Assembly: GCA_021821045.1 (NCBI GenBank)
Contig: JAKACW010000009.1
Coordinates: 1,109-65,108 of the forward strand
DNA: 64,000 bases
Source: Pseudomonadota bacterium
GTDB lineage: Bacteria; Pseudomonadota; Gammaproteobacteria; JAADHS01
Direction of reading: 5' to 3'
Part shown: one piece after another, positions 1 to 64,000 of the stretch
Position numbering within the stretch: position 1 is the stretch's first letter
Layout of the letters: the number at the start of each line of letters is the position of its first letter
Made by a program: the position numbers and the translations under genes
The notes under the pieces: generated by a model
What the model was told of the DNA's origin: nothing
What the model saw: only the letters and a program-made list of their open reading frames with translations
Databases searched by the model: none

Positions 1-719
1 ACGCTGCTCTCTGATTGTTTGCCGTCGACGTAGAACGCGGCTTTCTGGTGCGGGTTCTCGCCGTAGCGCAGGGACTGCGCGCGATGCAGTTGCAGCGAAA
101 ACGTGCGCGGGAATTGATCCTTCGTGCCATCCCCGCGCAGCGCGCCAAGATAGTTGGCAATCGCGCCATCGTAGTTGGCTGTGTGTTCAAAGGTTTTCAC
201 GGCGAGATCGAAACGAGTTTTCGGCGATACCGCACCGCTGTGCTCGGCCATTTCAGCGAGGACGCGGGCGTAATCCCGCGGATCGACGACCACGGTTACG
301 CTGGCATGGTTTTTCGCCGCAGCGCGCAACATCGTCGGTCCGCCGATATCGATGTTTTCGATGGCACTTTCAAAGCTGCAATCGGGCTTTGCCACGGTTT
401 GCTCGAACGGGTAGAGGTTGACCACGACGAGATCGATTGGGTCGATGCCGTGCTGCGCCATCACCGCATCGTCAACACCCCGTCGGCCCAACAAGCCGCC
501 ATGGATTTTCGGATGCAGAGTCTTGATGCGCCCGTCCATCATTTCCGGGAAGCCGGTGTGCTGGGCGACTTCGGTTACTGCGATATTGTTTTGTTCCAGC
601 AGCTTGGCGGTGCCGCCGGTGGATAGAATCTTAACGCCGCGCTGCTGCAGGGCTTTGGCGAATTCGATGATGCCGGTTTTGTCGGAGACGCTGATCAACG
701 CGCGTTTAATGGGATGCAC
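1..719 (-). CDS. purH: Bifunctional AICAR transformylase/IMP cyclohydrolase PurH. N-terminal portion only; the 3' end runs off the window. Start is GTG at 719.
   Basis: Minus-strand translation from 719 reads [43 protein letters not shown]..., a canonical PurH N-terminus. An in-frame stop lies three codons upstream of the GTG. The + ORF 15..626 is the shadow of this gene. purH-fis-dusB synteny is as in Pseudomonas. Confidence 0.85.
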
Positions 720-734
720 TACAGAACCTCAACT

Positions 735-915
735 TTGAATCGCGAAATGATTCGCTCCCACGGCGGATGGGTCGAGTGTTGTGGGAGCGGTTTCCTACGA
801 CGCACATGGATGTGCTAGTGTCGCGAAAGGCATGGATGCCGAAAGCGACCCGCGATTCTTCGCCTGACTCATCGCGGAATGATCCGCTCCCACATATCAG
901 CAAACGACTCCCACA
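735..915. repeat. REP cluster (3-4 palindromic units, both orientations) between purH and fis
   Basis: AATCGCGAAATGATTCGCTCCCAC (738-761), GTGGGAGCGGTTTCCTACGACGCAC (781-805), ATCGCGGAATGATCCGCTCCCAC (871-893), and a CTCCCAC fragment at ~908. Confidence 0.85.
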
Positions 916-922
916 AATCAAG

Positions 923-1237
923 TTACGTATTGACGTTGTGCTGGCCAAGCTTCTTGCGCAACGTGCTGCGGTTGATGCCGAGCAGTTCGGCGGCCCGCGT
1001 TTGGTTGCCGCGCGTATATTGCATGACAACTTCAAGCAGAGGTTTTTCCACCTCGTTTAACACCATTTGGTAAATGTCAGACGGCGCATGACCGTCGAGA
1101 TCGCGAAAATACAATTCCATTGATGTGCGAATACAAGTGCTCAGCGGCGACTTGCGACGTTCTTTAGTGATCTCGTTCGACATATGACGCGACAAAGATG
1201 TTGCTTCTTGTTCAGTTATGCCTTCCATGTCTTTCAA
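923..1237 (-). CDS. fis: DNA-binding protein Fis
   Basis: A 104-aa protein whose C-terminus (VMQYTRGNQTRAAELLGINRSTLRKKLGQH) is near-identical to the E. coli Fis HTH. It sits immediately downstream of dusB as in the dusB-fis operon. Confidence 0.95.
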   Translation of the reverse strand: MKDMEGITEQEATSLSRHMSNEITKERRKSPLSTCIRTSMELYFRDLDGHAPSDIYQMVLNEVEKPLLEVVMQYTRGNQTRAAELLGINRSTLRKKLGQHNVNT

Positions 1238-1422
1238 TGTCCATCCCTTGAAAATTAATGTTGACTACTAACCCGTACTGCTAAGGCGCGGAACTTCGTC
1301 GTCCCATCGCGCGTTCAGCGAATACAGCGCCTGCGGTGCTATACGCCTACGCCGCACCGACAATAACAAAGCAATTGTTTAGTATCCCCGACTTGCCCAG
1401 CGCCGCTTTTGGCGTTGTTCTC

Positions 1423-2409
1423 TCAAGCAGCGCGATCTAACTCTTCAATCAATCCGTCGAAAAACTGTTTGGTCGCCGCGAGCTGCTGAGAAACCGTTTC
1501 GACCTGGTTGATATGTTGGCGAAATGCTGCTCCGTGCGGCTGCCCCTTGCTGTACCACGAGATATGTTTTCTCGCCACGCGTACACCTGTGAAGTCGCCG
1601 TAGAACGCATACAAGTTTTCCAAATGACCAAGCAGAATATCGCGAATCTCGGCTAACGCAGGTGGGGGCAGATGTTGACCTGTTTTTAAGAAATGGTCAA
1701 CCTCACGAAAAATCCACGGACGCCCCTGCGCTGCGCGGCCAATCATGATCCCATCAACGTTTGTGTAATCCAATACGTACTTTGCCTTCTCCGGCGTTGT
1801 GATATCGCCATTGGCGATGATTGGAATTGAGACAGCGTTTTTTATTTCAGCGATCGTGTCGTATTCCGCATCGCCCAGGTATGCGCAGGCGCGCGTGCGG
1901 CCGTGCACCGCGAGTGCTTGTACGCCCGATTCTTGTGCAATGCGCGCAATGGTGACGCCGTTGCGGTTCGCTTTGTCCCAGCCTGTGCGAATTTTTAGTG
2001 TCACGGGAATGTCGACTGCGTTAACAACCGCTTCCAAAATCCGTGCCACAAGTTGTTCGTGTTTGAGCAACGCCGAGCCCGCCATGACGTTGCAAACTTT
2101 TTTTGCCGGACAGCCCATGTTGATGTCGATGATGTCGGCGCCGCTATCGGCGTTGACGCGCGCCGCTTCGGCCATCATCGCCGGATCGGCGCCCGCGATT
2201 TGCACCGAACGCGGCGTCGTCTCGCCGTCGTGATTGGCCCGACGTTGGGTCTTGGCGCTGCCCCACAACAGTGAATTGGAGGAGACCATCTCCGAGACCG
2301 CCATGCCGGCGCCCAGGTTCTTGCACAGTTGCCGGAACGGCCGATCGGTGACGCCCGCCATCGGCGCGAGAATCAAGGGGTTAGAAAGTTCGTAGGGTCC
2401 GATCTTCAT
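1423..2409 (-). CDS. dusB: tRNA-dihydrouridine synthase B (DusB). Start most likely the internal Met at 2409; the ORF track extends to 2460.
   Basis: MKIGPYELSNPLILAPMAGVTDRPFR matches the DusB N-terminus MRIGQY...APMAGITDRPFR. TIM-barrel FMN motifs are present, and it is co-directional with and immediately upstream of fis. Confidence 0.9.
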   Translation of the reverse strand: MKIGPYELSNPLILAPMAGVTDRPFRQLCKNLGAGMAVSEMVSSNSLLWGSAKTQRRANHDGETTPRSVQIAGADPAMMAEAARVNADSGADIIDINMGCPAKKVCNVMAGSALLKHEQLVARILEAVVNAVDIPVTLKIRTGWDKANRNGVTIARIAQESGVQALAVHGRTRACAYLGDAEYDTIAEIKNAVSIPIIANGDITTPEKAKYVLDYTNVDGIMIGRAAQGRPWIFREVDHFLKTGQHLPPPALAEIRDILLGHLENLYAFYGDFTGVRVARKHISWYSKGQPHGAAFRQHINQVETVSQQLAATKQFFDGLIEELDRAA

Positions 2410-2463
2410 GAGCAAAAACGTGTGTTCGGTGCGCGAAAAAGAGCGCCAATCATACCGCAACCC

Positions 2464-3702
2464 CTAGAGAAACGAAAACTCAAAACCATGGGCCTTCTGT
2501 TCCGCGTCCATGATCTCGAGCTTGACATCCACTTGCTGTTGCGGCGCGATGCCGACGTCCACATCGTCAGGGTTGGTCAAGTATTCGCTGGGTTCGAACT
2601 GGCGCGTCGCGACACGGTTGCCCCCCGCGTCCATCAGGTCGAGTCGCAGCACCGGGTAAGGTTGGCTGAACGGCGCGTCGTTGACGAAGGTTGCGCGCAC
2701 TTCGAGTGCATCGCGAATCTTTGGATGGACGCGAATGTCCCGGCTGACCAGTTTGATCAACGTAACGTTGCGCATGAGGGCGAGTTTGCAGCCGGCGAGT
2801 TCGCACATGCGTTCGAGCCAGGGGCGCAGAGGGGCATGGCGCGCCAGTTCATCGCGGGCGAAGTAGGCGATCTGGAACAAGATCGCGCTCACCAACACCA
2901 GTGTGGCGATGCCCCAGCCTAGCGTGGCCAGTGTATCGCCGCCGTCGTAACCGCCGCGCCGGCGATCGAGTTCGAAACGCGTGACCTGCTGCAGTTCGCG
3001 CCCAGCCAAATCAATGGAATCGAACAGATTGGGCAACTGCCCGCCGGGCTCTTCTTTCGGCATGGCCGGAATGGCATTGTCGAATCGCGGCATTGCCGGA
3101 GCGGCGGATCGAGACACGGGCGGCGGCTGCGGACTTGGCGCCGGTGCAGGGAGCGGGTTCGCCGGTTCAAAAATCGGCGGGCGTCGCGCCGGTTCGGGCG
3201 GCGGTGGAGTCGGTTGCTGCACCGGTCGTGCGCGCGGCTTGGGCGGCGGCGGTTCGTAGGCCGGCGGTGGCGGCGCGGCGGGCGGCGGCGTGCGCAATCC
3301 CGGCGTGTTGACGCGATTGACCGGCGGCAACGGTCGCGGCGGCGGCGGCGGTGTCGCGGTGGGAATGATGATGTGGCGCGCATTTACGCGAACGCCTTCG
3401 GCTGCGTATTCCTGCGCCAAGTCTTGCGGCAGTGACGGCGTGTCGAACGTCTCGGGAACAACCTGCGTTTCTACCGCCGGTTCGACTTCGTCTAGTGCGA
3501 CCGGCTCCCCGTCGACTTCCCACTCTTCGAATTCTTCTTCGTTTTCTTCATCGACCGTTTCGCTCGGCAGATCTTCGTACAACGCTTCGTAGGCATTGAA
3601 GGTGTTGTAGCAAAACCCGCAACGCACCTTGCCACCGACGAGTTCAAGTTGCTCCTCAGTGATGCGAAATAGAGTCTTACAATTACTGCATTGGGTGTAC
3701 AT
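2464..3702 (-). CDS. Zinc-ribbon (MJ0042-type CxxC...CxxC) / DUF3426-family protein with a long Pro-rich low-complexity linker
   Basis: N-terminus MYTQCSNCKTLFRITEEQLELVGGKVRCGFCYNTFNAY is a zinc ribbon. The middle ~110 aa is P/A-rich (TPPPPPRPLPP...PPPEPARRPP). The C-terminus has one TM plus a DUF3426-like domain. It sits between prmA and dusB, as does the equivalent hypothetical gene in Pseudomonas. Confidence 0.7.
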   Translation of the reverse strand: MYTQCSNCKTLFRITEEQLELVGGKVRCGFCYNTFNAYEALYEDLPSETVDEENEEEFEEWEVDGEPVALDEVEPAVETQVVPETFDTPSLPQDLAQEYAAEGVRVNARHIIIPTATPPPPPRPLPPVNRVNTPGLRTPPPAAPPPPAYEPPPPKPRARPVQQPTPPPPEPARRPPIFEPANPLPAPAPSPQPPPVSRSAAPAMPRFDNAIPAMPKEEPGGQLPNLFDSIDLAGRELQQVTRFELDRRRGGYDGGDTLATLGWGIATLVLVSAILFQIAYFARDELARHAPLRPWLERMCELAGCKLALMRNVTLIKLVSRDIRVHPKIRDALEVRATFVNDAPFSQPYPVLRLDLMDAGGNRVATRQFEPSEYLTNPDDVDVGIAPQQQVDVKLEIMDAEQKAHGFEFSFL

Positions 3703-3837
3703 CTAAACAGCCAAATGAATTCCGTCTTGGAATCAATATGTTAACGTCCGCGGGGCAAATTGGGCAGTCAGTGTAGACCTAATCTTAGAAAAAGCTCCAT
3801 CGCGACAGTTCCTATCGCGTATGGGGCGAAGGCGAAT

Positions 3838-4713
3838 CTAATGCGCCTGCACGCAGATCAGATGCCATTCGCCTTCGGTCGCTTCCTCTACCAATTGGGT
3901 CAATGGTTCGTAGGCGCCCAGTACGCGCTGACTTTGACTGGTAAGCAAGCCTGCCAGAACAATTTTCCCCCCCGGCTTCACCAATGTAGCGAACCGAGGT
4001 GCCAATTCAATTAGCGGCTCCGCCAGAATGTTGGCCAATATGAGATCCGCTGTTTTTTCAGGGAGTTGGGTGGGGGCGACGCACTTGATCTGGGCGCCGA
4101 CGCCGTTCTTGTTGGCGTTGTCGGTGGTGGCGAGGATGGCTTGGTGGTCGTGGTCGACAGCGTAGACGATTTTGGCCCCCAGCTTCGCGGCCGCGATGGC
4201 AAGAATCCCGGAACCGCAGCCGTAGTCGATAACTGTTTGATTGGAAAGGTCTTGTGTGGCAAGCCAGCGCAACATCAGCGCCGTTGACGCGTGGGTGCCC
4301 GTGCCGAAAGCCAGGCCCGGGTCGAGCAGGATATTCAAGCCGTTCGGATCGGGCGGAGGCAGCCACGACGGGCAGACCCACAGCCGGCCGCCGAAATGCA
4401 GCGGTTTGAAATCGTCCATCCACTTGCGGACCCAGTCCTGCTCGGGCAATTCCGTGATCTCGTAGCTGAACCCCCCGGGGAAGCTGGCCTGCATTGCGGC
4501 GGTGACCGCGGCGAGATCCACATCGGGTTCGAACAAGCCCACGACGCGGGTATGGGACCACAGCGGCGTGGTGCCGGGGGGAGGCTCGAGAATAGGATTG
4601 TCAGCGGCGTCCTCGAAGGTGACCGACAGCGCGCCGACGCGGGTGAGCGCCTCGGCCAGGGCGTCGGCGTCGGCGCTGGACGCGGAAAGTTTGAGTTGCT
4701 GCCAGTGACTCAC
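3838..4713 (-). CDS. prmA: Ribosomal protein L11 methyltransferase PrmA
   Basis: Full-length alignment to E. coli PrmA in pattern (WxQLKL N-terminus; FxxxRLWVCPSW; LDPGLAFGTGTHASTALMLRWL; IDYGCGSGILAIAAAKLGA). It follows accBC as in enterics and Pseudomonas. Confidence 0.92.
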   Translation of the reverse strand: MSHWQQLKLSASSADADALAEALTRVGALSVTFEDAADNPILEPPPGTTPLWSHTRVVGLFEPDVDLAAVTAAMQASFPGGFSYEITELPEQDWVRKWMDDFKPLHFGGRLWVCPSWLPPPDPNGLNILLDPGLAFGTGTHASTALMLRWLATQDLSNQTVIDYGCGSGILAIAAAKLGAKIVYAVDHDHQAILATTDNANKNGVGAQIKCVAPTQLPEKTADLILANILAEPLIELAPRFATLVKPGGKIVLAGLLTSQSQRVLGAYEPLTQLVEEATEGEWHLICVQAH

Positions 4714-4749
4714 GAAGCAGGCGATGGGAAGCGGCGCTTGAGCGGTGAG

Positions 4750-6096
4750 CTACTTGCGCTTTTTCAGCATCTTCTCCAAGTAGTGAATGTTGGTGCCGCC
4801 GCTTTGAAATCCGCTGTCGCGCAACAAGCGTTGGTGCAGCGGAATGTTGGTTTTGATGCCATCGACGAGCACTTCGTCCAGCGCGGTGCGCATGCGCGCC
4901 ATGGCCACCGCGCGATTTTCGCCGTGGACAATGAGCTTGCCGATCATGGAGTCGTAATTGGGCGGGACCATGTAACCGTCGTACAAGTGAGAATCGACGC
5001 GCACGCCGGGGCCGCCGGGCGGATGGAAGCGGGTTACCCGACCGGGGCAGGGCATGAACGTTTCCGGATCCTCGGCGTTGATACGGCATTCGATGGCGTG
5101 TCCACGCATCACAATGTCCGACTGCTTGTATGAAATCGGCTCGCCCGCCGCGATGAGCAATTGTTGTTTCACCAGATCGACACCGGTGACCATTTCCGTC
5201 ACGGGATGCTCGACTTGGATACGGGTGTTCATCTCGATGAAATAGAACTCGCCGTTTTCATACAGAAATTCGAACGTGCCGGCGCCGCGATAGCCGATCT
5301 CCAGGCATGCGTCGGCGCAAACCTTGCCCATACGCTGACGCACTTCCTCGTCGATGCCGGGCCCTGGCGATTCTTCGATGACCTTCTGGTGCCGCCGCTG
5401 CATGGAACAATCGCGCTCGCCCAGGTGAATGGCGTTGCCCAGATCATCGGCGAGCACCTGAAACTCGATGTGGCGCGGGTTTTCGAGAAACTTTTCCATG
5501 TAGACCGTGCTGTCGCCGAAAGCCGCCAGCGCTTCGGATCGGGTCAGCGAAATGGCATTGGGCAGCGCCGCTTCGCTGTGCACCACGCGCATGCCGCGCC
5601 CGCCGCCGCCACCCGCCGCCTTGATGATGACGGGGTAGCCGATCTGGCGCGCGACCGCGAGGTTGTCGTCTTCGTTCTCCCCCAGCGGGCCGCCGGAACC
5701 GGGCACGCAGGGCACGCCGGCTCGCTTCATCGCGTCGATGGCGGATATCTTGTCGCCCATGAGGCGAATGGTCTCGGGACGCGGCCCAATGAAGACGAAC
5801 CCGCTTTGTTCCACGCGCTCGGCAAAGTCGGCGTTCTCCGACAGAAAGCCGTAACCGGGATGAATCGCCACCGCGTCGGTGACTTCGGCGGCGCTGATAA
5901 TCGCCGGAATATTGAGATAACTTTGGTTCGAGGGCGCGGGGCCGATGCACACCGATTCGTCGGCCAGGCGGACATGTTTCAGGTCGCGATCGACGGTGGA
6001 GTGAACGGCGACGGTGCGAATGCCCATTTCCTTGCAGGCACGCAAGATGCGCAGGGCGATTTCCCCTCGGTTGGCTATGACGACTTTATCCAGCAT
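4750..6096 (-). CDS. accC: Acetyl-CoA carboxylase biotin carboxylase subunit AccC
   Basis: 448 aa. ATP-grasp motifs are present ([26 protein letters not shown]..., [24 protein letters not shown]). Confidence 0.97.
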
Positions 6097-6131
6097 GATT
6101 GTAATTTAAACTTGTGAGTTGTTGCTCGGTT

Positions 6132-6599
6132 CTACTTGATGACGAACAATGGTTGGCCGTATTCGACCGGCTGCCCGTTTTCCGCCAAGATGGCCGCGAT
6201 TGTCCCATCCTTGTCCGATTCGATCTGGTTGAGCATCTTCATGGCTTCGATGATGCACAAGGTGTCGCCTTGGCGCACCGACTGCCCTACCTCGACGAAT
6301 GACTTCGCCCCGGGAGATGGGGCCCGATAGAATGTTCCGACCATCGGTGCGGTGACGTGGTGACCCTTGGGAATCGTGTCCTCCGCCGGGGCGGCCGCGC
6401 CTGCTGCGGTAGCGACGGGCGCCGCGGCCGGCATCGGCGGCGGCATCATGGGCATTGGCATATGGGCGGGGAGGTAGGAGGCGACAGCAGTCTGGCCTCG
6501 GCTGATTCTGACCGACTCCTCGCCTTCACGAATCTCCAGTTCGGAGATGTTTGATTCTTCCAGCAGTTCGATGAGCTTTTTGACTTTGCGTATGTCCAT
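6132..6599 (-). CDS. accB: Biotin carboxyl carrier protein AccB
   Basis: [23 protein letters not shown] at the N-terminus, a Pro/Ala hinge, and a C-terminal biotinyl domain with [12 protein letters not shown] (biotinylated Lys in AMKM). Confidence 0.96.
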
Positions 6600-6656
6600 G
6601 GTGTTTCACGTTCCGTAAGTTTTGCTTTGTTCGATTTGCCGCGTTGCGGTCAAGCC

Positions 6657-7118
6657 TCAAGGTTTGCTTGGCGCTCCCCCTTGTTGCAGGCGATCGACCG
6701 CGGCCAGCAGGGCCAACTCATAGCCTTTGGCGCCAAGTCCCGAAATCTGCCCCTGCGCAATGTCCGCGAAATAGGAGTGGCGGCGAAACGCCTCGCGGCC
6801 GTGCACATTGGAGAGGTGAACCTCGATGAACGGGATGCCAACCGCCAATAGAGCGTCCCGCAGGGCGACCGACGTATGCGTGAAGCCGGCGGGATTGAAG
6901 ATGATGTAGGCTATCTTTTCCGAGCCGGCCTGATGAATTCGGTCGATTAATGCGTGTTCGGCGTTGCTTTGGAACCATGCCAGTTGCATTCCCAGTTGCC
7001 CCGCAACGGCACGCAGCCGCTGCTCGATATCCGCCAGGCGAACGTTGCCGTACACCTGTGGCTCGCGGGTGCCGAGCAGGTTGAGGTTGGGGCCGTTTAG
7101 AACCAGGATGGTCGGCAT
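6657..7118 (-). CDS. aroQ: Type II 3-dehydroquinate dehydratase AroQ
   Basis: [24 protein letters not shown]...[17 protein letters not shown]...[15 protein letters not shown] carries the type II DHQase signature. The aroQ-accB-accC arrangement is conserved. Confidence 0.95.
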
Positions 7119-7351
7119 GGGCTAAATCGCGTCCTTTTTGCTCTCGTTCGCCGCAAGTTGGCCGCCAAATTTTTGATCGGACGGCCCGCGGGATGCCTGT
7201 TCGGCGCTCCTTGTGTGGCGCCGTCCGGTTGGCTGACCGTAACAGCGAAGCTGAGCGGGATTCTAGCCGCGATTTCGCCGAGATCCAAGCGCTTTTCGCG
7301 ACGTTCGCCGCAAAATTTCCTCCGGGCGGGGTTTTGGCGGTGGCGGGCGGT

Positions 7352-7966
7352 TTAGAGCAGTTTTAGCAGGGCATTTTCGGCGACGGTTTCGCTCAAGCCA
7401 CCGGCGGCGATGGAGGCGATTCCCCCATCGCGATTGACGAATACCGTGTACGGCAGCACGCCGTCCACGTTGCCGTATTGCTTGGCCAGCGGAATCCCGT
7501 CGTCATCGCCGATCAGCACCGGATAGTCGATGGGGATAATCTTCATGAAGCGTTCCACGGCTTTGGCATCGTCGAGGGCGATACCGATGAACTGCACGCC
7601 CTGATCGCCATACTTTTTTTGCAGCTCATTGAAGGCCGGAATTTCCTTGCGGCACGGGGCACACCAGGTGGCCCAAAAATTAACGACTACCACCTTGCCG
7701 TCCCATTCGCCCGCGGTGCGGGTGTTGCCTTCCAGGTCCGGCAGGCTGAAGTCGGGGCGCAGTCGTTTGAGGAAGCTACTGCTGCCCGAAGCGGTCGATG
7801 CCACCTTGACTATCCCATTGCCACCGGTTGCGGCCTCGCTTGTTGGGGCATCGGCGAAGATCGGTTCGACTGACGTCGCTTGAAACTGTTTGCTCAACAG
7901 GTTGCCGCCGACCATGCCGACGATGAACAGGATGACAGCGATGATGAGAACCCGTTGTTGCGACAT
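7352..7966 (-). CDS. Membrane-anchored TlpA/ResA-like thiol:disulfide oxidoreductase (thioredoxin fold)
   Basis: An N-terminal TM helix is followed by a thioredoxin domain with FWATWCAPCRKEIP (WCxxC active site). It lies immediately downstream of dsbD. Confidence 0.85.
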   Translation of the reverse strand: MSQQRVLIIAVILFIVGMVGGNLLSKQFQATSVEPIFADAPTSEAATGGNGIVKVASTASGSSSFLKRLRPDFSLPDLEGNTRTAGEWDGKVVVVNFWATWCAPCRKEIPAFNELQKKYGDQGVQFIGIALDDAKAVERFMKIIPIDYPVLIGDDDGIPLAKQYGNVDGVLPYTVFVNRDGGIASIAAGGLSETVAENALLKLL

Positions 7967-7984
7967 ATACCGTCCTTGTACTGG

Positions 7985-10288
7985 CTAGAGTGCGACAGAC
8001 GGGTGCAGCGCGCCGTCGATCACCTGTTTGAACTGCTCCGGTTTCATGAATCCGACCACGCGGTATTCTTTCCTTTCCGCGCCTTGTCCGTCAAAAAATA
8101 GTATGGCCGGCGGACCGAAGATACCGAACTGTTTCAGCAGCGCCTGATCGTCATCGTCGTTGAGCGTGACATCCGCCTGCAATAGGATCGCGTCGCCCAA
8201 TGCCGCCTGCACGGAGGCATCGCTGAAGGTGTATTTTTCCATCTCTTTGCAGGAGACGCACCAATCCGCATAGAAATCCAACATCACAGACCGGTTTTGC
8301 GCCGCCGCCGCCGCGAGTTCGGCTTTGACGCCGGACCAGCCTTTAACCTTGCGGAATTCGAGTTCGTGGGTGGCGCTGACGCCGGTTGGGCCGACACTGG
8401 CGAATACGCCGCGCAACGGTTGCAGCGCGTCCTTGCCGCCGCCGGAGGCGCCGACGATCAACAGCACGCCATACAGGAGCGACACCACGCCCATGCCTTG
8501 CCAAAACTGCCGCCAGCCGGTGGCATCGACATCGAGGCGGCGCAGCGCGCCCAGGTAGACGCCGCTGACGATAGCTAGCACACCCCACAACAGCAGTGTG
8601 ATCGACGCCGGCAGAATCCGCTCCAGCATCCAAATCGCCAACCCGAGCAGCATGACGCCGAACACGGCTTTCACGGTGTTCATCCAGCCGCCAACCCGCG
8701 GCAGCAATTTGCCCGCCGACGTGCCGATCAGCAGCAGCGGGGTGCCCATGCCCAGGCTCAGCGCGAACAGCGCCATGCCGCCGAACACGGCGTCGCCGCT
8801 TTGACTGATGTAAATGAGCGCGCCGGCCAAGGGTGCGGCGACACAGGGGCCGACGATGAGCGCCGATAGCAGACCCATAATGGCGACGCCGATATACGTT
8901 CCGCCTTGCTGTTTGTTGCTGATTTCCGAAAGTTTGCTTTGCAGCGCGGCGGGCAACTGTAAGTTGTAGAAGCCGAACATCGACATGGCCAGGGCGACGA
9001 AAATCGCGGCGAAGCTCGCAACCAGCCACGGCTCCTGAAACAGCGCTTGGAGATTTTGGCCGGTCATCCCCGCGATGACCCCGGCAATGGTGTATGTCAA
9101 CGCCATTGGCAGAACGTAAATGAGCGATAAAGTGAACGCTTTGCGGGTGGACAGCCCCGCGCCCTGGCCGACGATGATGCTGGACAGGATCGGCACCATG
9201 GGGAAGATGCAGGGCGTAAATGCCAAGAGCAGTCCTAGTCCGAAAAATGCCGCCAGCGTGCCAAAGCTCGCGCCGCCGGCCAGCGTGGCGGCGTAGCGGT
9301 CTTGCTCGCTGACGTAGTCGCCCGGAGCTTCCGTCGGCGGTTGTGAGGTCGGCGGCGTGCTTGCCATGGCCAAGCGCAGCGGTACGTCGGTTTTGGTTGG
9401 GGGATAACAGAAACCGGCTTCGGCGCAGCCCTGATAACGGGCTTCGAGAATGATCTCCTGGGCCGCGGTATTGGCGCGCTGCATGGGCAAGCGAATCTCG
9501 ACCCGGTTGTGGTAGACCTCCATGCGCCCAAAGGACTCATCTTCCTTGAATTCGCCGGCCGGGCTCTGGTGCGGCAGCAGCGTGACGCCGTCGCCGCTTT
9601 TCAACGCGAAGCCGAATTTCTCGCGGTAGAGGTAATAGCCATCGGCGATGTCCCAGCGCAGTACGGCGGTGTACGGGTCGACGGCGTCGGCTGATAGAAC
9701 GAACGCGCGCTCGACGGGCAGAAACTCGCCTTGGGTGCCGCCGCCGAACTTATTGCGCAGGCTGCTGCCCAGGCGCGAGAACAAGCCCGGTTCTGCGCTT
9801 GGCGCAGGCTCCGACATGGCGACCGGCAGCGCGACGCTTACGGTTTGTTTGTGCGGCGGATAGCACACGCCCACATCGGCGCAGCCTTGGGATCCGGCGA
9901 TGATCTCGACCTCGTCGGGCAGTGCGCCGGCGACCGATTTGACCGGCACCGTGACGGATACGGCTTGACGATAGGTCTCGACGTCGCCGAAAAACTCGTC
10001 CACCTTGGGTTTGCCGGGCGGGATATCCGCAGTGCCCAGTTCGACGTTGGGCGTGGACGTGGAGAAATTGAAGCGGTGCTTATAGAGAAAATAACCTTCG
10101 GCAACAGTCCACGTGATGCGAATCGCGTCGGGGCCGGCGGCTTCGGCGGAGATCTTGAAGGCGTCGTCGACGCGCAGCAATTCATCTGGATCGACCGCGA
10201 AGGCGCGGGGAATGCCGAGCGTACCCAGCAATGCCAGAGCAAGTGCGATCCGTGCCGTATGATTTTTGACGCGTGGTTTTAAATGCAT
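7985..10288 (-). CDS. dsbD: Thiol:disulfide interchange protein DsbD (DipZ) with a tandemly duplicated N-terminal alpha domain
   Basis: 767 aa. It has a signal peptide, then two copies of the nDsbD catalytic motif (SQGCADVGVCYPPHKQTV and YQGCAEAGFCYPPTKTDVPL). Next is the polytopic beta domain (FTPCIFPMVPIL ... GPCVAAPLAG), then a C-terminal thioredoxin gamma domain (YADWCVSCKEME). A standard DsbD is ~590 aa with one alpha domain. Confidence 0.9.
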   Translation of the reverse strand: MHLKPRVKNHTARIALALALLGTLGIPRAFAVDPDELLRVDDAFKISAEAAGPDAIRITWTVAEGYFLYKHRFNFSTSTPNVELGTADIPPGKPKVDEFFGDVETYRQAVSVTVPVKSVAGALPDEVEIIAGSQGCADVGVCYPPHKQTVSVALPVAMSEPAPSAEPGLFSRLGSSLRNKFGGGTQGEFLPVERAFVLSADAVDPYTAVLRWDIADGYYLYREKFGFALKSGDGVTLLPHQSPAGEFKEDESFGRMEVYHNRVEIRLPMQRANTAAQEIILEARYQGCAEAGFCYPPTKTDVPLRLAMASTPPTSQPPTEAPGDYVSEQDRYAATLAGGASFGTLAAFFGLGLLLAFTPCIFPMVPILSSIIVGQGAGLSTRKAFTLSLIYVLPMALTYTIAGVIAGMTGQNLQALFQEPWLVASFAAIFVALAMSMFGFYNLQLPAALQSKLSEISNKQQGGTYIGVAIMGLLSALIVGPCVAAPLAGALIYISQSGDAVFGGMALFALSLGMGTPLLLIGTSAGKLLPRVGGWMNTVKAVFGVMLLGLAIWMLERILPASITLLLWGVLAIVSGVYLGALRRLDVDATGWRQFWQGMGVVSLLYGVLLIVGASGGGKDALQPLRGVFASVGPTGVSATHELEFRKVKGWSGVKAELAAAAAQNRSVMLDFYADWCVSCKEMEKYTFSDASVQAALGDAILLQADVTLNDDDDQALLKQFGIFGPPAILFFDGQGAERKEYRVVGFMKPEQFKQVIDGALHPSVAL

Positions 10289-10291
10289 GAT

Positions 10292-10624
10292 TTATTCTTT
10301 ATTTTTCAGAGACGTTTGCTCGCTGATCCAACCTAGGTAATCACTTGATCCGGCTTCAATTGGGACCATGATGATTTCCGGTAGTTCATAGGGGTGTAGG
10401 GCGCGAAGCGTGGTCTCCAGCTTGGGATACAGGTCGCGCCGTGTTTTAATGACCAGCAGGATTTCGTCGCTGGTTTCGATATTTCCTTGCCACTCATAGA
10501 CTGAGCGAACGCCGCGCACCTGATTGACACAGGCTGCCAGACGGCTTTCGACCAAGTGCCGGGCAAGCGAATCGGCCGCGCCGGAGTCGGGACAAGTGCA
10601 AAGAACTATTCCGTACGTGCTCAT
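10292..10624 (-). CDS. cutA: Divalent-cation tolerance protein CutA
   Basis: 110 aa, CutA1 fold pattern (YGIVLCTCPD...LAACVNQV...VYEWQGNIETSDEILLVIKT). It is adjacent to dsbD, the classical cutA1-cutA2 arrangement. Confidence 0.9.
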   Translation of the reverse strand: MSTYGIVLCTCPDSGAADSLARHLVESRLAACVNQVRGVRSVYEWQGNIETSDEILLVIKTRRDLYPKLETTLRALHPYELPEIIMVPIEAGSSDYLGWISEQTSLKNKE

Positions 10625-10722
10625 CGTGGGACGTATTCGAACATATAACCGGGTCGGCTGCCCATTGCGGATATCCGTATCGCGCCGGCTGACCAGTATA
10701 ACGGCCGGGGGGAGGAAAGCCT

Positions 10723-11160
10723 GTGTTTCGCGTTGTGGTGTTGTTATTCATTATTGTTCCGCTGGTCGAGCTGTATGTGCTCATCAAGGTCGGCGGTCTG
10801 ATTGGTCCAGCGCTGACGGTCGCGTTGGTCATTCTGACAGCGATCATCGGCACTTTTCTATTGCGTCAGCAAGGTTTTGCTACCCTGCGCCGGGTGCAGG
10901 ACAACCTGGGCCGCGGCGTGTTGCCGGCCGCTGAGCTGGTCGAAGGCCTTATCTTGCTGATTTGCGGGGCGTTTCTTCTCGCGCCGGGGTTCGTTACCGA
11001 CACCTTGGGGTTCATCGGCCTGATTCCGGCGGTGCGTCGCCGGCTCGCCGACCTGATCGTGGGGCAGATGCGCCACGGCTTGGTGTCTGTTTCCGAGGTG
11101 CACGATGCCGAAACACGGAAACATTACACGATCGAGGGCGAATACAGGCGGGATCGTTGA
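10723..11160 (+). CDS. fxsA: FxsA family inner-membrane protein
   Basis: Two N-terminal TM helices, then LLxPGFVTDTLGFIGLIP, which is the FxsA signature (LLLLPGFFTDFLGLLLLLP in E. coli). It lies immediately upstream of groES as in E. coli. Confidence 0.85.
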   Translation: MFRVVVLLFIIVPLVELYVLIKVGGLIGPALTVALVILTAIIGTFLLRQQGFATLRRVQDNLGRGVLPAAELVEGLILLICGAFLLAPGFVTDTLGFIGLIPAVRRRLADLIVGQMRHGLVSVSEVHDAETRKHYTIEGEYRRDR

Positions 11161-11190
11161 GTTTTCCTGCTGGCCTTCCTCCGGTTGGGG

Positions 11191-11218
11191 TTGACTCCAA
11201 GCCGGCCATCGCTATCAT
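11191..11218 (+). promoter_or_regulatory. Candidate groESL promoter (TTGACT-N16-TATCAT), about 85 nt upstream of the groES ATG
   Basis: TTGACT at 11191-11196, a 16-nt spacer, TATCAT at 11213-11218. I could not recognise a clean sigma-32 CTTGAAA/CCCCATnT pair, so this is a sigma-70-type call by eye. Confidence 0.35.
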
Positions 11219-11302
11219 ATCTGGCACTCAAACGGGGAGAGTGCTAAACAGGTACCCCCCCTCTGATTAGGCAACCCTTGCTACAACAAACGGAGTCCAC
11301 AC

Positions 11303-13251
<1,949 letters not shown>

Positions 13252-13285
13252 TTCCCAAACGCTTTCGTCTGCACTAGTAAATTGA

Positions 13286-13312
13286 AGCCCCGCATTCGCG
13301 GGGCTTTTTTTT
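13286..13312 (+). terminator. Rho-independent terminator of groESL
   Basis: GCCCCGC-att-GCGGGGC followed by TTTTTTTT, located 35 nt after the groEL stop. Confidence 0.9.
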
Positions 13313-13464
13313 CGACTTTAGAATCCGCAGTGGCGCGACCTAGTAGCATTGGTCCGCGCCCATCCGTGCTTCATACGTGCTTTCACTAGTTGGCTTGTGT
13401 TGCCTCGAGTGCAACTCTCCCGTGACTTGGATCGGCTACAACACCGCGACTGGGAGGGCACGCA

Positions 13465-14712
13465 ATGGGGCGCAGGATTTTGCCGACGCTGAAAAAAACC
13501 ATTTTTTCGATTCTGACCCTGCTGGCGCTGGCGCTGGCGCTGGCGCTGGCGCTGGCGCTGGCCGCGGCTCAGGCCAATACGGCGCCTGGCGACAGCGAAG
13601 CCCGGCTCAAGGCGCTGTTGGACGGCGCGGCGGATGCAAGAAGCGCGGCGCTGCAGTACAGCGATTTTGTGCGCGCGTTCCGCGCCCGTCACCAGAATAA
13701 CGTCTCCACTTATACGATCTACAATCAGTATCTGGACGCCGTCGGCGTTCGCCGCATCAGCAACTACCTCGAAACCGAGGACGCGGCCTGCCACGGCGTG
13801 GCGCACGGCTTGGGCCGAGCGATCGGCGAACGGGTGCCCGATTTGCGGGAGGCGATGTCCGTCTGTGGCAGTACCTGCACCTACGGTTGTGTCCACGGCG
13901 TGTTCAAGCGCTACTTTGTCGACAAGGCGGCTGACGAGCCGGACCACAGTCATCACCAGCACAACGCCGCAAATGCCGATAAGCCCGACCAATTCGCGTA
14001 TGATCGTTTCGCCGCGGAGGCCCTTGCCGCCTGTCGTGAAGATTCGCGCACGGTGGACGGCTTCTACCGCGGCAATTGCGCTCACGCCGTCGGTCACGCG
14101 TTTGGTTCGCTGGAGGCCGACATCGACAATGCACAGCGCGCCTGCGACATGTTCGACGGCGAGGAAATGCGCTACTACTGCGCGACCGGTGTCTTCATGG
14201 AGCGCGGTGGCGAGATTCGCCGGGGGTTGTTCGACAAGGGCGTGACTCGATCGGACAAACAACGTCTCGCGGTCGAATACTGCGGCCGATTCGAGCAGCA
14301 TGCCGGCGCGTGTTTGCGCTTTGTCGCGCACGCCATCTCGACGCGGGAGGAGGCCGATGGGTTTCGGGCGCTTTGCAGGGATCTCGCAGGCGCCGCTCGC
14401 GGCGGGTGTTTCAACGCTCTTGGCTTTTTGACTCGAACGTTCACGGCTAAAAACCTGGATGTGTTCACACAGGTCTGTTCCGGCGCGACACAGCATGACC
14501 GATCAGCGTGCGTCATTGGACTGTTGTTAACGAAACCTAATCAGCGTCACCGGAAAAGTCTTGAACAGGCGTGTGAAAACGTTGGCGACGAGCCGCTGAC
14601 CTCTCTGTGTAAGGATCAGCTTCAGCGCAATTACTACCAAGTCGGCAATCCCGCCATGCAGCAGTTGCTTCGGGTGGCGCAGGAGGACGACCATGCGCAG
14701 GTCGTCGATTGA
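13465..14712 (+). CDS. Secreted cysteine-rich repeat protein of unknown function. Its signal-peptide h-region is encoded by a (GCTGGC)7 microsatellite.
   Basis: A GGGAGGG Shine-Dalgarno sits 8 nt before the ATG. The N-terminus MGRRILPTLKKTIFSILTLLALALALALALALAAAQA is a Sec signal peptide. The mature part holds about seven ~45-aa repeats, each with two Cys and a C-[HA]-[GA]-V-x-H-[GA] core (CHGVAHGLG, CVHGVF, CAHAVGHAFG, CATGVF, CLRFVAHAI, CFNALGF, CVIGLL). The overlapping minus ORF 13318..14496 translates the microsatellite as RQRQRQ and is a shadow. Confidence 0.7.
   Translation: MGRRILPTLKKTIFSILTLLALALALALALALAAAQANTAPGDSEARLKALLDGAADARSAALQYSDFVRAFRARHQNNVSTYTIYNQYLDAVGVRRISNYLETEDAACHGVAHGLGRAIGERVPDLREAMSVCGSTCTYGCVHGVFKRYFVDKAADEPDHSHHQHNAANADKPDQFAYDRFAAEALAACREDSRTVDGFYRGNCAHAVGHAFGSLEADIDNAQRACDMFDGEEMRYYCATGVFMERGGEIRRGLFDKGVTRSDKQRLAVEYCGRFEQHAGACLRFVAHAISTREEADGFRALCRDLAGAARGGCFNALGFLTRTFTAKNLDVFTQVCSGATQHDRSACVIGLLLTKPNQRHRKSLEQACENVGDEPLTSLCKDQLQRNYYQVGNPAMQQLLRVAQEDDHAQVVD
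13521..13562 (+). repeat. Perfect hexanucleotide microsatellite (GCTGGC)x7 inside the signal peptide of the 13465..14712 CDS
   Basis: Direct read: gctggc repeated seven times, 13521-13562, encoding (LA)n. Confidence 0.95.
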
Positions 14713-14788
14713 TGTGGCCTATGAAATGACAGAACCCGATCCGAACGCGCCGAAGCGGGCTCTGTCGTATCCTGGTCCGAGGGGCCGA

Positions 14789-15550
14789 CTATTGGACGCG
14801 GATGCCAAGTTCCTTTGATTTTGCAGCCCACAACCCATTCAGCGCGGACCCTTCGGCGAGATTGACTGTGCCGGCATTGGAAATGATCTTCTGGCCTTCG
14901 ATGCTTAGCGCGAAGTCGACAAATCGACGCGCCTCACCAGCAGGTGCGTTAATGTCGGTCACGATGTATAGAGGGCGGAACAGACTGTATTGGCCGTTGC
15001 CGATGTTGGCCTTCGATGGTTCGACGCCGTCGAGGGCAAGCAGTTTGACGTTGCGTTTGCGCGCGGCGCTCACGCCATCCACGGCGAGCGCGTTTGGATC
15101 TTGTTCGACGAGTTCCTCAATGGTCTCGGTGCCCTTTTCCTTTTTCGGCTTTCCGTCAAGCGCGGGGAATTCGACGTTGGGGTCCTTGAAGAGTAATACG
15201 CGGAACATGTGTCCCGCCCCGGATTCTTTGCTCTCACGGTCGATTAGGTTGATCGGCGCATCGTGGCCACCCAGCTCCTTCCAGTTCGTGATTTCGCCTA
15301 GGTAGATCTTCTTTAGTTTCTCCGACGAGACATTGCTCACGGCATTGGCTTGGTTGACGATAACGACCAGCGCGTCCCACGCCACTTGAGTTAGTGTTGA
15401 ATTCTCTTCATCTGCACGCACATCCTTGCCGTTCCAAAGCTGGTGGCGACAGGTACCGCCAAGCTGGTTGTCTCCTGCCGAAACGCTGCGTATGCCTTTT
15501 GCGCCGCCGCCCCACGTTGAACGCGAGCGGCGACGGCGATGAGACAACAC
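14789..15550 (-). pseudogene. PstS-like (PBP_like_2) phosphate-type periplasmic binding protein. Appears N-terminally truncated: no signal peptide and no first anion-binding loop.
   Basis: Strong match to the PBP_like_2 C-lobe and part of the N-lobe (GGGAKGIRSVSAGDNQLGG...AWDALVVIVNQANAVSNVSSEKLKKIYLGEITNWKELGG...GVEPSKANIGNGQYSLFRPLYIV). The longest ORF starts at GTG 15550. The same frame hits a stop 28 codons upstream with no ATG, and no other minus-strand frame encodes an ISGSTTVAP-like start. Confidence 0.55.
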
Positions 15551-15619
15551 GAGCCATGCGGAATATTTCTCAGTCGATTGGAAACGGCTATATTTTAGCT
15601 GAAAGGTCCTGTCAGCCAG

Positions 15620-18600
15620 GTGACCCGAGCGTTACAAGTCTGTCATAGTGCACGAACAATGACCCCATCAGAATCGTCCACATTGTCCTCTGCCGCAACG
15701 CTTGAGGCACTGCAACAAAGCGAAGCGCGGCTCAAACTAGCGACCGAGGCTGGCGGGGTCGGACTATGGGATTGGGATTTGCGCGCCAATACAGTCTATT
15801 TCTCACCCGAATACAAGCGCCAACTGGGCTATGCCGACGATGAGCTTCCAAACCGCTTCGAGGAATGGGAGCGGCGATTGCACCCCGATGATCGCTCGCG
15901 CACGTTGACTACGGTCGAGCGGTACATTGCCGAGCCTTGGCCGGATTTTGAATCCGAGTTCCGTCTGCGGCATCGCGACGGCAGCTATCGCTGGATCATG
16001 GCGCGCGCCATGCTGCAATACGACGCCGCTGGCAAAGCCGTGCGCATGCTCGGGTCGCACATCGACATCACCGCGCGCAAGCAGGCGGAGGAGGCACTGC
16101 GTGACAGCGAGGAACGTTTTCGCGCCACCTTCGAGCAGGCGGCGGTCGGCATCGCGCAGGTGGCGCCGGATGGACGATGGCTCCAAGTGAACCGGAAGCT
16201 GTGCGACATCGTCGGCTACAGCCAGGAGGAATTGTCGCAGCGCAGCTTTCAAGACATTACGTACCCCGAAGATCTGGATGCCGATCTTGCGTTTGTCCGG
16301 CGGATGTTGGCGGGAGAGATACAGACCTACGGCATGGAAAAGCGCTATGTCCGCAAGGACCGGTCGCTGGTTTGGATTTACCTCACGGTCGGCCTAGTGC
16401 GGCAACCCACGAGCGAGCCGAAATATTTCATTGCGGTGGTCGAGGATATCAGCGAGCGCAAGCGAGCCGAGGCGGCGCTACAAGAAAGCCAACGGGCCCT
16501 CGCTACCCTGATCCGCAACTTCCCGGGGATGATCTACCGCTGCAGAAACGATAAAGACTGGACGACGGATTTCGTCAGTGATGGTGTTTTTGCGCTGACC
16601 GGGTATTCCCCATCGGATCTTAGAACGGGCGAAGTCCATTTCGGGCAGATCATCCATCCGGATGATCGCGAGCTGGTGTGGAACACCATCCAAACGGCTC
16701 TGAGGGAAAAGCGGCCCTACACACTGACCTACCGGATCCACACTGCCTCCGGGCCGGAAAAATGGGTGTGGGAACAAGGTCAGGGGACTTACTCTCCGTC
16801 GGGCGAACTCGTCTACCTGGAAGGCTTCGTCGCCGACATCACCGATCGAAAACGCGCTGAGATGGCGCTGCAGCAATCCGAGCAACGGTTACGCGACCTG
16901 ATCGACGGACTTGGTCCGAACATGTTCGTTGGACTGACGACACCTGACGGCATCCTGTTGGAGGCGAACCGCCCGGCGTTGGCGGCGGCCGGCCTGAAAC
17001 TGGAAGACGTGCTGGGCAATCCGGTTGAGGAAACGTACTGGGTTAGCTATTCCGAAGAAAGTAAACGGCGGATGCGCGCGGCCATCGAGCGTGCCGCGCG
17101 CGGCGAGCCCTCACGCTACGACGTGGCGATACGCGTCGGTGAAAGCCAGTTTACTGACATTGATTTCTCGATCCATCCTCTGCGGGACCTGGAGGGCAAA
17201 GTTGCTTTTCTTGTCCCGTCCGCGGTTGTCATCACCGAGCGCAAACGGGCCGAAGCCGAGAAGCTCCGTCTTGAGCACCTCTTGATGCAGTCCCAAAAGA
17301 TGGAAGCGATCGGGCAATTGACGGCGGGTATCGCGCATGACTTCAACAACATTCTGGCCAGCGTGCTGGGTTATTCGAGCCTGGCGCTCGAGCAGTACGT
17401 GCCGGACACATCGAGCAAACTGGGTGAGTATCTGCGCGAGGTCCAGACCGCCGGCAATCGCGCGCGTGAGCTGGTCGCGAGTCTGTTGGCATTTTCGCGT
17501 ACAGGTTCCGCGAATCGGCGCCGCGTGTTAGTGGGACCTCTCGTGAAAGAGGTGATGAAGACGCTCGCGGCGGCCATCCGGTCCAGCATCGAGCTCACAA
17601 CCAACATTGAGGCATCTGATGCCCATGTCGTTGCGGACCCGGTGCAGCTCTACCAAGTCATTATGAATTTGGTGATCAATGCGCGCGACGCCTTGGGCGA
17701 GCATGGTCGAATCGCGGTGGGTGTGCGTCGGTCGCATCTCGCCGGCGGGCACTGCGCTGGATGCCATGCCGACCTCGGCGGCGACTTCGTGGAACTCACC
17801 GTGAGCGACACCGGCCGTGGCATTCCTGCCGACGTGCTACCGCATATTTTTGAGCCTTTTTTCACGACCAACGCGACAGGTAAAGGCAGCGGCGTGGGCT
17901 TGTCCGTCGTGCACGGTGTGGTGCACGACTGCGGGGGCCACGTGTTGGTCGAGTCGACCCCCGGCCAAGGGACCATCATGCGGATCGTATTGCCAGAGGC
18001 GGTGGCCGCCGAGGCGACCGCCGCGACGCCGCTCGCAGGCCCCGCTCCTGTGCAGCCTGTCGACGGTCGGCACATACTCGTTGTCGATGATGACGCAGCG
18101 TTGGGTCAGTTGATCGGCGAGACACTGCAAGCGCGCGGCTACCTCGTGACCATCTATACGGACAGCCGCGCGGCTCTCGACCGTTTTGCCGCCGCGCCGG
18201 CGCAGTTCGATGCGCTCATCAGCGACCAGACCATGCCCGGGCTGACGGGCGTCGAACTGGCAAAAGCCGTACGCGCACTGCAGCCCGAGTTGCCGATCAT
18301 CCTATGCACCGGCTATAGCGCAACCCTAGATCCGGAGCTTGCGACCCAACTCGGAGTCCGTTTGTTCTACAAGCCGGCGCCGTTCGAAGGGCTAATCCCC
18401 ATTCTCGCGGAACTCTTCGCCGCACACCCCGGCGCCGGCAAACCCGCACGCATACTCTTGGTCGATGACGACGCATCCGTGCTCATCCTAATGACACGTA
18501 TCCTCGAGCGCCTCAACTACAAAATCAGCGGAGTTTCCGACGCCGAGACCGCACTGGCGACGCTAACCGCGAATCCACGCGAATACGATGTCTTGGTCAC

Positions 18601-18826
18601 CGACATCGGGCTTCCCGGCCGGTCGGGACTCGAGCTGGCACGTGCGGCGCGGCACGTTCGCCCCGATCTGCCCGTCATATTGACGACAGGCGCCTTGCGC
18701 CCGGGCGAGGTCGAAACAGCGCGCGGTTTGGGCATTCAAGACATCGTGCTCAAACCCAATACCGTACGAGAACTCGGAACGACGTTGGATCGTCTCGTCC
18801 GCAAAGCCCGGAGGGCTCGCGACTGA
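15620..18826 (+). CDS. Soluble multi-PAS hybrid sensor histidine kinase (4x PAS/PAC, HisKA, HATPase_c, 2x REC)
   Basis: Four PAS/PAC units are each delimited by ITERKRAE-like linkers (ITARKQAEEAL, ISERKRAEAAL, ITDRKRAEMAL, ITERKRAEAEKL). The phospho-His box is AGIAHDFNNIL. The N/G1/G2 boxes are VINARDALGEHG, DTGRGIP and GSGVGLSVVHG. Two receiver domains follow (HILVVDDD..., RILLVDDD...). There is no TM segment. The true start may be the Met at 15659. Confidence 0.88.
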   Translation: MTRALQVCHSARTMTPSESSTLSSAATLEALQQSEARLKLATEAGGVGLWDWDLRANTVYFSPEYKRQLGYADDELPNRFEEWERRLHPDDRSRTLTTVERYIAEPWPDFESEFRLRHRDGSYRWIMARAMLQYDAAGKAVRMLGSHIDITARKQAEEALRDSEERFRATFEQAAVGIAQVAPDGRWLQVNRKLCDIVGYSQEELSQRSFQDITYPEDLDADLAFVRRMLAGEIQTYGMEKRYVRKDRSLVWIYLTVGLVRQPTSEPKYFIAVVEDISERKRAEAALQESQRALATLIRNFPGMIYRCRNDKDWTTDFVSDGVFALTGYSPSDLRTGEVHFGQIIHPDDRELVWNTIQTALREKRPYTLTYRIHTASGPEKWVWEQGQGTYSPSGELVYLEGFVADITDRKRAEMALQQSEQRLRDLIDGLGPNMFVGLTTPDGILLEANRPALAAAGLKLEDVLGNPVEETYWVSYSEESKRRMRAAIERAARGEPSRYDVAIRVGESQFTDIDFSIHPLRDLEGKVAFLVPSAVVITERKRAEAEKLRLEHLLMQSQKMEAIGQLTAGIAHDFNNILASVLGYSSLALEQYVPDTSSKLGEYLREVQTAGNRARELVASLLAFSRTGSANRRRVLVGPLVKEVMKTLAAAIRSSIELTTNIEASDAHVVADPVQLYQVIMNLVINARDALGEHGRIAVGVRRSHLAGGHCAGCHADLGGDFVELTVSDTGRGIPADVLPHIFEPFFTTNATGKGSGVGLSVVHGVVHDCGGHVLVESTPGQGTIMRIVLPEAVAAEATAATPLAGPAPVQPVDGRHILVVDDDAALGQLIGETLQARGYLVTIYTDSRAALDRFAAAPAQFDALISDQTMPGLTGVELAKAVRALQPELPIILCTGYSATLDPELATQLGVRLFYKPAPFEGLIPILAELFAAHPGAGKPARILLVDDDASVLILMTRILERLNYKISGVSDAETALATLTANPREYDVLVTDIGLPGRSGLELARAARHVRPDLPVILTTGALRPGEVETARGLGIQDIVLKPNTVRELGTTLDRLVRKARRARD

Positions 18827-19556
18827 AACTGCCTCGTGGTTCCCCTGAACTACTGCCCGTGACCCTGTAGGAACCGCCATGCGCCCGCGGAATCTTCAGC
18901 ACTACTGATACCGCCCCTGAGGCTGCTCGGAGCCTGCGGCGACACGACTCCCGACGGGGCCGGCCCGTGCTGCGACGCCGCCCCACCCGGCGGCGCCGTG
19001 GACTAGCGCCGGGCCGTCCATTCCCTGCACAAGCCGAGCAAGCAGACCCCGGCGTACGCACCACCCCTGACCTGGCTGAACAAGAACACTCCGCAAACCC
19101 ACTTCGAGCTGGAGGCTGGCGCAACTACGCCACCTATGAAGTCAAATTCCGCGCCAGGGAATCCGAACTGTTGCTGCCCAATCCTTGGCGGGCTATCCAA
19201 GCCATGAAAGTCGGTTGCGGCGTCATGGCCATGGCCGGCGTCGACCGCCGCGAGATACTCTTCACCCAAGCCCGAGCGCTGTTCTTCATGCCACCCGTGC
19301 GCATCCGAAATATCGGCCTCTGCGGCAGGCCGAACGACGGCTACTTTCACTGTGTTTGATTTCGAATTCTGCCCTGAACTCTTTCACAAGAAGTCCCGAC
19401 TGGTCCAGGGCGTTCCAAGTCGTCAAGATGACGTGCTTGGGCCTGATCCCGACCAAATTCGTAAGATGTTATTGCGAATTGGTTGCCGATTTGGAACATG
19501 CACAAGAAAGGGGCGAAAAACCCCTCTCCGATACTGATTAGATCACTTCAGGAAAA

Positions 19557-19928
19557 TCAGAACCGATTGAACCGGCGGAAGCGGTTGAAGCCGCGGACGA
19601 CAGTTGTCGCATTGCCGTTGTTTACCGCGGTGACCCGGCGGAAATCATCGCCGTCGCCGCTGGAGATGCCCGTTCCCGTGGCGCCGTTGATAACGACGCG
19701 GCGATCATCGGCACCGAAGCGAGTGAAGCGGTCGTCGCCGGAGACAACGATGGCGGTGTTGACCGGAGCGGCTATGGTGGTGAAGCCCGAGCTGAAGCCC
19801 ATTCCGCCCATACCACCCATGCCACCCATTCCCATTCCGCCCATACCACCCATGCCGCCAGCGAAGGCCATGGGCGCTGCTCCGAGTGCGACAGCCAATG
19901 CGCCGATCTTTACGGTTTTGCTCAACAT
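19557..19928 (-). CDS. Small secreted Gly/Met-repeat protein (unknown function)
   Basis: A GGAGGG Shine-Dalgarno sits 7 nt before the ATG at 19928. The signal peptide is MLSKTVKIGALAVALGAAPMAFA|GG. It is followed by GGMGGMGGMGMGGMGGMGGMG, encoded by an imperfect 9-nt DNA repeat at 19799-19862. Then comes a G/D/T/N-rich region, and the protein ends FNRFRRFNRF. It is co-directional with and 106 nt downstream of the methyltransferase gene. Confidence 0.65.
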   Translation of the reverse strand: MLSKTVKIGALAVALGAAPMAFAGGMGGMGGMGMGGMGGMGGMGFSSGFTTIAAPVNTAIVVSGDDRFTRFGADDRRVVINGATGTGISSGDGDDFRRVTAVNNGNATTVVRGFNRFRRFNRF

Positions 19929-20049
19929 AGTCCTGCCCTCCAAGTGTGATGTGCCAGTGTGTGTTTGCTTTGTTGAGGCGCATCTTGGCAGGGCAAGATT
20001 AGGCGAAGCTTAGTGGAGTCTTAGTCTGAGCTTAAGGGTGAGTAATCCG

Positions 20050-21060
20050 CTAGGAAATCCAGCCGTTCGTACGCAGGCCGCGAACGACGTCGTTAACGAG
20101 CTTAGTATCGACCGCGAGTTGTTGCGCCACCTCGCTTAGCAGAAGTTGATGACCGTTCGATCGGGCGATGATGTCGAACAAACGCGGAATCCAAGTCGCG
20201 GCCGGGGAAAATTTCATGGTTCCTCGCACTCGTTCGCCCTGCACGGCCAGGATCGCCTGGGGGCTTGCGGCGTCGCCGCCGAGGGCCAGACAAAAGCTGA
20301 TTCCCGGCACGACGCGAAAGCGCGCGGCAACGCGATCTTCGCCGTCCCAACGGGAAACCATGACATGCACCGGGACGGCCGGGTGTGGCAAACGTTGCGT
20401 CGTTACGTATTCGAGGCCGGCCTGCGCGAGCATCGCAATGAAGTCCTCGATCGGCGGTCGCGTCCGCAGATCAAATGGCTCCGGTCCCCACAGCGGATCT
20501 TCGGCGCCGGGGTTGGGCATGTAGCATTTTGCGGCGTAGGGATCGACCTCTTCGATGCACAGGACGGCATCGCGATTGAGGAACGACGGAATCGTTCGGT
20601 AAAACGCGCGATGGAGTTTCCATTCCGGGTCGTTGGGCCGCAGATCGCCCTTTAGTTGCGCGTAGGCGGGGTGAGCCGGATTGATGCAAAAGAAGTTGGG
20701 CGGATTGCCGACGACCAGATCGAATTTTTCGTTGGGCGGGATGGCGGCCAGGTTGTCACCTTCATAGATCGCTACACGCTCGTCCAACGCATTGTCGTGG
20801 ACCGTATTCTTGGCGGCGGCCACCGCCTGGGGGTTGATGTCGGCCAGCACCAGGCGTTTGCAGATGTTGTGAGCCAGCAGTGCGAAGCCGATGAAGCCTG
20901 GGCCGGCGCACCACTCGAAGGCGCAGTCGAAAGGCAGGCGGTCGGCATAGTTCGCCTTCAAGTAATCGACGAACAACCCCGCCATGGATCGGCCATCGCC
21001 ATCCAATTCCGGCGTGTAGTAGACCTCGATGTCGCCGGTGGTCCATGTCTGGTAGATCAT
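20050..21060 (-). CDS. Class I SAM-dependent methyltransferase (MTS / amino-methylating NPP[FY]-type fold) with a C-terminal winged-helix-like extension
   Basis: Motif I is FEWCAGPGFIGFALL. There is an acidic motif II (LADINP), and motif IV is DLVVGNPPNFF, an NPPN-F variant of the (D/N)PP(Y/F) signature. The last ~60 aa (LLLSEVAQQLAVDTKLVNDVVRGLRTNGWIS) resemble a wHTH. I cannot assign a specific family. Confidence 0.65.
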   Translation of the reverse strand: MIYQTWTTGDIEVYYTPELDGDGRSMAGLFVDYLKANYADRLPFDCAFEWCAGPGFIGFALLAHNICKRLVLADINPQAVAAAKNTVHDNALDERVAIYEGDNLAAIPPNEKFDLVVGNPPNFFCINPAHPAYAQLKGDLRPNDPEWKLHRAFYRTIPSFLNRDAVLCIEEVDPYAAKCYMPNPGAEDPLWGPEPFDLRTRPPIEDFIAMLAQAGLEYVTTQRLPHPAVPVHVMVSRWDGEDRVAARFRVVPGISFCLALGGDAASPQAILAVQGERVRGTMKFSPAATWIPRLFDIIARSNGHQLLLSEVAQQLAVDTKLVNDVVRGLRTNGWIS

Positions 21061-21086
21061 TATCCTGTGGGCCTCTTTGCTTCGCC

Positions 21087-21230
21087 GTGGGAGCCACAGC
21101 CTGGTGGGAGCGGATCATTCCGCGATGGTTTTGGACGGCGACGCGTCCGGCAAGGAATCGCGGAATGATCCGCTCCCACAACAGGGGGGCGATGGTGCCG
21201 TGGGAGCGGTTTCCTACCGCGATTCTTCGC
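21087..21230. repeat. REP cluster (4 units) between the methyltransferase gene and truC
   Basis: GTGGGAGCC..., GTGGGAGCGGATCATTCCGCGAT (21108-21130), ATCGCGGAATGATCCGCTCCCAC (21157-21179), GTGGGAGCGGTTTCCTACCGCGATTCTTCGC (21200-21230). Confidence 0.9.
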
Positions 21231-21251
21231 AATTTCCTAAGTTTAGGCCGC

Positions 21252-21995
21252 TTACCGCGCTTTCTCAATCGAGGACGGGGCCGCGGTCAATCCCAGCTTC
21301 GCGACAACTGCAGCGAACTCGCCGTCCGGCATCGCATCGATACTTAGGGGCTCGTTGGTGCGGGGATGATCGAAGTGCAAGCGGATCGCCGCCAACATTA
21401 AGCGGCGACTGTGACAATACTCCCGCAGCATTGCATTGTGTTTGCCATCGCCGTAGGTGGTATCGCCGATGATCGGGTGAAAGATGTGCTTCATGTGGCG
21501 GCGCAGTTGGTGCTTGCGCCCGGTCAGCGGCTGCAGTTCAACCAGTGAGTAGCGCGCCGTCGAGTAGCGGCCGACGGGGATGGGCAGTTCGACCATAGCG
21601 AGACGGCGATAAAGGGTGATCGCCGTTTGCGGCGCCTTGTCGGGGTCGGCCAGCGCATCCGTGGTCTTGTCGAGGACTTCGGCCAGCGGGTAATCGATGC
21701 GGCCATGTTCGGCGACCAAGCCGCGGACGACGGCGCGGTAGGTTTTGCTCAGTTGGCCGCAAGCGAATTTGCTGGTCATCAGGCGGGCGGTAGCCGCATC
21801 CAGCGCGAACAGCAGCACGCCGGCGACAGGTTTGTCTAGCCGATGTACGGGATAGACCCGTTGGCCGATCTGGTCGCGCAGCATCTGGATGGCGAACTGA
21901 CTTTCCCCTGCTGCGATTTTGCTGCGGTGAACCAGTAGGCCCGCCGGTTTGTGGACGGCGACGAGGGATTCGTCTTGGTAGAGTATTTCCAGCAA
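21252..21995 (-). CDS. truC: tRNA pseudouridine(65) synthase TruC (RluA family). Start probably TTG at 21995; the ORF track extends into a REP element to GTG at 22058.
   Basis: LLEILYQDESLVAVHKPAGLLVHRS parallels E. coli TruC MLEILYQDEWLVAVNKPSGWLVHRS. The catalytic motif is HRLDKPVAGVLLFA. The extra 21 N-terminal codons (VGADHSAILPATRRPDSRVRR) translate a REP unit. Confidence 0.88.
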   Translation of the reverse strand: MLEILYQDESLVAVHKPAGLLVHRSKIAAGESQFAIQMLRDQIGQRVYPVHRLDKPVAGVLLFALDAATARLMTSKFACGQLSKTYRAVVRGLVAEHGRIDYPLAEVLDKTTDALADPDKAPQTAITLYRRLAMVELPIPVGRYSTARYSLVELQPLTGRKHQLRRHMKHIFHPIIGDTTYGDGKHNAMLREYCHSRRLMLAAIRLHFDHPRTNEPLSIDAMPDGEFAAVVAKLGLTAAPSSIEKAR

Positions 21996-22030
21996 TCGGC
22001 GTACTCGACTATCCGGACGGCGAGTCGCGG

Positions 22031-22118
22031 GAAGAATCGCGGAATGATCCGCTCCCACATTGAAAGCCGCTCTCGCAGTGGTAAGTGCTCCGAGGTGGGA
22101 GCGGTTTCCTACCGCGAT
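22031..22118. repeat. REP pair between truC and uup. It overlaps the annotated truC 5' end.
   Basis: GAAGAATCGCGGAATGATCCGCTCCCAC (22031-22058) and GTGGGAGCGGTTTCCTACCGCGAT (22095-22118). Confidence 0.9.
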
Positions 22119-22130
22119 CTGCTTGCGCCA

Positions 22131-24029
<1,899 letters not shown>

Positions 24030-24242
24030 GGATGGGTGCTCAGTCTAATTTCTCGGTTCGAGGAGGGCATATCATAGCCGCGCGGCATCGGTTTGGCACT
24101 CAAAATGTTGTTAAGTTGCATAGGGTTATGGCCTGCGGGTGTTAAGCGTTGGATAAGCCTGCGATAAGGCGCCGCTAATCTTCGCTTGGTGAAATGGCCA
24201 CGTTGAAAGTTGGAGCCAAACCACACCTAAGGAGATCTGGCC

Positions 24243-24491
24243 ATGAAACTTCAGGACACAGTGTTATCGAACATCGACCGAATTTCTCGCGGCGCATTGG
24301 GGTTCGCCTTGATCGCAGTCGCTTACTTCACCAGCGGTTTCTTGGGTTGGTTGGCCGTACTGCCGATTCTTGCCATCGTGCCGCTGATGACCGCCACCCT
24401 GGGAATCTGCCCCGTTGAAGGCGCATTGCGCAACGCATTTCGCCATGAACGCAAGGTTGTTTTTCAGGAGCCCGCCATTAAGCAACGCTGA
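24243..24491 (+). CDS. DUF2892-like small inner-membrane protein (YgaP C-terminal-domain-like)
   Basis: 82 aa, two TM helices, with a conserved LGICP motif in the second helix. Confidence 0.55.
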   Translation: MKLQDTVLSNIDRISRGALGFALIAVAYFTSGFLGWLAVLPILAIVPLMTATLGICPVEGALRNAFRHERKVVFQEPAIKQR

Positions 24492-24523
24492 TCGTTAAAC
24501 GCAAAGTCGCGGTTAGAGAGTGT

Positions 24524-24556
24524 CAAGCGGCGGTTTATCCGCCGCTTGCGTTTTGT
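24524..24556. terminator. Bidirectional hairpin terminator between the DUF2892 gene (+) and the convergent pilU-like gene (-)
   Basis: CAAGCGGCGG-tttat-CCGCCGCTTG followed by cgTTTTgtg. It lies in the 66-nt gap between two convergent stops. Confidence 0.7.
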
Positions 24557-24557
24557 G

Positions 24558-25733
24558 CTATTTATCGAGGGAGGGTTCGATCGAAAGTTCAAGCGCGTCG
24601 CTCATGGTATCGGGCTCGTCGTCTTTTTTGAGGGACAGCTTCGAGGCGCTTTCGGCCAGTTGCGCGGCCGCGTTCTTCTCCGACAAGCTGATGCGCAGGC
24701 GCAAGTTGTTTTGCGAGTCGGCGTTGCGTAGGGCTTCTTCGAGGGTGATCTTGCCTTCCTTGAACAATCTAAACAGCGCGCCGTCGAAGGTTTGCATCCC
24801 GATGTTCTCGGACTTCTCCATGACTTCCTTGATCTTGCCGATCTCGCCTTTGAGGATGAGATCGCACACCAGCGGCGTGCCAAGCAGCACTTCGACCGCG
24901 ACGCAGCGTTTGCCGTCGGTGGTCGGAATGAGTCGCTGGGAAACGAAGCCGCGAATGTTCAGCGACAAGTCCATCAGCAATTGATTACGCCGTTCTTCCG
25001 GGAAAAAGTTGATGATACGGTCCATCGCCTGGTTGGAACTGTTGGCGTGCAAGGTCGAGATGGCCAAGTGTCCCGTTTCAGCGAACGCGATGGCGTGCTC
25101 CATGGTTTCGCGGTCCCGAATCTCGCCGATCAGAATCACGTCCGGCGCTTGGCGCAGGGTGTTTTTTAGCGCGTCCTCGTAGCTGGCGGTGTCCAAGCCC
25201 ACTTCACGCTGATTGACGATACATTTTTTGTGTTGGTGCACGAACTCGATCGGATCTTCGATGGTGATGATGTGGCCGGCGGAATTGCAGTTACGATAGT
25301 CGATCAGCGAGGCCAGAGAGGTGGATTTGCCCGATCCCGTGCCGCCGACGAAAAGGATCAAGCCGCGTTTCTGCATGATCAACTTTTTCAGAATCGGTGG
25401 CAGGCCTAAGCTTTCCGAGCTGGGAATGTCGGTCTTGATGGAACGAATGACCATCCCGACTTGATTGCGCTGCTTGAAGATGTTGACGCGGAAGCGGCCC
25501 AATCCGGCTTCGGAAATCGCCAGGTTCATCTCGGGCCGTTGTTCGAATTCGGCGATTTGTTCCTGGTTCATCACGCGGTAGGCGATTTCCTTGACGCGCC
25601 CCGGCGGCACCGGCGTTTGTTCCAAGGGCATCAGCGCGCCATGGATCTTGGCGCTGACCGGAGCGCCCGTAGAGAAATATAAGTCGGACGCCTCTTTTAT
25701 GGTCATGATCTTGAGGTAGTCTTTAAGCTCCAT
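24558..25733 (-). CDS. pilU: PilT/PilU-family type IV pilus retraction ATPase, PilU-like. Orphan: no pilT or other pil genes in the window.
   Basis: 391 aa. Walker A is GGTGSGKST. The PilT-family boxes are IITIEDPIEF and the Asp box VILIGEIRDRETM. The His box is TGHLAISTLHANS. It has a ~40-aa C-terminal tail typical of PilU rather than PilT. Confidence 0.8.
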   Translation of the reverse strand: MELKDYLKIMTIKEASDLYFSTGAPVSAKIHGALMPLEQTPVPPGRVKEIAYRVMNQEQIAEFEQRPEMNLAISEAGLGRFRVNIFKQRNQVGMVIRSIKTDIPSSESLGLPPILKKLIMQKRGLILFVGGTGSGKSTSLASLIDYRNCNSAGHIITIEDPIEFVHQHKKCIVNQREVGLDTASYEDALKNTLRQAPDVILIGEIRDRETMEHAIAFAETGHLAISTLHANSSNQAMDRIINFFPEERRNQLLMDLSLNIRGFVSQRLIPTTDGKRCVAVEVLLGTPLVCDLILKGEIGKIKEVMEKSENIGMQTFDGALFRLFKEGKITLEEALRNADSQNNLRLRISLSEKNAAAQLAESASKLSLKKDDEPDTMSDALELSIEPSLDK

Positions 25734-25798
25734 GGCGTATTCCCTATTTGATTGCCGTTGCTTTATTCATTAGTTGAACGCGCAAGTTTGCGTGCGCG

Positions 25799-26032
25799 TT
25801 AGGACCTGCTGTCCAAGCCGCGTTCGCGGCAGCGCGGACACACGTGGCGGCCATCTGGGTGCGTTCGCCAACCTGCGTTTTCCGCCTCCACGGTCGTACC
25901 TTCAAACCAAGCCCGCCCGTCGGTGATGCGGCGTCCCGGATTGTCGGACCGCTTGGTGTTGCGGCGTTCCTCGACTACGCGTAATCCTTTGGGATTGCAG
26001 ATATCGCAGAATACGAACGTGCGAATGCTCAT
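25799..26032 (-). CDS. Small zinc-ribbon protein (CxxC ... CxxC), hypothetical
   Basis: 77 aa with CDIC near the N-terminus and CPRC near the C-terminus. It is divergent from glnE. Coding status is not verified beyond ORF length and the Cys pairs. Confidence 0.4.
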   Translation of the reverse strand: MSIRTFVFCDICNPKGLRVVEERRNTKRSDNPGRRITDGRAWFEGTTVEAENAGWRTHPDGRHVCPRCRERGLDSRS

Positions 26033-26195
26033 GGTTCTTTCCTGGTTCGATCCTCGGGAGTTAATCGGCCGTACCTGTGCAGTGTTTTAGCGACCGCCAC
26101 GGCCGCAAGCTCCTGTTTGTGATTTGGGATCGGATTTGCTGATAAACTTACCAACCTTATTGATATTGATATCTATTTTTGGCCATTCTTGAGCT

Positions 26196-29111
26196 ATGGA
26201 AAAGACGCGTTGGCGGGTCAAGGGGTGGAAGCCGTTGCCGGCGGCCATGGAGCAGCGGCTGGACGAGTTATGGGGCGAGTATGAATCGGCCTGCGCAAGT
26301 CACGACGTCGACCCGGTGCGGCACGTCGAATTGCGTCAGACTCTGCGTCGCGCCTGGGCCTATTCCGGCTTCGTCGCTCAGACAACCATTCAGCACCCGG
26401 AACACTTCGCGCAACTGTGCAGCGGCGGCGGTTTGTTCGGTGAAAAGTCTGCCCATCACTACTTTGATGAACTCACGCGTCTTGCAGCTTCGATCAAAGA
26501 TGAGCCGGCGCTGGCGCGGGAGCTGCGTTTGTATCGGCGCCGCGAAATGTTGCGCATCGCCTTTCGCGATCTGTCCGGCTGGGCGGATCTGCGGGAGACC
26601 TTAAACAACCTCACCGCGTTGGCCGACGCCTGCGTGCAAGTGGCGCTGGATAAACTCTACGCGTGGGAGGTGCGGGACAACGGCGTGCCCGCCGGCGCAT
26701 CCGCTAAAGTGCCGGGATTGATTGTCATCGGCATGGGCAAGCTTGGCGCCCACGAACTGAACTTCTCCTCCGACATTGATCTGATCTTTGCTTATGCCGA
26801 GGAAGGCGAAACCCGCGGCGCGCGTCAAATCGACAATGAGACGTTTTATCTACGGTTAGGTCAGCGGCTGATCTCGTTGCTCGATCGCGCGACGGTGGAC
26901 GGGGCGGTGTTTCGAGTCGACATGCGTTTGCGACCCTATGGCGACAGCGGGCCGCTTGCTATGAGTTTCGGCGCCATGGAGCATTATTACCAACTACACG
27001 GACGGGACTGGGAACGCTATGCGTTCGTGAAAGCGCGCGTTATCGCCGGAGACCCGGCGGCCGGCGCGCGATTGATGGCCATGCTCAAGCCGTTTGTGTT
27101 CCGCCGCTATTTGGATTTCGGTGCATTCGAAGCGCTGCGCGACATGAAGGCGATGATCGCCCAGCAAGTCGCGCGCAAGGAGATGGAAAACAACGTCAAG
27201 CTCGGACCGGGCGGCATCCGGGAAGTGGAATTCGTCGGGCAGGTGTTTCAATTGATTCGCGGCGGACGGGAACCGCGATTGCAGCAGCGCGGCATCCTCG
27301 ATGTGTTGGGCAGTCTCGCGGAGTTGGGTTACTTGCCGTCGTTTGCCGCGGAGCAGTTGACGCAGGCCTATGTTTTTCTGCGTCATGTGGAAAATCGCCT
27401 GCAGGCCTTCGCCGATCGTCAAACCCATGAACTGCCCGACGATTCGTCGCAACAGGAGCGTTTGGCGTGGTCCTTGGGGTTCGACGATTGGCCTGCGTTT
27501 CACCGCGCGTTGACCAATCAGATGAAAACCGTGCATCGCCATTTCGAACAGGTTTTTGCCGCGCCGCAAACCGAAGGTGCGCAGCACAGCGGCGACGACA
27601 CGTTGAACGGGATCTGGCGCGGCGCGGCGGACGACGAGACGGCGCGCGCGCACTTAAGTCTGTTGGGTTTCAAGGACGCGCCGGGGGTATTGGAACGGCT
27701 GAACGGTTTGCGCGAAAGTTCGCGTTACCGCAGTTTGTCGGCCAACGGGCGCACCCGCATGGACCGGCTCATGCCGCTGCTCATCGGCGCGGTGGCGGCA
27801 GCCCCCGCGGCGGACGAGACGTTGCAGCGCGTATTGATGATTATCGAGTCCGTCGCCCGCCGCACGGCCTATCTCGCGCTGCTCAACGAGCACCCCATGG
27901 CGCTATCCCAGTTGGTAAAGCTGTGCGCTGCCAGCCCGTGGGTCAGCGAGTTCATGGGGCAGTACCCGTTGTTGTTGGATGAGCTGCTGGATCCCCGCGC
28001 GTTGTATGAGCCACTGGAACGGGCCGCGCTGGAAAAGGAGGCGGCGGAATTGTTGCGTGCCGTGACGCCGGAGGATCTGGAGCAAGAGATGGAGCTTCTG
28101 CGCCAGTTCGCCCATACCAATATCTTTCGCGTCGCGGCCGCCGATGTGGCCAGCGCGCTGCCGTTGATGATCGTGAGCGATCGATTGACGGATATCGCCG
28201 AGGTGGTGTTGCAGCACGTGTTGCAGGCCGCGTGGGCCTATTTGACCCGTCGTCACGGCATTCCGCTGGCGCAGGAAGGCAAGGATTTTCGGGCCGTCGG
28301 TTTCGCCATCGTCGCCTACGGCAAGTTGGGCGGCATCGAACTGGGCTACGGTTCGGATCTGGATCTGGTGTTCCTGCACGACAGCCGCGGCGAGCAGACC
28401 TTCACCGCCGGCCCGGCGAAAATCGACAACCAAGTGTTCTTCGCCCGCCTGGGGCAACGCATCATTCATATGCTCACCGCGTTCACGCCGTCGGGCACGC
28501 TGTACGAAGTGGACACGCGACTGCGTCCCAGCGGCGCCTCGGGATTGTTGGTGACCAGCGTCGACAGTTTCGAAAATTACCAGCGAACGGAAGCCTGGAC
28601 CTGGGAGCACCAAGCGCTGACGCGGGCGCGGATTGTAGCGGGGGACGTGGGCGTGGCGGCGCAGTTCAATCGCATTCGCGATGAAGTGTTGTCGCGGCCG
28701 CGCGATCCCCTGAAGCTGCGCCAGGACGTGCTCGAAATGCGCGAGAAAATGCGCGGCGAGCTGGGTCAGAACGATCCCGCCGTGTTCGACCTCAAGCAAG
28801 ATCGCGGCGGCATAACGGACATCGAATTTTTGGTGCAGTACGGCGTGCTGCGATGGGCGCAACGCTATCCGGAATTGCTGCGCTGGACAGATAACATCCG
28901 CATTCTGGAAACCTTGTCGACGATAGGGGTAATGACGCGCCAGGAAGCCCAGGATTTGCAGGAAGCCTACCGTGTGCTGCGGCGGGAGATTCACCGGCGG
29001 ACGCTACAAAAGCAGCCCGCGCGAGTCGACGGCGGCGCGTTCGGCCAATGGCGCAGTTGCATCGGGGCGCTGTGGGACGCGATTGTCGTGGGCGGGCGCT
29101 GGGATTCCTGA
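26196..29111 (+). CDS. glnE: Bifunctional glutamine synthetase adenylyltransferase / adenylyl-removing enzyme GlnE
   Basis: 971 aa with two nucleotidyltransferase domains (GMGKLGAHELNFSSDIDLIF and YGKLGGIELGYGSDLDLVF). The GlnE-ilvE-waaF order matches Pseudomonas. Confidence 0.95.
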   Translation: MEKTRWRVKGWKPLPAAMEQRLDELWGEYESACASHDVDPVRHVELRQTLRRAWAYSGFVAQTTIQHPEHFAQLCSGGGLFGEKSAHHYFDELTRLAASIKDEPALARELRLYRRREMLRIAFRDLSGWADLRETLNNLTALADACVQVALDKLYAWEVRDNGVPAGASAKVPGLIVIGMGKLGAHELNFSSDIDLIFAYAEEGETRGARQIDNETFYLRLGQRLISLLDRATVDGAVFRVDMRLRPYGDSGPLAMSFGAMEHYYQLHGRDWERYAFVKARVIAGDPAAGARLMAMLKPFVFRRYLDFGAFEALRDMKAMIAQQVARKEMENNVKLGPGGIREVEFVGQVFQLIRGGREPRLQQRGILDVLGSLAELGYLPSFAAEQLTQAYVFLRHVENRLQAFADRQTHELPDDSSQQERLAWSLGFDDWPAFHRALTNQMKTVHRHFEQVFAAPQTEGAQHSGDDTLNGIWRGAADDETARAHLSLLGFKDAPGVLERLNGLRESSRYRSLSANGRTRMDRLMPLLIGAVAAAPAADETLQRVLMIIESVARRTAYLALLNEHPMALSQLVKLCAASPWVSEFMGQYPLLLDELLDPRALYEPLERAALEKEAAELLRAVTPEDLEQEMELLRQFAHTNIFRVAAADVASALPLMIVSDRLTDIAEVVLQHVLQAAWAYLTRRHGIPLAQEGKDFRAVGFAIVAYGKLGGIELGYGSDLDLVFLHDSRGEQTFTAGPAKIDNQVFFARLGQRIIHMLTAFTPSGTLYEVDTRLRPSGASGLLVTSVDSFENYQRTEAWTWEHQALTRARIVAGDVGVAAQFNRIRDEVLSRPRDPLKLRQDVLEMREKMRGELGQNDPAVFDLKQDRGGITDIEFLVQYGVLRWAQRYPELLRWTDNIRILETLSTIGVMTRQEAQDLQEAYRVLRREIHRRTLQKQPARVDGGAFGQWRSCIGALWDAIVVGGRWDS

Positions 29112-29176
29112 TCTCTCCGGTGCTCCGTATAATGTGGCCCAAAACGTCGTGGCCAATTAGAGTTGGGGCGGGCCCC

Positions 29177-29237
29177 GTGGGAGCGGATCATTCCGCGATC
29201 GACTCGGCGAAGAATCGCGGTAGGAAACCGCTCCCAC
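29177..29237. repeat. REP pair between glnE and ilvE
   Basis: GTGGGAGCGGATCATTCCGCGAT then CGAAGAATCGCGGTAGGAAACCGCTCCCAC (inverted type-B unit). Confidence 0.9.
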
Positions 29238-29279
29238 TATGTCAGCCGGCGAACATGATCGTCCGTAAGGAGTTTCAAA

Positions 29280-30200
29280 ATGTCGATGGCAGACCGGGAC
29301 GGCGTCATCTGGGTCGATGGCGAAATGGTTCCCTGGCGCGAGGCCAAAACCCATCTGCTCACCCATACGCTGCACTACGGCATGGGTGCGTTCGAGGGTG
29401 TGCGGGCGTATAAAGCCGAAAAAGGCACGGCGATCTTTCGTCTCAAGGAACACACCGACCGGTTGTTCCGCTCCGCCCACATCCTCGGCATGAAGATGCG
29501 CTTCGACAAGGACACCATCAACGAAGCCACGCGTTCCGTGCTGCGAGAGAACAAATTGGCCTCGGCCTATATTCGTCCCATGTGTTACTACGGTTCGGAA
29601 GGCATGGGATTGCGGGCGGATAATCTGATCTGCCACACCATGATCGCCGCTTGGACCTGGGGCGCGTACATGGGCGAGGAGAACATGACGCGGGGCATCA
29701 AGGTCCGCACCTCGTCCTTCACCCGCCACCACGTCAACATCACCATGTGCAAGGCGAAGGCCAACGGCAACTACATCAATTCGATGCTGGCGCTCAACGA
29801 AGCGCTCGCGGCGGGCTGCGACGAAGCATTGCTGTTGGACGCCGAGGGCTTCGTCGCCGAGGGCAGCGGCGAGAATGTTTTTCTGGTGCGCGACGGCATT
29901 CTCTATACCCCCGAACTGACTTCGGCGCTGGATGGCATTACGCGCAACACAATTATCAAGCTCGCCATCGATTTGGGAATGACCGTCAAGGAGAAGCGCA
30001 TTACCCGCGACGAGGTGTATATCGCGGATGAGGCGTTTTTCACCGGCACGGCGGCGGAAGTGACGCCCATTCGCGAACTCGACGGCCGCGCCATCGGCGA
30101 ATGCGGTCGGGGGCCGGTAACGGAAAAACTGCAAACGCTTTATTTCGACGTGGTCCATGGGCGGCACCATGGTCACCCGGATTGGCTGACCTATATATGA
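29280..30200 (+). CDS. ilvE: Branched-chain amino acid aminotransferase IlvE
   Basis: 306 aa, fold-type IV PLP enzyme, MSMADRDGVIWVDGEMVPWREAKTHLLTHTLHYGMGAFEGVRAY... Confidence 0.95.
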   Translation: MSMADRDGVIWVDGEMVPWREAKTHLLTHTLHYGMGAFEGVRAYKAEKGTAIFRLKEHTDRLFRSAHILGMKMRFDKDTINEATRSVLRENKLASAYIRPMCYYGSEGMGLRADNLICHTMIAAWTWGAYMGEENMTRGIKVRTSSFTRHHVNITMCKAKANGNYINSMLALNEALAAGCDEALLLDAEGFVAEGSGENVFLVRDGILYTPELTSALDGITRNTIIKLAIDLGMTVKEKRITRDEVYIADEAFFTGTAAEVTPIRELDGRAIGECGRGPVTEKLQTLYFDVVHGRHHGHPDWLTYI

Positions 30201-30201
30201 C

Positions 30202-30270
30202 GAATCGCGGTAAGAAACCGCTCCCACAAGGTGGAGTGCAGTCTGTTGTGGGAGCGGATCATTCCGCGAT
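30202..30270. repeat. REP pair immediately after the ilvE stop
   Basis: GAATCGCGGTAAGAAACCGCTCCCAC then GTGGGAGCGGATCATTCCGCGAT. Confidence 0.9.
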
Positions 30271-30320
30271 GAATTCTCTGAATTGAAATTTCATTACACA
30301 GCCCGAGGGGAAGAGAAAAA

Positions 30321-30530
30321 ATGCAACATTCATCATCCGCATCTAACGAGAAGAAAATCATGCCCAACGCGCAAAATCGCTATGAGGTGACTCGTGCCGA
30401 TTTGCCGCTGCACTGTCCCATGGACAGCATGAGTTTGTGGAACTCGCACCCACGCGTTTACCTGCCCATCGAGGACACCGGCAAAGCCAAGTGCCCGTAT
30501 TGCGGCGCGGACTACGTGCTGAAGGACTGA
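30321..30530 (+). CDS. Small zinc-ribbon protein (CP ... CPYCG), hypothetical. It is bracketed by REP clusters.
   Basis: 69 aa ending LPIEDTGKAKCPYCGADYVLKD, with an earlier HCP. It lies between ilvE and waaF, flanked by REP clusters at 30202-30270 and 30554-30760. Confidence 0.45.
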   Translation: MQHSSSASNEKKIMPNAQNRYEVTRADLPLHCPMDSMSLWNSHPRVYLPIEDTGKAKCPYCGADYVLKD

Positions 30531-30553
30531 TCGACATTGACGCCAGCATTGTT

Positions 30554-30760
30554 GTGGGAGCGGATTATTCCGCGATTGAGCCAACGCAGAATCGCGGTAA
30601 GAAACCGCTCCCGCGGCGGACTGCGTTCTATCTCGTGGGAGCGGTTTCCTACCGCGATTCTTCGCCGAGTCGATCGCGGAATGATCCGCTCCCACAGGAT
30701 CCGCTCCCATACGATGGAACGCAGTCCGCTCCCAAAGTATCCGCTCCCACAGCATGATCC
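30554..30760. repeat. Large REP cluster (about 4 full units plus three CCGCTCCCA(C/T/A) stubs) between the small Zn-ribbon gene and waaF
   Basis: GTGGGAGCGGATTATTCCGCGAT, GAATCGCGGTAAGAAACCGCTCCCGC, GTGGGAGCGGTTTCCTACCGCGATTCTTCGCC, ATCGCGGAATGATCCGCTCCCAC. Then GATCCGCTCCCATAC, GTCCGCTCCCAAAG, ATCCGCTCCCACAG. Confidence 0.9.
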
Positions 30761-30775
30761 CAGGACATCGATTCG

Positions 30776-31807
30776 ATGAATGATTCGCCTCACGGGACGC
30801 TCGTGGTCGGGCCATCGTGGGTGGGTGACATGGTACTGGCGCAGAGCTTGTTCATGCAGCTCAAGAAGGACGCGCCTGGTACGCCCATCGATGTGCTGGC
30901 CCCGGCCTGGGCGGCGCCGCTGACCGCGCGCATGCCCGAGGTGTGTAGTGCGATCACCCTTGCGGTGGGCCACGGCGAACTCAAACTCGCGACCCGTTTT
31001 CGATTGGGCCGCCAGTTGCGCGCAAATCAGTACGGTCGCGCGATCGTGTTGCCCAATTCCCTGAAGTCGGCGCTGGTGCCGTTTTGGGCCGACATTCCGC
31101 GTCGCACAGGTTATCGCGGCGAGTGGCGTTACGGTTTGCTCAATGATGTCCGCAGCTTGGACAAAGCGCGTCTGCCAACGACCGTCAGCCGTTTCGTGGC
31201 GCTGGGGTTGGCGCCTGATCAACCTCCGCCCGATCCGTTGCCCACGCCGCGTTTGCGCATCGATGAGACAATGCGCCTGCAGGCGTTGAGCCGCTTGAAT
31301 ATCCCGAAACCGACCAAGCCCATCCTGGTGCTCTGTCCTGGTGCCGAATACGGCCCGGCCAAACGTTGGCCGGCCGACTATTTCGGCGCCGTCGCTCGGC
31401 ATCAATACAACGTCGGCTGGGAGGTGTGGTTGTTCGGGTCCGCCAAAGACGAGGCCATAACCGCGGAGGTGCAGAAGGCGGCCGGCGTGCCTTGCCTCGA
31501 TCTGGCGGGCAAGACCCAACTGGAAGACGCCGTCGATTTGATGTCACTGGCGTCCGCCGTGATCAGCAACGATTCGGGCCTGATGCATATCGCCGCGGCC
31601 TTGGATCGACCGCTGGTGGCGGTGTACGGTTCATCCGATCCGGGCTTCACGCCGCCCATGTCCACGCGCGCCCGCATCGAGCGGCTGGGTTTGTCGTGCA
31701 GTCCATGTTTTAAGCGCGAGTGTCCGTTCGGACACTACAATTGTTTGGTCGAGCTAAGACCCGAGCGAGTCATCGCGGCATTGAATCAGTTGGATATCGC
31801 GGCATGA
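30776..31807 (+). CDS. waaF: ADP-heptose:LPS heptosyltransferase II WaaF (GT9)
   Basis: LVVGPSWVGDMVLAQSLFMQLKK matches the WaaF N-terminus ILVIGPSWVGDMMMSQSLY. GT9 motifs run throughout. Confidence 0.9.
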   Translation: MNDSPHGTLVVGPSWVGDMVLAQSLFMQLKKDAPGTPIDVLAPAWAAPLTARMPEVCSAITLAVGHGELKLATRFRLGRQLRANQYGRAIVLPNSLKSALVPFWADIPRRTGYRGEWRYGLLNDVRSLDKARLPTTVSRFVALGLAPDQPPPDPLPTPRLRIDETMRLQALSRLNIPKPTKPILVLCPGAEYGPAKRWPADYFGAVARHQYNVGWEVWLFGSAKDEAITAEVQKAAGVPCLDLAGKTQLEDAVDLMSLASAVISNDSGLMHIAAALDRPLVAVYGSSDPGFTPPMSTRARIERLGLSCSPCFKRECPFGHYNCLVELRPERVIAALNQLDIAA

Positions 31808-32832
31808 AAGTGTTGCTGGTCAAAATGTCCTCTTTCGGGGATCTGATCCACACCCTGCCGGCGGTGACCGATGCCGTGCGCGCCGTTCCCGGTCTCAAGC
31901 TGCATTGGGTGGTGGAAGAAAATCTGGCGCAGATTCCCACTTGGCACTACGGCGTCGAGAAGATTCATCCGGCGGCGTTTCGACGCTGGAAGAAAACGCC
32001 GCTGCATACCCTGTTCGGCGACGAATGGCGGGCGTTTCGCGAACAGCTTGCCAAGGAAGAATACGACGTCATCGTCGACGCTCAAGGTTTGATGAAAAGC
32101 GCCTGGGTGACGCGCATCGCCCGCGGCAAGACGCGTTGGGGTTTCGACGTGCACACCGCGCGGGAAAAACTCGCCGCCATGGCCTACGATCATACCGTCA
32201 AGGCCGAGTATTACATCATCCCCCGTTTGCGCCGTTTGATGGCCGCGGCGTTGGGTTATCCGCTTGACGAGAAAGGGTGCGACTATGGCATCGCCAATCG
32301 TCATTTCCCCGGCGATGACCGGCCGCGCCAGCCTTATGTGGTATTCGCCCACGGTACGACTTGGCCTAACAAGCTATGGCCATTGCGGCATTGGGTTGAC
32401 TTGGCAAGGCGGGTGAACGAAGGGGGCTACATGGTGTGTCTGCCATGGGGCAACGTCGCCGAACGCGAGCGCGCCAGCCACATCGCCCGAGAATGCGACC
32501 GGGCCGAGGTGTTGCCCGAGATGTCGCTGGACGGTATGGCGGCGGTGATTCAAAGCGCGTACGGTTTGGTCGGCGTGGATACCGGCTTCACCCATTTGGC
32601 CGCCGCACTGGAGGTGCCGTCGGTTGGGGTGTTTGGTCCGACGGTGCCGCCGTTGCCGGGCGAGCGTGATAATAAGCAGCGTTACCTCGTGGCCGACTTT
32701 CAGTGTGCGCCCTGCTTTAAGCGCCAATGCGCTTACGACGGTCCGACGGAAGTGATTCCGGCCTGCTACGGCGCCTTGACGCCGCAGCGCGTGTGGGACG
32801 CTTTGCGGGAGGAACTCGATGCCAATGAGTGA
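31804..32832 (+). CDS. waaC: ADP-heptose:LPS heptosyltransferase I WaaC (GT9). Start at ATG 31804 overlaps the waaF stop (ATGA).
   Basis: MKVLLVKMSSFGDLIHTLPAVTDA is a WaaC-type N-terminus. The track ORF from 31720 adds 28 non-homologous codons. Confidence 0.88.
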   Translation: MKVLLVKMSSFGDLIHTLPAVTDAVRAVPGLKLHWVVEENLAQIPTWHYGVEKIHPAAFRRWKKTPLHTLFGDEWRAFREQLAKEEYDVIVDAQGLMKSAWVTRIARGKTRWGFDVHTAREKLAAMAYDHTVKAEYYIIPRLRRLMAAALGYPLDEKGCDYGIANRHFPGDDRPRQPYVVFAHGTTWPNKLWPLRHWVDLARRVNEGGYMVCLPWGNVAERERASHIARECDRAEVLPEMSLDGMAAVIQSAYGLVGVDTGFTHLAAALEVPSVGVFGPTVPPLPGERDNKQRYLVADFQCAPCFKRQCAYDGPTEVIPACYGALTPQRVWDALREELDANE

Positions 32833-33583
32833 GCGCCAACCCGTGTCTGCCGTGATCATTACGCTCAATGTGGCCAACGTGCTCGAGGCGTGCCTCAAGA
32901 GCGTGGCGTTCGCCGACGAAATCGTCATCGTGGACTGCGGCAGCAATGACGCTACGCTGGATATTGCCAAGACTTACACCGAGCGCATCGTGCATCAACC
33001 GTGGCTGGGCTACGGCTTGCAAAAGCAATTCGCCGTGCGCCGCGCCAAGCATCCCTGGGTATTGTGCGTCGATGCCGACGAGCGGATCAGCGACGCGTTG
33101 CGCGCCAGCATCGAACGGGAACTTGCCGCGCCGAAATTCAACGCCTACGAAATGCCGCGCTGCAACCGCTTCATGGGACGCTGGCTGCGCCATGGCGAAG
33201 GCTATCCAGACTACAACCTGCGCCTGTTCCATAGCAAACACGCACAATGGAGCGACGATGAGATCCACGAGCACGTGGTCGCGCAGGGCGCGGTCGGTCG
33301 CTTGGAGGGCGATTTGCTGCACGAGTCGGAAGAGACTCTGGCCCAGTATCTGGATAAGCAGAATCGGTATACGACACTGCAAGCCAAGAAGCTCGTGGAT
33401 CAGGGCAAAACAGTCACTACTGCTCAATTGCTGTTAAGCCCGCTGGTTCGTTTCGTGAAGTTCTATTTCCTGCGTCGCGGCTTCCTAGACGGCGTGCCGG
33501 GGTTGGTGCACATCGCGATTGGTTGCTTCAATTCTTTTATCAAATACGCCAAGGCAATGGCGTTGACGCGGCGGGCGTCGTGA
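32819..33583 (+). CDS. Family 2 glycosyltransferase, LPS core WaaE/KdtX-like
   Basis: VSAVIITLNVANVLEACLKSV...VIVDCGSNDATLDIAK...VLCVDADE (GT2 DxD). At 254 aa it is the same size as WaaE. Confidence 0.8.
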   Translation: MPMSERQPVSAVIITLNVANVLEACLKSVAFADEIVIVDCGSNDATLDIAKTYTERIVHQPWLGYGLQKQFAVRRAKHPWVLCVDADERISDALRASIERELAAPKFNAYEMPRCNRFMGRWLRHGEGYPDYNLRLFHSKHAQWSDDEIHEHVVAQGAVGRLEGDLLHESEETLAQYLDKQNRYTTLQAKKLVDQGKTVTTAQLLLSPLVRFVKFYFLRRGFLDGVPGLVHIAIGCFNSFIKYAKAMALTRRAS

Positions 33584-34626
33584 CAGGCGCGTCGGCAACA
33601 TTACGCAATGATGCGCGGATATTGGTTATTATCGTCGCGCGCATTGGCGACACCTTGTTGGTTACGCCGGCATTGCGGGCGCTCAAGGCCGCCGCGCCCA
33701 ATGGAAAGCTGACCGTGCTGGCTCATCCTAAACGGGCGGAGGTGCTGCGTAACCTTCCGTTCATCGACCAGCTCGGGGCGATTACCAAGCATCGAGCGCG
33801 GATCATGGGTTGGATCGGGCGCAATCGATACGATCACGCCATTGTTTATGGGAACGACCACGCGTTGCTCGAGTACGCGTTGCGAGTGTCGCGCCATGTT
33901 GTGGCGTTTCGCGGTTCAGCGAAGCGTAGTGCGCGGAAAATCGACTGGCTGGATGAACCGAACGCACCGATGCACGCGGTGGATCATCGCGCTCTGGTGC
34001 TGGGCCCGCTGGGGGTAACGCTAAGCGACAAACGGTTGGCGTATCAAGTCACCTCTGGCGAGGGCGTCGCGGCGAAGGAGTGGCTGCGGAGTCACTTTAA
34101 AGCGCAGCCCCATCCCCTGATTGCGCTGCAACTGGTGAGTTTTCCGACCAAGCAGTACCGAGATTGGGGCGCCGCTAATTTCACCGAACTGATGTCGCGC
34201 ATCCTCGAGCACCACCCAAACGCGGGCTTCCTATTGCTGGGCGGTCCGAGCGATTTGCCGCAGGTCCAACCGGTGGCGCAACAGTTTGGCGAACGTTGCG
34301 CGATCGCAGCGGGCGCGACGACCTTGCGGGAATCGGCGGCACTGATTGCGCACAGCGATTTATATGTTGGCGTCGACACCGGGCCGACCCATCTTGCCGG
34401 AGCCCTGGGCGTGCCCATGGTGGCGCTTTACCACTGTGCCCATCCGGGACGGAACTTGATTCCGCTGCAGAACCCGCGCCTGCGCTACATCGAGCATCCC
34501 TCCACCAATGCGCCCGGTGCGGCGATCGAAAAGACGTCCATGAGCGACATCAGTGTAGAGGAGGTCTGGCAAGCGGTGTCAGAGTTGCTGGCGGGGCCGG
34601 TGAACGTCCGGAAGATTCATGTCTAG
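33580..34626 (+). CDS. GT9-family LPS heptosyltransferase (WaaQ-like). Probable GTG start overlaps the previous stop (GTGA).
   Basis: ILVIIVARIGDTLLVTPALRALKAA is a GT9 N-terminal motif, with the C-terminal GVDTGPTHLAGALGVPMVALY. The track ORF starts at 33523, inside the upstream gene. Confidence 0.75.
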   Translation: MTGASATLRNDARILVIIVARIGDTLLVTPALRALKAAAPNGKLTVLAHPKRAEVLRNLPFIDQLGAITKHRARIMGWIGRNRYDHAIVYGNDHALLEYALRVSRHVVAFRGSAKRSARKIDWLDEPNAPMHAVDHRALVLGPLGVTLSDKRLAYQVTSGEGVAAKEWLRSHFKAQPHPLIALQLVSFPTKQYRDWGAANFTELMSRILEHHPNAGFLLLGGPSDLPQVQPVAQQFGERCAIAAGATTLRESAALIAHSDLYVGVDTGPTHLAGALGVPMVALYHCAHPGRNLIPLQNPRLRYIEHPSTNAPGAAIEKTSMSDISVEEVWQAVSELLAGPVNVRKIHV

Positions 34627-34641
34627 CGCGGGGCGAGCATC

Positions 34642-36534
34642 ATGTGCGGCATTGTCGGCTACGTAGGGCTGGACGCAAATAACTTTGATCTCGACGGTGC
34701 AGTGCGCGGCTTGCATCATCGCGGACCCGATGAGCAGGGACGCTGGATCGCAGACGGTGTCGGTCTGGGCCATACGCGCCTATCCATCATCGATCTATCG
34801 GGCGGTCAGCAACCGATGCGCAGCGACGACGGCCGCTATTGTCTCGTTTACAACGGTGAAGTGTATAACTTCCCCGACCTTCGCAAAGACCTCGAGTCTA
34901 CAGGCGTTGCTTTTCGCAGCCACTGCGATACCGAGGTCATTTTGCGCTTGTTTATCCGTGATGGGTTCGAGCGCTGTCTGAAACGCCTGCGCGGGATGTT
35001 CGCTTTCGCGCTGTGGGACAACGTCGAGAAGACGTTGTTTCTGGCGCGGGATCGGCTGGGCGTGAAGCCGCTGGTTTACAGCGAAAACGAGCGCGGATTC
35101 ATTTTCGGATCGGAGATCGGCGCGCTGTTCGCGTTGGACAAGGCCTTGTCGCGGCAGCCTGACCTGCAGGCTATCGATCATTACATGACGTATCAATACA
35201 TACCCGCGCCGCTGTCCGGCTTCCGCTCTGTGAGAAAGTTGCCGCCCGCTCATGCCATGATCGTCCAGAACGGTCGGGTGGCCAAACTATGGTGCTATTG
35301 GGACGTGAATGCGACCAAGCGGTCGGGCCTGTCGCTCGAGGACGCGCAAGAGGCGTTGCGCGAAAAATTTCTGGAAGCGACGCGGATTCGCCTGGTGAGC
35401 GACGTGCCGCTCGGAGCGTTTCTCTCGGGCGGCATCGATTCAAGCATCACCGTCGCAGCTATGACGCGCTTGATGACGAGCCCGGTTAAGACCTTCGCCG
35501 TAGGTTTCGAGGAGCAGAAGTTCAATGAACTGCCTTACGCCCGCGCGATCGCCAACCACTTGAATACGCAGCACCATGAGTTAGTTGTGAAAGCGGACGC
35601 GTTCGCGGTGCTGCCCACCCTCGTCGAACATCTTGGCGAGCCCATGGCCGACAACTCCGTGATCCCGACCTACTTCGTGGCGAAGGCGGCGCGCCAGCAT
35701 GTGACCGTCGCATTGACCGGAGACGGCGCCGACGAGGCGTTTGGTGGCTATCGGCGTTTCTACGACATGAAGCTGTTGGCGGATTTGAGGCAGCTCGGTT
35801 TGACCGCAGCATGGCGCGCAGGTCGCAAGGTGAGTGTGCGGCTCGAGGGCTTGCTTAACAAGCGGCGATGTCACTTGCGCTTTCCCGCCAATCGCTTCGA
35901 TGAAGCGTTGTCCATGGCGGGCAATAGGCGATACAAACACCTCATGGCGTTTTTCAGCGACGGAGACAAAGCATCGTTGTATCGAACTGAGTTTGGCGAA
36001 CAGATTCACGTCGATGGCAGCGATCGCTATTTCGACGAGAGATGGGCGGAGATCGGTGGTTCAGACCCATTGAACCGGTTCCTTTTGTTCTACCTCAAGA
36101 CGTATCTCCCGGAGGACATATTGGTCAAAGTTGACATAGCCAGTATGTCGACCGCGCTGGAATGCCGGTCGCCGTTTCTTGATCACGAGTTGATCGAGTT
36201 CGCGGCAAGTCTTCCCGGAAATTACAAGGTCGGCCCGCGCGGGCGCTCCAAGTGGATTCTCAAGGAAGCGTTCAAGGACTGGTTGCCGGAAAACTTCATG
36301 AATCGGAAGAAGCAAGGGTTTTCGTCGCCGGTCGGCGACTGGCTGCGCGGCGACTTGGCACCGCTTCTGCAGGAACGATTGATTGCGGAAAAGCGACTGG
36401 CGATTTGGTTCAAGCAAGACAAGATTGAATCGTATGTCGCGGATCATTTGAGTGGAAAGCGAACGGAGAGCCGTAAGCTATGGTCGCTGTTGGTGTTGGC
36501 CGAGTGGCTGGAGCGCTACTCCGTCGCGGCGTAG
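34642..36534 (+). CDS. Asparagine synthetase family glutamine amidotransferase (AsnB-like), embedded in the LPS core cluster
   Basis: MCGIVGYVG has the N-terminal nucleophile Cys2. The PP-loop SGGIDSS is present, and it is 630 aa. Confidence 0.85.
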   Translation: MCGIVGYVGLDANNFDLDGAVRGLHHRGPDEQGRWIADGVGLGHTRLSIIDLSGGQQPMRSDDGRYCLVYNGEVYNFPDLRKDLESTGVAFRSHCDTEVILRLFIRDGFERCLKRLRGMFAFALWDNVEKTLFLARDRLGVKPLVYSENERGFIFGSEIGALFALDKALSRQPDLQAIDHYMTYQYIPAPLSGFRSVRKLPPAHAMIVQNGRVAKLWCYWDVNATKRSGLSLEDAQEALREKFLEATRIRLVSDVPLGAFLSGGIDSSITVAAMTRLMTSPVKTFAVGFEEQKFNELPYARAIANHLNTQHHELVVKADAFAVLPTLVEHLGEPMADNSVIPTYFVAKAARQHVTVALTGDGADEAFGGYRRFYDMKLLADLRQLGLTAAWRAGRKVSVRLEGLLNKRRCHLRFPANRFDEALSMAGNRRYKHLMAFFSDGDKASLYRTEFGEQIHVDGSDRYFDERWAEIGGSDPLNRFLLFYLKTYLPEDILVKVDIASMSTALECRSPFLDHELIEFAASLPGNYKVGPRGRSKWILKEAFKDWLPENFMNRKKQGFSSPVGDWLRGDLAPLLQERLIAEKRLAIWFKQDKIESYVADHLSGKRTESRKLWSLLVLAEWLERYSVAA

Positions 36535-36604
36535 GGTGCACCGACGTCAAGCGGTCGACCGCGCATGTTACAATTCGCGCATATTTTGTACGCCAGGTTT
36601 TTGA

Positions 36605-37813
36605 GTGGCGGAGAGGGCAGCGAAGGTGTCGCGCGGGTTAAGAGTGCTTTATGTTTTTCCGGAGCCATTTCCAAATGACTTCGCGCGCGGCGTGCAAGTG
36701 GCGCACAGCGTGTGTGCGCTGGCTCATCAATGCGTGGCCGTGGACTTTTACCATGTGTCCTGCGGCGATGCGGATCCGTTTGCGCACTACGGATTGAAAA
36801 AGCCTGACAATGTCACTCTCGTCGAGGGTTCGCGGCGTTTGCCTGGGCCGTTAGGTTTGCTGCCGTTCCACTCCAATCGGTTTTTCAGCCGCGGTCTTAT
36901 CGCGTGGTTGAACGCGAAATTGGCCAGCGCGGATAAGCCGGATTTGATCTACTTGCGCCACGTCAAAGTCGCGGCGGCGCTGGTGCGGGCGAATATTCCG
37001 CTGCCGATCATCTATGAAGCCCATGAACTGTTCGCGCAAACGGCCAAGCCCAGTCAACGGCAGCGTATCGAAATGCTCGAGCGCGATGTGATACGGGGCG
37101 CGGCGGCGATTGTTGCCAATTCGTCGGCAACCGCCCAGCGGCTCAATGCCCATTATCAGTTGAATCGCACCATCGATGTGGTGCCCAACGGTGTTGCCGA
37201 CGTAACTATCGCAGCGCGGAAAAACTGGGACGATGCGGCGAGGTCCGTTGTTTATGCAGGCAGTTTTTACCAGTGGAAGGGTGTTGAGGATCTCGTTAGA
37301 GCGGCCAATCGCTTGCCGGGATTTCGATTTACCGTCATCGGCGGCAACGACGAACAGATTGGCGCGATGCGCGCGCTGCTCGCGTCCGGCGGCGCAGAGG
37401 TCAAATTTACCGGCCGCATGCCTCATAAGGATGTCGTGGCGAAACTCGCGGAAAGCTGTATTGCGGTTCTGCCCAACCGGGTCGCGCCGGACAGTGACTA
37501 TACTTGTCCTTTGAAGCTGCTCGAGTACATGATGGCGGGCTGCGCAGTCGTGGCGACCAAAATCCCGTCCGTAATGGATCTGGTGGCTGAGGACGTGGTG
37601 ATGTGGGCCAATCCAAACGATCCGGAGAGTTTGGCGCAGGCGATCAAGTATCTGGCGGACAACCATCTAGCGGCCCGCGAAATGAGTGCCCGGGCTGTGG
37701 AACGTGCTAAAGACTTTACATGGGATGGGCGCGCGAAACGAATTGTGGAGGTAATTCACAGCGTTTTACGGGCCAGACAACCGGCGGCGGCAGGAGGGCG
37801 GTTAACGACATGA
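36605..37813 (+). CDS. GT4 (group 1) glycosyltransferase. The exact start is uncertain.
   Basis: LRVLYVFPEPFPNDFARGVQVAHSVCALA has the GT4 N-terminal pattern. The C-terminal EX7E-type region is VLPNRVAPDSDYTCPLKLLEYMMAGCAVVAT. Confidence 0.75.
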   Translation: MAERAAKVSRGLRVLYVFPEPFPNDFARGVQVAHSVCALAHQCVAVDFYHVSCGDADPFAHYGLKKPDNVTLVEGSRRLPGPLGLLPFHSNRFFSRGLIAWLNAKLASADKPDLIYLRHVKVAAALVRANIPLPIIYEAHELFAQTAKPSQRQRIEMLERDVIRGAAAIVANSSATAQRLNAHYQLNRTIDVVPNGVADVTIAARKNWDDAARSVVYAGSFYQWKGVEDLVRAANRLPGFRFTVIGGNDEQIGAMRALLASGGAEVKFTGRMPHKDVVAKLAESCIAVLPNRVAPDSDYTCPLKLLEYMMAGCAVVATKIPSVMDLVAEDVVMWANPNDPESLAQAIKYLADNHLAAREMSARAVERAKDFTWDGRAKRIVEVIHSVLRARQPAAAGGRLTT

Positions 37814-38892
37814 ATTTGCGGAATCCCCGAAGAATACTCATCATCCGCCGCGACAACATCGGCGATTTGATTTGTACGACGCCGTTGTTCCGCGCGTTGC
37901 GGGAAACGTTTCCGCACGCTTATATCGCCGCCTTGGTCAACAGCTACAACGCGCCCGTGTTGGCGGGCAATGAGGCCGTCGATCGCGTGTTCGTCTACAC
38001 CAAAGCCAAGCACGCGTCCTCGCCCGTCGATGCAGTGAAGGCGCTGGCGGCGCGCTTGGGACTCTATTGGAACATGCGCCGCGAAAAGTTCGACGTGGCC
38101 ATCGCGGCGGGATCATGTGCCGCGCCGCGCGCCGTCAGGTTGGCGCGCTTGGCGGGCGCGAAGACAGTCGTCGGTTATGACGATCCCAACGCGCGCGGCC
38201 CACGACCGGATGCCCTGCTTGCGGCGACGGACGCGCACGGGCGCCATGAAGTGGAAAACGTCTACGCCCTTGCGGCGTCCCTGGGCGTCTCGATGCCCAT
38301 ACCAAAAATGGAAATCTTTCCCGACGAAGACATGCGTCGCCAAATCTGCCACCGATTGGGCGACACCGGCGCGCAATGTCCGTCCGGCCAAATGACCATC
38401 GGCGTGCACATTAGCGCCCGCAAGCCAACTCAGCGCTGGCCGGAGGAGCGTTTCGTGCAGCTCTTGCGCGAGATCACCGCCAGCCCGTATGTGCGCGTCT
38501 TGTTGTTCTGGGCGCCGGGTGACGAATCCAACGCCCAGCATCCGGGCGATAACCAAAAAGCGGAGCGCATACTCAGCGCCATATCAAACGCGGCGGTCCA
38601 TCCTTGTCCGACCAACCGGTTGGAAGAGTTGATCGCCGGCCTATCATTATGCGACTACGTCATCTGCAGCGACGGCGGCGCCATGCACATCGCCGCCGCG
38701 CTGGGCAAACCCATCGTTTGTTTGTTTGGCCAATCCGACGCAACCCGCTGGTATCCCTGGGGCGTGCCGCACACGATCTTGCAGCCGGCGTCGCGAGATG
38801 TGAAAGATGTGACGGTAAATGAAGTGGTTAGCGCGTATCGCCAACTGATCTCGCCGTTGGGCGGGGTGAGCGAAAGCCGATTCGTAAGGTAG
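37810..38892 (+). CDS. GT9-family heptosyltransferase. Start at ATG 37810 overlaps the previous stop (ATGA).
   Basis: MNLRNPRRILIIRRDNIGDLICTTPLFRALRETFP, with the C-terminal SDGGAMHIAAALGKPIVCLFG. Confidence 0.8.
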   Translation: MNLRNPRRILIIRRDNIGDLICTTPLFRALRETFPHAYIAALVNSYNAPVLAGNEAVDRVFVYTKAKHASSPVDAVKALAARLGLYWNMRREKFDVAIAAGSCAAPRAVRLARLAGAKTVVGYDDPNARGPRPDALLAATDAHGRHEVENVYALAASLGVSMPIPKMEIFPDEDMRRQICHRLGDTGAQCPSGQMTIGVHISARKPTQRWPEERFVQLLREITASPYVRVLLFWAPGDESNAQHPGDNQKAERILSAISNAAVHPCPTNRLEELIAGLSLCDYVICSDGGAMHIAAALGKPIVCLFGQSDATRWYPWGVPHTILQPASRDVKDVTVNEVVSAYRQLISPLGGVSESRFVR

Positions 38893-39278
38893 AGGCGCCG
38901 TAATACGAAGCACCTTTCCATCCGGACAGACCCGGTATACAGGCCGCGGCGGACAAACAACTCACTTCCAGTGGACGGGCCACCCGCACAGAATTGCCGA
39001 TCGCCTTGAGTAAATCGAAAATCGGGTCGCACCGCAGTAACACCGCGAAACGATTAAAGAATTAGGCCAGAAACGGCCCGAAAAAGAGGCTTAGAATTGA
39101 TTTTTGAAGGCAAGAAAGCGATTTAGGAAATGAACGGGGTCGGGTCAGAGACATTTCTCCCGGAAGGGGTCAGAGGCGTTTAGCGAAAGACTGACACGCC
39201 GCCGCGTCGCGAGCTGACAGAGCGCCGGTTGAGAGAAGAATAAAGTGAAGACGGAGCGATATTTAAGGAGCCGTCTTC

Positions 39279-39362
39279 ATGGCGAGAAAGCCGAGATGTG
39301 TTGTGCCGGGTTATCCGCAGCATGTGACGCAGCGGGGGAATAACCGTCAGGCGTGGTCGATT
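39279..39362 (+). pseudogene. 5' remnant of a REP-associated tyrosine transposase (RAYT / TnpA_REP, IS200/IS605 Y1 family), truncated by REP units
   Basis: MARKPRCVVPGYPQHVTQRGNNRQA matches the RAYT N-terminus (MSRLPRLNLPGVPQHVIQRGNNRQA in the E. coli RAYT). Homology stops exactly where the first REP unit (GTGGGAGCGAATTCCTTTCGCGAT, 39363) begins. An RBS-sequestering hairpin GAAGACGG...AAGGAG...CCGTCTTC precedes the ATG. Confidence 0.75.
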
Positions 39363-39497
39363 GTGGGAGCGAATTCCTTTCGCGATTTGAATCGGCGCGG
39401 GCGCTGCTTCGGGCGAAGAATCGCGAAAGGATTCGCTCCCACGGAAGAATGGGGTCGGAGATTCCTCGAAGAATCGCGGTTGAAACCGCTCCTACGG
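39363..39497. repeat. REP cluster (3 units, a divergent variant with AATTCCTTTC loop) that truncates the RAYT gene
   Basis: GTGGGAGCGAATTCCTTTCGCGAT, GAAGAATCGCGAAAGGATTCGCTCCCAC, GAAGAATCGCGGTTGAAACCGCTCCTAC. Confidence 0.88.
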
Positions 39498-39508
39498 TTG
39501 AGCCATCT

Positions 39509-41305
39509 TTACATGACGGTCGCGCCCCGTGCATGATGCAACTGATATAACGACGCGTAGGTTCCACCGCGCGCCAGCAACTCCGCGTGGTTGCCGATTT
39601 CAACGATCTTGCCCTTCTCAAGCACCACGATCCGGTCCGCTTTTTCGATGGTCGACAGGCGGTGGGCGATGATGATGGTGGTGCGGCCAGCTTTCAAGGT
39701 GTCGATTGCTTCCTGGACGTAGCGCTCGGATTGGTTGTCCAACGCGGATGTGGCTTCATCAAAGATGAGAATCTGTGCGTTTTTCAATAACGCCCGGGCG
39801 ATGGCTAGGCGCTGGCGTTGACCACCCGATAGCCGCATGCCCCTTTCGCCGATGACGGTCTCAATGCCTTGGGGCAGTTGGCTGACATACTCCGTGGCAT
39901 GGGCTGCGTTGGCGGCGCGCTGTATCGCTTCGGCATCGGCGCCGGCCATTTCGCCATAGGCGATGTTCGCGGCGACGGAATCGTTGAATAGAACTACATC
40001 TTGGCTTACCAGTGCGATGTGTCTGCGCAGATCGGCTAGCCGCACTTCCTGAGTATCGATTCCATCCAGCAGGATACGTCCGCTGGTGGGTTGATAGAAA
40101 CGTGGGATCAGATGGGCCAGCGTGGTCTTGCCGCTGCCGGAGGCGCCGACGAAGGCGACCGTTTCCCCGGGCTGGATCGTCAGATCGAAGTCGTCCACCG
40201 CGTTGTGGTCGGCGCCGGTGTACCGGAAGGAAACATGCTCGAAGCGCAACTCGCCCTTGACCGTCTCCAGTGCTTTCGTACCGCTATCGGGCTCGGCGGG
40301 TTGGTCTAGCAAGGAGAAAATGGTTTCTGCTGCGGCCAAGCCGCGCTGAATTTTCTCGTTGAGGCTGGTTAGGCGCTTGATTGGCGAGAACAACATGGCC
40401 ATAGCACCGAAGAACGAGACGAACTCGCCGACGGTGATTTGATCCTGCGCCGAGGGCGAGGTGGCGAGGTAAATGACGGCGGCGAGCGCCGCGGCGACGA
40501 TGAGTTGCACGATGGGCACATTCGCCGCCGAGGTGGTGATGATCTTCATCTCATAGCGGCGCACCCAGTTCGCCGATTCATGAAAGCGCGCTTTCTCGTA
40601 CTCTTGACCGCCGTAGACCTTGACGACCTTGTTGCCCGTGATGGCTTCCTCGAGGGTGTGGGTGACATCGCCCATGGACGTCTGCAAGCCGTGACTGAGA
40701 AAGCGCAGTCGCTTGCTGATGGCTTTGACCACGATCACGATCAGCGGTCCGACAAGAAACACGAACAGCGCCAGTTTCCAGTTCAGGTAAAACATCCACG
40801 CCAGCAGACCGATGACTGCCAGCGTATCGCGCACCAGCACGATCAACACGCCCGTTGCCGCGGCGGTCACCTGGGTGACGTTGTAGACCACTCGAGAAAT
40901 CAATGTTCCCGTGGCGTTGTTGTCGTAGAATTCGCTGGGGAAACTGATCAAACGCGCAAACATGTGTTCGCGCAGGTCGAGAACGACTTTGTTGGACACC
41001 CAGTTCAGTGCAACCGTGCTGACATAGTTCGCCGCACCGCGCAGCAAGAACAGCCCGATCAAGATCAACGGCATGAGGCGAATCATGTCGGGGTCTTTCT
41101 CCACGAAGCTGCCATCGAGCAGGGGTTTAAGCAGAGCGGGCAGTGCGGGTTCGGTCAGCGCGAATACGATCATGGCGATGATCGAAACCATGAATACGCG
41201 CCAATAGGGCTTCACCCAGGTCAACAGCCGCAGGTACAGATCGCGGCTGGCGGCAAACGAAGTGGCGGGCGCTTTTCCGCGGCTTGGCTTCTTCACGCGA
41301 TTCAT
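39509..41305 (-). CDS. msbA: Lipid A export ATP-binding/permease protein MsbA
   Basis: 598 aa, six TM helices plus an ABC domain (GASGSGKTT, LSGGQRQRLAIARALL). It sits inside the LPS cluster. Confidence 0.9.
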   Translation of the reverse strand: MNRVKKPSRGKAPATSFAASRDLYLRLLTWVKPYWRVFMVSIIAMIVFALTEPALPALLKPLLDGSFVEKDPDMIRLMPLILIGLFLLRGAANYVSTVALNWVSNKVVLDLREHMFARLISFPSEFYDNNATGTLISRVVYNVTQVTAAATGVLIVLVRDTLAVIGLLAWMFYLNWKLALFVFLVGPLIVIVVKAISKRLRFLSHGLQTSMGDVTHTLEEAITGNKVVKVYGGQEYEKARFHESANWVRRYEMKIITTSAANVPIVQLIVAAALAAVIYLATSPSAQDQITVGEFVSFFGAMAMLFSPIKRLTSLNEKIQRGLAAAETIFSLLDQPAEPDSGTKALETVKGELRFEHVSFRYTGADHNAVDDFDLTIQPGETVAFVGASGSGKTTLAHLIPRFYQPTSGRILLDGIDTQEVRLADLRRHIALVSQDVVLFNDSVAANIAYGEMAGADAEAIQRAANAAHATEYVSQLPQGIETVIGERGMRLSGGQRQRLAIARALLKNAQILIFDEATSALDNQSERYVQEAIDTLKAGRTTIIIAHRLSTIEKADRIVVLEKGKIVEIGNHAELLARGGTYASLYQLHHARGATVM

Positions 41306-42474
41306 CCTGCGCGGGCGGACAGCGCCGCGCCGCGGGCTTCGGCGACGGGCAGCAGCCGAGTGTAAAGGGAAAGCATGCGCTGACTCATCTCCTTAGGCGT
41401 AAGCGGCAGCACCGTGGTGCGAGCGGCGTGGCCGACCGCTTCGCGCACGGCGGGATCGACCAGTTCCTGCAAGTCGGCGATTATACCTTGAACGTCCAGC
41501 GCGTCTCGAATGAAGCCGTTTAGCCCGTGTTGGATGATGTCGACGGCGCCGCACTTTAAGCTTGTTACAACGGGCAAGCCGCAGGCCATGGCTTCGAGGA
41601 CGACGTTGGCGAACGGGTCGTAGAGCGACGGCAGCACCAATGCATCGGCGGCGCCGTAAAACGGCGTCACATCGCGTTGTTCGCCGAGAAAATGCACTCT
41701 GCCGTTCAAGCCGTGATTGGACGCTAAGTCTTGGTAGCGCGATTGGGCTTTATCCCGGCCGATCACAATCAGGTGGGTGTTTTGCGGCAGCTTGGCCGCC
41801 GCTGCGATGCACGTGGCCAAGCCTTTGCGCAGAAAGCCCGATCCGACGAACAGCAGCGTGTAATCGGTTTCCGTGATCCCAAGGCGTTGGCGGATGCCGC
41901 CGCGATGCAGCGAGCGCAACCCCGGATGAAAGTGACGATGATCGATCCCGTTATAGATCGTGAAGAGTTTTTCGTCGGGAAGCCCGAAATAGTGTTTGAT
42001 CTCGTCGCGCACCATGTTGGAGTTGCAGATCACTGCCTTTAACCGCGAGCTGCGGTAGAGTTTTTCCTCGCTGCGCAGAATGAAGTGATGAAACGGACTG
42101 AGCGTCGCGCCAATGCTGGAGAGCGCTCCCTCGACTCGAGCGCGCTGTTTCAACCATTCGCGATGCACGCCGTCGCCGGCGCGGTAGATATCGCAGCAAG
42201 GGGTGCGCTCGTGGGACTGGACGATCGCCGTCGGCCACTGAGCGGCGATGCGGCAGGCCGCCCGTCCAAAAGCCCATTGGCGCCAGGCGCGTCCGATGTG
42301 AAACGGGTTGCAGGTGATGATTTCGGCGTTGGCGACGCTGGTCCAGCGTCGAGTGATCAGGGTGAGCCGTAAGTTCTCCTCCCCAAGCGCTTCGAGCGCC
42401 CGTTCGACAAATCGCTCCGAGCCGCCGGCGGCGGTGTATTTCTGCTTGATGATTACGATGTGCGGCGCCTTCAT
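41302..42474 (-). CDS. waaG: LPS core glucosyltransferase WaaG-like (GT4). Start at the Met at 42474 overlaps the upstream stop.
   Basis: MKAPHIVIIKQKYTAAGGSERFVERALEAL parallels the WaaG N-terminus MK-AFCL-KYFPFGGLQRDF. The C-terminal EX7E region is present. The track ORF adds 52 Arg-rich codons upstream. Confidence 0.75.
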   Translation of the reverse strand: MKAPHIVIIKQKYTAAGGSERFVERALEALGEENLRLTLITRRWTSVANAEIITCNPFHIGRAWRQWAFGRAACRIAAQWPTAIVQSHERTPCCDIYRAGDGVHREWLKQRARVEGALSSIGATLSPFHHFILRSEEKLYRSSRLKAVICNSNMVRDEIKHYFGLPDEKLFTIYNGIDHRHFHPGLRSLHRGGIRQRLGITETDYTLLFVGSGFLRKGLATCIAAAAKLPQNTHLIVIGRDKAQSRYQDLASNHGLNGRVHFLGEQRDVTPFYGAADALVLPSLYDPFANVVLEAMACGLPVVTSLKCGAVDIIQHGLNGFIRDALDVQGIIADLQELVDPAVREAVGHAARTTVLPLTPKEMSQRMLSLYTRLLPVAEARGAALSARAG

Positions 42475-43550
42475 CGGGTCAGCATCCGGTTGACGGCGGC
42501 GTGAACTTGCGCGACTTCGATATCCTGCAGACATTCGCTGACTTTGCCGCCGCCGCAGCCGTCCTGGCCGCAGGGTCGGCATGCATGGCCCGTCGTGATC
42601 ACGACGTTTGGCGTCTGCCACGGCCCCCATTCAAGATCACCGCTCGGTCCGAACAAGGCGACGACCGGCGTTTTCATCGCCGCGGCGATGTGCATGGGCG
42701 CGGAGTCTACCCCGACGAAACAGCGCGCCCTTGAGGTGAGTGCGGCGAGTTCCTTCAACGACAGCTTTCCCGCCAGAGAGAACGGCGCCTGCCGTACGTT
42801 CCGCAGGATCTCATCGACAAATGCCATTTCGGTGGAATCCGGCGCGGCCGTCACGACAACGGCGCTTCCGCCGTCATGCAGCGCATCGATCAATTCCGCG
42901 AATTTGCGCGTCTCCCAACACTTGAACAGCCAGCGCGACGTGGGGTGGATGTGGATGAACGGCGTGTTGTCGAGTCCCAGCGCTGCGAGGTGTTTCGCGA
43001 CGGCATGTTCGGCGGTTTGTCCCGGCACTAAAACCAACGCCCGTTCGGACTTGGCAGGCTGCAATCCCATGCGCCGCAAGGCATCCAAGTGGTGCTCAAC
43101 CGTGTGCCGGCGCGGATTGCCCGGCGCTACCAGGTGAGTGTACGATTTTTTCCACAGCTTCTTGAGGGAGCGCCTGTTGGAATAGGCCACGCGGATGCGC
43201 GGCCGCAGTAGCCATGACAGCCACAGGCCTCGGTTGTGTTCGGTAAGGTGTATCAACGCGTCGTAGCGGCGCTCGCGCAGCCGGTTCGCCAATTCCAGTT
43301 CGCCACGCAAATACTCCTGGACGGATTGCTTGCCGCGGCTGCGCGCAACGGTGTGCAGATTGGAGATGGCCGGATGCAGGCTGAGCATGTCCTGGGTGTC
43401 GCGGTAGACGAGTGCGTCCAGCTCCAAGTGCGGGTAATGCGCCTTCAGCACGCTGAAAACAGGCGAGGTCAGTAACACGTCGCCGTGGTGGCGCAGCTTG
43501 ATGACCAGCACGCGGGATAGGGACGTAAAGTCAACGGCGTCGCGCAGCAT
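42471..43550 (-). CDS. GT9-family heptosyltransferase (WaaQ/III-like). Start at ATG 43550.
   Basis: RVLVIKLRHHGDVLLTSPVFSVLKAHYP is a GT9 N-terminal motif, with FVGVDSAPMHIAAAMKTPVVALFGPS at the C-terminus. Confidence 0.75.
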   Translation of the reverse strand: MLRDAVDFTSLSRVLVIKLRHHGDVLLTSPVFSVLKAHYPHLELDALVYRDTQDMLSLHPAISNLHTVARSRGKQSVQEYLRGELELANRLRERRYDALIHLTEHNRGLWLSWLLRPRIRVAYSNRRSLKKLWKKSYTHLVAPGNPRRHTVEHHLDALRRMGLQPAKSERALVLVPGQTAEHAVAKHLAALGLDNTPFIHIHPTSRWLFKCWETRKFAELIDALHDGGSAVVVTAAPDSTEMAFVDEILRNVRQAPFSLAGKLSLKELAALTSRARCFVGVDSAPMHIAAAMKTPVVALFGPSGDLEWGPWQTPNVVITTGHACRPCGQDGCGGGKVSECLQDIEVAQVHAAVNRMLTR

Positions 43551-43551
43551 G

Positions 43552-44505
43552 TCAGCGTTCGCTCCCGTCGTAAAAACTTGGCTCTCCCGGCGGTCGATCC
43601 TTGAAGCGCCGGTGTATCCACAGGTATTGCTCGGGCATTCGTCTGACTTGTTCCTCAATCAGCATATTGATTCGATCCATGTCCTGCTGCGGGTCGTTAG
43701 TCGGGAAATCCTCAAGCGCGGGCAGTATGGTCAAGCGGTAGCGCAGGGGATGATAAGACAGCCTCTCTGACACAAATGGCACCACTCTCGCGCCGCTCAA
43801 TTTCGCCAAGCGCGCGGGCGCGGGGTTGGTCGCGGCAAGCACGCCGAAAAACGGGGAGAACACACTGTGACGCAATCCGAAGTTCTGATCCGATGCAAAC
43901 CATACCGTCCGGCCGTCCTGCAGTGCGCGAACCGTGGCTTTTATATCATCCCGCGGGATGGCGGCGCCAATGCGCGAGCGTCGTTGCTCAGTGGCGATGC
44001 CATCGATGACGGGATGTTCGTGGGGGCGGTACACCGCCGTAATGGGGATCGGGCTGAACAAAGCCATCATCGGACCGCTGATTTCGAGCGTTGTGTAGTG
44101 AGCGCCAAGCAGGATAACGCCGGAGCCATCCCGGGCTGCCGCCTCTAAATGCTCCGTCCCGTGCACGTCGACCAAAACTCGAAGTTTGTCTCTCGGTGCC
44201 CACCATGCGAGGCTGGCTTCGAGGAAACTCATGCCCAGCGACTCGAAGTGCCGGGTGAGGAGCGCCTCTCGTTCCGCCGGGGAAAGCGCCGGAAAACAGA
44301 TTTTGAGATTGATGTCGGCGATGCGCCGCCGCCGCGGCGCGATGTGCTTGAACATCCGCCCCAGCAGCGGCCCGAGTTTCCCCAAGAAGTCTGGCGGCAA
44401 CGAGGCGAGCGCGCGATGTAAAGCCAGGCCCAGGTGCGCGGCCCAGGCCGAAAGTCGACTGTAGGATCGCTGGTAGCGTACGGATTTGACGGGATGGTCG
44501 GTCAC
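43552..44505 (-). CDS. Lipid A biosynthesis late acyltransferase (LpxL/HtrB/LpxM family)
   Basis: 317 aa. LABLAT family: HYTTLEI (the H-x4-E variant of the HX4D box), and C-terminal YLWIHRRFK. Confidence 0.8.
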   Translation of the reverse strand: MTDHPVKSVRYQRSYSRLSAWAAHLGLALHRALASLPPDFLGKLGPLLGRMFKHIAPRRRRIADINLKICFPALSPAEREALLTRHFESLGMSFLEASLAWWAPRDKLRVLVDVHGTEHLEAAARDGSGVILLGAHYTTLEISGPMMALFSPIPITAVYRPHEHPVIDGIATEQRRSRIGAAIPRDDIKATVRALQDGRTVWFASDQNFGLRHSVFSPFFGVLAATNPAPARLAKLSGARVVPFVSERLSYHPLRYRLTILPALEDFPTNDPQQDMDRINMLIEEQVRRMPEQYLWIHRRFKDRPPGEPSFYDGSER

Positions 44506-44657
44506 AACGATGGTGCTGGCACTCAGTAATTCAGTGAGCGGGCGCCCATTGTACCTCAGATTTGCTCGTCCACCGATGGGCGGTGGTCGCCGGTTTAGCC
44601 TGCGGGCTATGGTAAAATCCCGCCTTCAATTTTCGCCACAGCTTGCTAGAGGGGCAC

Positions 44658-46085
44658 ATGAAAGTCGCGATGCCGGAATGGGAAAAGGCGCGGGTGCTGG
44701 TTGTCGGCGATGTCATGCTGGACCGCTACTGGTACGGCGGGACGTCGCGCATCTCGCCCGAGGCGCCGGTACCGGTGGTGCATGTGCGCGACAACGAAGA
44801 GCGCATCGGCGGCGCCGGCAACGTGGCGCTTAACGTGGCGGCGTTGGGGGCGCATGTGGTTGCCGTCGGTCAGATCGGCGAGGATGACGCCGCGCAAGCC
44901 GTGAAGCGTCTGCTCGATCAAGCCGGCGTGGTGAACGCCCTGGCCATCAATCCCGCCTCGCCGACCATCACCAAGCTGCGGGTGGTCAGTCGCCAGCAAC
45001 AGCTTATCCGGCTTGATTTCGAGGATGCGGACATCACTGTTCCCATCGAACCGCTGTTGGCATGTCTAGATCGACATATCGAGAATGTCGATGTCGTTGT
45101 GCTGTCGGACTACGGCAAGGGCGTGCTGCGCAACCCGCGTCCGTTCATCGAGCGGGCGCGCCGGGCCGGCAAACCCGTGCTCATCGACCCCAAGACCAAG
45201 GACTTTGGCCTTTATCGCGGCGCATCCTTGGTGACCCCCAACATGAATGAGTTCGAGGCGGTGGTCGGGCGTTGCGCGGATGAACAGGAGCTGGTGAAGA
45301 AGGCCCTCAAGCTGATCGCGCAGCATGAGATCGAGGCGCTGCTGGTTACCCGCGGCGAACACGGCATGAGCCTGATCCGCCCGAACCAGGAACCTCTTCA
45401 TCTGCCGACTCAGGCCAGAGAGGTATTCGATGTCACCGGCGCGGGCGACACGGTCATCGCCGTTGCGGCGGCGGCGCTGGCGGCGGGTTGCGACTTGGCC
45501 GATGCAGTCTATCTGTCCAATGTCGGCGCCGGAATCGTTGTCGGTAAGCTGGGTACGGCCACTGTTTCCGTGCCCGAGCTGCGGCGCGCCCTGCACGAGC
45601 TGCACGAGTATAAATTCGATATTGTTCCCGAAGACGAGTTGGTCACTCTAGTGGAGGAAGCCAAGGCGCAAGGCGAGACGGTCGTCATGACCAACGGCTG
45701 TTTCGATATTCTCCATGCCGGCCACGTTCAGTACCTGGAAGAAGCGCGCAAACTCGGCGACCGTTTGATCGTCGCCGTGAACGACGATGATTCGGTTCGA
45801 AAACTCAAAGGCGAAGGGCGCCCGATCAATCCGGTCGGCCAGCGCATGGCGGTGCTGGCGGCACTCAAGAGTGTTGATTGGGTAGTGCCCTTTAGCGAGG
45901 ACACCCCCGAGCGACTAATTTGCCGGGTGATCCCCGACATTTTGGTCAAGGGAGGCGACTACCGGCCGGAGCAAATTGCCGGCGGCGAGTGTGTCCAGGC
46001 CAATGGCGGTCAAGTCGTCGTGCTGAGCTTTAAGGACGGGTGTTCGACGTCGAATATCATAAACAAGATTCGAGCAACTGAGTAA
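44658..46085 (+). CDS. hldE: Bifunctional heptose 7-phosphate kinase / heptose 1-phosphate adenylyltransferase HldE (RfaE)
   Basis: [31 protein letters not shown] is the ribokinase-like domain I. The C-terminal cytidylyltransferase-like domain II has [16 protein letters not shown]. Confidence 0.93.
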
Positions 46086-46140
46086 CCGACGGCGTGCCGC
46101 GAGGCTGCGCTCGCCTTGCGCAACATCGCAGAACCGTTGT

Positions 46141-46282
46141 CGGAGCGGATCGTTCCGCGATATGAATCGGCGAAGAATCGCGGTAAGAAACCGCTCCCAC
46201 GATAAGATTGTAGGAGCGGATTTATCCGCGAAACGCGTCGGCGACGAATGGTCGAAGAATCGCGGTAGGAAACCGCTCCCAC
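46141..46282. repeat. REP cluster (4 units) between hldE and hldD
   Basis: GGAGCGGATCGTTCCGCGAT, GAAGAATCGCGGTAAGAAACCGCTCCCAC, GTAGGAGCGGATTTATCCGCGAAAC, GAAGAATCGCGGTAGGAAACCGCTCCCAC. Confidence 0.9.
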
Positions 46283-46319
46283 AGCGACACGGGCATTGAG
46301 AACAAAAAAGAGGTTCCAA

Positions 46320-47264
46320 ATGATTATCGTTACCGGAGGGGCCGGCTTCATCGGCAGCAACATGGTCAAGGCGCTGAATGAGCGGGGTCGGCGCGACATT
46401 CTCGTCGTCGATGATTTGCAGGATGGAACCAAGTTCAAGAACATTGTCGATTGCGACATCTTGGATTACGTCGATAAGGACGATTTCATTTCCCAAGTGA
46501 ACGCCGGCGGTTGGAAGCATCTCCCCGACGTGATTTTTCATAATGGCGCGTGTTCGACCACCACGGAGTGGGACGGCCGCTACATGATGGCTACCAACTA
46601 CGAGTATTCCAAATCCCTGCTGTATTACTGCACCAGCGCCCGCGTGCCCTATATTTACGCCTCGTCTGCGGCGACCTACGGTGCAAGCACGGTATTTCGT
46701 GAGGAACCAGCCTACGAAGCGCCGCTCAATGTGTACGGTTACAGCAAACTGCTGTTCGACAACTACGTGCGCCGCACCATGCAGCGCACGACCAGCCAGG
46801 TCGTTGGTCTGCGGTATTTCAACGTCTATGGCCCGCGCGAGCAGCACAAAGGTTCCATGGCGAGCGTGGCGTTTCATCTCAACAACCAACTTCTCGAAAC
46901 GGGTAAAGTGCGGCTGTTCGAAGGCTGCGACGGGTATGGGGATGGCGAGCAGCGCCGGGATTTCATTTATGTCGGCGACGTGGTGGCGGTAAATCTGTGG
47001 TTGTGGGAACATCCAACCAAAAGCGGTATTTTCAATCTCGGCACCGGACGCAGTCAGCCGTTCAACGATGTCGCCAAGGCGGTTATCGCCCATCACAGGC
47101 GCGGCGAGATCGACTACATTCCCTTCCCCGATCACCTGCGCGGCCGTTACCAAAGTTTCACCGAAGCGGACATGAGCCGCTTGCGCGCGATCGGTTACGA
47201 CGCACCGTTCAAGACCGTCGAAGAGGGTGTGGCCGAATACCTGGCGTGGCTTAACCGGTCGTAA
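46320..47264 (+). CDS. hldD: ADP-L-glycero-D-manno-heptose 6-epimerase HldD (RfaD). Start at the Met at 46320.
   Basis: [23 protein letters not shown]...YGYSKLLFD (an SDR YxxxK). Confidence 0.93.
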
Positions 47265-47281
47265 ACGGGCGCGCCGCACGT

Positions 47282-48559
47282 ATGGTGTTGTCGCGCCGGC
47301 TGTATACTCTCCTGCTGTATGTTCTGACGCCGTTGTTCATTGCGCGGCTCGCCTTGCGCGGCATGAAAGCGCCCGCTTATTTTGGTCATTGGCCCGAGCG
47401 CTTCGGTTTTGGCGGCCGCTTGTCGCGGTCCAAAACAGTGGTTTGGCTGCACGCGGTTTCGGTGGGCGAAGTTCTCGCCGCACGGCCCTTGGTCGAGAGG
47501 CTGCGGACGCGACTACCCCACAATGACTGGCTCATCACCGTTACCACGCCGACGGGCCGCGAGCGCGCGGAGGCCGTATTTGGGGCGTTCGCGACTGTGC
47601 GTTACTTGCCTTATGATCTGCCGGGCGCGGTACGGCGTTTCTTGGATCGCATTGAACCTGCCTTGGCCGTGGTGATGGAAACCGAACTCTGGCCGAATCT
47701 GTTCACTGAGCTTCGCCGTCGCAACGTTCCGTTGGTTCTGGCTAACGTGCGAATGTCGGAAAAATCCGCGACGGGTTACAGGAAGTTCGCTGCTCTGACG
47801 CGCGACATCTTGTCGAATGTGACCTGGGCGGCCGTTCAGACAGAACATGACCGGCGACGAATGGTCGAGCTGGGTTTGAGTGCCGAGAGGATTGCCGTGA
47901 CCGGCAGCGTCAAGCTCGACGCCCAGATTTTTCCCGAGTCCATCACAGCCGGTCGACACTTGCGCGAACTACTTGGCGTGAACAGACCGATCTGGATCGC
48001 GGCCAGCACGCGGCCGCACGAAGAAGCAATCGTGCTCGACGCGCACCGCGACGTTCTGCGGCAACTTCCCGATGCCGGACTGCTACTCGTGCCGCGGCAC
48101 CCTGAGCGCTTCGAAGAGGTGGCGCAACTCATCGCTCAACGTGGGTTTGTGTCGCATCGGCGCAGCAGCGCGTCGGCGCCAAGTCGAGACTGGCAGGTCT
48201 ATCTTGGCGACACCATGGGCGAGCTCACGACGCTTTATGCGGCCAGCGACGTTGCATTCGTCGGCGGCAGCATCGAGCCTTTAGGCGGACAAAACATCCT
48301 TGAGCCCGCCGCGCTTGGACTGCCCGTGTTGAGTGGGCCGCATACGTTCAACTTCGCGCAAGTTGCCGACGAATTGGAGAAAGCCGGGGGCCTGGTGCGA
48401 GTCGCAGACGCGGCAGAACTGGCGGCCAGTGTTGTTCGTTTGCTGCGGTCCGCGCCCGATCGCCACGAGCAGGGTTGCTGCGCCAGAAATTACGTGACCG
48501 CCAACCAGGGGGCAACGGATAGGGTAGTGGAGGGCATCTTGGCGCTAAGCAGCCGCTGA
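47282..48559 (+). CDS. waaA: Kdo transferase WaaA (KdtA)
   Basis: VWLHAVSVGEVLAARPLVERLR and the C-terminal GGSIEPLGGQNILEPAALGLPVLSGPHTFNF are KdtA signatures. Confidence 0.92.
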   Translation: MVLSRRLYTLLLYVLTPLFIARLALRGMKAPAYFGHWPERFGFGGRLSRSKTVVWLHAVSVGEVLAARPLVERLRTRLPHNDWLITVTTPTGRERAEAVFGAFATVRYLPYDLPGAVRRFLDRIEPALAVVMETELWPNLFTELRRRNVPLVLANVRMSEKSATGYRKFAALTRDILSNVTWAAVQTEHDRRRMVELGLSAERIAVTGSVKLDAQIFPESITAGRHLRELLGVNRPIWIAASTRPHEEAIVLDAHRDVLRQLPDAGLLLVPRHPERFEEVAQLIAQRGFVSHRRSSASAPSRDWQVYLGDTMGELTTLYAASDVAFVGGSIEPLGGQNILEPAALGLPVLSGPHTFNFAQVADELEKAGGLVRVADAAELAASVVRLLRSAPDRHEQGCCARNYVTANQGATDRVVEGILALSSR

Positions 48560-48581
48560 TCTATTCGGATTCATGAATTCG

Positions 48582-49952
48582 TCAGTTCAACCACTGAACC
48601 AGCTCTTCAAAATCCGCGATGGCCAGAGTGCCGGCGGCTTCTTTTAAGCGCAGCAGGCTCAGAATGTAGTCATAGCGGGCGCGCGCATGATCTCGCTGGG
48701 CACGGAAGAGCTCTCGGCGGGTCGTGAGGACGTCGACGGTGGTGCGTGTTCCCACCTCCAATCCCGCTTCGGATGCGGTCAGTGCGCTCTGAGTGGAAAC
48801 CAAGGCTTGCTCAAGCGCTTTGACCTGGCTAATGGATGCCAGCACGCTCAAATAGGCATCTTTGACTTGGCGATGAATGTTGCGCGTGGTTTGCTCCAGT
48901 GTTTCAAGCGACTGGTCCAACCTGTAGCGTGCTTCGCCGGCGCGTGCCATGGTTCCGCCGCCCCTTGAGATGGGTACCGATAGTTGCAGCATTACCAAGG
49001 TATTGCTAACACTTAGGTCGTTGTACGTGGGTCCGCCGTCTTCTAAATAATTATACTGGCCGATGAGGTCGAGCGCGGGATAGTGTCCGGCCTGTTGACG
49101 GCGCAGTTCGTCGCGGGCGATTTCGACCTGGGTTCGCGTCGCTTGCAGTGAATAGTTGGTTGACAATGCTGTGTCCACCCACGATTTCACATCAGCGGGC
49201 TCCGGCGGCGTGAGCGGCAAATTCTCCACCAACCGGCTGAGCGAGTCGTGGTATCGGCCGGATAATTCGCGCAGGGCCTCCCTCGCCCCGGAGACCGCAT
49301 TCTCGGCCGCGATCTCGGATGCCACCGTTACGTCGTAGGCCGCCTGGGATTCGTGCACGTCCGTTACGGCGATCAATCCCACTTCGAAGCGTTGTCGCGT
49401 TTGTTCCAACTGGCGGCCGACCGCTTCCTTCTCGGCGCGGACGAAATCCAAGTTGTCTTGGACTGCGAGTGCGGTGAAGTAGCGTTCTGCAACGCGGATC
49501 ATCAAATTGCGTTGGGCGGCCTCGAATTCGGCATCCGATTGCTGAATTCCCGAACGAGTTTGAGCCATGAGCTTGTAGCTGTCATGGTGGTAGATCGGCT
49601 GGGTTAACGAAACGCCATAACCGAGCCCGGTGTCTTCGGTGGAGAAGTCGCCGTACTCGACGCTGCTCGAGCGCGCACTGGCCGTCAAATCAGCTTGCGG
49701 CAGCAAATTGGCGATGCTTTGCTTGTGGCGTTCACGGGCCGCTTGGCGCGCCGCCGCAGCGCTGCGTAAGGTGGGTTCCTGCTGCTCGGCCACGAAGTAG
49801 ACGTCGAGCAAGTTCTCCGCATGGGCTGGGAATACGAGGGAGCACAGTAGTGCGAGCGCTGCAACCCGCGGGGCAGATCCATTCGCCAAATCGAGACTCC
49901 TTTTCGGTTTCGGTTGCCGGGGGGAAAGTATAGCAAAACCTAAAATTGGCAC
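48582..49952 (-). CDS. tolC: TolC-family outer-membrane efflux channel
   Basis: 456 aa. Signal peptide (...LLCSLVFPAHA), then two TolC repeat halves (LLDVYFVAEQQEPTLRSAAAARQAARE...; LSLLRLKEAAGTL at the C-terminus). Confidence 0.88.
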   Translation of the reverse strand: MPILGFAILSPRQPKPKRSLDLANGSAPRVAALALLCSLVFPAHAENLLDVYFVAEQQEPTLRSAAAARQAARERHKQSIANLLPQADLTASARSSSVEYGDFSTEDTGLGYGVSLTQPIYHHDSYKLMAQTRSGIQQSDAEFEAAQRNLMIRVAERYFTALAVQDNLDFVRAEKEAVGRQLEQTRQRFEVGLIAVTDVHESQAAYDVTVASEIAAENAVSGAREALRELSGRYHDSLSRLVENLPLTPPEPADVKSWVDTALSTNYSLQATRTQVEIARDELRRQQAGHYPALDLIGQYNYLEDGGPTYNDLSVSNTLVMLQLSVPISRGGGTMARAGEARYRLDQSLETLEQTTRNIHRQVKDAYLSVLASISQVKALEQALVSTQSALTASEAGLEVGTRTTVDVLTTRRELFRAQRDHARARYDYILSLLRLKEAAGTLAIADFEELVQWLN

Positions 49953-49994
49953 CCGCTACGCCGCGCGACACGCGGCAAGGTGAACTGGGATCCG

Positions 49995-50315
49995 TTAATA
50001 AGTGGGCATCTGGGGATCGACTTCCCGCGCCCAGGCGTCGACGCCGCCGGTCAGGTTGACGACGTTTTTAAACCCGGCTTTTTCCAGAAATTGCGCCACC
50101 TGCTGACTGCGCATCCCATGGTGGCAGACCACAACGATTTGACGGGTCGGATCGAGTTGTTTGTACGTTGTCGGGATCTGCCCCATGGGCATGTGAACCG
50201 CGCCTTCGATGTGGCAGGTTTGGAATTCCCAAGGTTCTCGCACGTCGAGCAGCATGGGAGGGTTTGTTGCGCTCTCCAGGTACTTCTTGAGCTGCTTCGG
50301 CGTTATTTGTTGCAT
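49995..50315 (-). CDS. Single-domain rhodanese (GlpE-like thiosulfate sulfurtransferase)
   Basis: 106 aa, LLDVREPWEF...VVVCHHGMRSQQVAQFL, with the catalytic Cys in CHHGMRS. Confidence 0.85.
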   Translation of the reverse strand: MQQITPKQLKKYLESATNPPMLLDVREPWEFQTCHIEGAVHMPMGQIPTTYKQLDPTRQIVVVCHHGMRSQQVAQFLEKAGFKNVVNLTGGVDAWAREVDPQMPTY

Positions 50316-50334
50316 GAGGTAGATCCTTAACGGC

Positions 50335-51003
50335 TCAAAAAACGAACTTGCTGGGTTCTTGAACGTTGTGCATGCGAGGGAGCGTCGTTTCGAACAAGCT
50401 CTCCCGGCTCCACGCTTGTTCCCCGGTGCGGGTAATTAGCAATGCTTCCATGACGGGTTCGTTGCCGACGACGACAAACAGGCGGCCGCCGATTTTGAGC
50501 TGGTTGAGCAGTTTCTGCGGCAGAGTTGGGTACGAGGCCGTCGCGGCGATGGCGTCATAGGGGCCGTGAGCGGCCCAACCATTCGCACCGTCACCGGTCT
50601 GCAGTGTCACGTTGGTGATGCCCGCCGCGCTGAGCTTGGATCGGGCGTCGCGGATGAAGTCATCGAAAATGTCGATGGAGTACACGTGTTTGGCGAGCCT
50701 TGCCAGCAATGCTGTCAGATAGCCGCTGCCCGTGCCGATTTCAAGCACGCTGTCGGACTCCTTGACGGTCAAGCTCTGTAATAGACGCGCCTCAATCTTG
50801 GGCGCCATCATGCATTGACCATGATTAAGCGGGATCTCAATGTCGGCGTAGGCCAATCGCCGCTCCGTCGCCGGGACGAATTGATCTCGAGGCAACTCAT
50901 TGATTAACCGGAGAACATTGTCGTCGAGGACATCCCACGGTCGAATTTGCTGCTCAACCATATTGAAACGAGCTTGTTCGAAATTCATGTGCGCGCTCAT
51001 CAT
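50335..51003 (-). CDS. pcm: Protein-L-isoaspartate O-methyltransferase family protein (Pcm-like)
   Basis: VLEIGTGSGYLTALLARLA (SAM motif I), with the overall Pcm layout. The start may be the internal Met at 50988. Confidence 0.8.
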   Translation of the reverse strand: MMSAHMNFEQARFNMVEQQIRPWDVLDDNVLRLINELPRDQFVPATERRLAYADIEIPLNHGQCMMAPKIEARLLQSLTVKESDSVLEIGTGSGYLTALLARLAKHVYSIDIFDDFIRDARSKLSAAGITNVTLQTGDGANGWAAHGPYDAIAATASYPTLPQKLLNQLKIGGRLFVVVGNEPVMEALLITRTGEQAWSRESLFETTLPRMHNVQEPSKFVF

Positions 51004-51179
51004 TTTATTGTTGTGTATATATAAAGATAGTGCGGATTAATTCCCGTCAGTAAGGTTAAGCGGTTTGCAGTCGCGGTGCAAGATCTGCTCTGTCTTGGCG
51101 CACGCCCCCGCGGGAGCCCCTATACAATGCATGGATGTCGGGGCACGTTCTTGCTAAGCACTTACGCATGGGCTAAGGT

Positions 51180-51290
51180 GGCGGCTCAGCGGCTGGGGGT
51201 GCTCGGCGGTGTTTTTCCGACCGAGCTGAGATTAAACCCTTTGAACCTGAACCGGTCAGTACCGGCGGAGGAAAGCGGCGCAGTAAACGA
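51180..51290 (+). promoter_or_regulatory. TPP (THI-box) riboswitch in the thiC leader
   Basis: GGGGTGCTCGG ... CCGAGCTGAGATTAAACCCTTTGAACCTGAACCGGTCAGTACCGGCGGAGGAA contains the conserved CUGAGA and ACCCUUUGAACCUGA cores, 110-220 nt upstream of thiC. Confidence 0.85.
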
Positions 51291-51383
51291 TATTCGGTTC
51301 TCTACCTCGTTTGCCCATTCAACGTCTTTCCTCTCGGCGACCGTTTGTGATTTTTTTGGTGCCTACCACACGGGGCGCCGTGA

Positions 51384-53282
<1,899 letters not shown>

Positions 53283-53422
53283 TAAATCCTGCGTCATGGG
53301 CGCGGCTTAATGCCCGGTCGCGCCATTTCCTCATTCTCCGTGCTCGTTATCTCCTAAGCACCCGTTCGGATTCGCCGATACCCATAGCGGTATAACTTGG
53401 GTGTCAGTGTATTGGGGGCAAC

Positions 53423-53803
53423 GTGAGCGAGCGCGCGTATCGAATTATTCAGGGTATTTTTCTTCTGGCCATGCTGTCTCTGGATTTGGACGTCATGGTA
53501 ACCGCATTCATTGTCCTGACACTCTGGGAAGCGCTGACTAATCTGCGCATTCCCGTTCTCGTCACTCGCATGCGATTCGGCACCCAGGGCGTCGAGGCGA
53601 TGAAGCCCGAGCCGAACAAGTTTGCATTCGAAGCCGAACGCTTTCAGCGCATCGTCTTGAGTGTGTTGCTTTTCTTCACCTGGGTCGTTTTTCCCGATGT
53701 TGGATGGTTTTTCCCCTGGTTTGTCGGCGCGATGCTGTTCGCAGCCGGCCTGACCAACATTTGCCCGATGGCGTTGTTGGGACGTTATCTCGGCTTTCGC
53801 TGA
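53423..53803 (+). CDS. Small polytopic membrane protein with a DUF2892-like TNICP motif, hypothetical
   Basis: 126 aa, four predicted TM segments. The last helix carries LTNICPMALLG, resembling the LGICP motif of the 24243..24491 protein. Confidence 0.45.
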   Translation: MSERAYRIIQGIFLLAMLSLDLDVMVTAFIVLTLWEALTNLRIPVLVTRMRFGTQGVEAMKPEPNKFAFEAERFQRIVLSVLLFFTWVVFPDVGWFFPWFVGAMLFAAGLTNICPMALLGRYLGFR

Positions 53804-53827
53804 TTTTCTCACCACTCTTAAGCAGCT

Positions 53828-55273
53828 ATGACGAGCCCACGGCCGACAACATCCGATTGGCGCAACAACTGGCGCGCCAGCATCGCTGTAAAAATTTCGG
53901 GCACCATCATGTGGCTGGTGGTCGCGGTGTTGTTTCTGGTCAACATTGCGGTGCAATGGAACGTCGAGCAAAAAGTTCGCGAGGAACTAGAAAAATCCGC
54001 CGAACACATCATCTTCGAGATCAACGAGATTCTGGAGGTCGCCGAGGGCGACGATGCCATTGCCCGGACCCGCGATGTGCTCCAGCATCTATTGGCGACG
54101 GAGGAATACTCGCGCGTTGAGATATTCGTTGATGAGAGGTTCTGGTTTGGACTTGGATCCGAAGTTGCGAACCAGGACATGCTGTCGCGCTCCATTCGTA
54201 TCATCGACGCCAATGCCGCCACGCATGTTTTGAGGATGGACTTTTATCACCCGCGGGTCGCCGATATCGTCAAGAGCGAACGCAAGTGGCTGTTGTTGGT
54301 GGCGGGATTGCCGATTTTCGTGATGGGTCTGGTGTTGGCGGGATTGGTTCACGTTATTGTTGCACGGCCCATTCAGGAGCTTGTAACGGCGACACGCCGT
54401 GTCTCGGAAGGTGAGCTGGAAATCCGGCTGGCGGAGAACCGGCAGGACGAATTCGGATCGCTGGCGACGTTCTTCAACCAAATGCTATCCCGGCTGCAGC
54501 AAAACCAACGCGACTTGGCCGCGGCCCTCGACCAGGCGGAGACCGCGAATCGCGCCAAGAGCGCATTCTTGGCGAACATGAGCCATGAATTGCGCACGCC
54601 GCTGAACGCCATCATGGGTTACAGCGAGATGGTCGAAGAAGAAGCGCAAGATGCCGGTCACAGCCAATATATCGCGGACCTCAAGCGGATTCGATCGTCG
54701 GGCGCGTATTTGTTGTCTTTGATAAACGATATTCTCGATTTGTCCAAAATCGAGGCCGGTAAGTTTGAACTGTACGCTGAGCGGTTCAAAGTCGCCACGT
54801 TGATGGAAGACGTCATGGTCACCGTCAAGCCGCTCATCGAACGCAACGGCAACACGGGCGAGATGCGCATCGGCCGCGGCGTCGAGATGATCTACACGGA
54901 TATGACTCGCCTGCGGCAGATTCTTTTCAACCTGCTGTCAAACGCAGCGAAATTTACCCACCACGGCAGCATCAAGTTTTACGCTGATCGCGCACTGACG
55001 AGCGGTGGCGAGCCCGCTGTCGAGTTTCACGTCGAAGATACGGGGATTGGCATCGCGCCGGAGAAGCTCGCGCACTTGTTCGAGGATTTTACGCAAGCCG
55101 ATGTGTCGACGACGCGCAAATATGGCGGTACGGGACTGGGTCTTTCCATTAGCCGGCGTTTTGCGCAGCTCATGGGCGGGACGCTCATCGTGGAGAGCGA
55201 ACCCGGCCGCGGCTCGAAGTTCACTTTTGTATTGCCGCTGACGCAGCCCGAGGTCGCCACGCCCATTACTTAA
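53828..55273 (+). CDS. Membrane sensor histidine kinase (TM, periplasmic loop, TM, HAMP, HisKA, HATPase_c)
   Basis: The H box is [20 protein letters not shown]. The N/G boxes are [15 protein letters not shown] and [17 protein letters not shown] segment ([26 protein letters not shown]) follows TM2. Confidence 0.88.
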
Positions 55274-56417
55274 CAACAATGATTTGCTCTTCGCTTGCTT
55301 GGCCGAACTTGCGATTCTCGCGATCCGCCAGGCGCCAGCGGAACGGGTAACGCCCGGCATCGTTGGGCGCCTTGACGTTAAAGCTGAAGACTTTGATCGC
55401 GCCGGGTGCGATCACTTCGCCGGGTTGCAGTTCAACGCGATTGATAAACCACGCAAGATTGTTGTCCGGTTCCTGCGAGATCAGCGCGATATCGCCATGG
55501 CGCCACGGGCTGTCCCCCGTGTTTTTGAACACCAACGCCACTGGATAGTCATCTCCGCCGATCATCGTCTCGGGAACAGTTTGGGACATAAACTCGGCGC
55601 GGAACGTTTCGCTGATGGGCTGCGGTTCGGGCTGTCCGACGCGAATGACCGTCTGCGGCGATGGCTCGCCGAACGCCCGGTTCTTGTCATGACGCAGCTG
55701 CCACTCGAATGGATACTCGCCCGCCTTGCGCGGTGCCGTAGCCTCGAAACTGAACGTCGCCGTTTGGCCCGGAGCGATGAAATCGCGGGCGCCGAGCTTC
55801 ACTTTGCCGATGCCCCAGGTGCTCTGTGCGCCGGATGTCGTCGCACCGAGATAGAAACCGTTTTCGTCGCTCCAGCTCAATTCGCCGGCGTTTTCAAATT
55901 GGATCAAGACTTTGAATTTTTCGCCCGGCGCAAGCCGATCCGGCACCAGCTGGGAGACGAACTTGGCGCGGGTATGCGGGTCGTCGACTCGGATGGTCGA
56001 CACGGGTGAATGAATTCCAGGGATGGGCTTGCCCGCGCGCATGAGCTGCCACGACAGATGGTAGGTGCCGGGCGTAGCGGGCGCGGAAAGCGTGAATTCG
56101 AAAGTCTTGGTTTCACCCGGTCCGACGATTTCGTCGCTGGCGAATTCCACCTTGTCGACGCCCCACGACGTGCCGTTGCCCGCTTCACCGATGGCCAACA
56201 ACACGCCATTGTCCGCTGTCCAGGCTTCCGTGCCGACGTTTTTCAGCACCACTTCCACCGGCTGCTGGGCTTGGGTCACCAGTTGATCTGGAACGGTTTG
56301 GCCGACGAAGTGACCGCCGTAAAACGTCTGGGCGAAAGCAGCGGCGTTATAAAACGCGATGCCGAGGCCAGCCAGCAGGCCAAGAACAGCGAAGCGATTC
56401 GGATTATGGTTTTTCAT
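55266..56417 (-). CDS. Secreted protein made of three tandem ~115-aa Ig-like repeats (NBR1-FW / CARDB-like)
   Basis: Signal peptide MKNHNPNRFAVLGLLAGLGIAFYNAAAFA. Then three repeats share F-x-[GS]-Q-x-VP, NxG, W, PG-x-x-x-F-x-F and G-x-Y-x-x-x-W-x-L-x-x-x-x-x-x-FG. The third is FMSQTVPETM...FKNTGDSPW...GRYPFRWRLAD...KFG. Confidence 0.7.
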   Translation of the reverse strand: MKNHNPNRFAVLGLLAGLGIAFYNAAAFAQTFYGGHFVGQTVPDQLVTQAQQPVEVVLKNVGTEAWTADNGVLLAIGEAGNGTSWGVDKVEFASDEIVGPGETKTFEFTLSAPATPGTYHLSWQLMRAGKPIPGIHSPVSTIRVDDPHTRAKFVSQLVPDRLAPGEKFKVLIQFENAGELSWSDENGFYLGATTSGAQSTWGIGKVKLGARDFIAPGQTATFSFEATAPRKAGEYPFEWQLRHDKNRAFGEPSPQTVIRVGQPEPQPISETFRAEFMSQTVPETMIGGDDYPVALVFKNTGDSPWRHGDIALISQEPDNNLAWFINRVELQPGEVIAPGAIKVFSFNVKAPNDAGRYPFRWRLADRENRKFGQASEEQIIVVK

Positions 56418-56679
56418 GGTGGAATAGACCTGCAAGAAAACGGTTGATTTATTGTAGCAAGGCGTCGACCCGGTTCTGGTCACGGGGCAACTCGGGGAAC
56501 GCCCTGATTCTAACGTTCTTATTTCCGGTCTTGGATAGGGCGGTTGGCCGCCCGACTAGGTAATCGGCCGTAGGCTCGGGTTGCCTGAGGCGGCCTTTGC
56601 TTGAGTCTAAATAGTTGAAATAAAGCTAAAAAAACTGACTTTCCGGACGACAACTCGATTACGCCTCGCCTCGAGGCCA

Positions 56680-58818
56680 TTGGATCGATTGCAGGGATTC
56701 TGGGTGAGTCAACAACTTAAAGCGCTGCTGCTGTGCGTTATGGCAGGTCTCGCCGCGGCATTGGGCGGCCTCGCCGTCGACGGATTCGCCGCACCTGAGC
56801 GTTTTCTTTACGATCAGCGCCAACGCGCCCACCGTGCCGATCTCGTCGCGCCCGATCAGCTGGTCCTGGTGATGATCGACGAACATACGCTTGCTGCATT
56901 GCGGGCGGACTTGGGGCGATTTCCCTGGCCGCGCCATATTTACGCCGACGTTTTGGATTTCATCGCATTGGGCGAGCCCCGCGCCGTGGTGTTCGACATT
57001 CTGTTTAGCGAGCCCGAGGCCGTCGATGGCCAAGGTGCGGTGAACGATCAGCGGTTCGCCGAAGCGAGCAGTGCGTTGCCTGCGGCACATGCCGCCCGCG
57101 TAGCGACTACGGGCGGGGAAGGGAAATCGGAGTTCGACACGTCGGCGTTTGAAATCGGGCGGGCGAACGCGGATCCGGGCGAGTCGGCGCTGCTGGTGCC
57201 GCCGATTGATCCGTTGGCGCGCAGCGCTCGGGCCATAGGGTTCGTCGATCTAACGCCGGATTCCGATGGCGTCGTGCGTCGCACGCCGTTGCATCGGCCG
57301 TTTTCTGGATCGGTTTTGCCGTCGCTCGGAATCGCTGCTCTGCGCGCCGCAGGATGGTCGGACTGGACTGTCCGTCCGGATGGATTGGCAGCCGCGAGCG
57401 GGCTTGTCATTCCCGCGTCAAGTGATGGTTCGTACGACGTTGGGTTCTATGGCCGATTCAATGAATTGTCGTTCTCGGCGCTCGTCGCCGGCGCGAAGAA
57501 AATCCACGAGGGTGACGTCGAAAACCTGTTGGTGCATCCCGACGAGTTTCGCGACAAGATCGTGTTCATCGGTGCCAGCGCGGCGGGTCTCGATGATCTG
57601 AAGGCCAATCCTCTTTCTCCGGCCGCACCCGGCGTGCGGATTCACGCCAGTGTCGCCGGCAATGTTCTTGACAACACTTTCTTGCGCCGTCCAGCCCGCT
57701 GGTGGGTCGGCGTGCATAGCGTGGTGGTCTCGTGTCTGATTGGCGCCGCAACGCTGCTCGGCGCGCGGCTGGTCTGGCAAATCGCGTTGCCGGTGGGCGT
57801 GCTGGCGCTGTTCGTGCTGGCCGGTTTCGAGGTATTCGCCCATGGTTGGATCGTGGAAATGTCCGCGCCGCTCGTTGCCGGGTTAGTGAGTTGGCTGAGT
57901 GGGTTGGGCTACGTGAATGTTGTCCAGGGAAAAGACCGACGCAAAGTGCGGCGATTGCTCGCGCAGTACGTGTCGCCTTCAGTGCTTTCCGCCGTCGTCG
58001 ATAAATATGAGGACGTCATCCGCGCGGAGGTGGGAACGCGGGAAAACGTCACGGTGTTGTTCTCCGACGTGCGGTCGTTCACGTCCATGTCGGAGAACCT
58101 TCAAGCCGAACAAGTCGTCGATTTGCTCAACGTGCACTTTGGCGTGATGACTGAAATCATTTTCCGTTACGACGGCACGTTGGACAAGTTTATCGGCGAC
58201 GCGATCATGGCGTTTTGGGGCGCGCCGCTGCGCATCGACGATCACGCGGAGCGCGCGGTAAGAGCGGCGTTGGACATGGCTCGAGGTATCGAGACCGTTA
58301 ACGCCACGCTCAAGGTCCGCGGTTTGCCGCAGATTCGCATCGGCATCGGCTTGAACAGCGGCGAGGTTGTGCTGGGGAACATTGGTTCGGAGCGCAAGCT
58401 GGATTACACGGTGATCGGCGACAACGTGAATCTGGCTTCGCGCATGGAAGGTTTGACGGGCAAGTACGGCTGCACGGTTCTGTTGTCCGAGGCGACGTAC
58501 TTGGCGGTGGCTGCAAAGGTGCCAAGTGCGCTGATCGATCGAGTGCGGGTCAAAGGCAAGCATCAGCCGATCGGCATTTACGTTCCCCTGGAACTGCTGG
58601 AGGGAACCGTGGATCGCGCTCAATGGGAGCAGGTGAGAGCCAACATGGATGAAGCGTTTCAGCATTACTGCGCGCGGCGCTGGGAAGCGGCGATGACCGC
58701 ATACGGGAAGGTTCCGTTCCCAGGTGTCGCTGAGCTGTTCGTCAAACGCTGCAAGGGGTACATGGACGCGCCGCCGTCTGCCGATTGGAACGGTGTGACC
58801 ACGTTGGACAGCAAGTAG
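56680..58818 (+). CDS. CHASE2-sensor class III adenylate/guanylate cyclase
   Basis: The N-terminal CHASE2 periplasmic domain is flanked by TM helices. The three TM helices at WWVGVHSVVVSCLIGAATLLG... come next. Then a CYCc domain (VTVLFSDVRSFTSMSE...FIGDAIMAFWGAP...GIGLNSGEVVLGNIGS...TVIGDNVNLASRMEG) and a ~80-aa C-terminal extension. Confidence 0.88.
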   Translation: MDRLQGFWVSQQLKALLLCVMAGLAAALGGLAVDGFAAPERFLYDQRQRAHRADLVAPDQLVLVMIDEHTLAALRADLGRFPWPRHIYADVLDFIALGEPRAVVFDILFSEPEAVDGQGAVNDQRFAEASSALPAAHAARVATTGGEGKSEFDTSAFEIGRANADPGESALLVPPIDPLARSARAIGFVDLTPDSDGVVRRTPLHRPFSGSVLPSLGIAALRAAGWSDWTVRPDGLAAASGLVIPASSDGSYDVGFYGRFNELSFSALVAGAKKIHEGDVENLLVHPDEFRDKIVFIGASAAGLDDLKANPLSPAAPGVRIHASVAGNVLDNTFLRRPARWWVGVHSVVVSCLIGAATLLGARLVWQIALPVGVLALFVLAGFEVFAHGWIVEMSAPLVAGLVSWLSGLGYVNVVQGKDRRKVRRLLAQYVSPSVLSAVVDKYEDVIRAEVGTRENVTVLFSDVRSFTSMSENLQAEQVVDLLNVHFGVMTEIIFRYDGTLDKFIGDAIMAFWGAPLRIDDHAERAVRAALDMARGIETVNATLKVRGLPQIRIGIGLNSGEVVLGNIGSERKLDYTVIGDNVNLASRMEGLTGKYGCTVLLSEATYLAVAAKVPSALIDRVRVKGKHQPIGIYVPLELLEGTVDRAQWEQVRANMDEAFQHYCARRWEAAMTAYGKVPFPGVAELFVKRCKGYMDAPPSADWNGVTTLDSK

Positions 58819-58832
58819 TGAGGAGGGAGCGA

Positions 58833-59324
58833 ATGGGAAATTGCACGCGAGTTTGCCTGGCCATAGCCGTGTGGTTGATGGCTGCCGCCGCCGGGGCTGA
58901 AGAGTTCCGCTATGTGGTGAGCAAGAAAGCCGACTTGCTGTTGGAGCCGAAGTTTGGGACTGCGGTGGTCATTACCGTCGCGCAAGGCGAAAAAGTAGCG
59001 ATTCTGGAGCAGCAGGGAAGCTGGTTGCGCGTGCGCCATGCCGATGCTCGCGGCTGGGTTTCGCGGCTATTGGTCGGTCCAAACCCTCCGATGGACAAAG
59101 TCTCCGCCCTCGACAAGATCGACGATGCCGCGACATTGAATGTCCGTCGTCGCGCCTCCGACGTCACCGCCGCCGGGGCGACCCGCGGTTTGACAGCCGA
59201 GGACCGGCGTCGCGCCAGTCAGGAAGACGCGGCCGATTTCGATGCGTTGGCGCGCATGGAGCAATGGCGCGTCGATGACGAGGAAATCGCGGCGTTCTCA
59301 AACCCGATACGGGGGTTGCCATGA
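58833..59324 (+). CDS. Periplasmic SH3b-domain protein (signal peptide, SH3_3, acidic tail)
   Basis: An AGGAGGGA Shine-Dalgarno sits before ATG 58833. Signal peptide MGNCTRVCLAIAVWLMAAAAGA. SH3b core VAQGEKVAILEQQGSWLRVRHADARGWV. It starts 15 nt after the cyclase stop. Confidence 0.75.
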   Translation: MGNCTRVCLAIAVWLMAAAAGAEEFRYVVSKKADLLLEPKFGTAVVITVAQGEKVAILEQQGSWLRVRHADARGWVSRLLVGPNPPMDKVSALDKIDDAATLNVRRRASDVTAAGATRGLTAEDRRRASQEDAADFDALARMEQWRVDDEEIAAFSNPIRGLP

Positions 59325-60151
59325 AAAGACCACTCGTTGTTATTGCGACGGCGGTCGCGCTGTTGGGAAGTGTGATTCATGCCGACGCCGGGCCGTCGTC
59401 CGACAGGACGCGTCTGTCCGATCAAGCGGGCGTATTCGCCGACACGCCTCAGGATGTCGCGGCAGAGATCAATTTCGGTCGCAACGTGGCCGCGCGCATT
59501 CTGGCGCGTTATCCCTTGCACGGCGACGAAGCGCTGAATCATTACATCAATCTGGTTGGCAACACGCTTACCTTATCCAGCGCGCGTCCGGAGTTGACGT
59601 TCCGCTTTGCGGTGCTGGAAACCGATGCGGTCAATGCCTATGCGGCGCCCGGCGGTTATATCTTCGTTACTCGCGGAGCGTTGAACGCCATGAGCGATGA
59701 AGCGGAACTGGCCGCCGTGCTGGCCCATGAGATCGCCCATGTCACCGAAAAACACATCGTCAATGCCATGAACATCAGCGGCGAGAGCGGCGGGACCGGT
59801 ATCGGGTCAATCTTTTCCAGCATCTCGGACCCGCTGCGGGCGGCCTTCACCGTGGCCGTGGACAAAGCCATGAGCATCCTGTTTCAGGAGGGATTGGACC
59901 AGCAAGATGAGTTCGAGGCGGATCGTTACGCGCTCGAGCTGCTGGCTGTGACGGGCTACGACCCGCGCGCCCTGGAACGGTATTTGGAAAAACTCGGATC
60001 CCGTCACGACATGCCGCAGACCATAACCGATACCCATCCGGGTTTCGATACGCGGCTGGCGTCGCTGCGCGCGGCGACGGGGGAAATGGGCTTGGAGAAA
60101 GCGGGTCAAGCGCGATTAACGGAGCGGTTTACATCCTATGTGCACAAATAA
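59321..60151 (+). CDS. M48-family Zn metallopeptidase (HExxH), periplasmic
   Basis: Signal peptide, then HEIAHVTEKH followed by a downstream Glu (EFEADRYALELL). It overlaps the SH3 gene stop by 4 nt. Confidence 0.85.
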   Translation: MKRPLVVIATAVALLGSVIHADAGPSSDRTRLSDQAGVFADTPQDVAAEINFGRNVAARILARYPLHGDEALNHYINLVGNTLTLSSARPELTFRFAVLETDAVNAYAAPGGYIFVTRGALNAMSDEAELAAVLAHEIAHVTEKHIVNAMNISGESGGTGIGSIFSSISDPLRAAFTVAVDKAMSILFQEGLDQQDEFEADRYALELLAVTGYDPRALERYLEKLGSRHDMPQTITDTHPGFDTRLASLRAATGEMGLEKAGQARLTERFTSYVHK

Positions 60152-61379
60152 TGTTCAGCATTTTCGATTCCTTCTTGCAGGGGTGACTGTGGTGGCGGCG
60201 TTGTGGAGCGCGCCCGATGTGCAGGCGGACGAGTATCACTACCGCAACATTTTGGTGGGGGAGCGGGCCAGCGGAATGGGCGGCGCCTACACGGCGGTGT
60301 CCGACAGTCCGGCGGGCCTGTATTACAATCCCGCCGGCGTGGTGTACGCGGCGGGCGGCAGCATTACCGCCAGCGTCAGCACCTATGACTACATCAGCAA
60401 GAGTTACGGTCGGGGTCTGAGCGGATTAAACGATTGGAATCGCCGCTCGACGAACTTTGTGCCGAGTTTCTTCGGCGTCTTGCGCCCAGTCGGCAATGGC
60501 GTCCTGGGCATATCCTATGCGATGCCCGACGCGGTCACCGAGGATCAGGATCTGGAGTTTCAGGATTCGGCGAATAGCATTCGCCGCTATGTCGTCAACT
60601 TCAATAACCAGGACCGCACGTTCCAGATTGGTCCTTCGTATGCGCGACGTCTCAATGACGAGTTGTCGGTGGGCGCATCGGTCTATTTCCACTACCGCGA
60701 GCGTGAGTGGATTTCAAATCAGTTGACCGAATTGACGTCCGGTCTCTACCAGATGAACAACACCTACTTTCAAACCAACGAGTACGGCTATAAGCCCGTG
60801 TTGGGCGTGATGTGGAGTCCGCTGGATAAGTGGTCTTTCGGCGCCTCGGTGAGCAAAGTGACGATCTATGAGGGAAAAGCGGACAGCCAAGTGACGACCC
60901 GCAGCACGGACAACGATCTCACGTTCGTGAAGTCGGCCACCGAGGACAAGCGCAAGCATCCGCTAAACGTGACTTTGGGCGCGGCCTATTTCTATTCACC
61001 CGCGTTCATGATCTCGGCCGACGCGGCCTATTACGAGAAATTCACCGATCCGATTTACGGTGAGCGCGAGTCGGTGGTGAACCTTTCCATCGGTGGCGAG
61101 TACTATCTCAACCCCGCGATCGCGCTGCGCGCCGGGGTCTTTACCGACTATGCCAACACGCCGGACCTCGTCGCGGGACAGTCCAACCAACCTGAGCACG
61201 TGGATTACCTGGGGCTTAGCTTCAGCGTGACCCATTTCACGCGCAACTCTTCCCTATCGCTGGGTTGCGTTTACCGGGACGGCGACGGCAAGGCGCAAAT
61301 CGTCGGCGGCTCGGACGAAATCCAAGACGTCTCCTACACGGGAGCTTCGTTGTTTATAACCTCGGGGTATTCTTACTGA
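60138..61379 (+). CDS. FadL/OmpP1/TodX-family outer-membrane beta-barrel transporter
   Basis: Signal peptide. RASGMGGAYTAVSDSPAGLYYNPAG matches the FadL N-terminal hatch motif. The C-terminal strand ends aromatic (TSGYSY). Confidence 0.75.
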   Translation: MCTNNVQHFRFLLAGVTVVAALWSAPDVQADEYHYRNILVGERASGMGGAYTAVSDSPAGLYYNPAGVVYAAGGSITASVSTYDYISKSYGRGLSGLNDWNRRSTNFVPSFFGVLRPVGNGVLGISYAMPDAVTEDQDLEFQDSANSIRRYVVNFNNQDRTFQIGPSYARRLNDELSVGASVYFHYREREWISNQLTELTSGLYQMNNTYFQTNEYGYKPVLGVMWSPLDKWSFGASVSKVTIYEGKADSQVTTRSTDNDLTFVKSATEDKRKHPLNVTLGAAYFYSPAFMISADAAYYEKFTDPIYGERESVVNLSIGGEYYLNPAIALRAGVFTDYANTPDLVAGQSNQPEHVDYLGLSFSVTHFTRNSSLSLGCVYRDGDGKAQIVGGSDEIQDVSYTGASLFITSGYSY

Positions 61380-61408
61380 CACCGCCATTTCACGAAGCGG
61401 TTCTCGGT

Positions 61409-63793
61409 CTATTTAGAACACACGGCGTGAATCTGGAACATGTCCGTGTGCCCTTGCACGACCTTCTCGACACCGTCCTGACGCAGCGTCCGCATGCCTT
61501 CCTTTAGCGCCGTTTGGGTCATGACCGATACAGTGTCCCGGTCCAGAATGTGGCGCTTGATGCCGTCGCTGCCGATCAGCAGTTCGTGCAAACCGATGCG
61601 GCCGGCATAGCCTTTGCCGTCGCACTTCTCGCAACCGACCTTGCGATATAGGCTGAGGCGCTGCTCGGGACCGCCGTATTTTTTCTTCCATTCATCCATG
61701 GTCTTGCGGTACAGCGCTTCCTTTTCTTCCTCGGATTCGATGTTCTTGGTGAATTCCACGCAGTATTCCCGCGCCAGATCCAAGATTTCGGTGTCGGACG
61801 GAACGTACTTCTCCTTGCAGTCCTTGCACAGCCGTTTGGCCAGACGTTGGGCCAGCACGCCGAGCAGGGCATCGGCGAAGTTGAAAGGGTCCATGCCCAT
61901 GTCCAGCAAGCGCACGATACTTTCCGGCGCGCTGTTGGTGTGCAAGGTGCTAAAGACCAAGTGACCGGTGAGCGAGGCTTCCACGCCGATGTGGACTGTT
62001 TCGTGATCGCGCATTTCGCCGACCATGATCACGTCCGGGTCGGCGCGCAGGAAGGCACGCATAGCGGCGGCGAAATCAAGACCGATCTTGGTATTCATCT
62101 GCACTTGCCGCAGGCCCTGTTGGGTGATTTCCACCGGGTCTTCAGCTGTCCAGATTTTTCGCTCGGGCGTGTTGATATAGCCCAGGATCGAGTGCAAGGT
62201 CGTCGTTTTACCGGAACCAGTCGGACCGCACACCAGGAACAGACCGTAGGGCGTCGAGACGGCTTTTTTCAGCGCATCGATGTTGTGGTCGCTTAAGGCG
62301 AGCTTGTCCAGCGGCAGCGGCTTGCCGCTGGCAAGAATACGCATGACCACGTCTTCCTGGCCGTTGGCTGTCGGGATGATCGCGACGCGCAGCTCCAATT
62401 TGCCGCCGTCGGACCTTTTGAATTCGATCTTGCCGTCCTGCGGTCGGCGCTTTTCCGAGATGTCCAGCTTTGCCAGAATCTTGATGCGGGAGATCAGCGC
62501 GTTTTTGTACTGGGACGGCAGTTCATGGTAATCCATCAAACTGCCGTCTTTGCGGAAGCGGATCTTGACTTTGCCTTTGCCCGGCGAGGGTTCGACGTGA
62601 ATGTCGGATACCCCTTGCCCTTGGGCGTCGACGATGACTTTGTTCAAAAGTTTGACGATGACGTTGTCGGTGATGTCTTTGTCGTCGACATTGTCTTCGT
62701 CTTCATCGTAGGACTGCAGATCCGTGCTGCCATCGGCGATTTCTTCGATGGATTCTTTGGCGATGTCATCGGCGGTATAGTAGTAAAGGATCGCTTTCTT
62801 GATCGATTCCGCGGTCGCCATGACCGGTTCGATGAAGATGTTGGTATGAAACCTCAGGGCGTCCAGGGCATCCCAGTCCATGGGGTTTTCGATGGCCACG
62901 GCGAGTTTTTCGTTGTAGAAATGCACCGGGATGACGGTGTGCTTTTCGGCGATCTCGTGGGGCACGTGCTTGAGCGCGTCGGGCGCGATTTGAAACTTGC
63001 CAAGATCGACGAACGGAATGCCCAATTTCTTGGCCAGGCTTTGCTGAATTTCACCGGTGGTAACGAGGCCCTTTTGGACCAGCAGCTCGCCCAGGGGCGT
63101 GCCCTTCTTGGTCTTCTGTTCCTCCAGCGCTTCATTGAGCTGTTCTTCCGTTACCAGATTCTCGCCGATCAGAATCTCGCCGAGCTTTAAATGGGGCATG
63201 GACTTCTGGCGAATCAACGCCTCGTGCAGGTCCTCGGCGTTGTCTATGGCCTTGGTCGACAAGTAGGCTTGCTTGTCTGCTTGCTCCGGCGGCTCGTTTT
63301 TGGGCGCGGGCGCGGCGGCTTTTCTAACCGGCGCCGCGCTGACAGCGAATTCCAGGCTTTCGCCGTTGACTTCACAACGGGTTAAGGCGCTGAACGGAAT
63401 ATAGGAGTGAACATACTTATTCGCGCCATGTTTCGGGTAGATGTGAACGCCGTGTTTGTCGCGGCAGTAACCAATACATTCGCCGGACAAGTCGCTGCCG
63501 TCATGGAAGAACAGACTGAACGGCATGGCCGGCGGATCCGATTCTTGGGGATTCCAGGGCTTGGGGCTTGTAATGTGCAGCGCCTGCAAACGCGCGAAGG
63601 GAACCTTGACCGGGCGCGGCTTATCCTTGAGGAACACGGCGACGAATGCCTGCTCGACGTTGAACAGGGCAAGCTTGGCCGGCAGGTTTGTGCCGTCCAC
63701 CAGGCCGACCATCACGTTTTCGCCAACCTTGATCGCGTTAGCGGGGTTGGGCTGGCAGCTCGGCGGTGACGGAAGCAGTATCGCGGTGTCCAT
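61409..63793 (-). CDS. GspE/PilB/MshE-family secretion ATPase with a c-di-GMP-binding-type MshEN domain and an extra ~190-aa N-terminal domain. Orphan.
   Basis: Two tandem MshEN-like motifs (LKLGEILIGENLVTEEQLNEALEEQ; PLGELLVQKGLVTTGEIQQSLAKKLGI). The T2SSE N-domain has the EPS-I-like box IVKLLNKVIVDAQ. Walker A is GPTGSGKTT. The Asp/His boxes are IMVGEMRDHET and GHLVFSTLHTN. A tetra-Cys zinc site is CKDC...CEKCDG. Residues 1-190 precede all of this and have no match I recognise. Confidence 0.85.
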   Translation of the reverse strand: MDTAILLPSPPSCQPNPANAIKVGENVMVGLVDGTNLPAKLALFNVEQAFVAVFLKDKPRPVKVPFARLQALHITSPKPWNPQESDPPAMPFSLFFHDGSDLSGECIGYCRDKHGVHIYPKHGANKYVHSYIPFSALTRCEVNGESLEFAVSAAPVRKAAAPAPKNEPPEQADKQAYLSTKAIDNAEDLHEALIRQKSMPHLKLGEILIGENLVTEEQLNEALEEQKTKKGTPLGELLVQKGLVTTGEIQQSLAKKLGIPFVDLGKFQIAPDALKHVPHEIAEKHTVIPVHFYNEKLAVAIENPMDWDALDALRFHTNIFIEPVMATAESIKKAILYYYTADDIAKESIEEIADGSTDLQSYDEDEDNVDDKDITDNVIVKLLNKVIVDAQGQGVSDIHVEPSPGKGKVKIRFRKDGSLMDYHELPSQYKNALISRIKILAKLDISEKRRPQDGKIEFKRSDGGKLELRVAIIPTANGQEDVVMRILASGKPLPLDKLALSDHNIDALKKAVSTPYGLFLVCGPTGSGKTTTLHSILGYINTPERKIWTAEDPVEITQQGLRQVQMNTKIGLDFAAAMRAFLRADPDVIMVGEMRDHETVHIGVEASLTGHLVFSTLHTNSAPESIVRLLDMGMDPFNFADALLGVLAQRLAKRLCKDCKEKYVPSDTEILDLAREYCVEFTKNIESEEEKEALYRKTMDEWKKKYGGPEQRLSLYRKVGCEKCDGKGYAGRIGLHELLIGSDGIKRHILDRDTVSVMTQTALKEGMRTLRQDGVEKVVQGHTDMFQIHAVCSK

Positions 63794-64000
63794 GGTTGTC
63801 CATATCGTTGGCTTGTAAATAAAGTCCTTCGCCGGCCCGCGGGCGAGCGTGTCCCTCCCGGCTGTTATCGACTGGCTTTTTCACGGACTTAAGCGATCGC
63901 GGCCGCTAATTTCGAATTAAAAACCTCCGCTGTAGTCATAGATCCCATATCGGTCATCGCTTTCACCCTACCGACTTACTGTATAATTCGGCCCCCTATG

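What the first reader, a model, noticed from the sequence alone, without database searches (positions are those of the whole stretch)
9390..10185. DsbD carries two tandem catalytic N-terminal (alpha) domains
Canonical DsbD has one periplasmic Ig-like alpha domain with the Cys103/Cys109 pair in a YQGCADxGFCYPP motif. Here that motif occurs twice, about 150 residues apart (SQGCADVGVCYPPHKQTVSV and YQGCAEAGFCYPPTKTDVPL). Each sits at the end of its own Ig-like segment (…ITWTVAEGYFLYKHRF… and …LRWDIADGYYLYREKF…), and the protein is about 175 aa longer than E. coli DsbD. A duplicated electron-accepting domain could widen substrate range. For example, it could serve both DsbC/DsbG and CcmG/TlpA-type partners, and a TlpA-like gene is the very next ORF. 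Or one copy could be a decoy or regulatory copy. Either way it is an uncommon architecture worth documenting.
Basis: seen in the sequence. Interest (0 to 1): 0.55.

Follow-up and report, generated by a model that had tools for sequence, protein, structure and literature searches.

The report
DsbD with two catalytic alpha domains
This gene encodes a genuine periplasmic disulfide reductase (DsbD) that carries two complete copies of its electron-output domain; the layout is real and apparently undescribed in the papers searched, but it is widespread in environmental and xanthomonad-type bacteria rather than a rarity.

Summary
The ORF at 7985-10288 (-) encodes a 767-aa DsbD with a signal peptide, two DsbD_N (alpha) domains, the 8-TM DsbD_TM domain and a thioredoxin-like gamma domain. 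The alpha domains are 37% identical in protein and about 50% in DNA. The same protein occurs on three contigs, so it is not an artefact.

It is not a rarity. All 120 closest database homologues have at least two alpha domains, and five have three. So do 28 of the 80 best species-representative loci and 120 of 120 Luteimonas/Lysobacter-type DsbDs. About 6-10% of alpha-bearing 50%-identity cluster representatives match at the level that separated tandem from single here.

Across 330 tandem proteins both domains keep C103, C109, D68, G72, Q101, G102 and Y42 in essentially all sequences. The two positions are distinct paralogue types. They differ at position 70 of the cap loop (F in alpha1, variable in alpha2) and at position 78.

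AlphaFold gives two confident beta-sandwiches joined by a low-confidence linker, unlike the ScsB tandem unit.

The TlpA-like neighbour is equally common beside single-alpha dsbD genes, so it is unrelated to the duplication.

Most likely both domains are active outputs reduced in parallel by gamma. Six literature searches found no description.

The parts
7985..10288 (-). dsbD ORF, 767 aa: signal peptide, alpha1, linker, alpha2, beta (TM) and gamma
   Evidence: ORF list. Pfam DsbD_N x2, DsbD_TM and Thioredoxin_7. NCBIfam DsbD 746 bits against a cutoff of 330. Colinear with E. coli DsbD over aa 181-754 at 39% identity.
10196..10288 (-). Predicted signal peptide, aa 1-31 (MHLKPRVKNHTARIALALALLGTLGIPRAFA | VDPDE)
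   Evidence: Read from the sequence. No signal-peptide predictor was run. Homologues cover 94-99% of the query, including this end.
9809..10195 (-). Alpha1, aa 32-160: the extra, membrane-distal DsbD_N domain
   Evidence: Own HMM envelope 31-160. phmmer against E. coli nDsbD E 1.6e-14. AF2 pLDDT above 90. Absent from the main colinear BLASTP alignment with E. coli DsbD.
9986..10000 (-). Alpha1 cap loop D97-E98-F99-F100-G101, equivalent to E. coli D68-G72; the capping Phe70 is kept
   Evidence: Alignment to E. coli nDsbD. Position 70 is F in 89% of 330 alpha1 domains.
9854..9892 (-). Alpha1 active-site motif SQGCADVGVCYPP (C136, C142)
   Evidence: Both Cys are present in essentially all 330 alpha1 domains.
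9740..9808 (-). Inter-alpha linker, aa 161-183, rich in Ala/Pro/Ser/Gly, containing GLFSRLGSSLRNKFGGG
   Evidence: AF2 pLDDT is 46-75 over protein aa ~153-192 (model blocks 131-170), with pTM 0.49. G182 is invariant in 76 sequences. An LxxLGxxLG-like motif is present in many homologues.
9353..9739 (-). Alpha2, aa 184-312: the membrane-proximal DsbD_N domain, positionally equivalent to the single alpha of E. coli
   Evidence: Best Pfam stretch 187-302. phmmer against E. coli nDsbD E 2.2e-20. Colinear BLASTP alignment. AF2 pLDDT above 90.
9527..9541 (-). Alpha2 cap loop D250-E251-S252-F253-G254, with Ser at the Phe70 position
   Evidence: Alignment to E. coli nDsbD. Position 70 in 330 alpha2 domains: H 39%, F 17%, S 11%, Y 11%.
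9398..9436 (-). Alpha2 active-site motif YQGCAEAGFCYPP (C288, C294)
   Evidence: Both Cys are present in essentially all 330 alpha2 domains.
8612..9259 (-). Beta (transmembrane) domain, aa 344-559, with C360 and C482
   Evidence: PF02683 E 2e-101. C360 and C482 align to E. coli precursor C182 and C304 and are invariant in 20 homologues.
8015..8368 (-). Gamma (thioredoxin-like) domain, aa 641-758, active site C677-V-S-C680
   Evidence: PDB cDsbD matches over aa 641-754, E ~4e-33. Pfam Thioredoxin_7. Aligns to E. coli C480/C483.
10292..10624 (-). cutA, immediately upstream in the same orientation (conserved synteny, also in E. coli)
   Evidence: PF03091 E 6e-38. cutA lies upstream in 19 of 28 tandem and 27 single-alpha loci. 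E. coli has cutA-dsbD.
7352..7966 (-). Membrane-anchored TlpA/ResA-like thioredoxin (WCAPC), immediately downstream; a likely DsbD client but not specific to the tandem form
   Evidence: Pfam AhpC-TSA and Redoxin. NCBIfam ResA, TlpA and DsbE matches are all below cutoff. Neighbour frequency is equal beside tandem and single-alpha dsbD.

Best explanation
This is a true protein-disulfide reductase DsbD of a widespread subfamily. Two independently folded, catalytically complete alpha (nDsbD) domains sit in tandem on a flexible tether ahead of the membrane domain.

Proposed electron path: cytoplasmic thioredoxin, then the membrane Cys pair (C360/C482), then the gamma CxxC (C677/C680). Gamma then reduces alpha2 (C288/C294) and alpha1 (C136/C142) directly and in parallel. 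Each alpha hands electrons to thioredoxin-fold periplasmic clients such as DsbC/DsbG-type isomerases and CcmG/TlpA-type reductases, including the downstream neighbour.

The two positions are old paralogue types with different residues around the active site. They probably have overlapping but not identical partner preferences or cap-loop kinetics.

Shown here: the architecture, the conservation of every catalytic residue in both copies, the separate conservation of the two types, and the low-confidence linker.

Inferred: both copies are redox-active, gamma reduces each directly, and their partners differ.
For: Domain calls and family score.

Both copies are equally conserved among 115 close homologues, with mean top-residue frequency 0.605 against 0.603. 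In 330 tandem proteins C103, C109, D68, G72, Q101, G102 and Y42 are present in essentially all copies of both alpha1 and alpha2.

The two positions are separately conserved types. 27 of 28 first domains score higher on the alpha1 HMM and 25 of 28 second domains on the alpha2 HMM. 31 of 33 alpha1 domains form one NJ clade.

Type-specific differences lie next to the active site. Position 70 is F in 89% of alpha1 but H/F/S/Y in alpha2. Position 78 is R in 91% of alpha1 but F/H/Y in alpha2. Positions 104-105 are AD in 92% of alpha1. F70 is the residue that caps the Cys pair in E. coli (PMC7347389).

The linker is modelled with pLDDT 46-75 and the model has pTM 0.49, so it is probably flexible and could let alpha1 reach gamma.

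Closely related DsbDs keep only an alpha1-type or only an alpha2-type domain, and these are interleaved with tandem forms on the beta+gamma tree. This suggests either domain alone can sustain DsbD function.

By established knowledge, nDsbD is only known to exchange with thioredoxin-fold partners: cDsbD, DsbC, DsbG and CcmG (structures 1VRS, 1JZD and 1Z5Y, listed).
Against: There is no biochemical or genetic data for any tandem DsbD. I found no partner gene whose presence tracks the second alpha domain, and the TlpA-like neighbour does not. Position 70 is variable across ordinary nDsbD domains too: F/Y in only 53% of genera (PMC7347389). The alpha1/alpha2 difference there therefore need not mean different partners. 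The tools returned no inter-domain contacts or PAE, so direct docking of gamma on alpha1 is not shown. The trees are NJ without support values.
Confidence: 0.55

Rival explanations
1. The outputs are parallel but redundant. Both alpha domains are active and reduced by gamma, but they serve the same clients. The second copy only raises local output capacity or extends reach across the periplasm.
For: All catalytic residues are identical in both copies. Lineages that lost either copy persist. Triple-alpha forms exist in which domains 2 and 3 are near-duplicates of the alpha2 type, which looks like dosage.
Against: The alpha1 and alpha2 types stay distinct across distant lineages, with type-specific residues next to the active site. 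Pure redundancy would not be expected to maintain two types for so long.
Confidence: 0.2
2. The domains form a serial relay. Gamma reduces alpha2, alpha2 reduces alpha1, and only the distal alpha1 (or mainly alpha1) meets clients.
For: Alpha2 occupies the position of the single alpha of E. coli, next to the membrane domain. Alpha1 keeps the E. coli-like F70, R78 and A104-D105 client-facing features. Alpha1 is the outermost domain on the tether.
Against: nDsbD is only known to exchange with thioredoxin-fold partners, and Ig-to-Ig exchange between two capped active sites has no precedent (established knowledge; PMC7347389). Related DsbDs with an alpha1-type domain only exist, so alpha1-type domains can evidently be reduced without an alpha2. 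The ~25-30 unstructured linker residues should let alpha1 reach gamma.
Confidence: 0.1
3. One copy is a non-catalytic adaptor, decoy or regulatory module, analogous to the cysteine-less alpha-B subdomain of ScsB.
For: ScsB shows that a second Ig domain can serve as a non-redox specificity module (PMC10907172). Alpha2 of this window has Ser instead of the capping Phe70.
Against: Both Cys pairs and the cap-loop D68/G72 are present in essentially all 330 tandem proteins. Conservation is equal in both copies. The three apparent Cys-less alpha1 domains turned out to carry a CX7C pair.
Confidence: 0.07
4. It is an assembly artefact, or a mis-called fusion of a stand-alone alpha-domain gene with dsbD.
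For: None beyond the general possibility of collapsed or expanded repeats in metagenome assemblies.
Against: The DNA of the two copies is only about 50% identical, with no long repeat. The identical protein is on record on 3 contigs. The ORF is continuous, with no internal signal peptide. The same architecture occurs in several hundred homologues, including isolate genomes of Luteimonas, Lysobacter and Marinicella.
Confidence: 0.01

Closest known systems
Canonical DsbD (E. coli DsbD/DipZ, NCBIfam NF001419; alpha-beta-gamma, 565 aa)
   Same: The beta and gamma domains match, all six canonical Cys are present, and cutA lies upstream. The window protein is colinear with E. coli DsbD at 39% identity over aa 181-754. 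Each alpha domain has the nDsbD fold, the cap loop and the CX5C pair.
   Different: There is an additional complete alpha domain plus a ~25-30-residue tether between the signal peptide and the canonical alpha, adding 202 aa. That gives eight redox Cys instead of six. The membrane-proximal copy has lost the capping Phe70 (Ser here; variable in the subfamily), while the extra distal copy keeps it.
ScsB (third class of the DsbD superfamily), whose alpha region is a tandem immunoglobulin fold (P. mirabilis ScsB-alpha, PDB 6C29)
   Different: In ScsB only subdomain alpha-A carries a redox motif (CX3C) (PMC10907172), and ScsB-alpha cannot be aligned by sequence with DsbD-alpha (PMC3322552). Here both domains are DsbD_N with CX5C. 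They are joined by a low-confidence, probably flexible linker. Only one domain (112 of 247 residues, 14% identity) superposes on 6C29.
Xanthomonas campestris pv. campestris DsbD (XC_0531), genetically characterised
   Same: The synteny is cutA-dsbD-aroQ-accB. The gamma CxxC is reported at residues 683-686, against 677-680 here and 480-483 in E. coli. This implies the same ~200-aa N-terminal extension (PMC5488342). Its relatives Luteimonas and Lysobacter all carry two alpha domains.
   Different: I could not retrieve the sequence of XC_0531, so its tandem alpha is inferred. No TlpA-like gene is listed between dsbD and aroQ there. The paper's text never uses the words 'domain' or 'N-terminal', so it does not discuss the N-terminal architecture.

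Membership tests
DsbD (protein-disulfide reductase, alpha-beta-gamma) | Whole-protein match to the curated DsbD model above its cutoff | tested here: met
   NF001419 scores 746.2 bits against a cutoff of 330.
DsbD (protein-disulfide reductase, alpha-beta-gamma) | Periplasmic Ig-like alpha domain with the Cys103/Cys109 pair (QGCxxxxxCYPP) and the D68-G72 cap loop | tested here: met
   Met twice. PF11412 matches in 2 stretches. C136/C142 come with DEFFG and C288/C294 with DESFG. Fold match to 1JPE, 3PFU and 1L6P.
DsbD (protein-disulfide reductase, alpha-beta-gamma) | DsbD_TM membrane domain with the two membrane-embedded Cys (E. coli C163/C285, mature numbering) | tested here: met
   PF02683 E 2e-101 over aa 344-559. 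C360 and C482 align to E. coli precursor C182 and C304 and are invariant in homologues.
DsbD (protein-disulfide reductase, alpha-beta-gamma) | C-terminal thioredoxin-like gamma domain with CxxC | tested here: met
   WCVSC at 676-680. PDB cDsbD matches E ~4e-33. Aligned to E. coli C480/C483.
DsbD (protein-disulfide reductase, alpha-beta-gamma) | Thioredoxin-dependent reduction of periplasmic clients (activity) | not testable with these tools
   This needs genetics or biochemistry.
ScsB | COG4233-type alpha region not alignable with DsbD-alpha, with a single CX3C in subdomain alpha-A and a cysteine-less alpha-B | tested here: not met
   Both domains are PF11412 with CX5C. Only one domain superposes on 6C29, at 14% identity. 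The definition is taken from PMC3322552 and PMC10907172.
CcdA | Membrane domain only, with no fused alpha or gamma domains | tested here: not met
   Alpha (x2) and gamma domains are present in one ORF.
Tandem-alpha DsbD subfamily (defined here) | Two DsbD_N domains in the order alpha1-type then alpha2-type, each with a Cys pair, before DsbD_TM | tested here: met
   The window protein clusters with the alpha1 and alpha2 types. The layout is shared by 115 of the 120 nearest homologues (the other five have three alpha domains), 28 of 80 genome loci and 120 of 120 Luteimonas-type hits.

The most novel reading that the evidence does not exclude
Tandem-alpha (and triple-alpha) DsbDs form an old, unrecognised subfamily in which one membrane electron transporter feeds two non-equivalent output ports. 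Alpha1 (F70/R78, E. coli-like active-site surround) and alpha2 (variable cap loop) would have partitioned the periplasmic client set, for example isomerases against cytochrome-c/TlpA-type reductases. Many present-day 'canonical' single-alpha DsbDs of Gamma- and Betaproteobacteria would then be secondary reductions that kept one port or the other.
Probability: 0.3. Interest if true: 0.6.

Novelty: new variant of a known kind. Interest (0 to 1): 0.4.

Why it matters
DsbD is the textbook hub that carries reducing power across the inner membrane, and its mechanism has been worked out entirely on single-alpha proteins. A common natural form with two or three complete output domains raises three questions:
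- how one gamma domain services several acceptors;
- whether the cap-loop differences set partner choice or kinetics;
- whether the single-alpha forms are derived from tandem ones.

The architecture appears to be present in tractable organisms: Xanthomonas (XC_0531, which already has a knockout phenotype), Lysobacter and Luteimonas. The Cys-to-Ser experiments are therefore straightforward. In practice, annotation pipelines label all of these simply 'DsbD', which hides the difference.

Tried and rejected
- **Artefact or duplication collapse:** rejected.
- **Link between the TlpA-like neighbour and the second alpha:** tested on 80 loci and rejected. The neighbour is present in 14 of 28 tandem loci and 29 of 52-55 single-alpha loci.
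- **Alpha1 without cysteines in Rudaea and L004:** my CX5C regex missed them. Alignment shows a CX7C pair, so these are not degenerate copies.
- **afdb50 fold search to find named UniProt tandem proteins:** the library was unavailable.
- **Literature:** six searches for any description of tandem or duplicated DsbD alpha domains found nothing relevant. A seventh search, for Katzen et al. 2002 (EMBO J), showed that paper is not in the library. Subscription papers are not covered.
- **Other periplasmic redox partners in the window:** I scanned 25 of the larger ORFs against Pfam. Apart from the TlpA-like neighbour, none was a periplasmic redox protein.
- **Not attempted:**
  - A second AF2 run on the full-length protein, because no contacts or PAE are returned.
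  - A mirror-tree co-evolution test of alpha1 or alpha2 against gamma, because the signal would be dominated by phylogeny.
Full report
**What is there.** The finding lies inside one ORF, window 7985..10288 on the minus strand, 767 aa.
- Pfam finds DsbD_N (PF11412) in two stretches (whole-protein E 8.8e-64), DsbD_TM at aa 344-559 (E 2e-101) and a thioredoxin-like C-terminal domain.
- The curated NCBIfam DsbD model scores 746 bits against a cutoff of 330.
- The N-terminus reads as a signal peptide (…GIPRAFA|VDPDE).
- Alpha1 spans about aa 32-160, with cap loop DEFFG and SQGC136ADVGVC142YPP.
- Alpha2 spans about aa 184-312, with cap loop DESFG and YQGC288AEAGFC294YPP.
- The membrane Cys are C360 and C482, and the gamma motif is C677-V-S-C680.
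- BLASTP against E. coli K-12 DsbD (565 aa) is colinear from window aa 181 to 754 at 39% identity. A second, weaker hit aligns alpha1 (aa 35-167) to the same E. coli alpha domain at 30%.

Alpha1 plus its tether is therefore an N-terminal addition of about 200 aa. Only the '175 aa longer' figure is off; the true difference is 202 aa.

**Not chance, not artefact.** The two domains are 37% identical (E 3e-27). Each matches solved E. coli and Neisseria nDsbD structures on its own: alpha1 E 1.6e-14 and alpha2 E 2.2e-20. At DNA level they are about 50% identical, and the longest shared repeat is 14 nt. The identical 767-aa protein is on record on three contigs. The one shown is a 98-kb ENA metagenome contig with the same gene order.

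**How common it is.**
- *Nearest homologues.* A search of 5.8 billion proteins returned 120 best hits, all 726-922 aa and covering 94-100% of the query. With an HMM built from the two window domains, 115 have two alpha domains and 5 have three (P0008, P0016, P0021, P0048, P0081).
- *Species-representative genomes.* A scan returned 80 loci. 28 carry two alpha domains and 52 carry one. The tandem carriers include isolates (Luteimonas cucumeris, Marinicella pacifica). They also include MAGs of Rudaea, Woeseia, Wenzhouxiangella, Steroidobacteraceae, Methylococcales, Thiothrix, Competibacteraceae, Thiobacillus and a betaproteobacterium.
- *Luteimonas-type proteins.* A second protein search seeded with the Luteimonas protein gave 120 of 120 hits of 771-863 aa. 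All have two alpha domains and two Cys pairs. Many are RefSeq/UniRef entries of Luteimonas and Lysobacter species named simply 'protein-disulfide reductase DsbD'.
- *Cluster representatives.* An exhaustive HMMER search of 1.84 billion 50%-identity representatives with aa 23-330 gave 4505 hits at E ≤ 1e-3, 2601 at ≤ 1e-10 and 267 at ≤ 1e-30. In a local calibration with the same database size, E ≤ 1e-30 captured 28 of 28 tandem and 0 of 50 single-alpha proteins. About 6-10% of alpha-bearing representatives therefore match at the tandem level. This is probably a lower bound for distant lineages.
- *Xanthomonas.* The X. campestris DsbD studied genetically (XC_0531) has its CxxC at residues 683-686 and cutA/aroQ/accB neighbours. 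This implies the same long form. The words 'domain' and 'N-terminal' do not occur in the paper's text (PMC5488342).

'Uncommon' is therefore too strong. The tandem form is a minority among DsbDs but a widespread one.

**Are both copies functional?**
- Among 115 close homologues the two domains are equally conserved (mean top-residue frequency 0.605 against 0.603).
- In 330 tandem proteins aligned to E. coli numbering, C103, C109, D68, G72, Q101, G102 and Y42 are present in essentially all copies of both alpha1 and alpha2 (the table rounds each to 1.00). Y40, F71, G107, Y110 and P111 are at 95% or more in both, and P112 is at 94% or more.
- Three alpha1 domains seemed to lack the pair. They in fact carry CX7C (QGCHQVDPKICFPP).
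- AlphaFold2 (76-sequence alignment) gives two beta-sandwiches with pLDDT above 90. These are joined by a segment with pLDDT 46-75 (protein aa ~153-192), and the model has pTM 0.49.

**Two distinct types.**
- 27 of 28 first domains score higher on an alpha1 HMM, and 25 of 28 second domains on an alpha2 HMM.
- In an NJ tree, 31 of 33 alpha1 domains fall in one clade. That clade also holds 15 single-alpha DsbDs (Ectothiorhodospira, Thauera/Rhodocyclaceae, Herbaspirillum). Alpha2 domains mix with the remaining single-alpha proteins, including E. coli.
- Type-specific positions sit next to the active site:

| Position (E. coli numbering) | alpha1 | alpha2 |
|---|---|---|
| 70 (cap loop) | F 89% | H 39%, F 17%, S 11%, Y 11% (Ser in this window) |
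| 78 | R 91% | F/H/Y |
| 104-105 | AD 92% | A/Q, D/E/T |

- F70 is the residue that packs on the Cys pair and whose frustration drives cap opening in E. coli. Across genera only 53% of nDsbD domains have F or Y there (PMC7347389). The difference is suggestive, not diagnostic.
- On a tree of the beta+gamma part, tandem, alpha1-only and alpha2-only proteins are interleaved, with at least 16 state changes among 84 tips. Alpha1 domains from distant lineages also cluster together. Taken together, this fits an old tandem form with repeated loss of one or the other copy better than many independent duplications. These are NJ trees without support values, so the point is tentative.

**Context.** The gene order is fxsA / cutA-dsbD-tlpA-like-aroQ-accB-accC. 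The downstream 204-aa protein is a membrane-anchored thioredoxin with WCAPC. Its best matches are ResA, TlpA and DsbE models, all below cutoff. It is a plausible DsbD client. However, it follows dsbD in 14 of 28 tandem loci and in 29 of 52-55 single-alpha loci, with a few of each lacking downstream sequence. It says nothing about the duplication.

**Mechanism.** *Best model, 0.55.* Thioredoxin reduces the beta domain, beta reduces gamma, and gamma directly reduces both alpha domains. Both alphas serve thioredoxin-fold clients, with partly different preferences or kinetics. The reasons are:
- the complete catalytic set in both copies;
- long-term maintenance of two types;
- a probably flexible tether of about 25-30 residues;
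- the existence of alpha1-only and alpha2-only relatives;
- the known restriction of nDsbD exchange to thioredoxin folds.

*Rivals.*

| Rival model | Weight |
|---|---|
| Parallel but fully redundant, for dosage or reach | 0.2 |
| Serial relay gamma to alpha2 to alpha1 | 0.1 |
| One copy is a non-redox adaptor or decoy, as in ScsB alpha-B | 0.07 |
| Artefact | 0.01 |

**Comparison with known systems.** By every sequence-testable criterion this is a DsbD. It is not ScsB. ScsB-alpha is a tandem Ig unit with a single CX3C in subdomain A and is not alignable with DsbD-alpha (PMC10907172; PMC3322552). Here both domains are DsbD_N with CX5C, and only one superposes on 6C29 (112 of 247 residues, 14% identity).

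**Novelty and verdict.** Six full-text searches found no description of tandem or duplicated DsbD alpha domains. The library lacks most subscription papers, and a seventh search showed that Katzen et al. 2002 is not held. Domain databases implicitly contain the architecture. I rate it a new variant of a known kind. It is a real, conserved and experimentally tractable variation on a textbook enzyme.

Noticed in passing
Relatives P0008, P0016, P0021, P0048, P0081 (872-922 aa) and P0123 (991 aa): These DsbD homologues have three tandem alpha domains, each with a Cys pair. Domains 2 and 3 are near-duplicates in the CX5C motif (YQGCAEAGLCYPP-like). The first domain is a divergent alpha1 type, for example QGCLSIENCYP.
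   Followed up: partly
window 9740-9790 (-), aa ~167-183 of DsbD: The alpha1-alpha2 linker contains a conserved motif of the form [FL]xxLxxLGxxLG[LF]G (here GLFSRLGSSLRNKFGGG; G182 is invariant in 76 sequences). AF2 gives it pLDDT below 50. The following 'EFLPVERAF' aligns with 'SQFVPADQAF' near the start of E. coli nDsbD. Its function is unknown.
   Followed up: partly
L003 (Competibacteraceae MAG) 1598-3919: Both alpha domains of this tandem DsbD score as alpha1 type, and its second domain sits inside the alpha1 clade. This suggests an independent duplication or a conversion event.
   Followed up: no
L004, L015, L034 (the last two Rudaea), first alpha domain: The alpha1 active site has CX7C spacing (QGCH[EQ]VDPKIC[YF]PP) instead of CX5C, while alpha2 keeps CX5C.
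   Followed up: no
window 13465-14712 (+), repeat at 13521-13562: A 415-aa Cys-rich ORF has no Pfam match. Its N-terminal hydrophobic stretch is encoded by a perfect GCTGGC x7 repeat, giving (LA)7, which could be prone to slippage.
   Followed up: no
window 19557-19943 (-), repeat at 19797-19859: A small (128 aa) ORF with a predicted signal peptide followed by a (GGM)n tract (AGGMGGMGGMGMGGMGGMGGMG), encoded by a 9/18-nt tandem repeat. No function was assigned.
   Followed up: no
window 51185-51290 (+): A TPP riboswitch (RF00059, 64.8 bits) lies directly upstream of thiC at 51402-53282. This is ordinary.
   Followed up: yes

Follow-up and report, generated by a model that had tools for sequence, protein, structure and literature searches.

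The 64,000-nucleotide stretch of DNA analysed here (the window) contains a genuine gene at 13465-14712 on the forward strand, and its product is very probably an exported, disulfide-stapled repeat protein whose gene holds a truly slippage-prone tract. Our best overall explanation, in which we place modest confidence, is a Sec-exported helical repeat protein that is stapled by disulfides, carries a His/Met ligand site and is led by a slippery signal peptide. The protein is a member of a large unnamed all-alpha family, and its host is an uncultured gammaproteobacterium.

The open reading frame encodes 415 residues from an ATG start, with the stop codon included in its coordinates. As the first-pass annotation had described, it is preceded by a GGGAGGG Shine-Dalgarno sequence (13452-13458, +), read directly from the sequence 6 nt 5' of the ATG, and it lies just past the groESL terminator. 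A hairpin scan placed this intrinsic terminator at 13284-13315 (+), with a 10-bp stem containing seven GC pairs; the hairpin itself spans 13284-13307, downstream of groEL, and a T-run follows directly 3' of it. The terminator makes the 415-residue gene a separate transcription unit. A scan of 13200-14900 for sigma-70 promoters gave no match, which is uninformative for this host.

The homologues and the pattern of substitutions identify the forward frame as the coding one. GC content at its codon positions 1, 2 and 3 is 66, 46 and 73%. Compared with the orthologue at locus L001 (96% nucleotide identity), the gene shows 12 synonymous and 7 non-synonymous codon changes; only two of the seven amino acid changes fall in the mature protein, and the other five lie in residues 4-18. 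By codon position, the substitutions number 2/6/14 in the forward frame and 12/6/2 in the overlapping 392-residue ORF of the minus strand (13318-14496), counted on that ORF's own codon positions. This pattern rules out the minus-strand ORF as a true gene and marks it as a non-coding shadow of the forward gene, as had been proposed.

The first 37 residues (13465-13575, +) form a predicted Sec signal peptide, in line with the earlier reading, and the protein is expected to be exported through it. The n-region, MGRRILPTLKK, has a charge of +4, an uncharged core of 24 residues runs from T12 to A35, and a cleavage motif, A35-Q36-A37, precedes N38. The Sec-type features are therefore present: a positive n-region, a hydrophobic h-region and small residues in AXA order at -3 and -1. 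Two other routes were considered and rejected. For Tat export, GRRILP is only a partial match to S/T-R-R-x-F-L-K and the core is very hydrophobic; moreover, the 96% orthologue has R-M at this position (R4M), other members lack RR, and no Pfam or NCBIfam Tat-signal model matched. For a lipoprotein, there is no lipobox cysteine, the first cysteine being residue 109.

The mature part would be a solenoid-like helical-repeat domain, in which a cap helix at the N-terminus leads into seven helix-loop-helix units. Ahead of it, homologue comparison and the predicted structure delimit a variable helical extension (residues 38-105; 13576-13779, +), which is absent or unrelated in Nitrospiria homologues. 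The cap helix carries C109-H110...H114 within the motif C109-H110-G-V-A-H114-G-L-G117 (13789-13815, +), where C109, H110, H114 and G117 are invariant in 110 homologues. Predicted secondary structure and alignment place the seven units at residues 127-385 (13843-14619, +), each with one cysteine pair (134/142, 190/205, 227/239, 273/283, 304/315, 338/349 and 370/382) whose members are 8-15 residues apart. The first-pass annotation was right to count about seven degenerate repeats; its total of 14 cysteines was wrong, the protein having 16 cysteines and 15 histidines. It had looked to homologue alignment for both the repeat periodicity and the conserved cysteines. The cysteines were confirmed in this way, and secondary-structure prediction shows the periodicity clearly; sequence likeness between units is weak, with a best pairwise hhalign P of 6.5e-4 and 8 of 28 pairs below 0.02. 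The repeat core that it had written as C-[HA]-[GA]-V-x-H-[GA]-x-G fits strictly only CHGVAHGLG of the cap, the other units having looser versions (CVHGVFK, CAHAVGHAFG, CATGVFME, CLRFVAH, CFNALGF and CVIGLLL).

Cysteine conservation suggests how the units may be held together. Ten cysteines are invariant among the 110 sequences and the other six are kept in at least 96%. Losses are always joint: C134 and C142 disappear together in four of four cases, and C190 with C205 and C370 with C382 in one of one each. Full-length members most often have 16 or 17 cysteines. The paired losses fit seven intra-repeat disulfides plus one more, and we infer such an arrangement, with C109-C138 as the eighth bond by elimination. 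Each unit would be stapled by a disulfide from the end of its first helix to the first turns of its second, and the eighth would tie the cap to unit 1.

This proposed architecture resembles that of HcpB and HcpC of Helicobacter and of mitochondrial COA7, alpha/alpha repeat solenoids of an oxidising compartment in which a disulfide bridges the two helices of each repeat. The spacing of the cysteine pairs and their position relative to the predicted helices are compatible with the Sel1-like scheme of one disulfide per repeat, as is the joint loss of partners in all six cases. In COA7 the cysteine pairs are 8-11 residues apart and haem is bound through His and Met (PMC8892353); the pairs in the window protein span 8-15, and its His and Met are near-invariant. 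Unlike Sel1-like repeats, however, the units are irregular, at 25-41 residues rather than 36, an extra inter-unit disulfide is probable, and the family has a conserved His stripe that Sel1-like proteins lack. No Sel1 or TPR Pfam match was found in the window protein at E<=10, no Sel1 match in the 110 relatives, and no match on structural superposition on HcpB/HcpC. The predicted model is also like HEAT/ARM-type alpha-solenoids, which gave its best structural matches, in having stacked helix pairs in an elongated all-alpha domain.

Searches of Pfam, NCBIfam, PDB sequences and PDB folds with the window protein returned no named family, which agrees with the earlier failure to recognise the repeats. 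No Pfam family is common to the 110 members, and PDB sequences searched by profile yielded nothing beyond noise (E>2). A match to DUF6491 (E=0.042, 14 bits) was dismissed as it lies below the 27.5 cut-off and covers only the signal peptide and the N-terminal extension. A LanC-like toroid, suspected from the "CHG" and GxxG-like motifs and the roughly seven repeats, had no profile or fold match. Among the relatives, TPR hits were confined to the N-terminal domains fused in P0050 and P0045.

The repeats had been called novel; this holds in that they are unannotated, but they belong to a large family. A single-sequence search of a word-indexed protein database found 11 homologues, and a profile search of the same database (alignment A1) returned fewer proteins than the single sequence had. 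Against 1.84 billion representatives, the profile search retrieved 3,400 at E<=1e-3, 1,120 at E<=1e-10 and 184 at E<=1e-30. Seventeen loci were located in metagenome-assembled genomes of Gammaproteobacteria, Nitrospirota, Thermodesulfobacteriota, Dadabacteria and Methanosarcinales. With its 1,120 cluster representatives spread over at least five bacterial and archaeal phyla, the family is covered by neither Pfam nor NCBIfam, and no relative has a solved structure. Its sharp signature, 16 conserved cysteines with five near-invariant histidines and a methionine, recommends it for structure determination and for metal or haem analysis.

The conserved His and Met residues point, tentatively, to a candidate site for periplasmic metal or haem binding, an assignment that we rate as just short of probable. 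All 110 sequences have H110, H114, H207 and H211; H144 and M245 are each present in 109. H207, G210 and H211, all invariant, lie in the motif G-N-C205-A-H207-A-V-G210-H211-A (14071-14100, +), and M245 in Y-Y-C239-A-T-G242-V-F-M245-E246 (14173-14202, +), where C239 and G242 are invariant and 91 of the 110 have E at position 246, against 16 with Q. H110, H114, H144, H207, H211, M245 and E246 are carried by the cysteine-bearing helices of the cap and units 1-3; in units 1-3 the conserved side chains stand in the same register, at the second and sixth residue after the cysteine, and two H-x3-H pairs stand on predicted helices. The near-invariant His, Met and Glu residues would thus form a site for a metal ion (or haem) in the periplasm, their spatial clustering being deduced from the repeat register only. 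A disordered His-rich linker, DHSHHQH, with pLDDT <50, lies between units 1 and 2 (residues 159-170; 13939-13974, +). At least four histidines within eight residues occur in 19 of 164 members (12%), at differing positions, and such variable loops would serve as capture arms. In one member, a cytochrome c domain forms part of the same polypeptide. The window protein departs from the consensus at two positions of the stripe, N317 (H in 72 of 110) and I351 (E or D in 81 of 110). No known metal- or haem-binding domain was detected. As for a c-type cytochrome, the window protein lacks CXXCH, and C138-TYG-C142-V-H144 comes closest to it.

All-alpha repeats are scaffolds more often than enzymes, and the protein might instead bind an envelope glycan or a partner protein as a structural or ligand-binding scaffold without metal chemistry, its histidines serving hydrogen bonding or catalysis. 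The best structural matches of the predicted model are protein-binding solenoids, HEAT/ARM proteins and proteasome Rpn subunits; in a 3,580-residue relative, 12 modules are combined with a GH3 glycosidase domain; GT4/GT2 glycosyltransferases lie downstream of Nitrospiria homologues; and in several lineages a TPR protein is either a neighbour or a fusion partner. We nevertheless consider this reading unlikely, since five near-invariant histidines and a methionine in 110 sequences at 20-40% identity are unusual for a pure scaffold, as are the two helical H-x3-H pairs and the recurrent His-rich inserts. In addition, ZnuABC adjoins in the nearest clade. In four loci of that clade (~40% identity), the gene sits between the ResB/CcsA cytochrome-c maturation pair and a ZnuA-type metal ABC importer. 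Elsewhere in the family the neighbours include TPR proteins, HTTM proteins, glycosyltransferases and NnrS, and a neighbourhood-conservation search of 17 genome loci found no family-wide partner. This unconserved neighbourhood leaves room for a glycan- or protein-binding role.

Genes for DsbD, a TlpA-like redoxin and CutA do lie upstream of the gene, at 7352-10624 on the minus strand, as the first-pass annotation had noted. Its further suggestion that the 415-residue protein is a dedicated client or partner of this block, 3 kb away, found no support and is highly improbable. The block is on the opposite strand and is separated from the gene by fxsA-groES-groEL and a terminator, the 64 neighbour ORFs at 17 loci include no recurrent DsbD or thioredoxin family, and the co-location is not recurrent in 26 homologue-bearing loci of other organisms. 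DsbA forms disulfides between consecutive cysteines without isomerisation, and seven of the eight bonds proposed here link consecutive cysteines, so these would need no isomerase. Apart from the block itself, a partnership could draw on the nearest clade, where the gene adjoins ResB/CcsA, a pathway with DsbD/CcdA-fed thioredoxins, and on locus L026, in which the distance between the homologue and a redoxin gene is 3.6 kb.

A perfect (GCTGGC)7 microsatellite (13521-13562, +) encodes the signal peptide's hydrophobic core, as had been claimed. It is the best-scoring tandem repeat found by TRF in the 64 kb (7.0 copies, 100% matches, score 84), and in 100 shuffles even a 5-unit version was expected to match 0 times. 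The tract reads CTG GCG six times and CTG GCC once, giving (LA)7; all seven leucine codons are CTG and six of the seven alanine codons are GCG, a uniformity that points to recent expansion.

The expected variation in unit number was also found, with seven units in the window, six in L020 (ERZ27237524), five in L019 (GCA_027343985.1) and about two in L001. Over 17.6 kb, three differences separate L019 from the window: one SNP, 12 nt missing from the tract and a 39-nt indel in another repeat. Over 9.6 kb, L020 shows two, that same SNP and a tract shorter by 6 nt. All four alleles encode full-length proteins, of 415, 413, 411 and 405 residues. A search of JGI metagenome contigs for exact matches to the 44-nt downstream flank yielded no further alleles. 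Slippage at (GCTGGC)n is well supported: the young tract would gain and lose units through replication slippage, leaving the frame unbroken.

The allele sources are all metagenome assemblies, and the three near-identical ones may derive from related or the same samples processed by different assemblers, so that their alleles could reflect heterogeneity within a population, or in part assembler choice, rather than three independent isolates. De Bruijn assemblers can mis-size perfect repeats longer than k, and the unit-number differences might on these grounds be artefacts of short-read assembly or consensus. We regard this as very unlikely. At 30-42 nt the tract is shorter than a normal read, and L020 is by its name a k=141 contig, so that single k-mers cover the whole repeat and both flanks. 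Furthermore, the tract changes by exact multiples of 6 between identical flanks, and the short tract of L001 is bordered by diverged codons that a repeat collapse would not yield.

The core lengths of the alleles can be set against those known for signal peptides. The uncharged core spans 14 residues with about two units, 20 with five, 22 with six and 24 with seven. Signal peptidase does not accept cores above 18-20 residues, and h-regions mostly have 7-15 (PMC8584900), the former limit coming from the eukaryotic signal peptidase complex and not from bacterial LepB. Of the four alleles only L001 is thus typical, and the 5-, 6- and 7-unit alleles of the window lineage are all at or above membrane-spanning length; a crude hydrophobicity sum likewise made membrane insertion favourable from five units up. 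Within the family, 136 of 169 members show a hydrophobic stretch of 10 or more residues at the N-terminus (median 15), and 11 of the 169 have runs of 20-25.

A polymorphism that is real yet neutral, with slippage in a length-tolerant core and the same export and cleavage for every allele, has close to an even chance of being correct. The signal peptide evolves fast, as its share of the amino acid differences from L001 illustrates, and the family members with runs of 20-25 residues indicate a tolerance of long cores. The near-identical assemblies also differ in another in-frame repeat, 6 kb from the tract, which points to repeats being unstable in general and not to a dedicated switch. A 6-nt unit is incapable of on/off switching. 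Against neutrality, cores of 20-24 residues exceed both the usual length and the cleavage limit, and on physical grounds they should affect targeting route or cleavage to some degree. In addition, two of the three differences between the near-identical genomes sit at the N-termini of exported proteins.

That repeat length has a functional effect is, in our judgement, rather doubtful. Cores of 5-7 units, being of transmembrane-helix length, may lead to co-translational targeting, poor cleavage and tethering to the inner membrane. On this basis the microsatellite could be a heritable, reversible topology switch, in which alleles of three or fewer units give a cleaved, free periplasmic protein and those of five or more an SRP-targeted, uncleaved anchor that would hold this His-rich metallo- or haem-protein at the inner membrane; we consider such a switch improbable. 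Variation among five, six and seven units may have little phenotypic effect, all of these cores being at or above the length threshold. Should the switch exist, it would represent "localisation phase variation" without frameshift in a free-living environmental bacterium, and a first functional lead on more than 1,000 unannotated clusters of eight-disulfide helical-repeat proteins. The natural series of 2, 5, 6 and 7 Leu-Ala units spans the length at which a cleavable signal peptide is expected to become an anchor. It offers a direct test in bacteria of h-region length against targeting route, cleavage and localisation, and of microsatellites as "tuning knobs" outside pathogens.

The tract shares with simple-sequence contingency loci and "tuning knobs" a slippage-prone repeat inside the coding region of an envelope-protein gene, with a copy number that differs between near-identical genomes. 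It lacks their expression switching on unit change, since the frame is kept and on/off control is impossible. Of the proposal that it is a contingency locus tuning export, the frame-keeping length variation was therefore confirmed, while the tuning is conjectural and neutral slippage fits equally. In Neisseria opa genes, CTCTT repeats in the leader-peptide coding region change length by slipped-strand mispairing. Both systems place a slippage-variable simple repeat in the hydrophobic part of a signal peptide, but the 5-nt unit of opa shifts the frame and switches expression, whereas the 6-nt unit here alters only core length, and the host is an environmental bacterium rather than a host-adapted pathogen. 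To our knowledge, in-frame repeat variation within a bacterial signal-peptide core has rarely been documented. Effects on secretion efficiency have been reported for the human APOB Leu-Ala-Leu insertion/deletion, the PCSK9 leucine stretch and engineered poly(Leu-Ala) signal peptides, where Leu/Ala codons are likewise gained or lost in frame within the h-region. Leucine runs at the N-termini of human proteins have also been noted (PMC1557989). The APOB, PCSK9 and poly(Leu-Ala) examples are eukaryotic or artificial and comprise one or two alleles, whereas the tract described here is a bacterial hexanucleotide repeat with at least four lengths, the longer of them reaching that of a transmembrane helix.

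The ORF at 13465-14712 on the plus strand spans 1,248 nt (415 codons and a stop). It starts 6 nt beyond a GGGAGGG motif (13452-13458, plus strand) and some 150 nt past the stem of the groEL terminator (13284-13307), which is followed by a T-run. GC contents of 66, 46 and 73% at codon positions 1, 2 and 3, in a window of 59% GC, form the pattern of a real gene. Alignment with the 96% identical copy from a Logan contig (L001) shows 22 differing positions, distributed over codon positions 1, 2 and 3 as 2/6/14 in the plus frame versus 12/6/2 in an overlapping 392-aa minus-strand ORF; 12 codon changes are synonymous and 7 non-synonymous. This pattern indicates that selection acts on the plus-strand gene and rules out the minus-strand ORF as a true gene, confirming the first-pass annotation, which had described a strongly supported gene and its shadow. 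The GroEL of the host is at best 89% identical to any other GroEL, with named matches at 84-88% identity in Gammaproteobacteria and Thiohalomonadaceae MAGs; the host is an uncultured gammaproteobacterium.

The protein had no significant match in Pfam (only DUF6491, E=0.042, across the leader and N-terminal extension) and none in NCBIfam or among PDB sequences. A word-indexed search returned 11 homologues, all unnamed or 'hypothetical', while an exhaustive profile search of 1.84 billion cluster representatives returned 3,400 proteins at E<=1e-3, 1,120 at <=1e-10 and 184 at <=1e-30, most of them 330-440 aa long. A scan of species-representative genomes located 17 loci, every one in a MAG, from Gammaproteobacteria, Nitrospirota, Thermodesulfobacteriota, Dadabacteria and one bin labelled Methanosarcinales. 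No Pfam family is common to 110 members, among which extra domains are sporadic (TPR in two, cytochrome c in one). The repeats had been called novel, and the family is indeed without annotation, but its size limits their newness. The protein is a new member of a large family that is undescribed but similar in design to a known kind.

The cytochrome c domain lies at the C-terminus of one member (P0036) and the TPR domains at the N-terminus of two others (P0050 and P0045). A 3,580-aa protein of the representative library (P0141) carries 12 module matches, a GH3 N-terminal glycosidase domain and C-terminal HEAT/LRV repeats. The Nitrospiria homologues (L025, L026) have no N-terminal extension. Family members occur as tandem paralogues in L015 (9734-12038), and the bin labelled Methanosarcinales (L013) holds two copies on opposite strands, 4.7 kb apart (10001-11197 and 15854-16987). 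The family duplicates locally, and it may reach into archaea if that bin assignment is right.

AlphaFold2, run on a 12-sequence alignment, gave an all-alpha model of about 22 helices (mean pLDDT 84.3, pTM 0.80), with low confidence only at residues 159-170 and the C-terminus. The predicted architecture is a cap helix after C109-H110 followed by seven helix-loop-helix units, in each of which the Cys ending the first helix would be bonded to one within the opening turns of the second (134/142, 190/205, 227/239, 273/283, 304/315, 338/349 and 370/382, spaced 8-15 residues). The protein has 16 cysteines, rather than the 14 counted at first pass. Among 110 homologues (18-39% identity), ten of these never vary and the remaining six are retained in 106 or more sequences; each loss takes both proposed partners (134+142 four times, 190+205 and 370+382 once each), the signature expected of disulfide partners. 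By elimination, C109-C138 would be the eighth disulfide. The helices and Cys pairs bear out the earlier description of about seven degenerate repeats, and the marginal similarity between units (hhalign, best P 6.5e-4; P<0.02 in 8 of 28 pairs) suggests that they are ancient. The nearest architecture is that of the disulfide-bridged Sel1-like-repeat proteins HcpB/HcpC and COA7, which feature one disulfide per alpha/alpha repeat; COA7 binds haem through His/Met (PMC8892353). Profile and fold tests of Sel1-like-repeat membership both failed, and the likeness is one of design only.

Several residues other than cysteine are also strongly conserved. H110, H114, H207 and H211 occur in all 110 homologues, H144 and M245 in 109, and R285 in 94, while position 246 is E in 91, as here, and Q in 16. 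Position 317 is H in 72 (N in the window) and position 351 is E or D in 81 (I in the window). Two helical H-x3-H pairs are among the conserved residues. The conserved side chains of units 1-3 lie two and six residues past the helix-B Cys, a shared register that should place them on one face of consecutive helices. Stretches with at least four His per eight residues are found in 19 of 164 members, at varying positions: some follow the leader, some separate units 1 and 2 or later units, and others are C-terminal. In the window protein this stretch is DHSHHQH, which falls between units 1 and 2 in the disordered loop at 159-170.

No gene context is conserved family-wide. The closest clade (about 40% identity; L021 671-10412, L022, L023 and L027) has a fixed cluster of multihaem cytochrome c, ResB, CcsA, a 232-aa TPR protein and the homologue, followed by an optional MFS gene, DUF1499, ZnuA, an ABC ATPase and, on contigs long enough to include it, an ABC-3 permease; the TPR gene shows a 4-nt overlap in three of these four loci. 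In other lineages TPR proteins are encoded upstream of the homologue or fused to the module. HTTM genes (vitamin-K gamma-carboxylase-like, PF05090) adjoin homologues in two unrelated MAGs (L024 392-5825; L015 7198-8616), GT4 and GT2 glycosyltransferase genes directly follow the Nitrospiria homologues (L025 4318-6461; L026 1137-3302), and NnrS follows the homologue in one locus (L009). L024 has three HTTM paralogues around its homologue, one overlapping it by 10 nt.

The conserved residues, His-rich stretches and gene context lead us to commit, tentatively and at somewhat less than even confidence, to a periplasmic metal-ion- or haem-binding protein (a chaperone, buffer or redox accessory) built as a disulfide-stapled solenoid. 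The main alternative, a metal-free scaffold or a glycan-binding role, appears less likely.

The first-pass annotation had also proposed a partnership with a DsbD/TlpA/CutA block. The block is indeed present (7352-10624), but it lies on the opposite strand, with fxsA-groES-groEL and the terminator in between, and among 64 neighbouring ORFs at 17 homologue loci no Dsb or thioredoxin family recurs. Consecutive cysteines are joined in seven of the eight inferred disulfides, and DsbA forms such disulfides without an isomerase. A specific DsbD/TlpA partnership is therefore not supported; ResB/CcsA beside the nearest-clade homologue is a faint echo of a thiol-redox/cytochrome-maturation theme.

The N-terminus reads MGRRILPTLKK-TIFSILTL(LA)7AA-QA, then a predicted cleavage site and NTAP, with a basic n-region, a 24-residue uncharged run and A-Q-A before N38. 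There is no lipobox, the first Cys being residue 109, which excludes a lipoprotein. Tat export was likewise rejected: the orthologue has R-M for R-R, the twin arginine is missing from other members, and no Tat-signal model matched. In 136 of 169 family members the N-terminus holds a hydrophobic run of 10 or more residues (median 15), and export is, judging from these N-termini, a trait of the whole family. Runs of at least 20 residues occur in only 11 of the 169, and the window protein sits at the extreme of the range.

Tandem Repeats Finder and the reading frame confirm that the (LA)7 core is encoded by a perfect hexanucleotide repeat, (GCTGGC)x7.0 at 13521-13562 (100% perfect, score 84), read as six CTG GCG followed by CTG GCC. 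It is the top-scoring tandem repeat in the entire window; in shuffled sequence, as few as five units are expected 0.00 times. The uniform codons point to recent slippage expansion rather than protein-level selection for Leu-Ala.

As the first-pass annotation foresaw, unit number varies, with four alleles in four assemblies. The window has 7 units (415 aa). L020 (ENA ERZ27237524, 98-kb contig k141_279037) has 6 (413 aa) and differs from the window over 9.6 kb by one SNP (17190) and the 6-nt loss. L019 (NCBI GCA_027343985.1, protein P0159) has 5 (411 aa, the rest identical) and differs over 17.6 kb by the same SNP, the 12-nt loss and, near 19833, an indel of 39 nt in another tandem repeat. L001 (Logan SRR33230236) has about 2 (CTC CTG GCG CTG GCC, 405 aa), with diverged codons flanking the tract. 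At least two tract changes on a tree with a total point divergence of about 1 substitution per 10-18 kb imply a mutation rate of the tract orders of magnitude above that of a nucleotide site. Every allele comes from a metagenome assembly and the samples may not be independent; an assembly artefact is nevertheless very unlikely, since the 30-42-nt tract is below read length and below the k=141 that the name of the L020 contig implies, length changes are exact multiples of six between identical flanks, and the short L001 tract, having other flanks, is not a collapsed repeat.

The uncharged core (8+2n+2) is 14, 20, 22 and 24 residues long at n = 2, 5, 6 and 7. h-regions mostly span 7-15 residues, and in eukaryotes signal peptidase shuts out cores above 18-20 residues through a membrane-thinning ruler (PMC8584900), a limit that may carry over to bacterial LepB. 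A crude hydrophobicity sum (best 19-residue window, Hessa scale) is positive at n<=3, about zero at n=4 and -3.2 to -4.2 kcal/mol at n=5-7. Taken together, going from about 2 to at least 5 units crosses the range in which a cleavable signal peptide would be expected to act like a signal anchor, with SRP targeting favoured. The 5-, 6- and 7-unit alleles all lie at or above this range, so differences among them may be of little consequence. A repeat-driven switch between released and membrane-anchored protein is improbable.

The polymorphism that the first-pass annotation proposed for a contingency locus thus exists, but gain or loss of 6-nt units cannot turn the gene off, which leaves at most a 'tuning knob' rather than a classical on/off locus. 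Neutral slippage in a tolerant leader region, at a little under even odds, reads as well as tuning. Another exported protein contains a second in-frame repeat that also differs between these genomes, consistent with repeat instability in general. An adaptive role of the variation is not shown. The nearest known bacterial precedent is Neisseria opa, whose CTCTT tract in the leader region acts by frameshift, whereas the present repeat keeps the frame. The nearest in-frame precedents, the APOB Leu-Ala-Leu indel and the PCSK9 Leu stretch, are signal-peptide variants of eukaryotes. N-terminal leucine runs of transmembrane receptors are putative signal peptides (PMC1557989). Among forms of SSR-driven variation, an in-frame polymorphic microsatellite within the core of a signal peptide is unusual, and it can be tested directly.

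SNP 17190 (T in the window, G in L019 and L020) lies in a PAS/HisKA/HATPase/REC hybrid kinase gene (15620-18826) and is the sole point difference over 9.6-17.6 kb, the remaining differences being tandem-repeat lengths. The second variable repeat (19797-19859) lies within a minus-strand ORF (19557-19943) for a small exported protein (MLSKTVKIGALAVALGAAPMAFA followed by GGMGGMGGMGMGGMGGMGGMG...) with a (GGM)n run directly after the signal peptide, 39 nt (13 codons) longer in L019. Pfam has no family on record for this product; Met-rich GGM runs are reminiscent of the C-terminal tail of GroEL and of Met motifs that bind Cu(I). Outside the stretch compared with L019, a 412-aa minus-strand ORF (2464-3702), a zinc-ribbon/DUF3426 protein by the L019 annotation, contains an imperfect GGC/18-nt tandem repeat at 3242-3295.

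What the first reader, a model, noticed from the sequence alone, without database searches (positions are those of the whole stretch)
38893..39500. RAYT (REP-associated tyrosine transposase) decapitated by its own REPs, with an IS200-style RBS-sequestering hairpin retained
The first 25 codons at 39279 (MARKPRCVVPGYPQHVTQRGNNRQA) are diagnostic of the TnpA_REP/RAYT subgroup of IS200/IS605 Y1 transposases. Homology ends abruptly at the first of three REP units, so the HuH/Tyr catalytic core is gone. Just upstream, GAAGACGG-N16-CCGTCTTC folds over the AAGGAG Shine-Dalgarno, the translational-repression hairpin typical of IS200-family tnpA genes. The 380-bp region before it (38893-39278) is noticeably AT-richer than the surrounding sequence and has no gene. 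This dead RAYT sits exactly at the break between the two LPS-core blocks (..GT9 | RAYT-REP | msbA..). That implicates REP/RAYT activity in the rearrangement of the waa locus. The REP units here (AATTCCTTTC loop) are a divergent subfamily of the GATCATTCC / GTTTCCTAC units seen elsewhere in the window. This is consistent with each RAYT mobilising its cognate REP variant.
Basis: partly seen in the sequence, partly recalled or inferred. Interest (0 to 1): 0.5.

Follow-up and report, generated by a model that had tools for sequence, protein, structure and literature searches.

The report
Dead TIRYT transposase stub beside REPs
This is the dead front end of a known selfish gene (a TIRYT-type tyrosine transposase, with its own GGGGTCAGAG end-repeats, a leader hairpin and 25 codons), cut off next to three unrelated REP repeats in the spacer between two convergent LPS genes; it is an ordinary piece of genomic debris.

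Summary
An ATG at 39279 opens 25 codons that match the N-terminus of a ~234-aa Y1 (HuH) transposase family (E 2.3e-9, the only hit in the window). Homology stops at 39355, 7 nt before the first of three REP units. A stable hairpin (39245-39280, z -4.8) sits over the start codon.

The relatives are TnpA_Y1 subclass 2.1 (Bertels Group 1, "TIRYT/TIRtron"). Published surveys find no REPs next to this subclass. In 39 of 65 full-length loci fetched here it is flanked by inverted GGGGTCAGAG-type repeats.

The "gene-less AT-rich" stretch carries two such repeats at the family-typical distance upstream (39136-39182). A third lies at 39449-39466. So the GTGGGAGCG REPs are not this gene's own repeats. 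They fit the canonical GT[AG]G short-hairpin type, which the literature pairs with other RAYT subclasses.

REPs occupy seven intergenic sites in the window, so finding them after msbA is unremarkable. Nothing ties the stub to a rearrangement of the waa locus.

Similar hairpins are common across the family (p 6.5e-10 against control genes). Here the Shine-Dalgarno lies in the loop, not the stem.

Verdict: a decayed member of a known kind, of low interest.

The parts
38893..39135 (.). AT-richer spacer after the GT9 gene stop; no recognisable gene or repeat; origin unknown
   Evidence: GC is 0.485-0.53. There is no Rfam match, and no similarity to the rest of the window or to 79 TIRYT loci. A terminator-like hairpin lies on the minus strand at 39079-39064.
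39136..39156 (+). Left terminal repeat copy a (GGGGTC-GGGTCAGAGACATTT), with an apparent 5-nt internal duplication
   Evidence: GGGTCAGA lies at 39142. It matches the family left-end consensus AAnGGGGTCAGAG-N3-TTT. It is 137 nt upstream of the ATG; the family range is 54-180.
39164..39182 (+). Left terminal repeat copy b (AAGGGGTCAGAGGCGTTTA), the ATG-proximal TIR
   Evidence: It is one of only two exact GGGGTCRGAG matches in the 64-kb window. It lies 112 nt upstream of the ATG (family median 85). It fits the published TIRYT motif GGGGWSAS (PMC3733652).
39183..39244 (+). Decayed promoter and 5' leader region
   Evidence: AAGACT (39187-39192) sits at the same offset from the TIR as TATACT in L025 (read). 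Only 19 of 45 left ends carry any TAnnnT in that span, so this is weak support. There is also a weak sigma-70-like match, CTGACA-16-AAGAAT, at 39214-39241. Both are inferred, not shown.
39245..39280 (+). Leader hairpin: 10-bp stem and 16-nt loop holding the SD AAGGAG (39265-39270); the 3' arm pairs the spacer and the A and U of the AUG
   Evidence: dG is -21.5 kcal/mol and z is -4.84. The family-wide initiation-region structure has mean z -1.11 (n=67) against +0.10 for control genes (n=106), p 6.5e-10.
39279..39355 (+). Remnant of the TIRYT (TnpA_Y1 subclass 2.1) gene: codons 1-25 plus 2 nt, about 11% of the protein; the HuH, Tyr and C-terminal domains are absent
   Evidence: hmmsearch gives E 2.3e-9 over profile positions 1-26 of 234. 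blastn homology ends at 39355. P0002 matches at 84% over 25 aa.
39363..39442 (.). REPIN: two inverted REP units, REP1 39363-39387 (+) and REP2 39419-39442 (-), with GCGAA/TTCGC stems and a 31-nt spacer between the units
   Evidence: Inverted repeats I1 and I2. The units belong to the window-wide GT[AG]GGAGCG family, as shown by the alignment with compensatory stem changes.
39449..39466 (+). Third TIR-like copy (ATGGGGTCGGAGATTCCT), in the same orientation as the left TIRs, lying between REP2 and REP3
   Evidence: It is the second of the only two exact GGGGTCRGAG matches in the window. It is not part of other REP tails. The same layout, a 5' fragment followed by a (+) TIR, occurs in L011 and L025.
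39467..39495 (-). REP3 (GTAGGAGCGGTTTCAACCGCGATTCTTCG on the minus strand), 13 nt from the msbA stop codon (39509-39511)
   Evidence: The sequence is identical in an independent assembly, L002.
39279..39536 (+). 85-aa ORF called as a gene in public records (P0001); only the first 25 residues have any homologue, and the rest reads through REPs into the msbA 3' end, so it is judged spurious
   Evidence: It has no Pfam or NCBIfam hit.

Best explanation
The locus holds the dead left end of a TIRtron. A TIRtron is a selfish or domesticated unit made of a TIRYT gene (TnpA_Y1 subclass 2.1, Bertels Group 1 'RAYT') bracketed by inverted GGGGTCAGAG-type repeats. What survives, in order, is:
- two left repeats;
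- a decayed promoter and leader;
- a leader hairpin that occludes the start codon;
- codons 1-25.

Everything needed for catalysis is gone: the HuH motif (about residue 60), the Tyr motif (about residue 120), the C-terminal domain and the inverted right repeat. The stub therefore does nothing as a transposase.

The stub abuts a REPIN plus a single REP of the genome's abundant GT[AG]G-tagged short-hairpin REP family. These REPs are not cognate to this gene. By published precedent they would be moved by a different RAYT (subclass 2.5-like), presumably encoded elsewhere in the genome.

Shown: family assignment, truncation point, TIRs, REP family membership, and the existence of the hairpin with its enrichment across the family.

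Inferred: that the hairpin once throttled translation as in IS200; that the REPs depend on another RAYT; and the order of events. I weakly favour this order: a REPIN landed in, or recombined at, the 5' part of an already or subsequently deleted element.
For: Family assignment:
- The profile of 68 full-length relatives hits only 39279-39355 in the window, E 2.3e-9.
- Relatives are 229-245 aa (with one 248 and two 251-252), are PF01797-positive, and carry MTNHVHLL, LWEGRF and YIELNP. These are the key motifs and length of subclass 2.1 in Table 1 of PMC6006769.
- That paper reports no REPs near subclass 2.1 and says it probably corresponds to the TIRYTs, whose TIR motif is GGGGWSAS (PMC3733652).

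Terminal repeats:
- In 65 full-length loci, 39 have a (+) TIR upstream and a (-) TIR after the stop. Four have only the upstream copy, 7 only the downstream copy, and wrong orientations occur in 3 and 0 loci (list).
- The window has GGGTCRGA at 39142, 39167 and 39452, all (+). That is 3 of 7 in the whole window, against 4.4 expected. The only two exact GGGGTCRGAG matches are both here.

REPs:
- 22 copies against 1.19 expected.
- Invariant GTRGGAGCG...CGCGA with compensatory stem variants.
- The foot + 2 nt + 5-bp stem totals 11 nt, matching the 'short REP' description for subclass 2.5.
- An exact 23-mer recurs in 17 contigs of another metagenome.
- GTRGGAGCG is essentially absent from the other TIRYT loci.

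Hairpin.

Independent assembly: L002 is identical over its whole 121-nt overlap (msbA 3' end, REP3, third TIR copy, REP2) and then ends.
Against: - Only 25 codons remain, so subclass assignment rests on the N-terminus and the flanking TIRs, not on catalytic motifs.
- 15 of 65 relatives lack the strict 8-mer TIR motif, so the TIR association is strong but not universal.
- The cognate RAYT of the REP family was not found in the window or in the 17 REP-bearing metagenome contigs. 'Non-cognate' therefore rests on family-level evidence and the literature, not on this genome.
- The third TIR copy is in (+) orientation, not the (-) orientation expected for a right end. The history of the locus is not resolved.
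Confidence: 0.85

Rival explanations
1. One reading: a genuine REP-associated transposase (RAYT) was decapitated by insertion of the very REPs it mobilises. On this view the local AATTCCTTTC units are its cognate REP variant.
For: Homology stops 7 nt before REP1. The two REPIN units here share a rare stem variant, GCGAA/TTCGC, seen only once elsewhere in the window. Relatives fall in class 2, 'RAYT' in the broad sense (Bertels Group 1).
Against: - Subclass 2.1 has no REP association in the literature or in the 79 TIRYT loci.
- The stub keeps its own GGGGTCAGAG repeats upstream, and no REP lies on its 5' side.
- NF047646 scores a full-length relative below its cut-off.
- E. coli TnpArep does not share the N-terminal motif.
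- The local REPs differ from the main family by one compensatory base pair only.
Confidence: 0.06
2. Truncation came first and is intrinsic to TIRtrons. The element had already collapsed to 'TIR(+) - leader - N-terminal codons - TIR(+)', a by-product of TIR-level recombination or abortive TIRYT action. A REPIN was inserted at the junction later, so the REPs did not cause the decapitation.
For: The same layout occurs independently in Paraglaciecola (L011, about 36-50 codons then a (+) TIR) and in Mariprofundus (L025, about 37 codons then a (+) TIR). In the window a (+) TIR copy follows the fragment once the 80-nt REPIN is removed in silico: 7 nt + REPIN + 8 nt + GGGGTCGGAG.
Against: The REPIN would have had to land within about 10 nt of the pre-existing junction, which is roughly a 5-10% coincidence for a stub of about 330 bp. 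The truncation points differ among the three cases. There is no target-site duplication or other footprint to date the events.
Confidence: 0.3
3. The stub is retained because it is useful. It could serve as a TIR + promoter + structured leader that gives a small RNA or an 85-aa peptide, analogous to the IS200 5'tnpA-derived sRNA of Salmonella. It could also act as a terminator or insulator between the convergent operons.
For: The stem is a perfect 10 bp and the 25 codons are uninterrupted although the gene is dead. The ORF is called as a gene in public records. There is precedent for IS200 leader RNAs acting in trans (PMC5435999, listed).
Against: The putative -10 is degenerate. Residues 26-85 of the ORF are REP read-through and have no homologue. 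There is no Rfam hit. No orthologous stub was seen in relatives. Recent truncation explains the intactness equally well.
Confidence: 0.05
4. Assembly artefact: the metagenome assembler joined two loci through a shared REP and so created a false truncation.
For: The window comes from a metagenome contig (k141_279037). REPs are repeated 22 times in the window.
Against: Each REP or REPIN is 25-80 nt long. That is shorter than the k-mer of 141 suggested by the contig name (an inference from the name only). An independent Logan assembly from another run (SRR13304626) is identical over the msbA 3' end, REP3, the third TIR copy and REP2. The left side is continuous with the unique GT9 gene.
Confidence: 0.03

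Closest known systems
TIRYT / TIRtron (Di Nocera et al. 2013, PMC3733652), probably the same as TnpA_Y1 subclass 2.1 (Quentin et al. 2018, PMC6006769), which is Bertels et al. 2017 'Group 1 RAYT' (PMC5581495)
   Same: The N-terminal 25 residues fit the family profile (E 2.3e-9). Upstream repeats fit GGGGWSAS at the family-typical distance. Relatives have NHVH, WE and YIELNP motifs, are about 234 aa long, and are annotated simply as 'transposase' in RefSeq plasmids.
   Different: Only about 11% of the gene survives. There is no HuH motif, no Tyr motif, no C-terminal domain and no inverted right TIR. It is a remnant derived from a member, not a functional member.
Canonical REPtron: TnpA_REP/RAYT flanked by GT[AG]G REPs (E. 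coli YafM, PDB 4ER8; Pseudomonas/Xanthomonas subclass 2.5)
   Same: Both belong to the HuH/Y1 superfamily (class 2). REPs of the canonical GT[AG]G type lie next to the stub.
   Different: REPs lie on one side only, and the 5' side carries TIRs. The N-terminal motif is not shared with 4ER8, whose alignment starts at residue 22 (E 0.0025). NF047646 scores below its cut-off. The family is not REP-associated in 79 loci.
GT[AG]G-tagged REP/REPIN families (Bertels & Rainey 2011; Di Nocera 2013; 'short REP' of subclass 2.5 in Quentin 2018)
   Same: The three units at 39363-39495 have a 5' GT[AG]G foot, a 5-bp stem with compensatory variants and a conserved CGCGAT(TCTTCG) tail. They occur in inverted doublets, are extragenic, and are about 18-fold over-represented in the window.
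   Different: The two REPIN units here carry an A-T instead of a G-C at the fourth stem pair, and their inter-unit spacer (31 nt) looks longer than in the other doublets of the window (by eye). Their RAYT was not found in the available sequence.
IS200 tnpA 5'UTR stem-loop that sequesters the Shine-Dalgarno (Ellis et al. 2015, PMC4513863)
   Same: A stable leader hairpin sits at the ribosome-binding region of a Y1 transposase gene. Comparable structures are enriched across the TIRYT family.
   Different: Here the SD is in the 16-nt loop, and the stem pairs the spacer and the first two bases of the AUG. There is no sequence homology to the IS200 leader. No antisense RNA was identified. Function was not tested, and the gene it would regulate is dead.

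Membership tests
TnpA_Y1 subclass 2.1 / TIRYT (TIRtron) | Protein homology to the family | tested here: met
   hmmsearch of a profile from 68 full-length relatives gives E 2.3e-9 over positions 1-26 of 234, the only hit in the six-frame window. P0002 matches at 84% over 25 aa.
TnpA_Y1 subclass 2.1 / TIRYT (TIRtron) | HuH motif (NHVH) | tested here: not met
   Homology ends at codon 25-26, whereas the motif lies near residue 60 in relatives. No further fragment exists in any frame of the window. The locus therefore holds a remnant, not a functional member.
TnpA_Y1 subclass 2.1 / TIRYT (TIRtron) | Catalytic Tyr motif (YIELNP) and C-terminal HTH-like tail | tested here: not met
   Both are absent from the window. 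They are present in relatives L009, L029 and L024.
TnpA_Y1 subclass 2.1 / TIRYT (TIRtron) | Left terminal repeat with GGGGWSAS upstream of the gene, same strand | tested here: met
   Copies lie at 39136-39156 and 39164-39182, 137 and 112 nt before the ATG. The family range is 54-180 with median 85.
TnpA_Y1 subclass 2.1 / TIRYT (TIRtron) | Inverted right terminal repeat just after the stop codon | tested here: not met
   No (-) copy is nearby; only a (+) copy at 39449-39466. In relatives, 46 of 65 have the (-) copy and 0 of 65 have a (+) copy downstream.
Canonical RAYT / REPtron | Gene flanked by GT[AG]G REPs (REPtron arrangement) | tested here: not met
   REPs lie only 3' of the stub, and none lies in 38893-39278. 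Relatives are flanked by TIRs, not REPs.
Canonical RAYT / REPtron | Match to NCBIfam NF047646 (REP_Tyr_transpos) at or above its cut-off | tested here: not met
   The fragment has no hit. Full-length relative L006 scores 70.6 bits against a cut-off of 80.
Canonical RAYT / REPtron | Residues that read the GTAG guide (W94, Q95, R104 region of E. coli TnpArep) | not testable with these tools
   That region is deleted in the window. The literature states that subclass 2.1 has different motifs there.
GT[AG]G REP / REPIN | 5' GT[AG]G foot next to a hairpin whose stem co-varies | tested here: met
   In alignment A3 the positions GTRGGAGCG and CGCGA are invariant. The fourth stem pair is G-C or A-T, and the fifth is A-T or T-A.
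GT[AG]G REP / REPIN | High copy number, extragenic, often in inverted doublets | tested here: met
   22 copies against 1.19 expected. They form seven clusters, all outside the long ORFs judged to be the genes (the ORF list is mechanical). The doublet 39363/39442 is shown. An exact 23-mer recurs in 17 contigs of metagenome Ga0105106.
GT[AG]G REP / REPIN | A cognate RAYT in the same genome | not testable with these tools
   None was found in the window or in the 17 short contigs.
IS200-type translational-repression leader | Stable stem-loop at the ribosome-binding site | tested here: met
   dG is -21.5 kcal/mol and z is -4.84. The mean pairing probability of positions -6 to +3 is 0.87.
IS200-type translational-repression leader | Shine-Dalgarno itself base-paired in the stem | tested here: not met
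   AAGGAG (39265-39270) is in the loop of the MFE and centroid structures.
IS200-type translational-repression leader | Actually lowers translation | not testable with these tools
   This needs reporter fusions or toeprinting, as in PMC4513863.

The most novel reading that the evidence does not exclude
5' stubs of TIRtrons, of the form (+)TIR - promoter - start-occluding hairpin - a few dozen codons - (+)TIR, recur in unrelated genomes: this window, Paraglaciecola L011 and Mariprofundus L025. They may be a specific by-product of TIRYT chemistry, for example one-ended or abortive strand transfer between left ends. Alternatively they may be retained as structured leader RNAs with a host function, like the IS200 5'tnpA sRNA. 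Either case would give a first handle on what subclass 2.1 Y1 enzymes, whose activity is uncharacterised, actually do to DNA.
Probability: 0.08. Interest if true: 0.45.

Novelty: new member of a known kind. Interest (0 to 1): 0.15.

Why it matters
It matters little for biology and somewhat more for annotation.

- The 85-aa 'gene' in the public record is a pseudogene stub fused to REP read-through.
- The REPs beside it should not be attributed to it.
- The case shows that a 'RAYT-like' N-terminus does not imply REP association. Subclass 2.1 (TIRYT) genes carry their own GGGGTCAGAG repeats.
- Two by-products of the check were not found in the parts of three papers that I read: a family-wide enrichment of start-site hairpins, and recurrent 5' stubs bounded by left-end repeats. 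They might help in designing experiments on these uncharacterised HuH enzymes. They are modest observations that need a proper survey.

Tried and rejected
- Pfam and NCBIfam scans of the 85-aa ORF and the 29-aa peptide gave no hit because the query is too short. A custom family profile replaced them.
- Rfam on 38700-39700 gave only a meaningless miRNA match over the REPIN, 21.5 bits against a gathering score of 268.
- The search for a C-terminal remnant or any other Y1 gene in the window found nothing.
- The attempt to find the REP family's own RAYT scanned metagenome contigs for an exact 23-nt REP. It returned 17 short contigs from one JGI sample with no Y1 gene.
- The test of the 'rearrangement breakpoint' idea looked at synteny around msbA orthologues (75% and about 64% identity). 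The block lpxL-GT9-GT4-msbA is kept in the closest relative. What follows msbA differs in each. The downstream GT9 of the closest relative is only 25% identical to the window's GT9, so it is not an orthologue and there is no evidence of an inversion.
- A search for extra degenerate TIR copies in 38893-39135 with up to 2 mismatches found no enrichment (100 matches against 110 expected window-wide).
- No target-site duplication flanks the REPIN (read directly).
- I did not use structure prediction or the 1.84-billion-protein search. A 25-residue stub would not benefit from either.
Full report
**Setting.** The 616-bp spacer 38893-39508 lies between two convergent genes. One is a GT9 heptosyltransferase-family gene (37720/37810-38892, +). 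The other is msbA (39509-41305, -). The window comes from a 98-kb metagenome contig (ENA ERZ27237524). The organism is an uncultured bacterium, apparently a gammaproteobacterium; its nearest msbA relatives are 75% and then about 65% identical.

**Checking the observation.**
- *N-terminal match.* The ATG at 39279 opens MARKPRCVVPGYPQHVTQRGNNRQA. Curated libraries are blind to so short a piece. The big protein search found a 62-aa fragment, P0002, that is 84% identical over these 25 residues. The relatives of P0002 are PF01797 (Y1_Tnp) proteins with the HAYVLMTNHVHLL HuH block.
- *Profile test.* A scan of species-representative genomes returned 79 loci. From these I extracted 68 distinct full-length proteins of 227-252 aa (most 229-245) and built a profile. 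Against every six-frame segment of the window it hits only 39279-39355 (E 2.3e-9, profile positions 1-26 of 234). The next best segment has E = 2.
- *Breakpoint.* At the DNA level, homology to relatives stops at 39355. The first REP starts at 39363. There is no other fragment of the gene anywhere, so no point correction can restore it.
- *Hairpin.* The hairpin exists as described: an 8-bp core extendable to 10 bp, at 39245-39254 / 39271-39280. It has dG -21.5 kcal/mol and z -4.84. The Shine-Dalgarno AAGGAG sits in the loop. The stem pairs the spacer and the A and U of the AUG.
- *Composition.* The region upstream is AT-richer (GC 0.485-0.53 against about 0.57-0.62).
- *Independent assembly.* A second assembly from another sequencing run is identical across the msbA 3' end, REP3 and REP2.

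**What the gene was.** Full-length relatives carry NHVH, LWEGRF and YIELNP, are about 234 aa long, and pass PF01797. They score below the cut-off of the NCBIfam 'REP-associated tyrosine transposase' model (70.6 against 80). These are the key motifs and length of TnpA_Y1 subclass 2.1 in Quentin et al. 2018 (PMC6006769, Table 1).

That paper equates subclass 2.1 with Bertels Group 1. It says the subclass probably corresponds to the TIRYTs of Di Nocera et al. 2013 (PMC3733652). TIRYTs are tyrosine transposases flanked not by REPs but by terminal inverted repeats that share GGGGWSAS. Quentin et al. state that neither automatic nor manual searches found REP-like sequences near subclass 2.1 genes.

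I reproduced this independently. Among 65 full-length loci with enough flank:
- 39 have GGGTCRGA in (+) orientation within 200 bp upstream and in (-) orientation just after the stop;
- 4 have only the upstream copy and 7 only the downstream copy;
- the wrong orientation occurs 3 times upstream and 0 times downstream;
- the background density is 0.2 per kb.

By contrast, the window's REP core GTRGGAGCG is absent from 72 of the 79 TIRYT loci and is only sporadic in the rest. The solved E. coli TnpArep (4ER8) aligns with a relative only weakly (E 0.0025) and only from residue 22 onward. The surviving 25 residues are therefore a signature of the TIRYT clade, not of REP-associated RAYTs.

**What the 'empty' upstream region contains.** Two copies of the family's left repeat lie at 39136-39156 (GGGGTC-GGGTCAGAGACATTT) and 39164-39182 (AAGGGGTCAGAGGCGTTTA). 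They are on the gene's strand, 137 and 112 nt before the ATG. In relatives this distance is 54-180 nt, with median 85. A third copy in the same orientation (ATGGGGTCGGAGATTCCT, 39449-39466) lies between REP2 and REP3.

GGGTCRGA occurs only 7 times in 64 kb (4.4 expected), and three of these fall within this 320-bp stretch. The only two exact GGGGTCRGAG matches in the window are both here. The remaining 243 bp (38893-39135) match nothing I could find.

**The REPs.** The window has 22 GTRGGAGCG units against 1.19 expected, in seven clusters, all outside the long ORFs judged to be the genes. Their alignment shows the following:
- an invariant GT[AG]GGAGCG foot and 5' stem;
- an invariant CGCGA 3' stem;
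- variable upper-stem and loop bases that change in a compensatory way (GCGGA/TCCGC, GCGGT/ACCGC, GCGAA/TTCGC).

Foot + 2 nt + 5-bp stem totals 11 nt. This matches the 'short REP' geometry that Quentin et al. describe for subclass 2.5 RAYTs.

The two units of the local REPIN (39363-39442) share the GCGAA/TTCGC stem, which is seen once more at 761. No RAYT is encoded in the window. Seventeen short contigs from another metagenome carry the exact REP 23-mer, and none of them encodes a RAYT either.

**The hairpin in context.** For 67 distinct relatives I folded positions -45 to +6 around the start. The mean z-score against shuffles is -1.11. It is +0.10 for 106 other long ORF starts in the same loci (Mann-Whitney p 6.5e-10). 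The start region is also more often paired (0.56 against 0.47, p 0.004). Many relatives show the same design as the window: an upstream arm pairs the AUG and spacer, with the SD in the loop (for example L026, L011, L036 and L031).

So the hairpin is plausibly an inherited feature of the family's leader. It is functionally analogous to the IS200 leader stem-loop that blocks 30S binding (PMC4513863). The analogy is not exact: IS200 pairs the SD itself, there is no sequence homology, and nothing was tested here. Two caveats apply. The shuffles were mononucleotide shuffles, and the control start sites were chosen mechanically.

**How the truncation happened.** This is not resolved. Homology ends 7 nt before REP1. 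That fits REPIN insertion or REP-mediated deletion.

However, the (+) TIR copy just beyond the REPIN recalls two independent loci. In those, a left TIR, leader and 36-50 codons are followed directly by another (+) TIR (L011, L025). Other decayed copies in the sample show frameshifts, internal deletions or abrupt junctions. Decay of TIRtrons is therefore common and takes varied forms. I give about 0.3 to the scenario in which truncation came first and the REPIN arrived later.

**The rearrangement claim.** The block lpxL-GT9-GT4-msbA is conserved in the closest relative (L083). Downstream of msbA that relative has a co-directional GT9 only 25% identical to the window's. Two more distant relatives have a GT2 and a convergent methyltransferase there. 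The 3' end of msbA is thus a boundary between conserved and variable LPS genes in this group. That variability also appears in L083, whose next gene follows msbA after only 24 nt and whose locus holds no GTRGGAGCG. REPs sit in seven spacers of the window regardless. There is no positive evidence that REP or TIRYT activity shaped the locus.

**Verdict.** The feature is a pseudogene stub of a known element class (TIRYT/TIRtron, subclass 2.1) lying beside non-cognate canonical REPs. It is of low interest, apart from two small family-level observations: start-site hairpins, and recurrent 5' stubs bounded by left repeats.

Noticed in passing
L007:1-130 and L046:2830-2920: Upstream of two TIRYT genes (both decayed copies, 93 and 104 aa) the repeat core is amplified into a head-to-tail array. 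The unit GGATTAAAGGGGTCA, period about 15 nt, is repeated at least 7 times in L007. This is a microsatellite-like expansion of the TIR core.
   Followed up: no
L011:4306-4625 and L025:2743-2950: These loci hold 5' stubs of the same family. A left TIR, leader and 36-50 codons end directly at another (+) TIR. L011 then continues with the last ~40 nt of the gene and a (-) TIR. L025 continues with a complete second copy. The layout is the same as in the window.
   Followed up: partly
L025:2939-2966, L003:3873-3905, L024, L045, L070 (left ends listed): In several relatives a TATACT/TAATAT/TAGACT box, often preceded by TG(n), lies about 20-27 nt after GGGGTCAGAG. This suggests an extended -10 promoter built into or against the left repeat. 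Only 19 of 45 left ends have TAnnnT in that span (6 of 17 right ends do as well), so the feature is not universal or clearly left-end-specific.
   Followed up: partly
L058:2920-2945 and 3610-3635: In a Spongiibacteraceae MAG the flanking repeat is itself a perfect palindrome (GGGGTCAGAGTATTTACTCTGACCCC) on both sides of the gene. This resembles the self-complementary TIR family that Di Nocera et al. reported in Stenotrophomonas maltophilia.
   Followed up: no
L018:3001-5061: In Frateuria sp. GZRe12 the TIRYT reading frame runs on for 686 aa instead of about 234. A (-) TIR motif lies at about codon 235 inside the ORF. This is probably a lost stop codon or a fusion.
   Followed up: no
window 39279-39536: Public records (ENA/NCBI, P0001) call an 85-aa protein here. 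Residues 26-85 are translation of REP units and of the antisense strand of the msbA 3' end. This is almost certainly a spurious gene call.
   Followed up: yes
window 753-893, 21104-21208, 22050-22103, 29177-29237, 30219-30750, 46192-46282: Six further clusters of the same GT[AG]GGAGCG REP family occur here. Units are usually paired as one GGATCATTCC-type with one GGTTTCCTACC-type in inverted orientation (heterodimeric REPINs). The largest cluster (30219-30750) has at least 7 units.
   Followed up: partly
L086-L102 (JGI metagenome Ga0105106): The exact 23-nt REP GTGGGAGCGGATCATTCCGCGAT occurs on 17 short contigs of a single unrelated metagenome. The same or a sister organism with this REP family is therefore present there.
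   Followed up: partly
L083:7828-9504, L084:6209-7100, L085:7810-8600: Gene content immediately downstream of msbA differs in each of three relatives: a co-directional GT9, a GT2, and a convergent methyltransferase. The upstream lpxL-GT9-GT4-msbA block is kept in the closest one. The 3' end of msbA marks the edge of a variable LPS region.
   Followed up: partly
window 39064-39079 (minus strand): A terminator-like hairpin, GGGCCGTTTCTGGCCT followed by a T-rich tail, reads on the minus strand in the middle of the otherwise featureless AT-rich spacer.
   Followed up: no
L034:447 and 3001; L041 and L043 (same contig NZ_AJXW01000025): Frateuria hangzhouensis and Rhodanobacter thiooxydans each carry two full-length TIRYT genes on one contig. 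In Frateuria they lie within about 2.5 kb of each other; in Rhodanobacter they are about 14 kb apart. This is consistent with the higher copy number and duplication rate reported for Bertels Group 1.
   Followed up: no

Follow-up and report, generated by a model that had tools for sequence, protein, structure and literature searches.

NBR1, a cytosolic autophagy receptor, is marked by its cargo-binding FW domain, named after four conserved tryptophans, a single copy of which sits amid PB1, ZZ, LIR and UBA domains. In eukaryotes this domain binds protein, and that of Chaetomium Nbr1 (CtNbr1) holds an N-terminal peptide (Gly-Gly) in a pocket between β1 and β6, with residues F651, W672, L762 and W763 (PMC9233695). 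A further solved example comes from ILRUN (C6orf106; PDB 6VHI), a metazoan protein of the cytoplasm or nucleus with a UBA-like domain. Among bacteria, the literature we found discusses the XRE-FW architecture alone (Marchbank et al. 2012, PMC3357945), i.e. an N-terminal helix-turn-helix followed by one C-terminal FW domain, with gammaproteobacterial members too. Our literature search returned neither a description of a bacterial form made of a signal peptide and three FW domains, nor experimental work on any bacterial FW protein.

The window analysed here (the whole stretch of DNA, 64 kb in length) encodes such a form, which we call the tri-FW protein (Table 1). It differs from each of the systems above: unlike NBR1 it is predicted to be exported and consists of three FW domains only; ILRUN, with its UBA-like domain, is cytoplasmic or nuclear; and whilst it belongs to the same domain family as the XRE-FW proteins, it bears a signal peptide, no helix-turn-helix, and three FW domains rather than one. 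Beside it lies an operon reminiscent of Sinorhizobium meliloti, where the CHASE2 cyclases CyaD1, CyaD2 and CyaK work with the outer-membrane protein NsrA, a class III cyclase perceiving a protein signal with the aid of an outer-membrane β-barrel (PMC13001267). In the window operon, too, a CHASE2 cyclase is accompanied by a barrel protein of the outer membrane; the published passages on the S. meliloti system name no FW, SH3 or M48 component, and the analogy would cover the neighbouring operon alone, not the FW protein.

Table 1. Features of the tri-FW locus, by position in the window
Feature	Coordinates	Strand	Basis or remark
HAMP-HisKA-HATPase sensor kinase	53828..55273	+	Pfam; convergent with tri-FW, not a conserved partner
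tri-FW protein CDS	55266..56417	-	ORF list and translation; 383 aa plus stop codon
FW repeat 3, residues 271-383	55269..55607	-	Most conserved repeat
FW repeat 2, residues 148-262, with Pro-rich linker 263-270	55608..55976	-	
FW repeat 1, residues 31-147	55977..56327	-	Most variable repeat
Sec-type signal peptide, residues 1-29, predicted cleavage AFA↓Q	56331..56417	-	Sole hydrophobic segment
Divergent intergenic region, tri-FW / CHASE2 operon	56418..56679	.	Conserved blocks
CHASE2 and class III cyclase	56680-58818	+	Pfam, NCBIfam; first gene of operon 56680..61379
SH3-domain protein	58785-59324	+	Pfam, NCBIfam
M48 peptidase	59321-60151	+	Pfam, NCBIfam
FadL/PorV-like outer-membrane protein	60138-61379	+	Pfam, NCBIfam
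Orphan MshEN-domain T2SSE-family ATPase, 794 aa	61409..63793	-	MshEN E = 1.3e-19, T2SSE E = 4.8e-116

Three FW-type domains behind a predicted signal peptide

The tri-FW gene starts with an ATG at 56417 and ends with a TAA at 55266-55268. An alternative GTG start lies upstream at 56483; the gene calls of homologues all start at the Met equivalent to that of MKNH, just before the hydrophobic signal segment. An identical sequence is deposited in NCBI and ENA, carrying no name. The gene is real and evolving under purifying selection, with a dN/dS of 0.087 between the window and its relative in locus L003.

The signal peptide shows K2 and R8 followed by a hydrophobic core, AVLGLLAGLGIAF, and AFA↓Q is the likely cleavage site. 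Kyte-Doolittle hydrophobicity (19-residue window) reaches 1.8 at this segment and at most 0.81 in the remainder of the protein, residues 6-27 were modelled as a helix with low confidence, and most of the standalone homologues listed (19 in all) have a similar N-terminus, although a few of their gene calls look truncated. The mature part has zero Cys in a sequence scan and therefore no lipobox, a reading by eye gave no C-terminal sorting motif, and Pfam returned Ig-like domains only, without a match to any catalytic family. These results dismiss an enzyme, a lipoprotein or a membrane-anchored protein, the last because the signal peptide is the single hydrophobic segment. As part of the explanation we favour, and with odds a little short of even, the cleaved product is predicted to be a soluble, Sec-exported, non-enzymatic protein of ~39 kDa; its sequence would fit a periplasmic site as well as an extracellular one.

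A signal peptide followed by three repeats of ~115 residues, devoid of catalytic motifs, is what a previous sequence-only reading of this locus had proposed, and this description holds throughout. The repeats (31-147, 148-270 with its linker, and 271-383) share 32-37% pairwise identity, with BLASTP E-values of 1e-24, 3e-20 and 6e-25, and Pfam N_BRCA1_IG (PF16158) matches in three separate stretches (E = 2.4e-25; 89.6 bits against the curated gathering score of 28 by which we define membership). The repeat motifs listed in that reading are real, save that its 'P-G-E/Q' is PGA in repeat 3 and its 'terminal F-G' is present only in repeats 2 and 3, repeat 1 having I-P-G. It had left the choice between Nbr1_FW and CARDB to be made, and both the PF16158 match and superposition decide for Nbr1_FW: the fold is an Ig-like β-sandwich, and in superposition it fits solved FW structures more closely than it does Ig-like folds of other kinds. 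CARDB (PF07705), which like NPCBM_assoc is another of the E-set Ig-like domains, is not the best assignment for the repeats, and Cupredoxin_1, CopC, Fn3-like, LacZ_4, Ig_VWA7 and choice-of-anchor V each fell below their curated cut-offs. The protein is thus shown to consist of three FW-type (NBR1/ILRUN-type) Ig-like β-sandwich domains joined by short linkers.

The relation to eukaryotic FW domains is also visible in sequence: NBR1 FW (PDB 4OLE) belongs to the same Pfam family, matches with E = 4.7e-5 and shares the signature F-V-x-[DQ]-x-x-P, N-x-G, WG, A-P, G-x-Y, W-x-L and F-G, whilst ILRUN FW gives a weak match (19% identity, E = 0.11). Each repeat has three Trp as against the four of canonical FW domains, at most three of the four being matched; the working definition of FW used here is HMM and fold, not Trp count. 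W2 and W4 have unambiguous counterparts in NBR1, W3 (of the WG motif) is aligned by MAFFT but lies inside an insertion in the HMMER alignment, and the W1 position is I, V or L in every repeat. The segment before the third Trp is ~9 residues longer than in NBR1, with a short helix. Orthology with NBR1 is excluded by the domain content, Ig-like domains alone plus a signal peptide, as is an XRE-FW regulator by the lack of any helix-turn-helix match.

Considering the repeats by position, repeat 2 is 38% identical to repeat 2 and repeat 3 is 41.5% identical to repeat 3 between proteins, as compared with 29-32% for repeats at differing positions; repeat 1 against repeat 1 (30.5%) does not exceed that background. 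Repeat 3 moreover has a private motif, P-x-x-N-L-x-W-x-x-x-[RE]-[VI]. The triplication is ancient, with repeats 2 and 3 retaining position-specific identities. Repeats within one protein are no closer than those between proteins, which excludes recent expansion or concerted evolution.

FW arrays across bacteria

Word-indexed homologue searches gave just 4-5 full-length relatives, and it was an exhaustive HMMER profile search that revealed the family: 7144 cluster representatives at E <= 1e-3, of which 833 remain at E <= 1e-30, counted as representatives of 50%-identity clusters. The best matches are mostly long proteins with 3-14 FW copies each, and all of the 42 long relatives scanned also match PF16158. 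Their repeats belong to the same subfamily as those of the tri-FW protein, agreeing in length and motifs. Fusion partners among these 42 include Peptidase_S8 (5), CotH (3), GSDH (3), RHS, FG-GAP, Peptidase_C1 and β-helix domains; the subtilases, CotH, GSDH, RHS and papain-like peptidase proteins thereby bear a catalytic or toxin domain, whereas the tri-FW protein is a bare array. Some 19 further cluster representatives are standalone three-repeat proteins like that of the window, to which a locus search with a narrower alignment (21 loci) added two new standalone tri-FW genes. These data suggest a picture unlike the published one, in which the FW domain of the tri-FW-related subfamily occurs either in tandem, as part of long multidomain proteins, or in a bare, three-domain form with a signal peptide.

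A recurrent but variable neighbourhood

As proposed from the sequence alone, the gene is flanked by a HAMP-HisKA-HATPase kinase and a CHASE2/class III cyclase operon, and its 3' end overlaps that of the kinase by exactly 8 nt (55266-55273), an overlap that recurs in L003. The interval of 197 bp given between the two divergent promoters was not reproduced: start to start, we measured 262 bp (TTG at 56680) or 286 bp (GTG at 56704). A three-way alignment of the window, L003 and L001 shows conserved blocks in this region, including GCCGATTACCTAGTC (56554-56568) and GGAAATAAGAACGTTAGA (56509-56526), both in minus-strand letters. The motif AAATAA..CGTT, defined post hoc after inspection of the data, occurs once in the 64-kb window and also upstream of the FW genes of L021 and L020. 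A consensus scan of 55000-57000 found no sigma-70-like promoter, its sole terminator-like match sits within the FW coding sequence, and a search of the intergenic region against Rfam gave no match.

Across genomes, the standalone tri-FW gene adjoins a cyclic-nucleotide gene in 13 of 15 informative loci, which suggests that the neighbourhood of the bare form is non-random. The divergent CHASE2-SH3-M48-OMP operon lies beside it at five loci (the window, L003, L001, L016 and L042) that span 36-76% FW identity, share an intergenic region of 208-263 bp and occupy two distinct branches of the FW tree. That this layout recurs at 36-37% FW identity exceeds trivial synteny. The commonest recurring neighbour, however, is the MshEN ATPase, an orthologue of which stands directly upstream of FW in five loci (the P0004 contig, L005, L017, L018 and L021) whose FW proteins share 41-46% identity and which have no CHASE2 operon; in L042 the ATPase is one operon distant. 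A GGDEF(-EAL) gene is the neighbour at three more loci, namely PAS-GGDEF-EAL in L019 and L020 and 4HB_MCP-GGDEF in L013, and L022 and L044 have no cyclic-nucleotide neighbour. With the CHASE2 operon absent from the sequence around FW at ten loci in all, it is a recurrent, non-obligate neighbour: the functional tie that had been proposed between the two units is supported in part, by the recurring divergent layout, but since five orthologues dispense with the operon and others sit beside GGDEF/EAL genes or neither, tri-FW is not obligate in the CHASE2 system.

In L019, minor pilin genes (GspH/FimT-, PilV- and PilW-like) follow directly downstream of FW, a side observation that counts for a pilus link. 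Housekeeping genes near FW (thiC, prfC/RF3 and valS) are syntenic across loci too, and with only ~4-5 independent arrangement types, many from related uncultured gammaproteobacteria, the neighbourhood evidence is partly inherited synteny.

What the tri-FW protein may do

We favour, with a probability of about 0.45, the reading of the tri-FW protein as a non-enzymatic, exported, multivalent binder or scaffold tied to second-messenger-controlled envelope functions. By analogy with eukaryotic FW, each domain would be a protein- or peptide-binding module, and if FW domains bind protein or peptide, then a standalone three-domain form would serve, whether periplasmic or at the cell surface, as a scaffold or a binder with several sites. 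It would take part in an envelope programme under c-di-GMP and cAMP/cGMP control, perhaps attachment, pilus or matrix, and neither the HAMP kinase nor the CHASE2 cyclase would have it as a dedicated subunit. On the other side stand the fact that Ig-like arrays on secreted enzymes can act as mere spacers, the replacement by I, V or L of the Trp that floors the Nbr1 pocket, and, for the second-messenger link, the two loci (L022 and L044) that lack such neighbours.

These same two loci, along with the synteny of thiC, prfC/RF3 and valS, are what one would expect of a generic exported Ig-like protein without a link to its neighbours, be it structural in the envelope, glycan- or surface-binding, or the remnant of a larger secreted enzyme, the adjacency being synteny inherited in one gammaproteobacterial lineage. 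We find this somewhat unlikely, considering that three kinds of cyclic-nucleotide gene occur in varied arrangements, including at 31-38% identity (L013, L019, L020, L016 and L042), and that nowhere else in its 64 kb does the window hold such a gene, GGDEF and EAL genes being absent altogether. Nor is the protein a remnant, because conservation runs along the whole length of the three-repeat form, dN/dS is 0.09 and the repeat identities are position-specific. A closer bond with the cyclase was the earlier proposal: tri-FW as a periplasmic ligand-capture or co-receptor component that binds a protein or peptide signal admitted by the FadL/PorV-like protein or made by the M48 peptidase, presents it to the periplasmic CHASE2 domain and so modulates cAMP/cGMP synthesis, with the divergent promoter region between the two units controlling both together. 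The capacity of FW domains to bind protein and peptide (PMC9233695), the conserved intergenic blocks, and a layout kept at five loci over two tree branches (36-76% identity, 208-263 bp) all speak for it; we nevertheless judge it unlikely, since five orthologues retain FW without the operon and the neighbours found elsewhere, the MshEN ATPase and the PAS-GGDEF-EAL protein (the latter by its Pfam domains), are cytoplasmic and thus unable to receive a periplasmic ligand. Least credible by far is a periplasmic accessory of the convergent kinase, e.g. a ligand-binding partner of its periplasmic loop, coupled via the overlapping 3' ends. The overlap is conserved in L003, but convergent genes are not co-transcribed, and the kinase (with a YgaP-like gene) is near FW only in the window and this 76%-identical relative; it is missing at 57% identity in L001, where thiC directly follows FW, and in all remaining loci. 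A special relation to the kinase is therefore largely refuted.

How might such domains bind? In a mapping inferred from motif position through human NBR1, the equivalents of CtNbr1 F651 would be F37, F153 and F276, and those of W763 would be W123, W239 and W361. Across 20 tri-FW proteins the three Trp positions are invariant and at least 90% retain the Phe of positions F153 and F276, whilst that of repeat 1 lacks conservation across the family. The Phe and Trp side walls of the Chaetomium pocket would thus match, in each repeat, one conserved Phe and one Trp that is invariant. By the same mapping, an aliphatic residue takes the place of W672, and the L762 position varies; because the floor Trp, the first canonical one, is I, V or L, the candidate pocket may differ or be absent. 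It is with some daring, then, that we posit the tri-FW protein as a receptor in the periplasm which would use the pocket known from Nbr1 to bind short peptides or the free N-termini of proteins. Through it, envelope proteolysis (M48) or protein signals imported by the FadL/PorV-like channel would act on the CHASE2 cyclase and, in a wider sense, on c-di-GMP/cNMP circuits, a reading that we regard as quite improbable.

Were this receptor to exist, a function would be known for the first time for any bacterial FW domain, and likewise a mechanism of ligand delivery to a CHASE2 sensor; it would also point to an extracytoplasmic origin, in bacteria, of the domain with which the eukaryotic autophagy receptor NBR1 recognises cargo. 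More generally, if the link to cyclic-nucleotide signalling is not functional, tri-FW would be another uncharacterised exported Ig-like protein; if it is, this family would offer a handle both on the ligands of bacterial FW domains and on the signals of CHASE2.

FW domains in an exported protein

The product of the tri-FW gene is exported, soluble and without catalytic function, built from three NBR1-type FW domains. Since the gene's dN/dS against the 76%-identical orthologue at locus L003 is 0.087, with dS near saturation, we consider the gene real and under purifying selection. The 383-aa product (ORF list and translation) opens with K2, R8, the hydrophobic stretch AVLGLLAGLGIAF and AFA followed by Q, in keeping with the signal peptide proposed by the sequence-only reading and probably a Sec signal cleaved by signal peptidase I. 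This stretch is the only hydrophobic segment of the protein; neither a lipobox nor a second membrane segment was found in it, and no C-terminal sorting motif was seen on reading its sequence. The mature part (354 aa, ~38.9 kDa, pI 5.3) has nine tryptophans, three per repeat, and no cysteine. The 8-nt overlap with the 3' end of the HAMP kinase gene is likewise borne out, as the FW stop codon (55266-55268) lies within the final codons of the kinase, which ends at 55273.

The three repeats recognised in that reading were recovered by BLASTP at 32-37% pairwise identity (E = 1e-24, 3e-20 and 6e-25), and its repeat motifs are present with two small exceptions: PGA replaces PG[EQ] in repeat 3, and the end of repeat 1 reads IPG instead of FG. 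Its label, NBR1-FW/CARDB-type, holds for the first half: Pfam finds N_BRCA1_IG (PF16158, the NBR1 'FW' domain) in three stretches, scoring 89.6 bits where the cut-off is 28, far above both NPCBM_assoc (30.2 bits) and CARDB, which we reject at 23.2 bits with no individually significant stretch. A profile of five tri-FW orthologues matched the human NBR1 FW crystal structure 4OLE (E = 4.7e-5), with a weaker match to ILRUN (6VHI); AlphaFold models the full-length protein as three β-sandwiches (pLDDT 83), and repeat 2, built from 17 repeat sequences, at pLDDT 96. By both HMM and fold, the protein belongs to the FW domain family. Compared with NBR1, each repeat retains the second and fourth tryptophans, and the third according to a MAFFT alignment, whereas I, V or L stands in place of the first, and a segment longer by about nine residues, with a short helix, precedes the third. 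Without PB1, ZZ, LIR and UBA, the protein is not an NBR1 orthologue.

Family and repeat history

In the literature found, bacterial FW domains are discussed solely in the form of XRE-FW proteins, which have a single FW domain at the C-terminus (PMC3357945, PMC9233695); these also carry an HTH, whereas the tri-FW protein has three FW domains and no HTH, which rules it out as an XRE-FW regulator. That literature describes neither the bare three-domain form nor FW arrays in tandem on proteins that are exported or long and multidomain, though both can be seen in sequence databases.

The family to which the protein belongs is large and unstudied. A word-indexed search gave four full-length relatives, each from a metagenome assembly, at 91, 76, 57 and 41% identity; an exhaustive HMMER search with their profile gave 7144 cluster representatives at E <= 1e-3, 833 of them at E <= 1e-30. 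Most of the best 150 representatives are long proteins with 3-14 repeat copies (local single-repeat HMM scan), and in 42 long members drawn from these, Pfam identified as non-FW parts Peptidase_S8 (5), CotH (3), GSDH (3), Laminin_G_3, RHS repeats, FG-GAP, Peptidase_C1 and β-helix. We take most of these partners to be enzymes and toxins that are secreted or displayed at the surface; if so, the repeat would be an extracytoplasmic accessory module.

About 19 representatives are bare three-repeat proteins of 357-393 aa like that of the window, most with signal-peptide-like N-termini. Across 23 bare three-repeat proteins, repeat 2 resembles repeat 2 (38%) and repeat 3 resembles repeat 3 (41.5%) more than unlike positions resemble each other (29-32%), and repeats within a protein are no closer than repeats across proteins; the triplication is therefore old and its three positions individually maintained, with repeat 1 the most free to vary.

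Gene neighbourhood and intergenic region

In the window the order is thiC, a YgaP-like membrane protein, HAMP kinase (+), FW (-), CHASE2 operon (+) and the orphan MshEN-domain ATPase (-).

Coordinates of features in the window and at loci of related standalone tri-FW genes (L numbers)
Feature	Position	Strand	Remarks
Candidate ORF	13318-14496	-	392 aa
T2SSE-family ATPase, GT9/GT2, HldE-/WaaA-like, TolC-like, DsbD, GroEL	24558-25733 (-), 30776-34626 (+), 44643-48559		wider window
Candidate ORF	29157-30227	-	356 aa
TPP riboswitch	51185-51290	+	Rfam RF00059, 64.8 bits; precedes thiC; ordinary
thiC	51402-53282
HAMP kinase	53828-55273	+	convergent with FW
FW gene	55266-56417	-
FW repeats 1, 2, 3	residues 31-147, 148-270, 271-383		BLASTP between repeats
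Invariant block GGAAATAAGAACGTTAGA	56509-56526	written on -	~100 nt upstream of FW start
Invariant block GCCGATTACCTAGTC	56554-56568	written on -	window/L003/L001 alignment
Four-gene CHASE2 operon	56680-61379	+	L001 3214-7847, L003 2103-6781, L016 136-4898, L042 3017-7737
MshEN-domain T2SSE-family ATPase	61409-63793	-	~800 aa; orthologues L005 7031-9445, L017 5321-7705, L042 500-2914
PAS-GGDEF-EAL, tri-FW, minor-pilin-like run	L019 6566-10310
125-aa ORF	L013 3854-4231, L022 2857-3234	-	divergent from tri-FW gene

A cyclic-nucleotide signalling gene directly adjoins FW in 13 of the 15 informative loci of standalone tri-FW genes, window included; none was found as its neighbour at L022 and L044. 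FW is divergent from the CHASE2 operon in the window and at L003 (76% FW identity), L001 (57%), L016 (37%) and L042 (36%), the last keeping the full gene order of the window (RF3, MshEN ATPase, OMP-M48-SH3-CHASE2, FW). In five further loci at 41-46% identity (the P0004 contig, L005 from a Chromatiaceae MAG, L017, L018 and L021), FW lies directly downstream of the orthologous ATPase without the operon. It follows a PAS-GGDEF-EAL gene at L019 and L020 (36-38%) and precedes a 4HB_MCP-GGDEF gene at L013 (32%); no GGDEF or EAL gene occurs anywhere in the 64-kb window. A rough neighbour-joining tree puts the loci next to CHASE2 operons in two branches, with the MshEN-adjacent ones between them. This and the L042 layout suggest an ancestral block of ATPase, CHASE2 operon and FW that lost the operon on several occasions. 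The persistence of FW after such losses shows its independence of the operon. The HAMP kinase is a recent insertion and was rejected as a partner; it is missing at L001, where thiC comes straight after FW.

The operon is conserved and comprises a CHASE2 and class III nucleotide cyclase, an SH3-domain protein, an M48 (BepA/LoiP-like) peptidase and an outer-membrane protein of FadL/PorV-like type. It has the look of a signalling module that spans the envelope, and we found no description of such an operon in the literature; cyclase identity runs from 47% to 76% across L016, L001 and L003. On one flank the MshEN ATPase always has prfC (RF3), and on the other either FW or the CHASE2 operon; secretion or pilus genes never adjoin it in the window or at the orthologue loci. 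Its N-terminal ~250 residues matched no Pfam family, and its segments KLGEILIGENLVTEEQLNEALEEQ and PLGELLVQKGLVTTGEIQQSLAKK appear similar to the tandem motifs by which MshEN binds c-di-GMP.

The 262-bp region between FW and the operon aligns across the window, L003 and L001, with two invariant blocks, GCCGATTACCTAGTC and GGAAATAAGAACGTTAGA, of which GGAAATAAGAACGTTAGA may be bound by a regulator; the region held no Rfam match, and a promoter scan found no sigma-70-like promoter. A relaxed GGAAATAAGAACGTTAGA pattern is unique within the window and recurs upstream of FW at L021, beside the MshEN ATPase, and at L020, beside GGDEF-EAL, a recurrence that is only a lead because the pattern was defined after the sequences were seen.

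Elsewhere, at the distant locus L019, the tri-FW gene stands between its PAS-GGDEF-EAL neighbour and a run of genes like those of type IV pilus minor pilins (GspH/FimT, Tt1218/PilV-like, PilW); all lie on one strand with short gaps, and this order suggests co-transcription with pilus components. At the distant loci L013 and L022, which otherwise have only the PPIase and metallophosphoesterase genes in common, a conserved ORF of 125 aa that matches no Pfam family is divergent from the tri-FW gene. Among named relatives, a Chromatiaceae MAG stands closest to the FW locus. The wider window, with three GT9 heptosyltransferases, one GT2 enzyme, HldE-like and WaaA-like genes, a TolC-like outer-membrane efflux protein, DsbD, GroEL and a short T2SSE-family ATPase (of 391 aa, a size like that of PilT/PilU), fits a Gram-negative gammaproteobacterium. 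Its two candidate ORFs, each overlapped by a long opposite-strand ORF, matched no Pfam family at E <= 1e-5.

Candidate docking site and proposed role

The FW domain is a protein-binding module: Chaetomium Nbr1 FW binds the mannosidase Ams1 via an extended side surface and a pocket between β1 and β6, walled by F651 and W763 and floored by W672 and L762, which holds a free N-terminal Gly-Gly and is retained in human NBR1 (PMC9233695). By motif position, via human NBR1, the likely equivalents of F651 are F37/F153/F276 and those of W763 are W123/W239/W361. The tryptophans are invariant across the tri-FW family, and at least 90% of its members keep F153 and F276; the Phe of repeat 1 shows no such conservation, and an aliphatic residue takes the place of the floor Trp. 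Each repeat could plausibly have a related site for docking a peptide or strand.

The sequence-only reading had suggested a tie to the CHASE2 operon, with the protein as a periplasmic component that may be co-regulated with it. The tie finds support in the divergent layout, conserved in five loci, and not in the five at 41-46% identity that keep FW without the operon. Its narrower idea, that the protein captures a ligand for the CHASE2 sensor, stays alive on that layout and on a precedent from Sinorhizobium, whose CHASE2 cyclases perceive a protein by way of an outer-membrane barrel (PMC13001267); against it stand the operon-less orthologues and those FW neighbours that, judged by their domains, are cytoplasmic. 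We favour a multivalent binder or scaffold, which would sit in the periplasm or on the surface, and whose expression or action would form part of an envelope programme controlled by c-di-GMP or cNMP.
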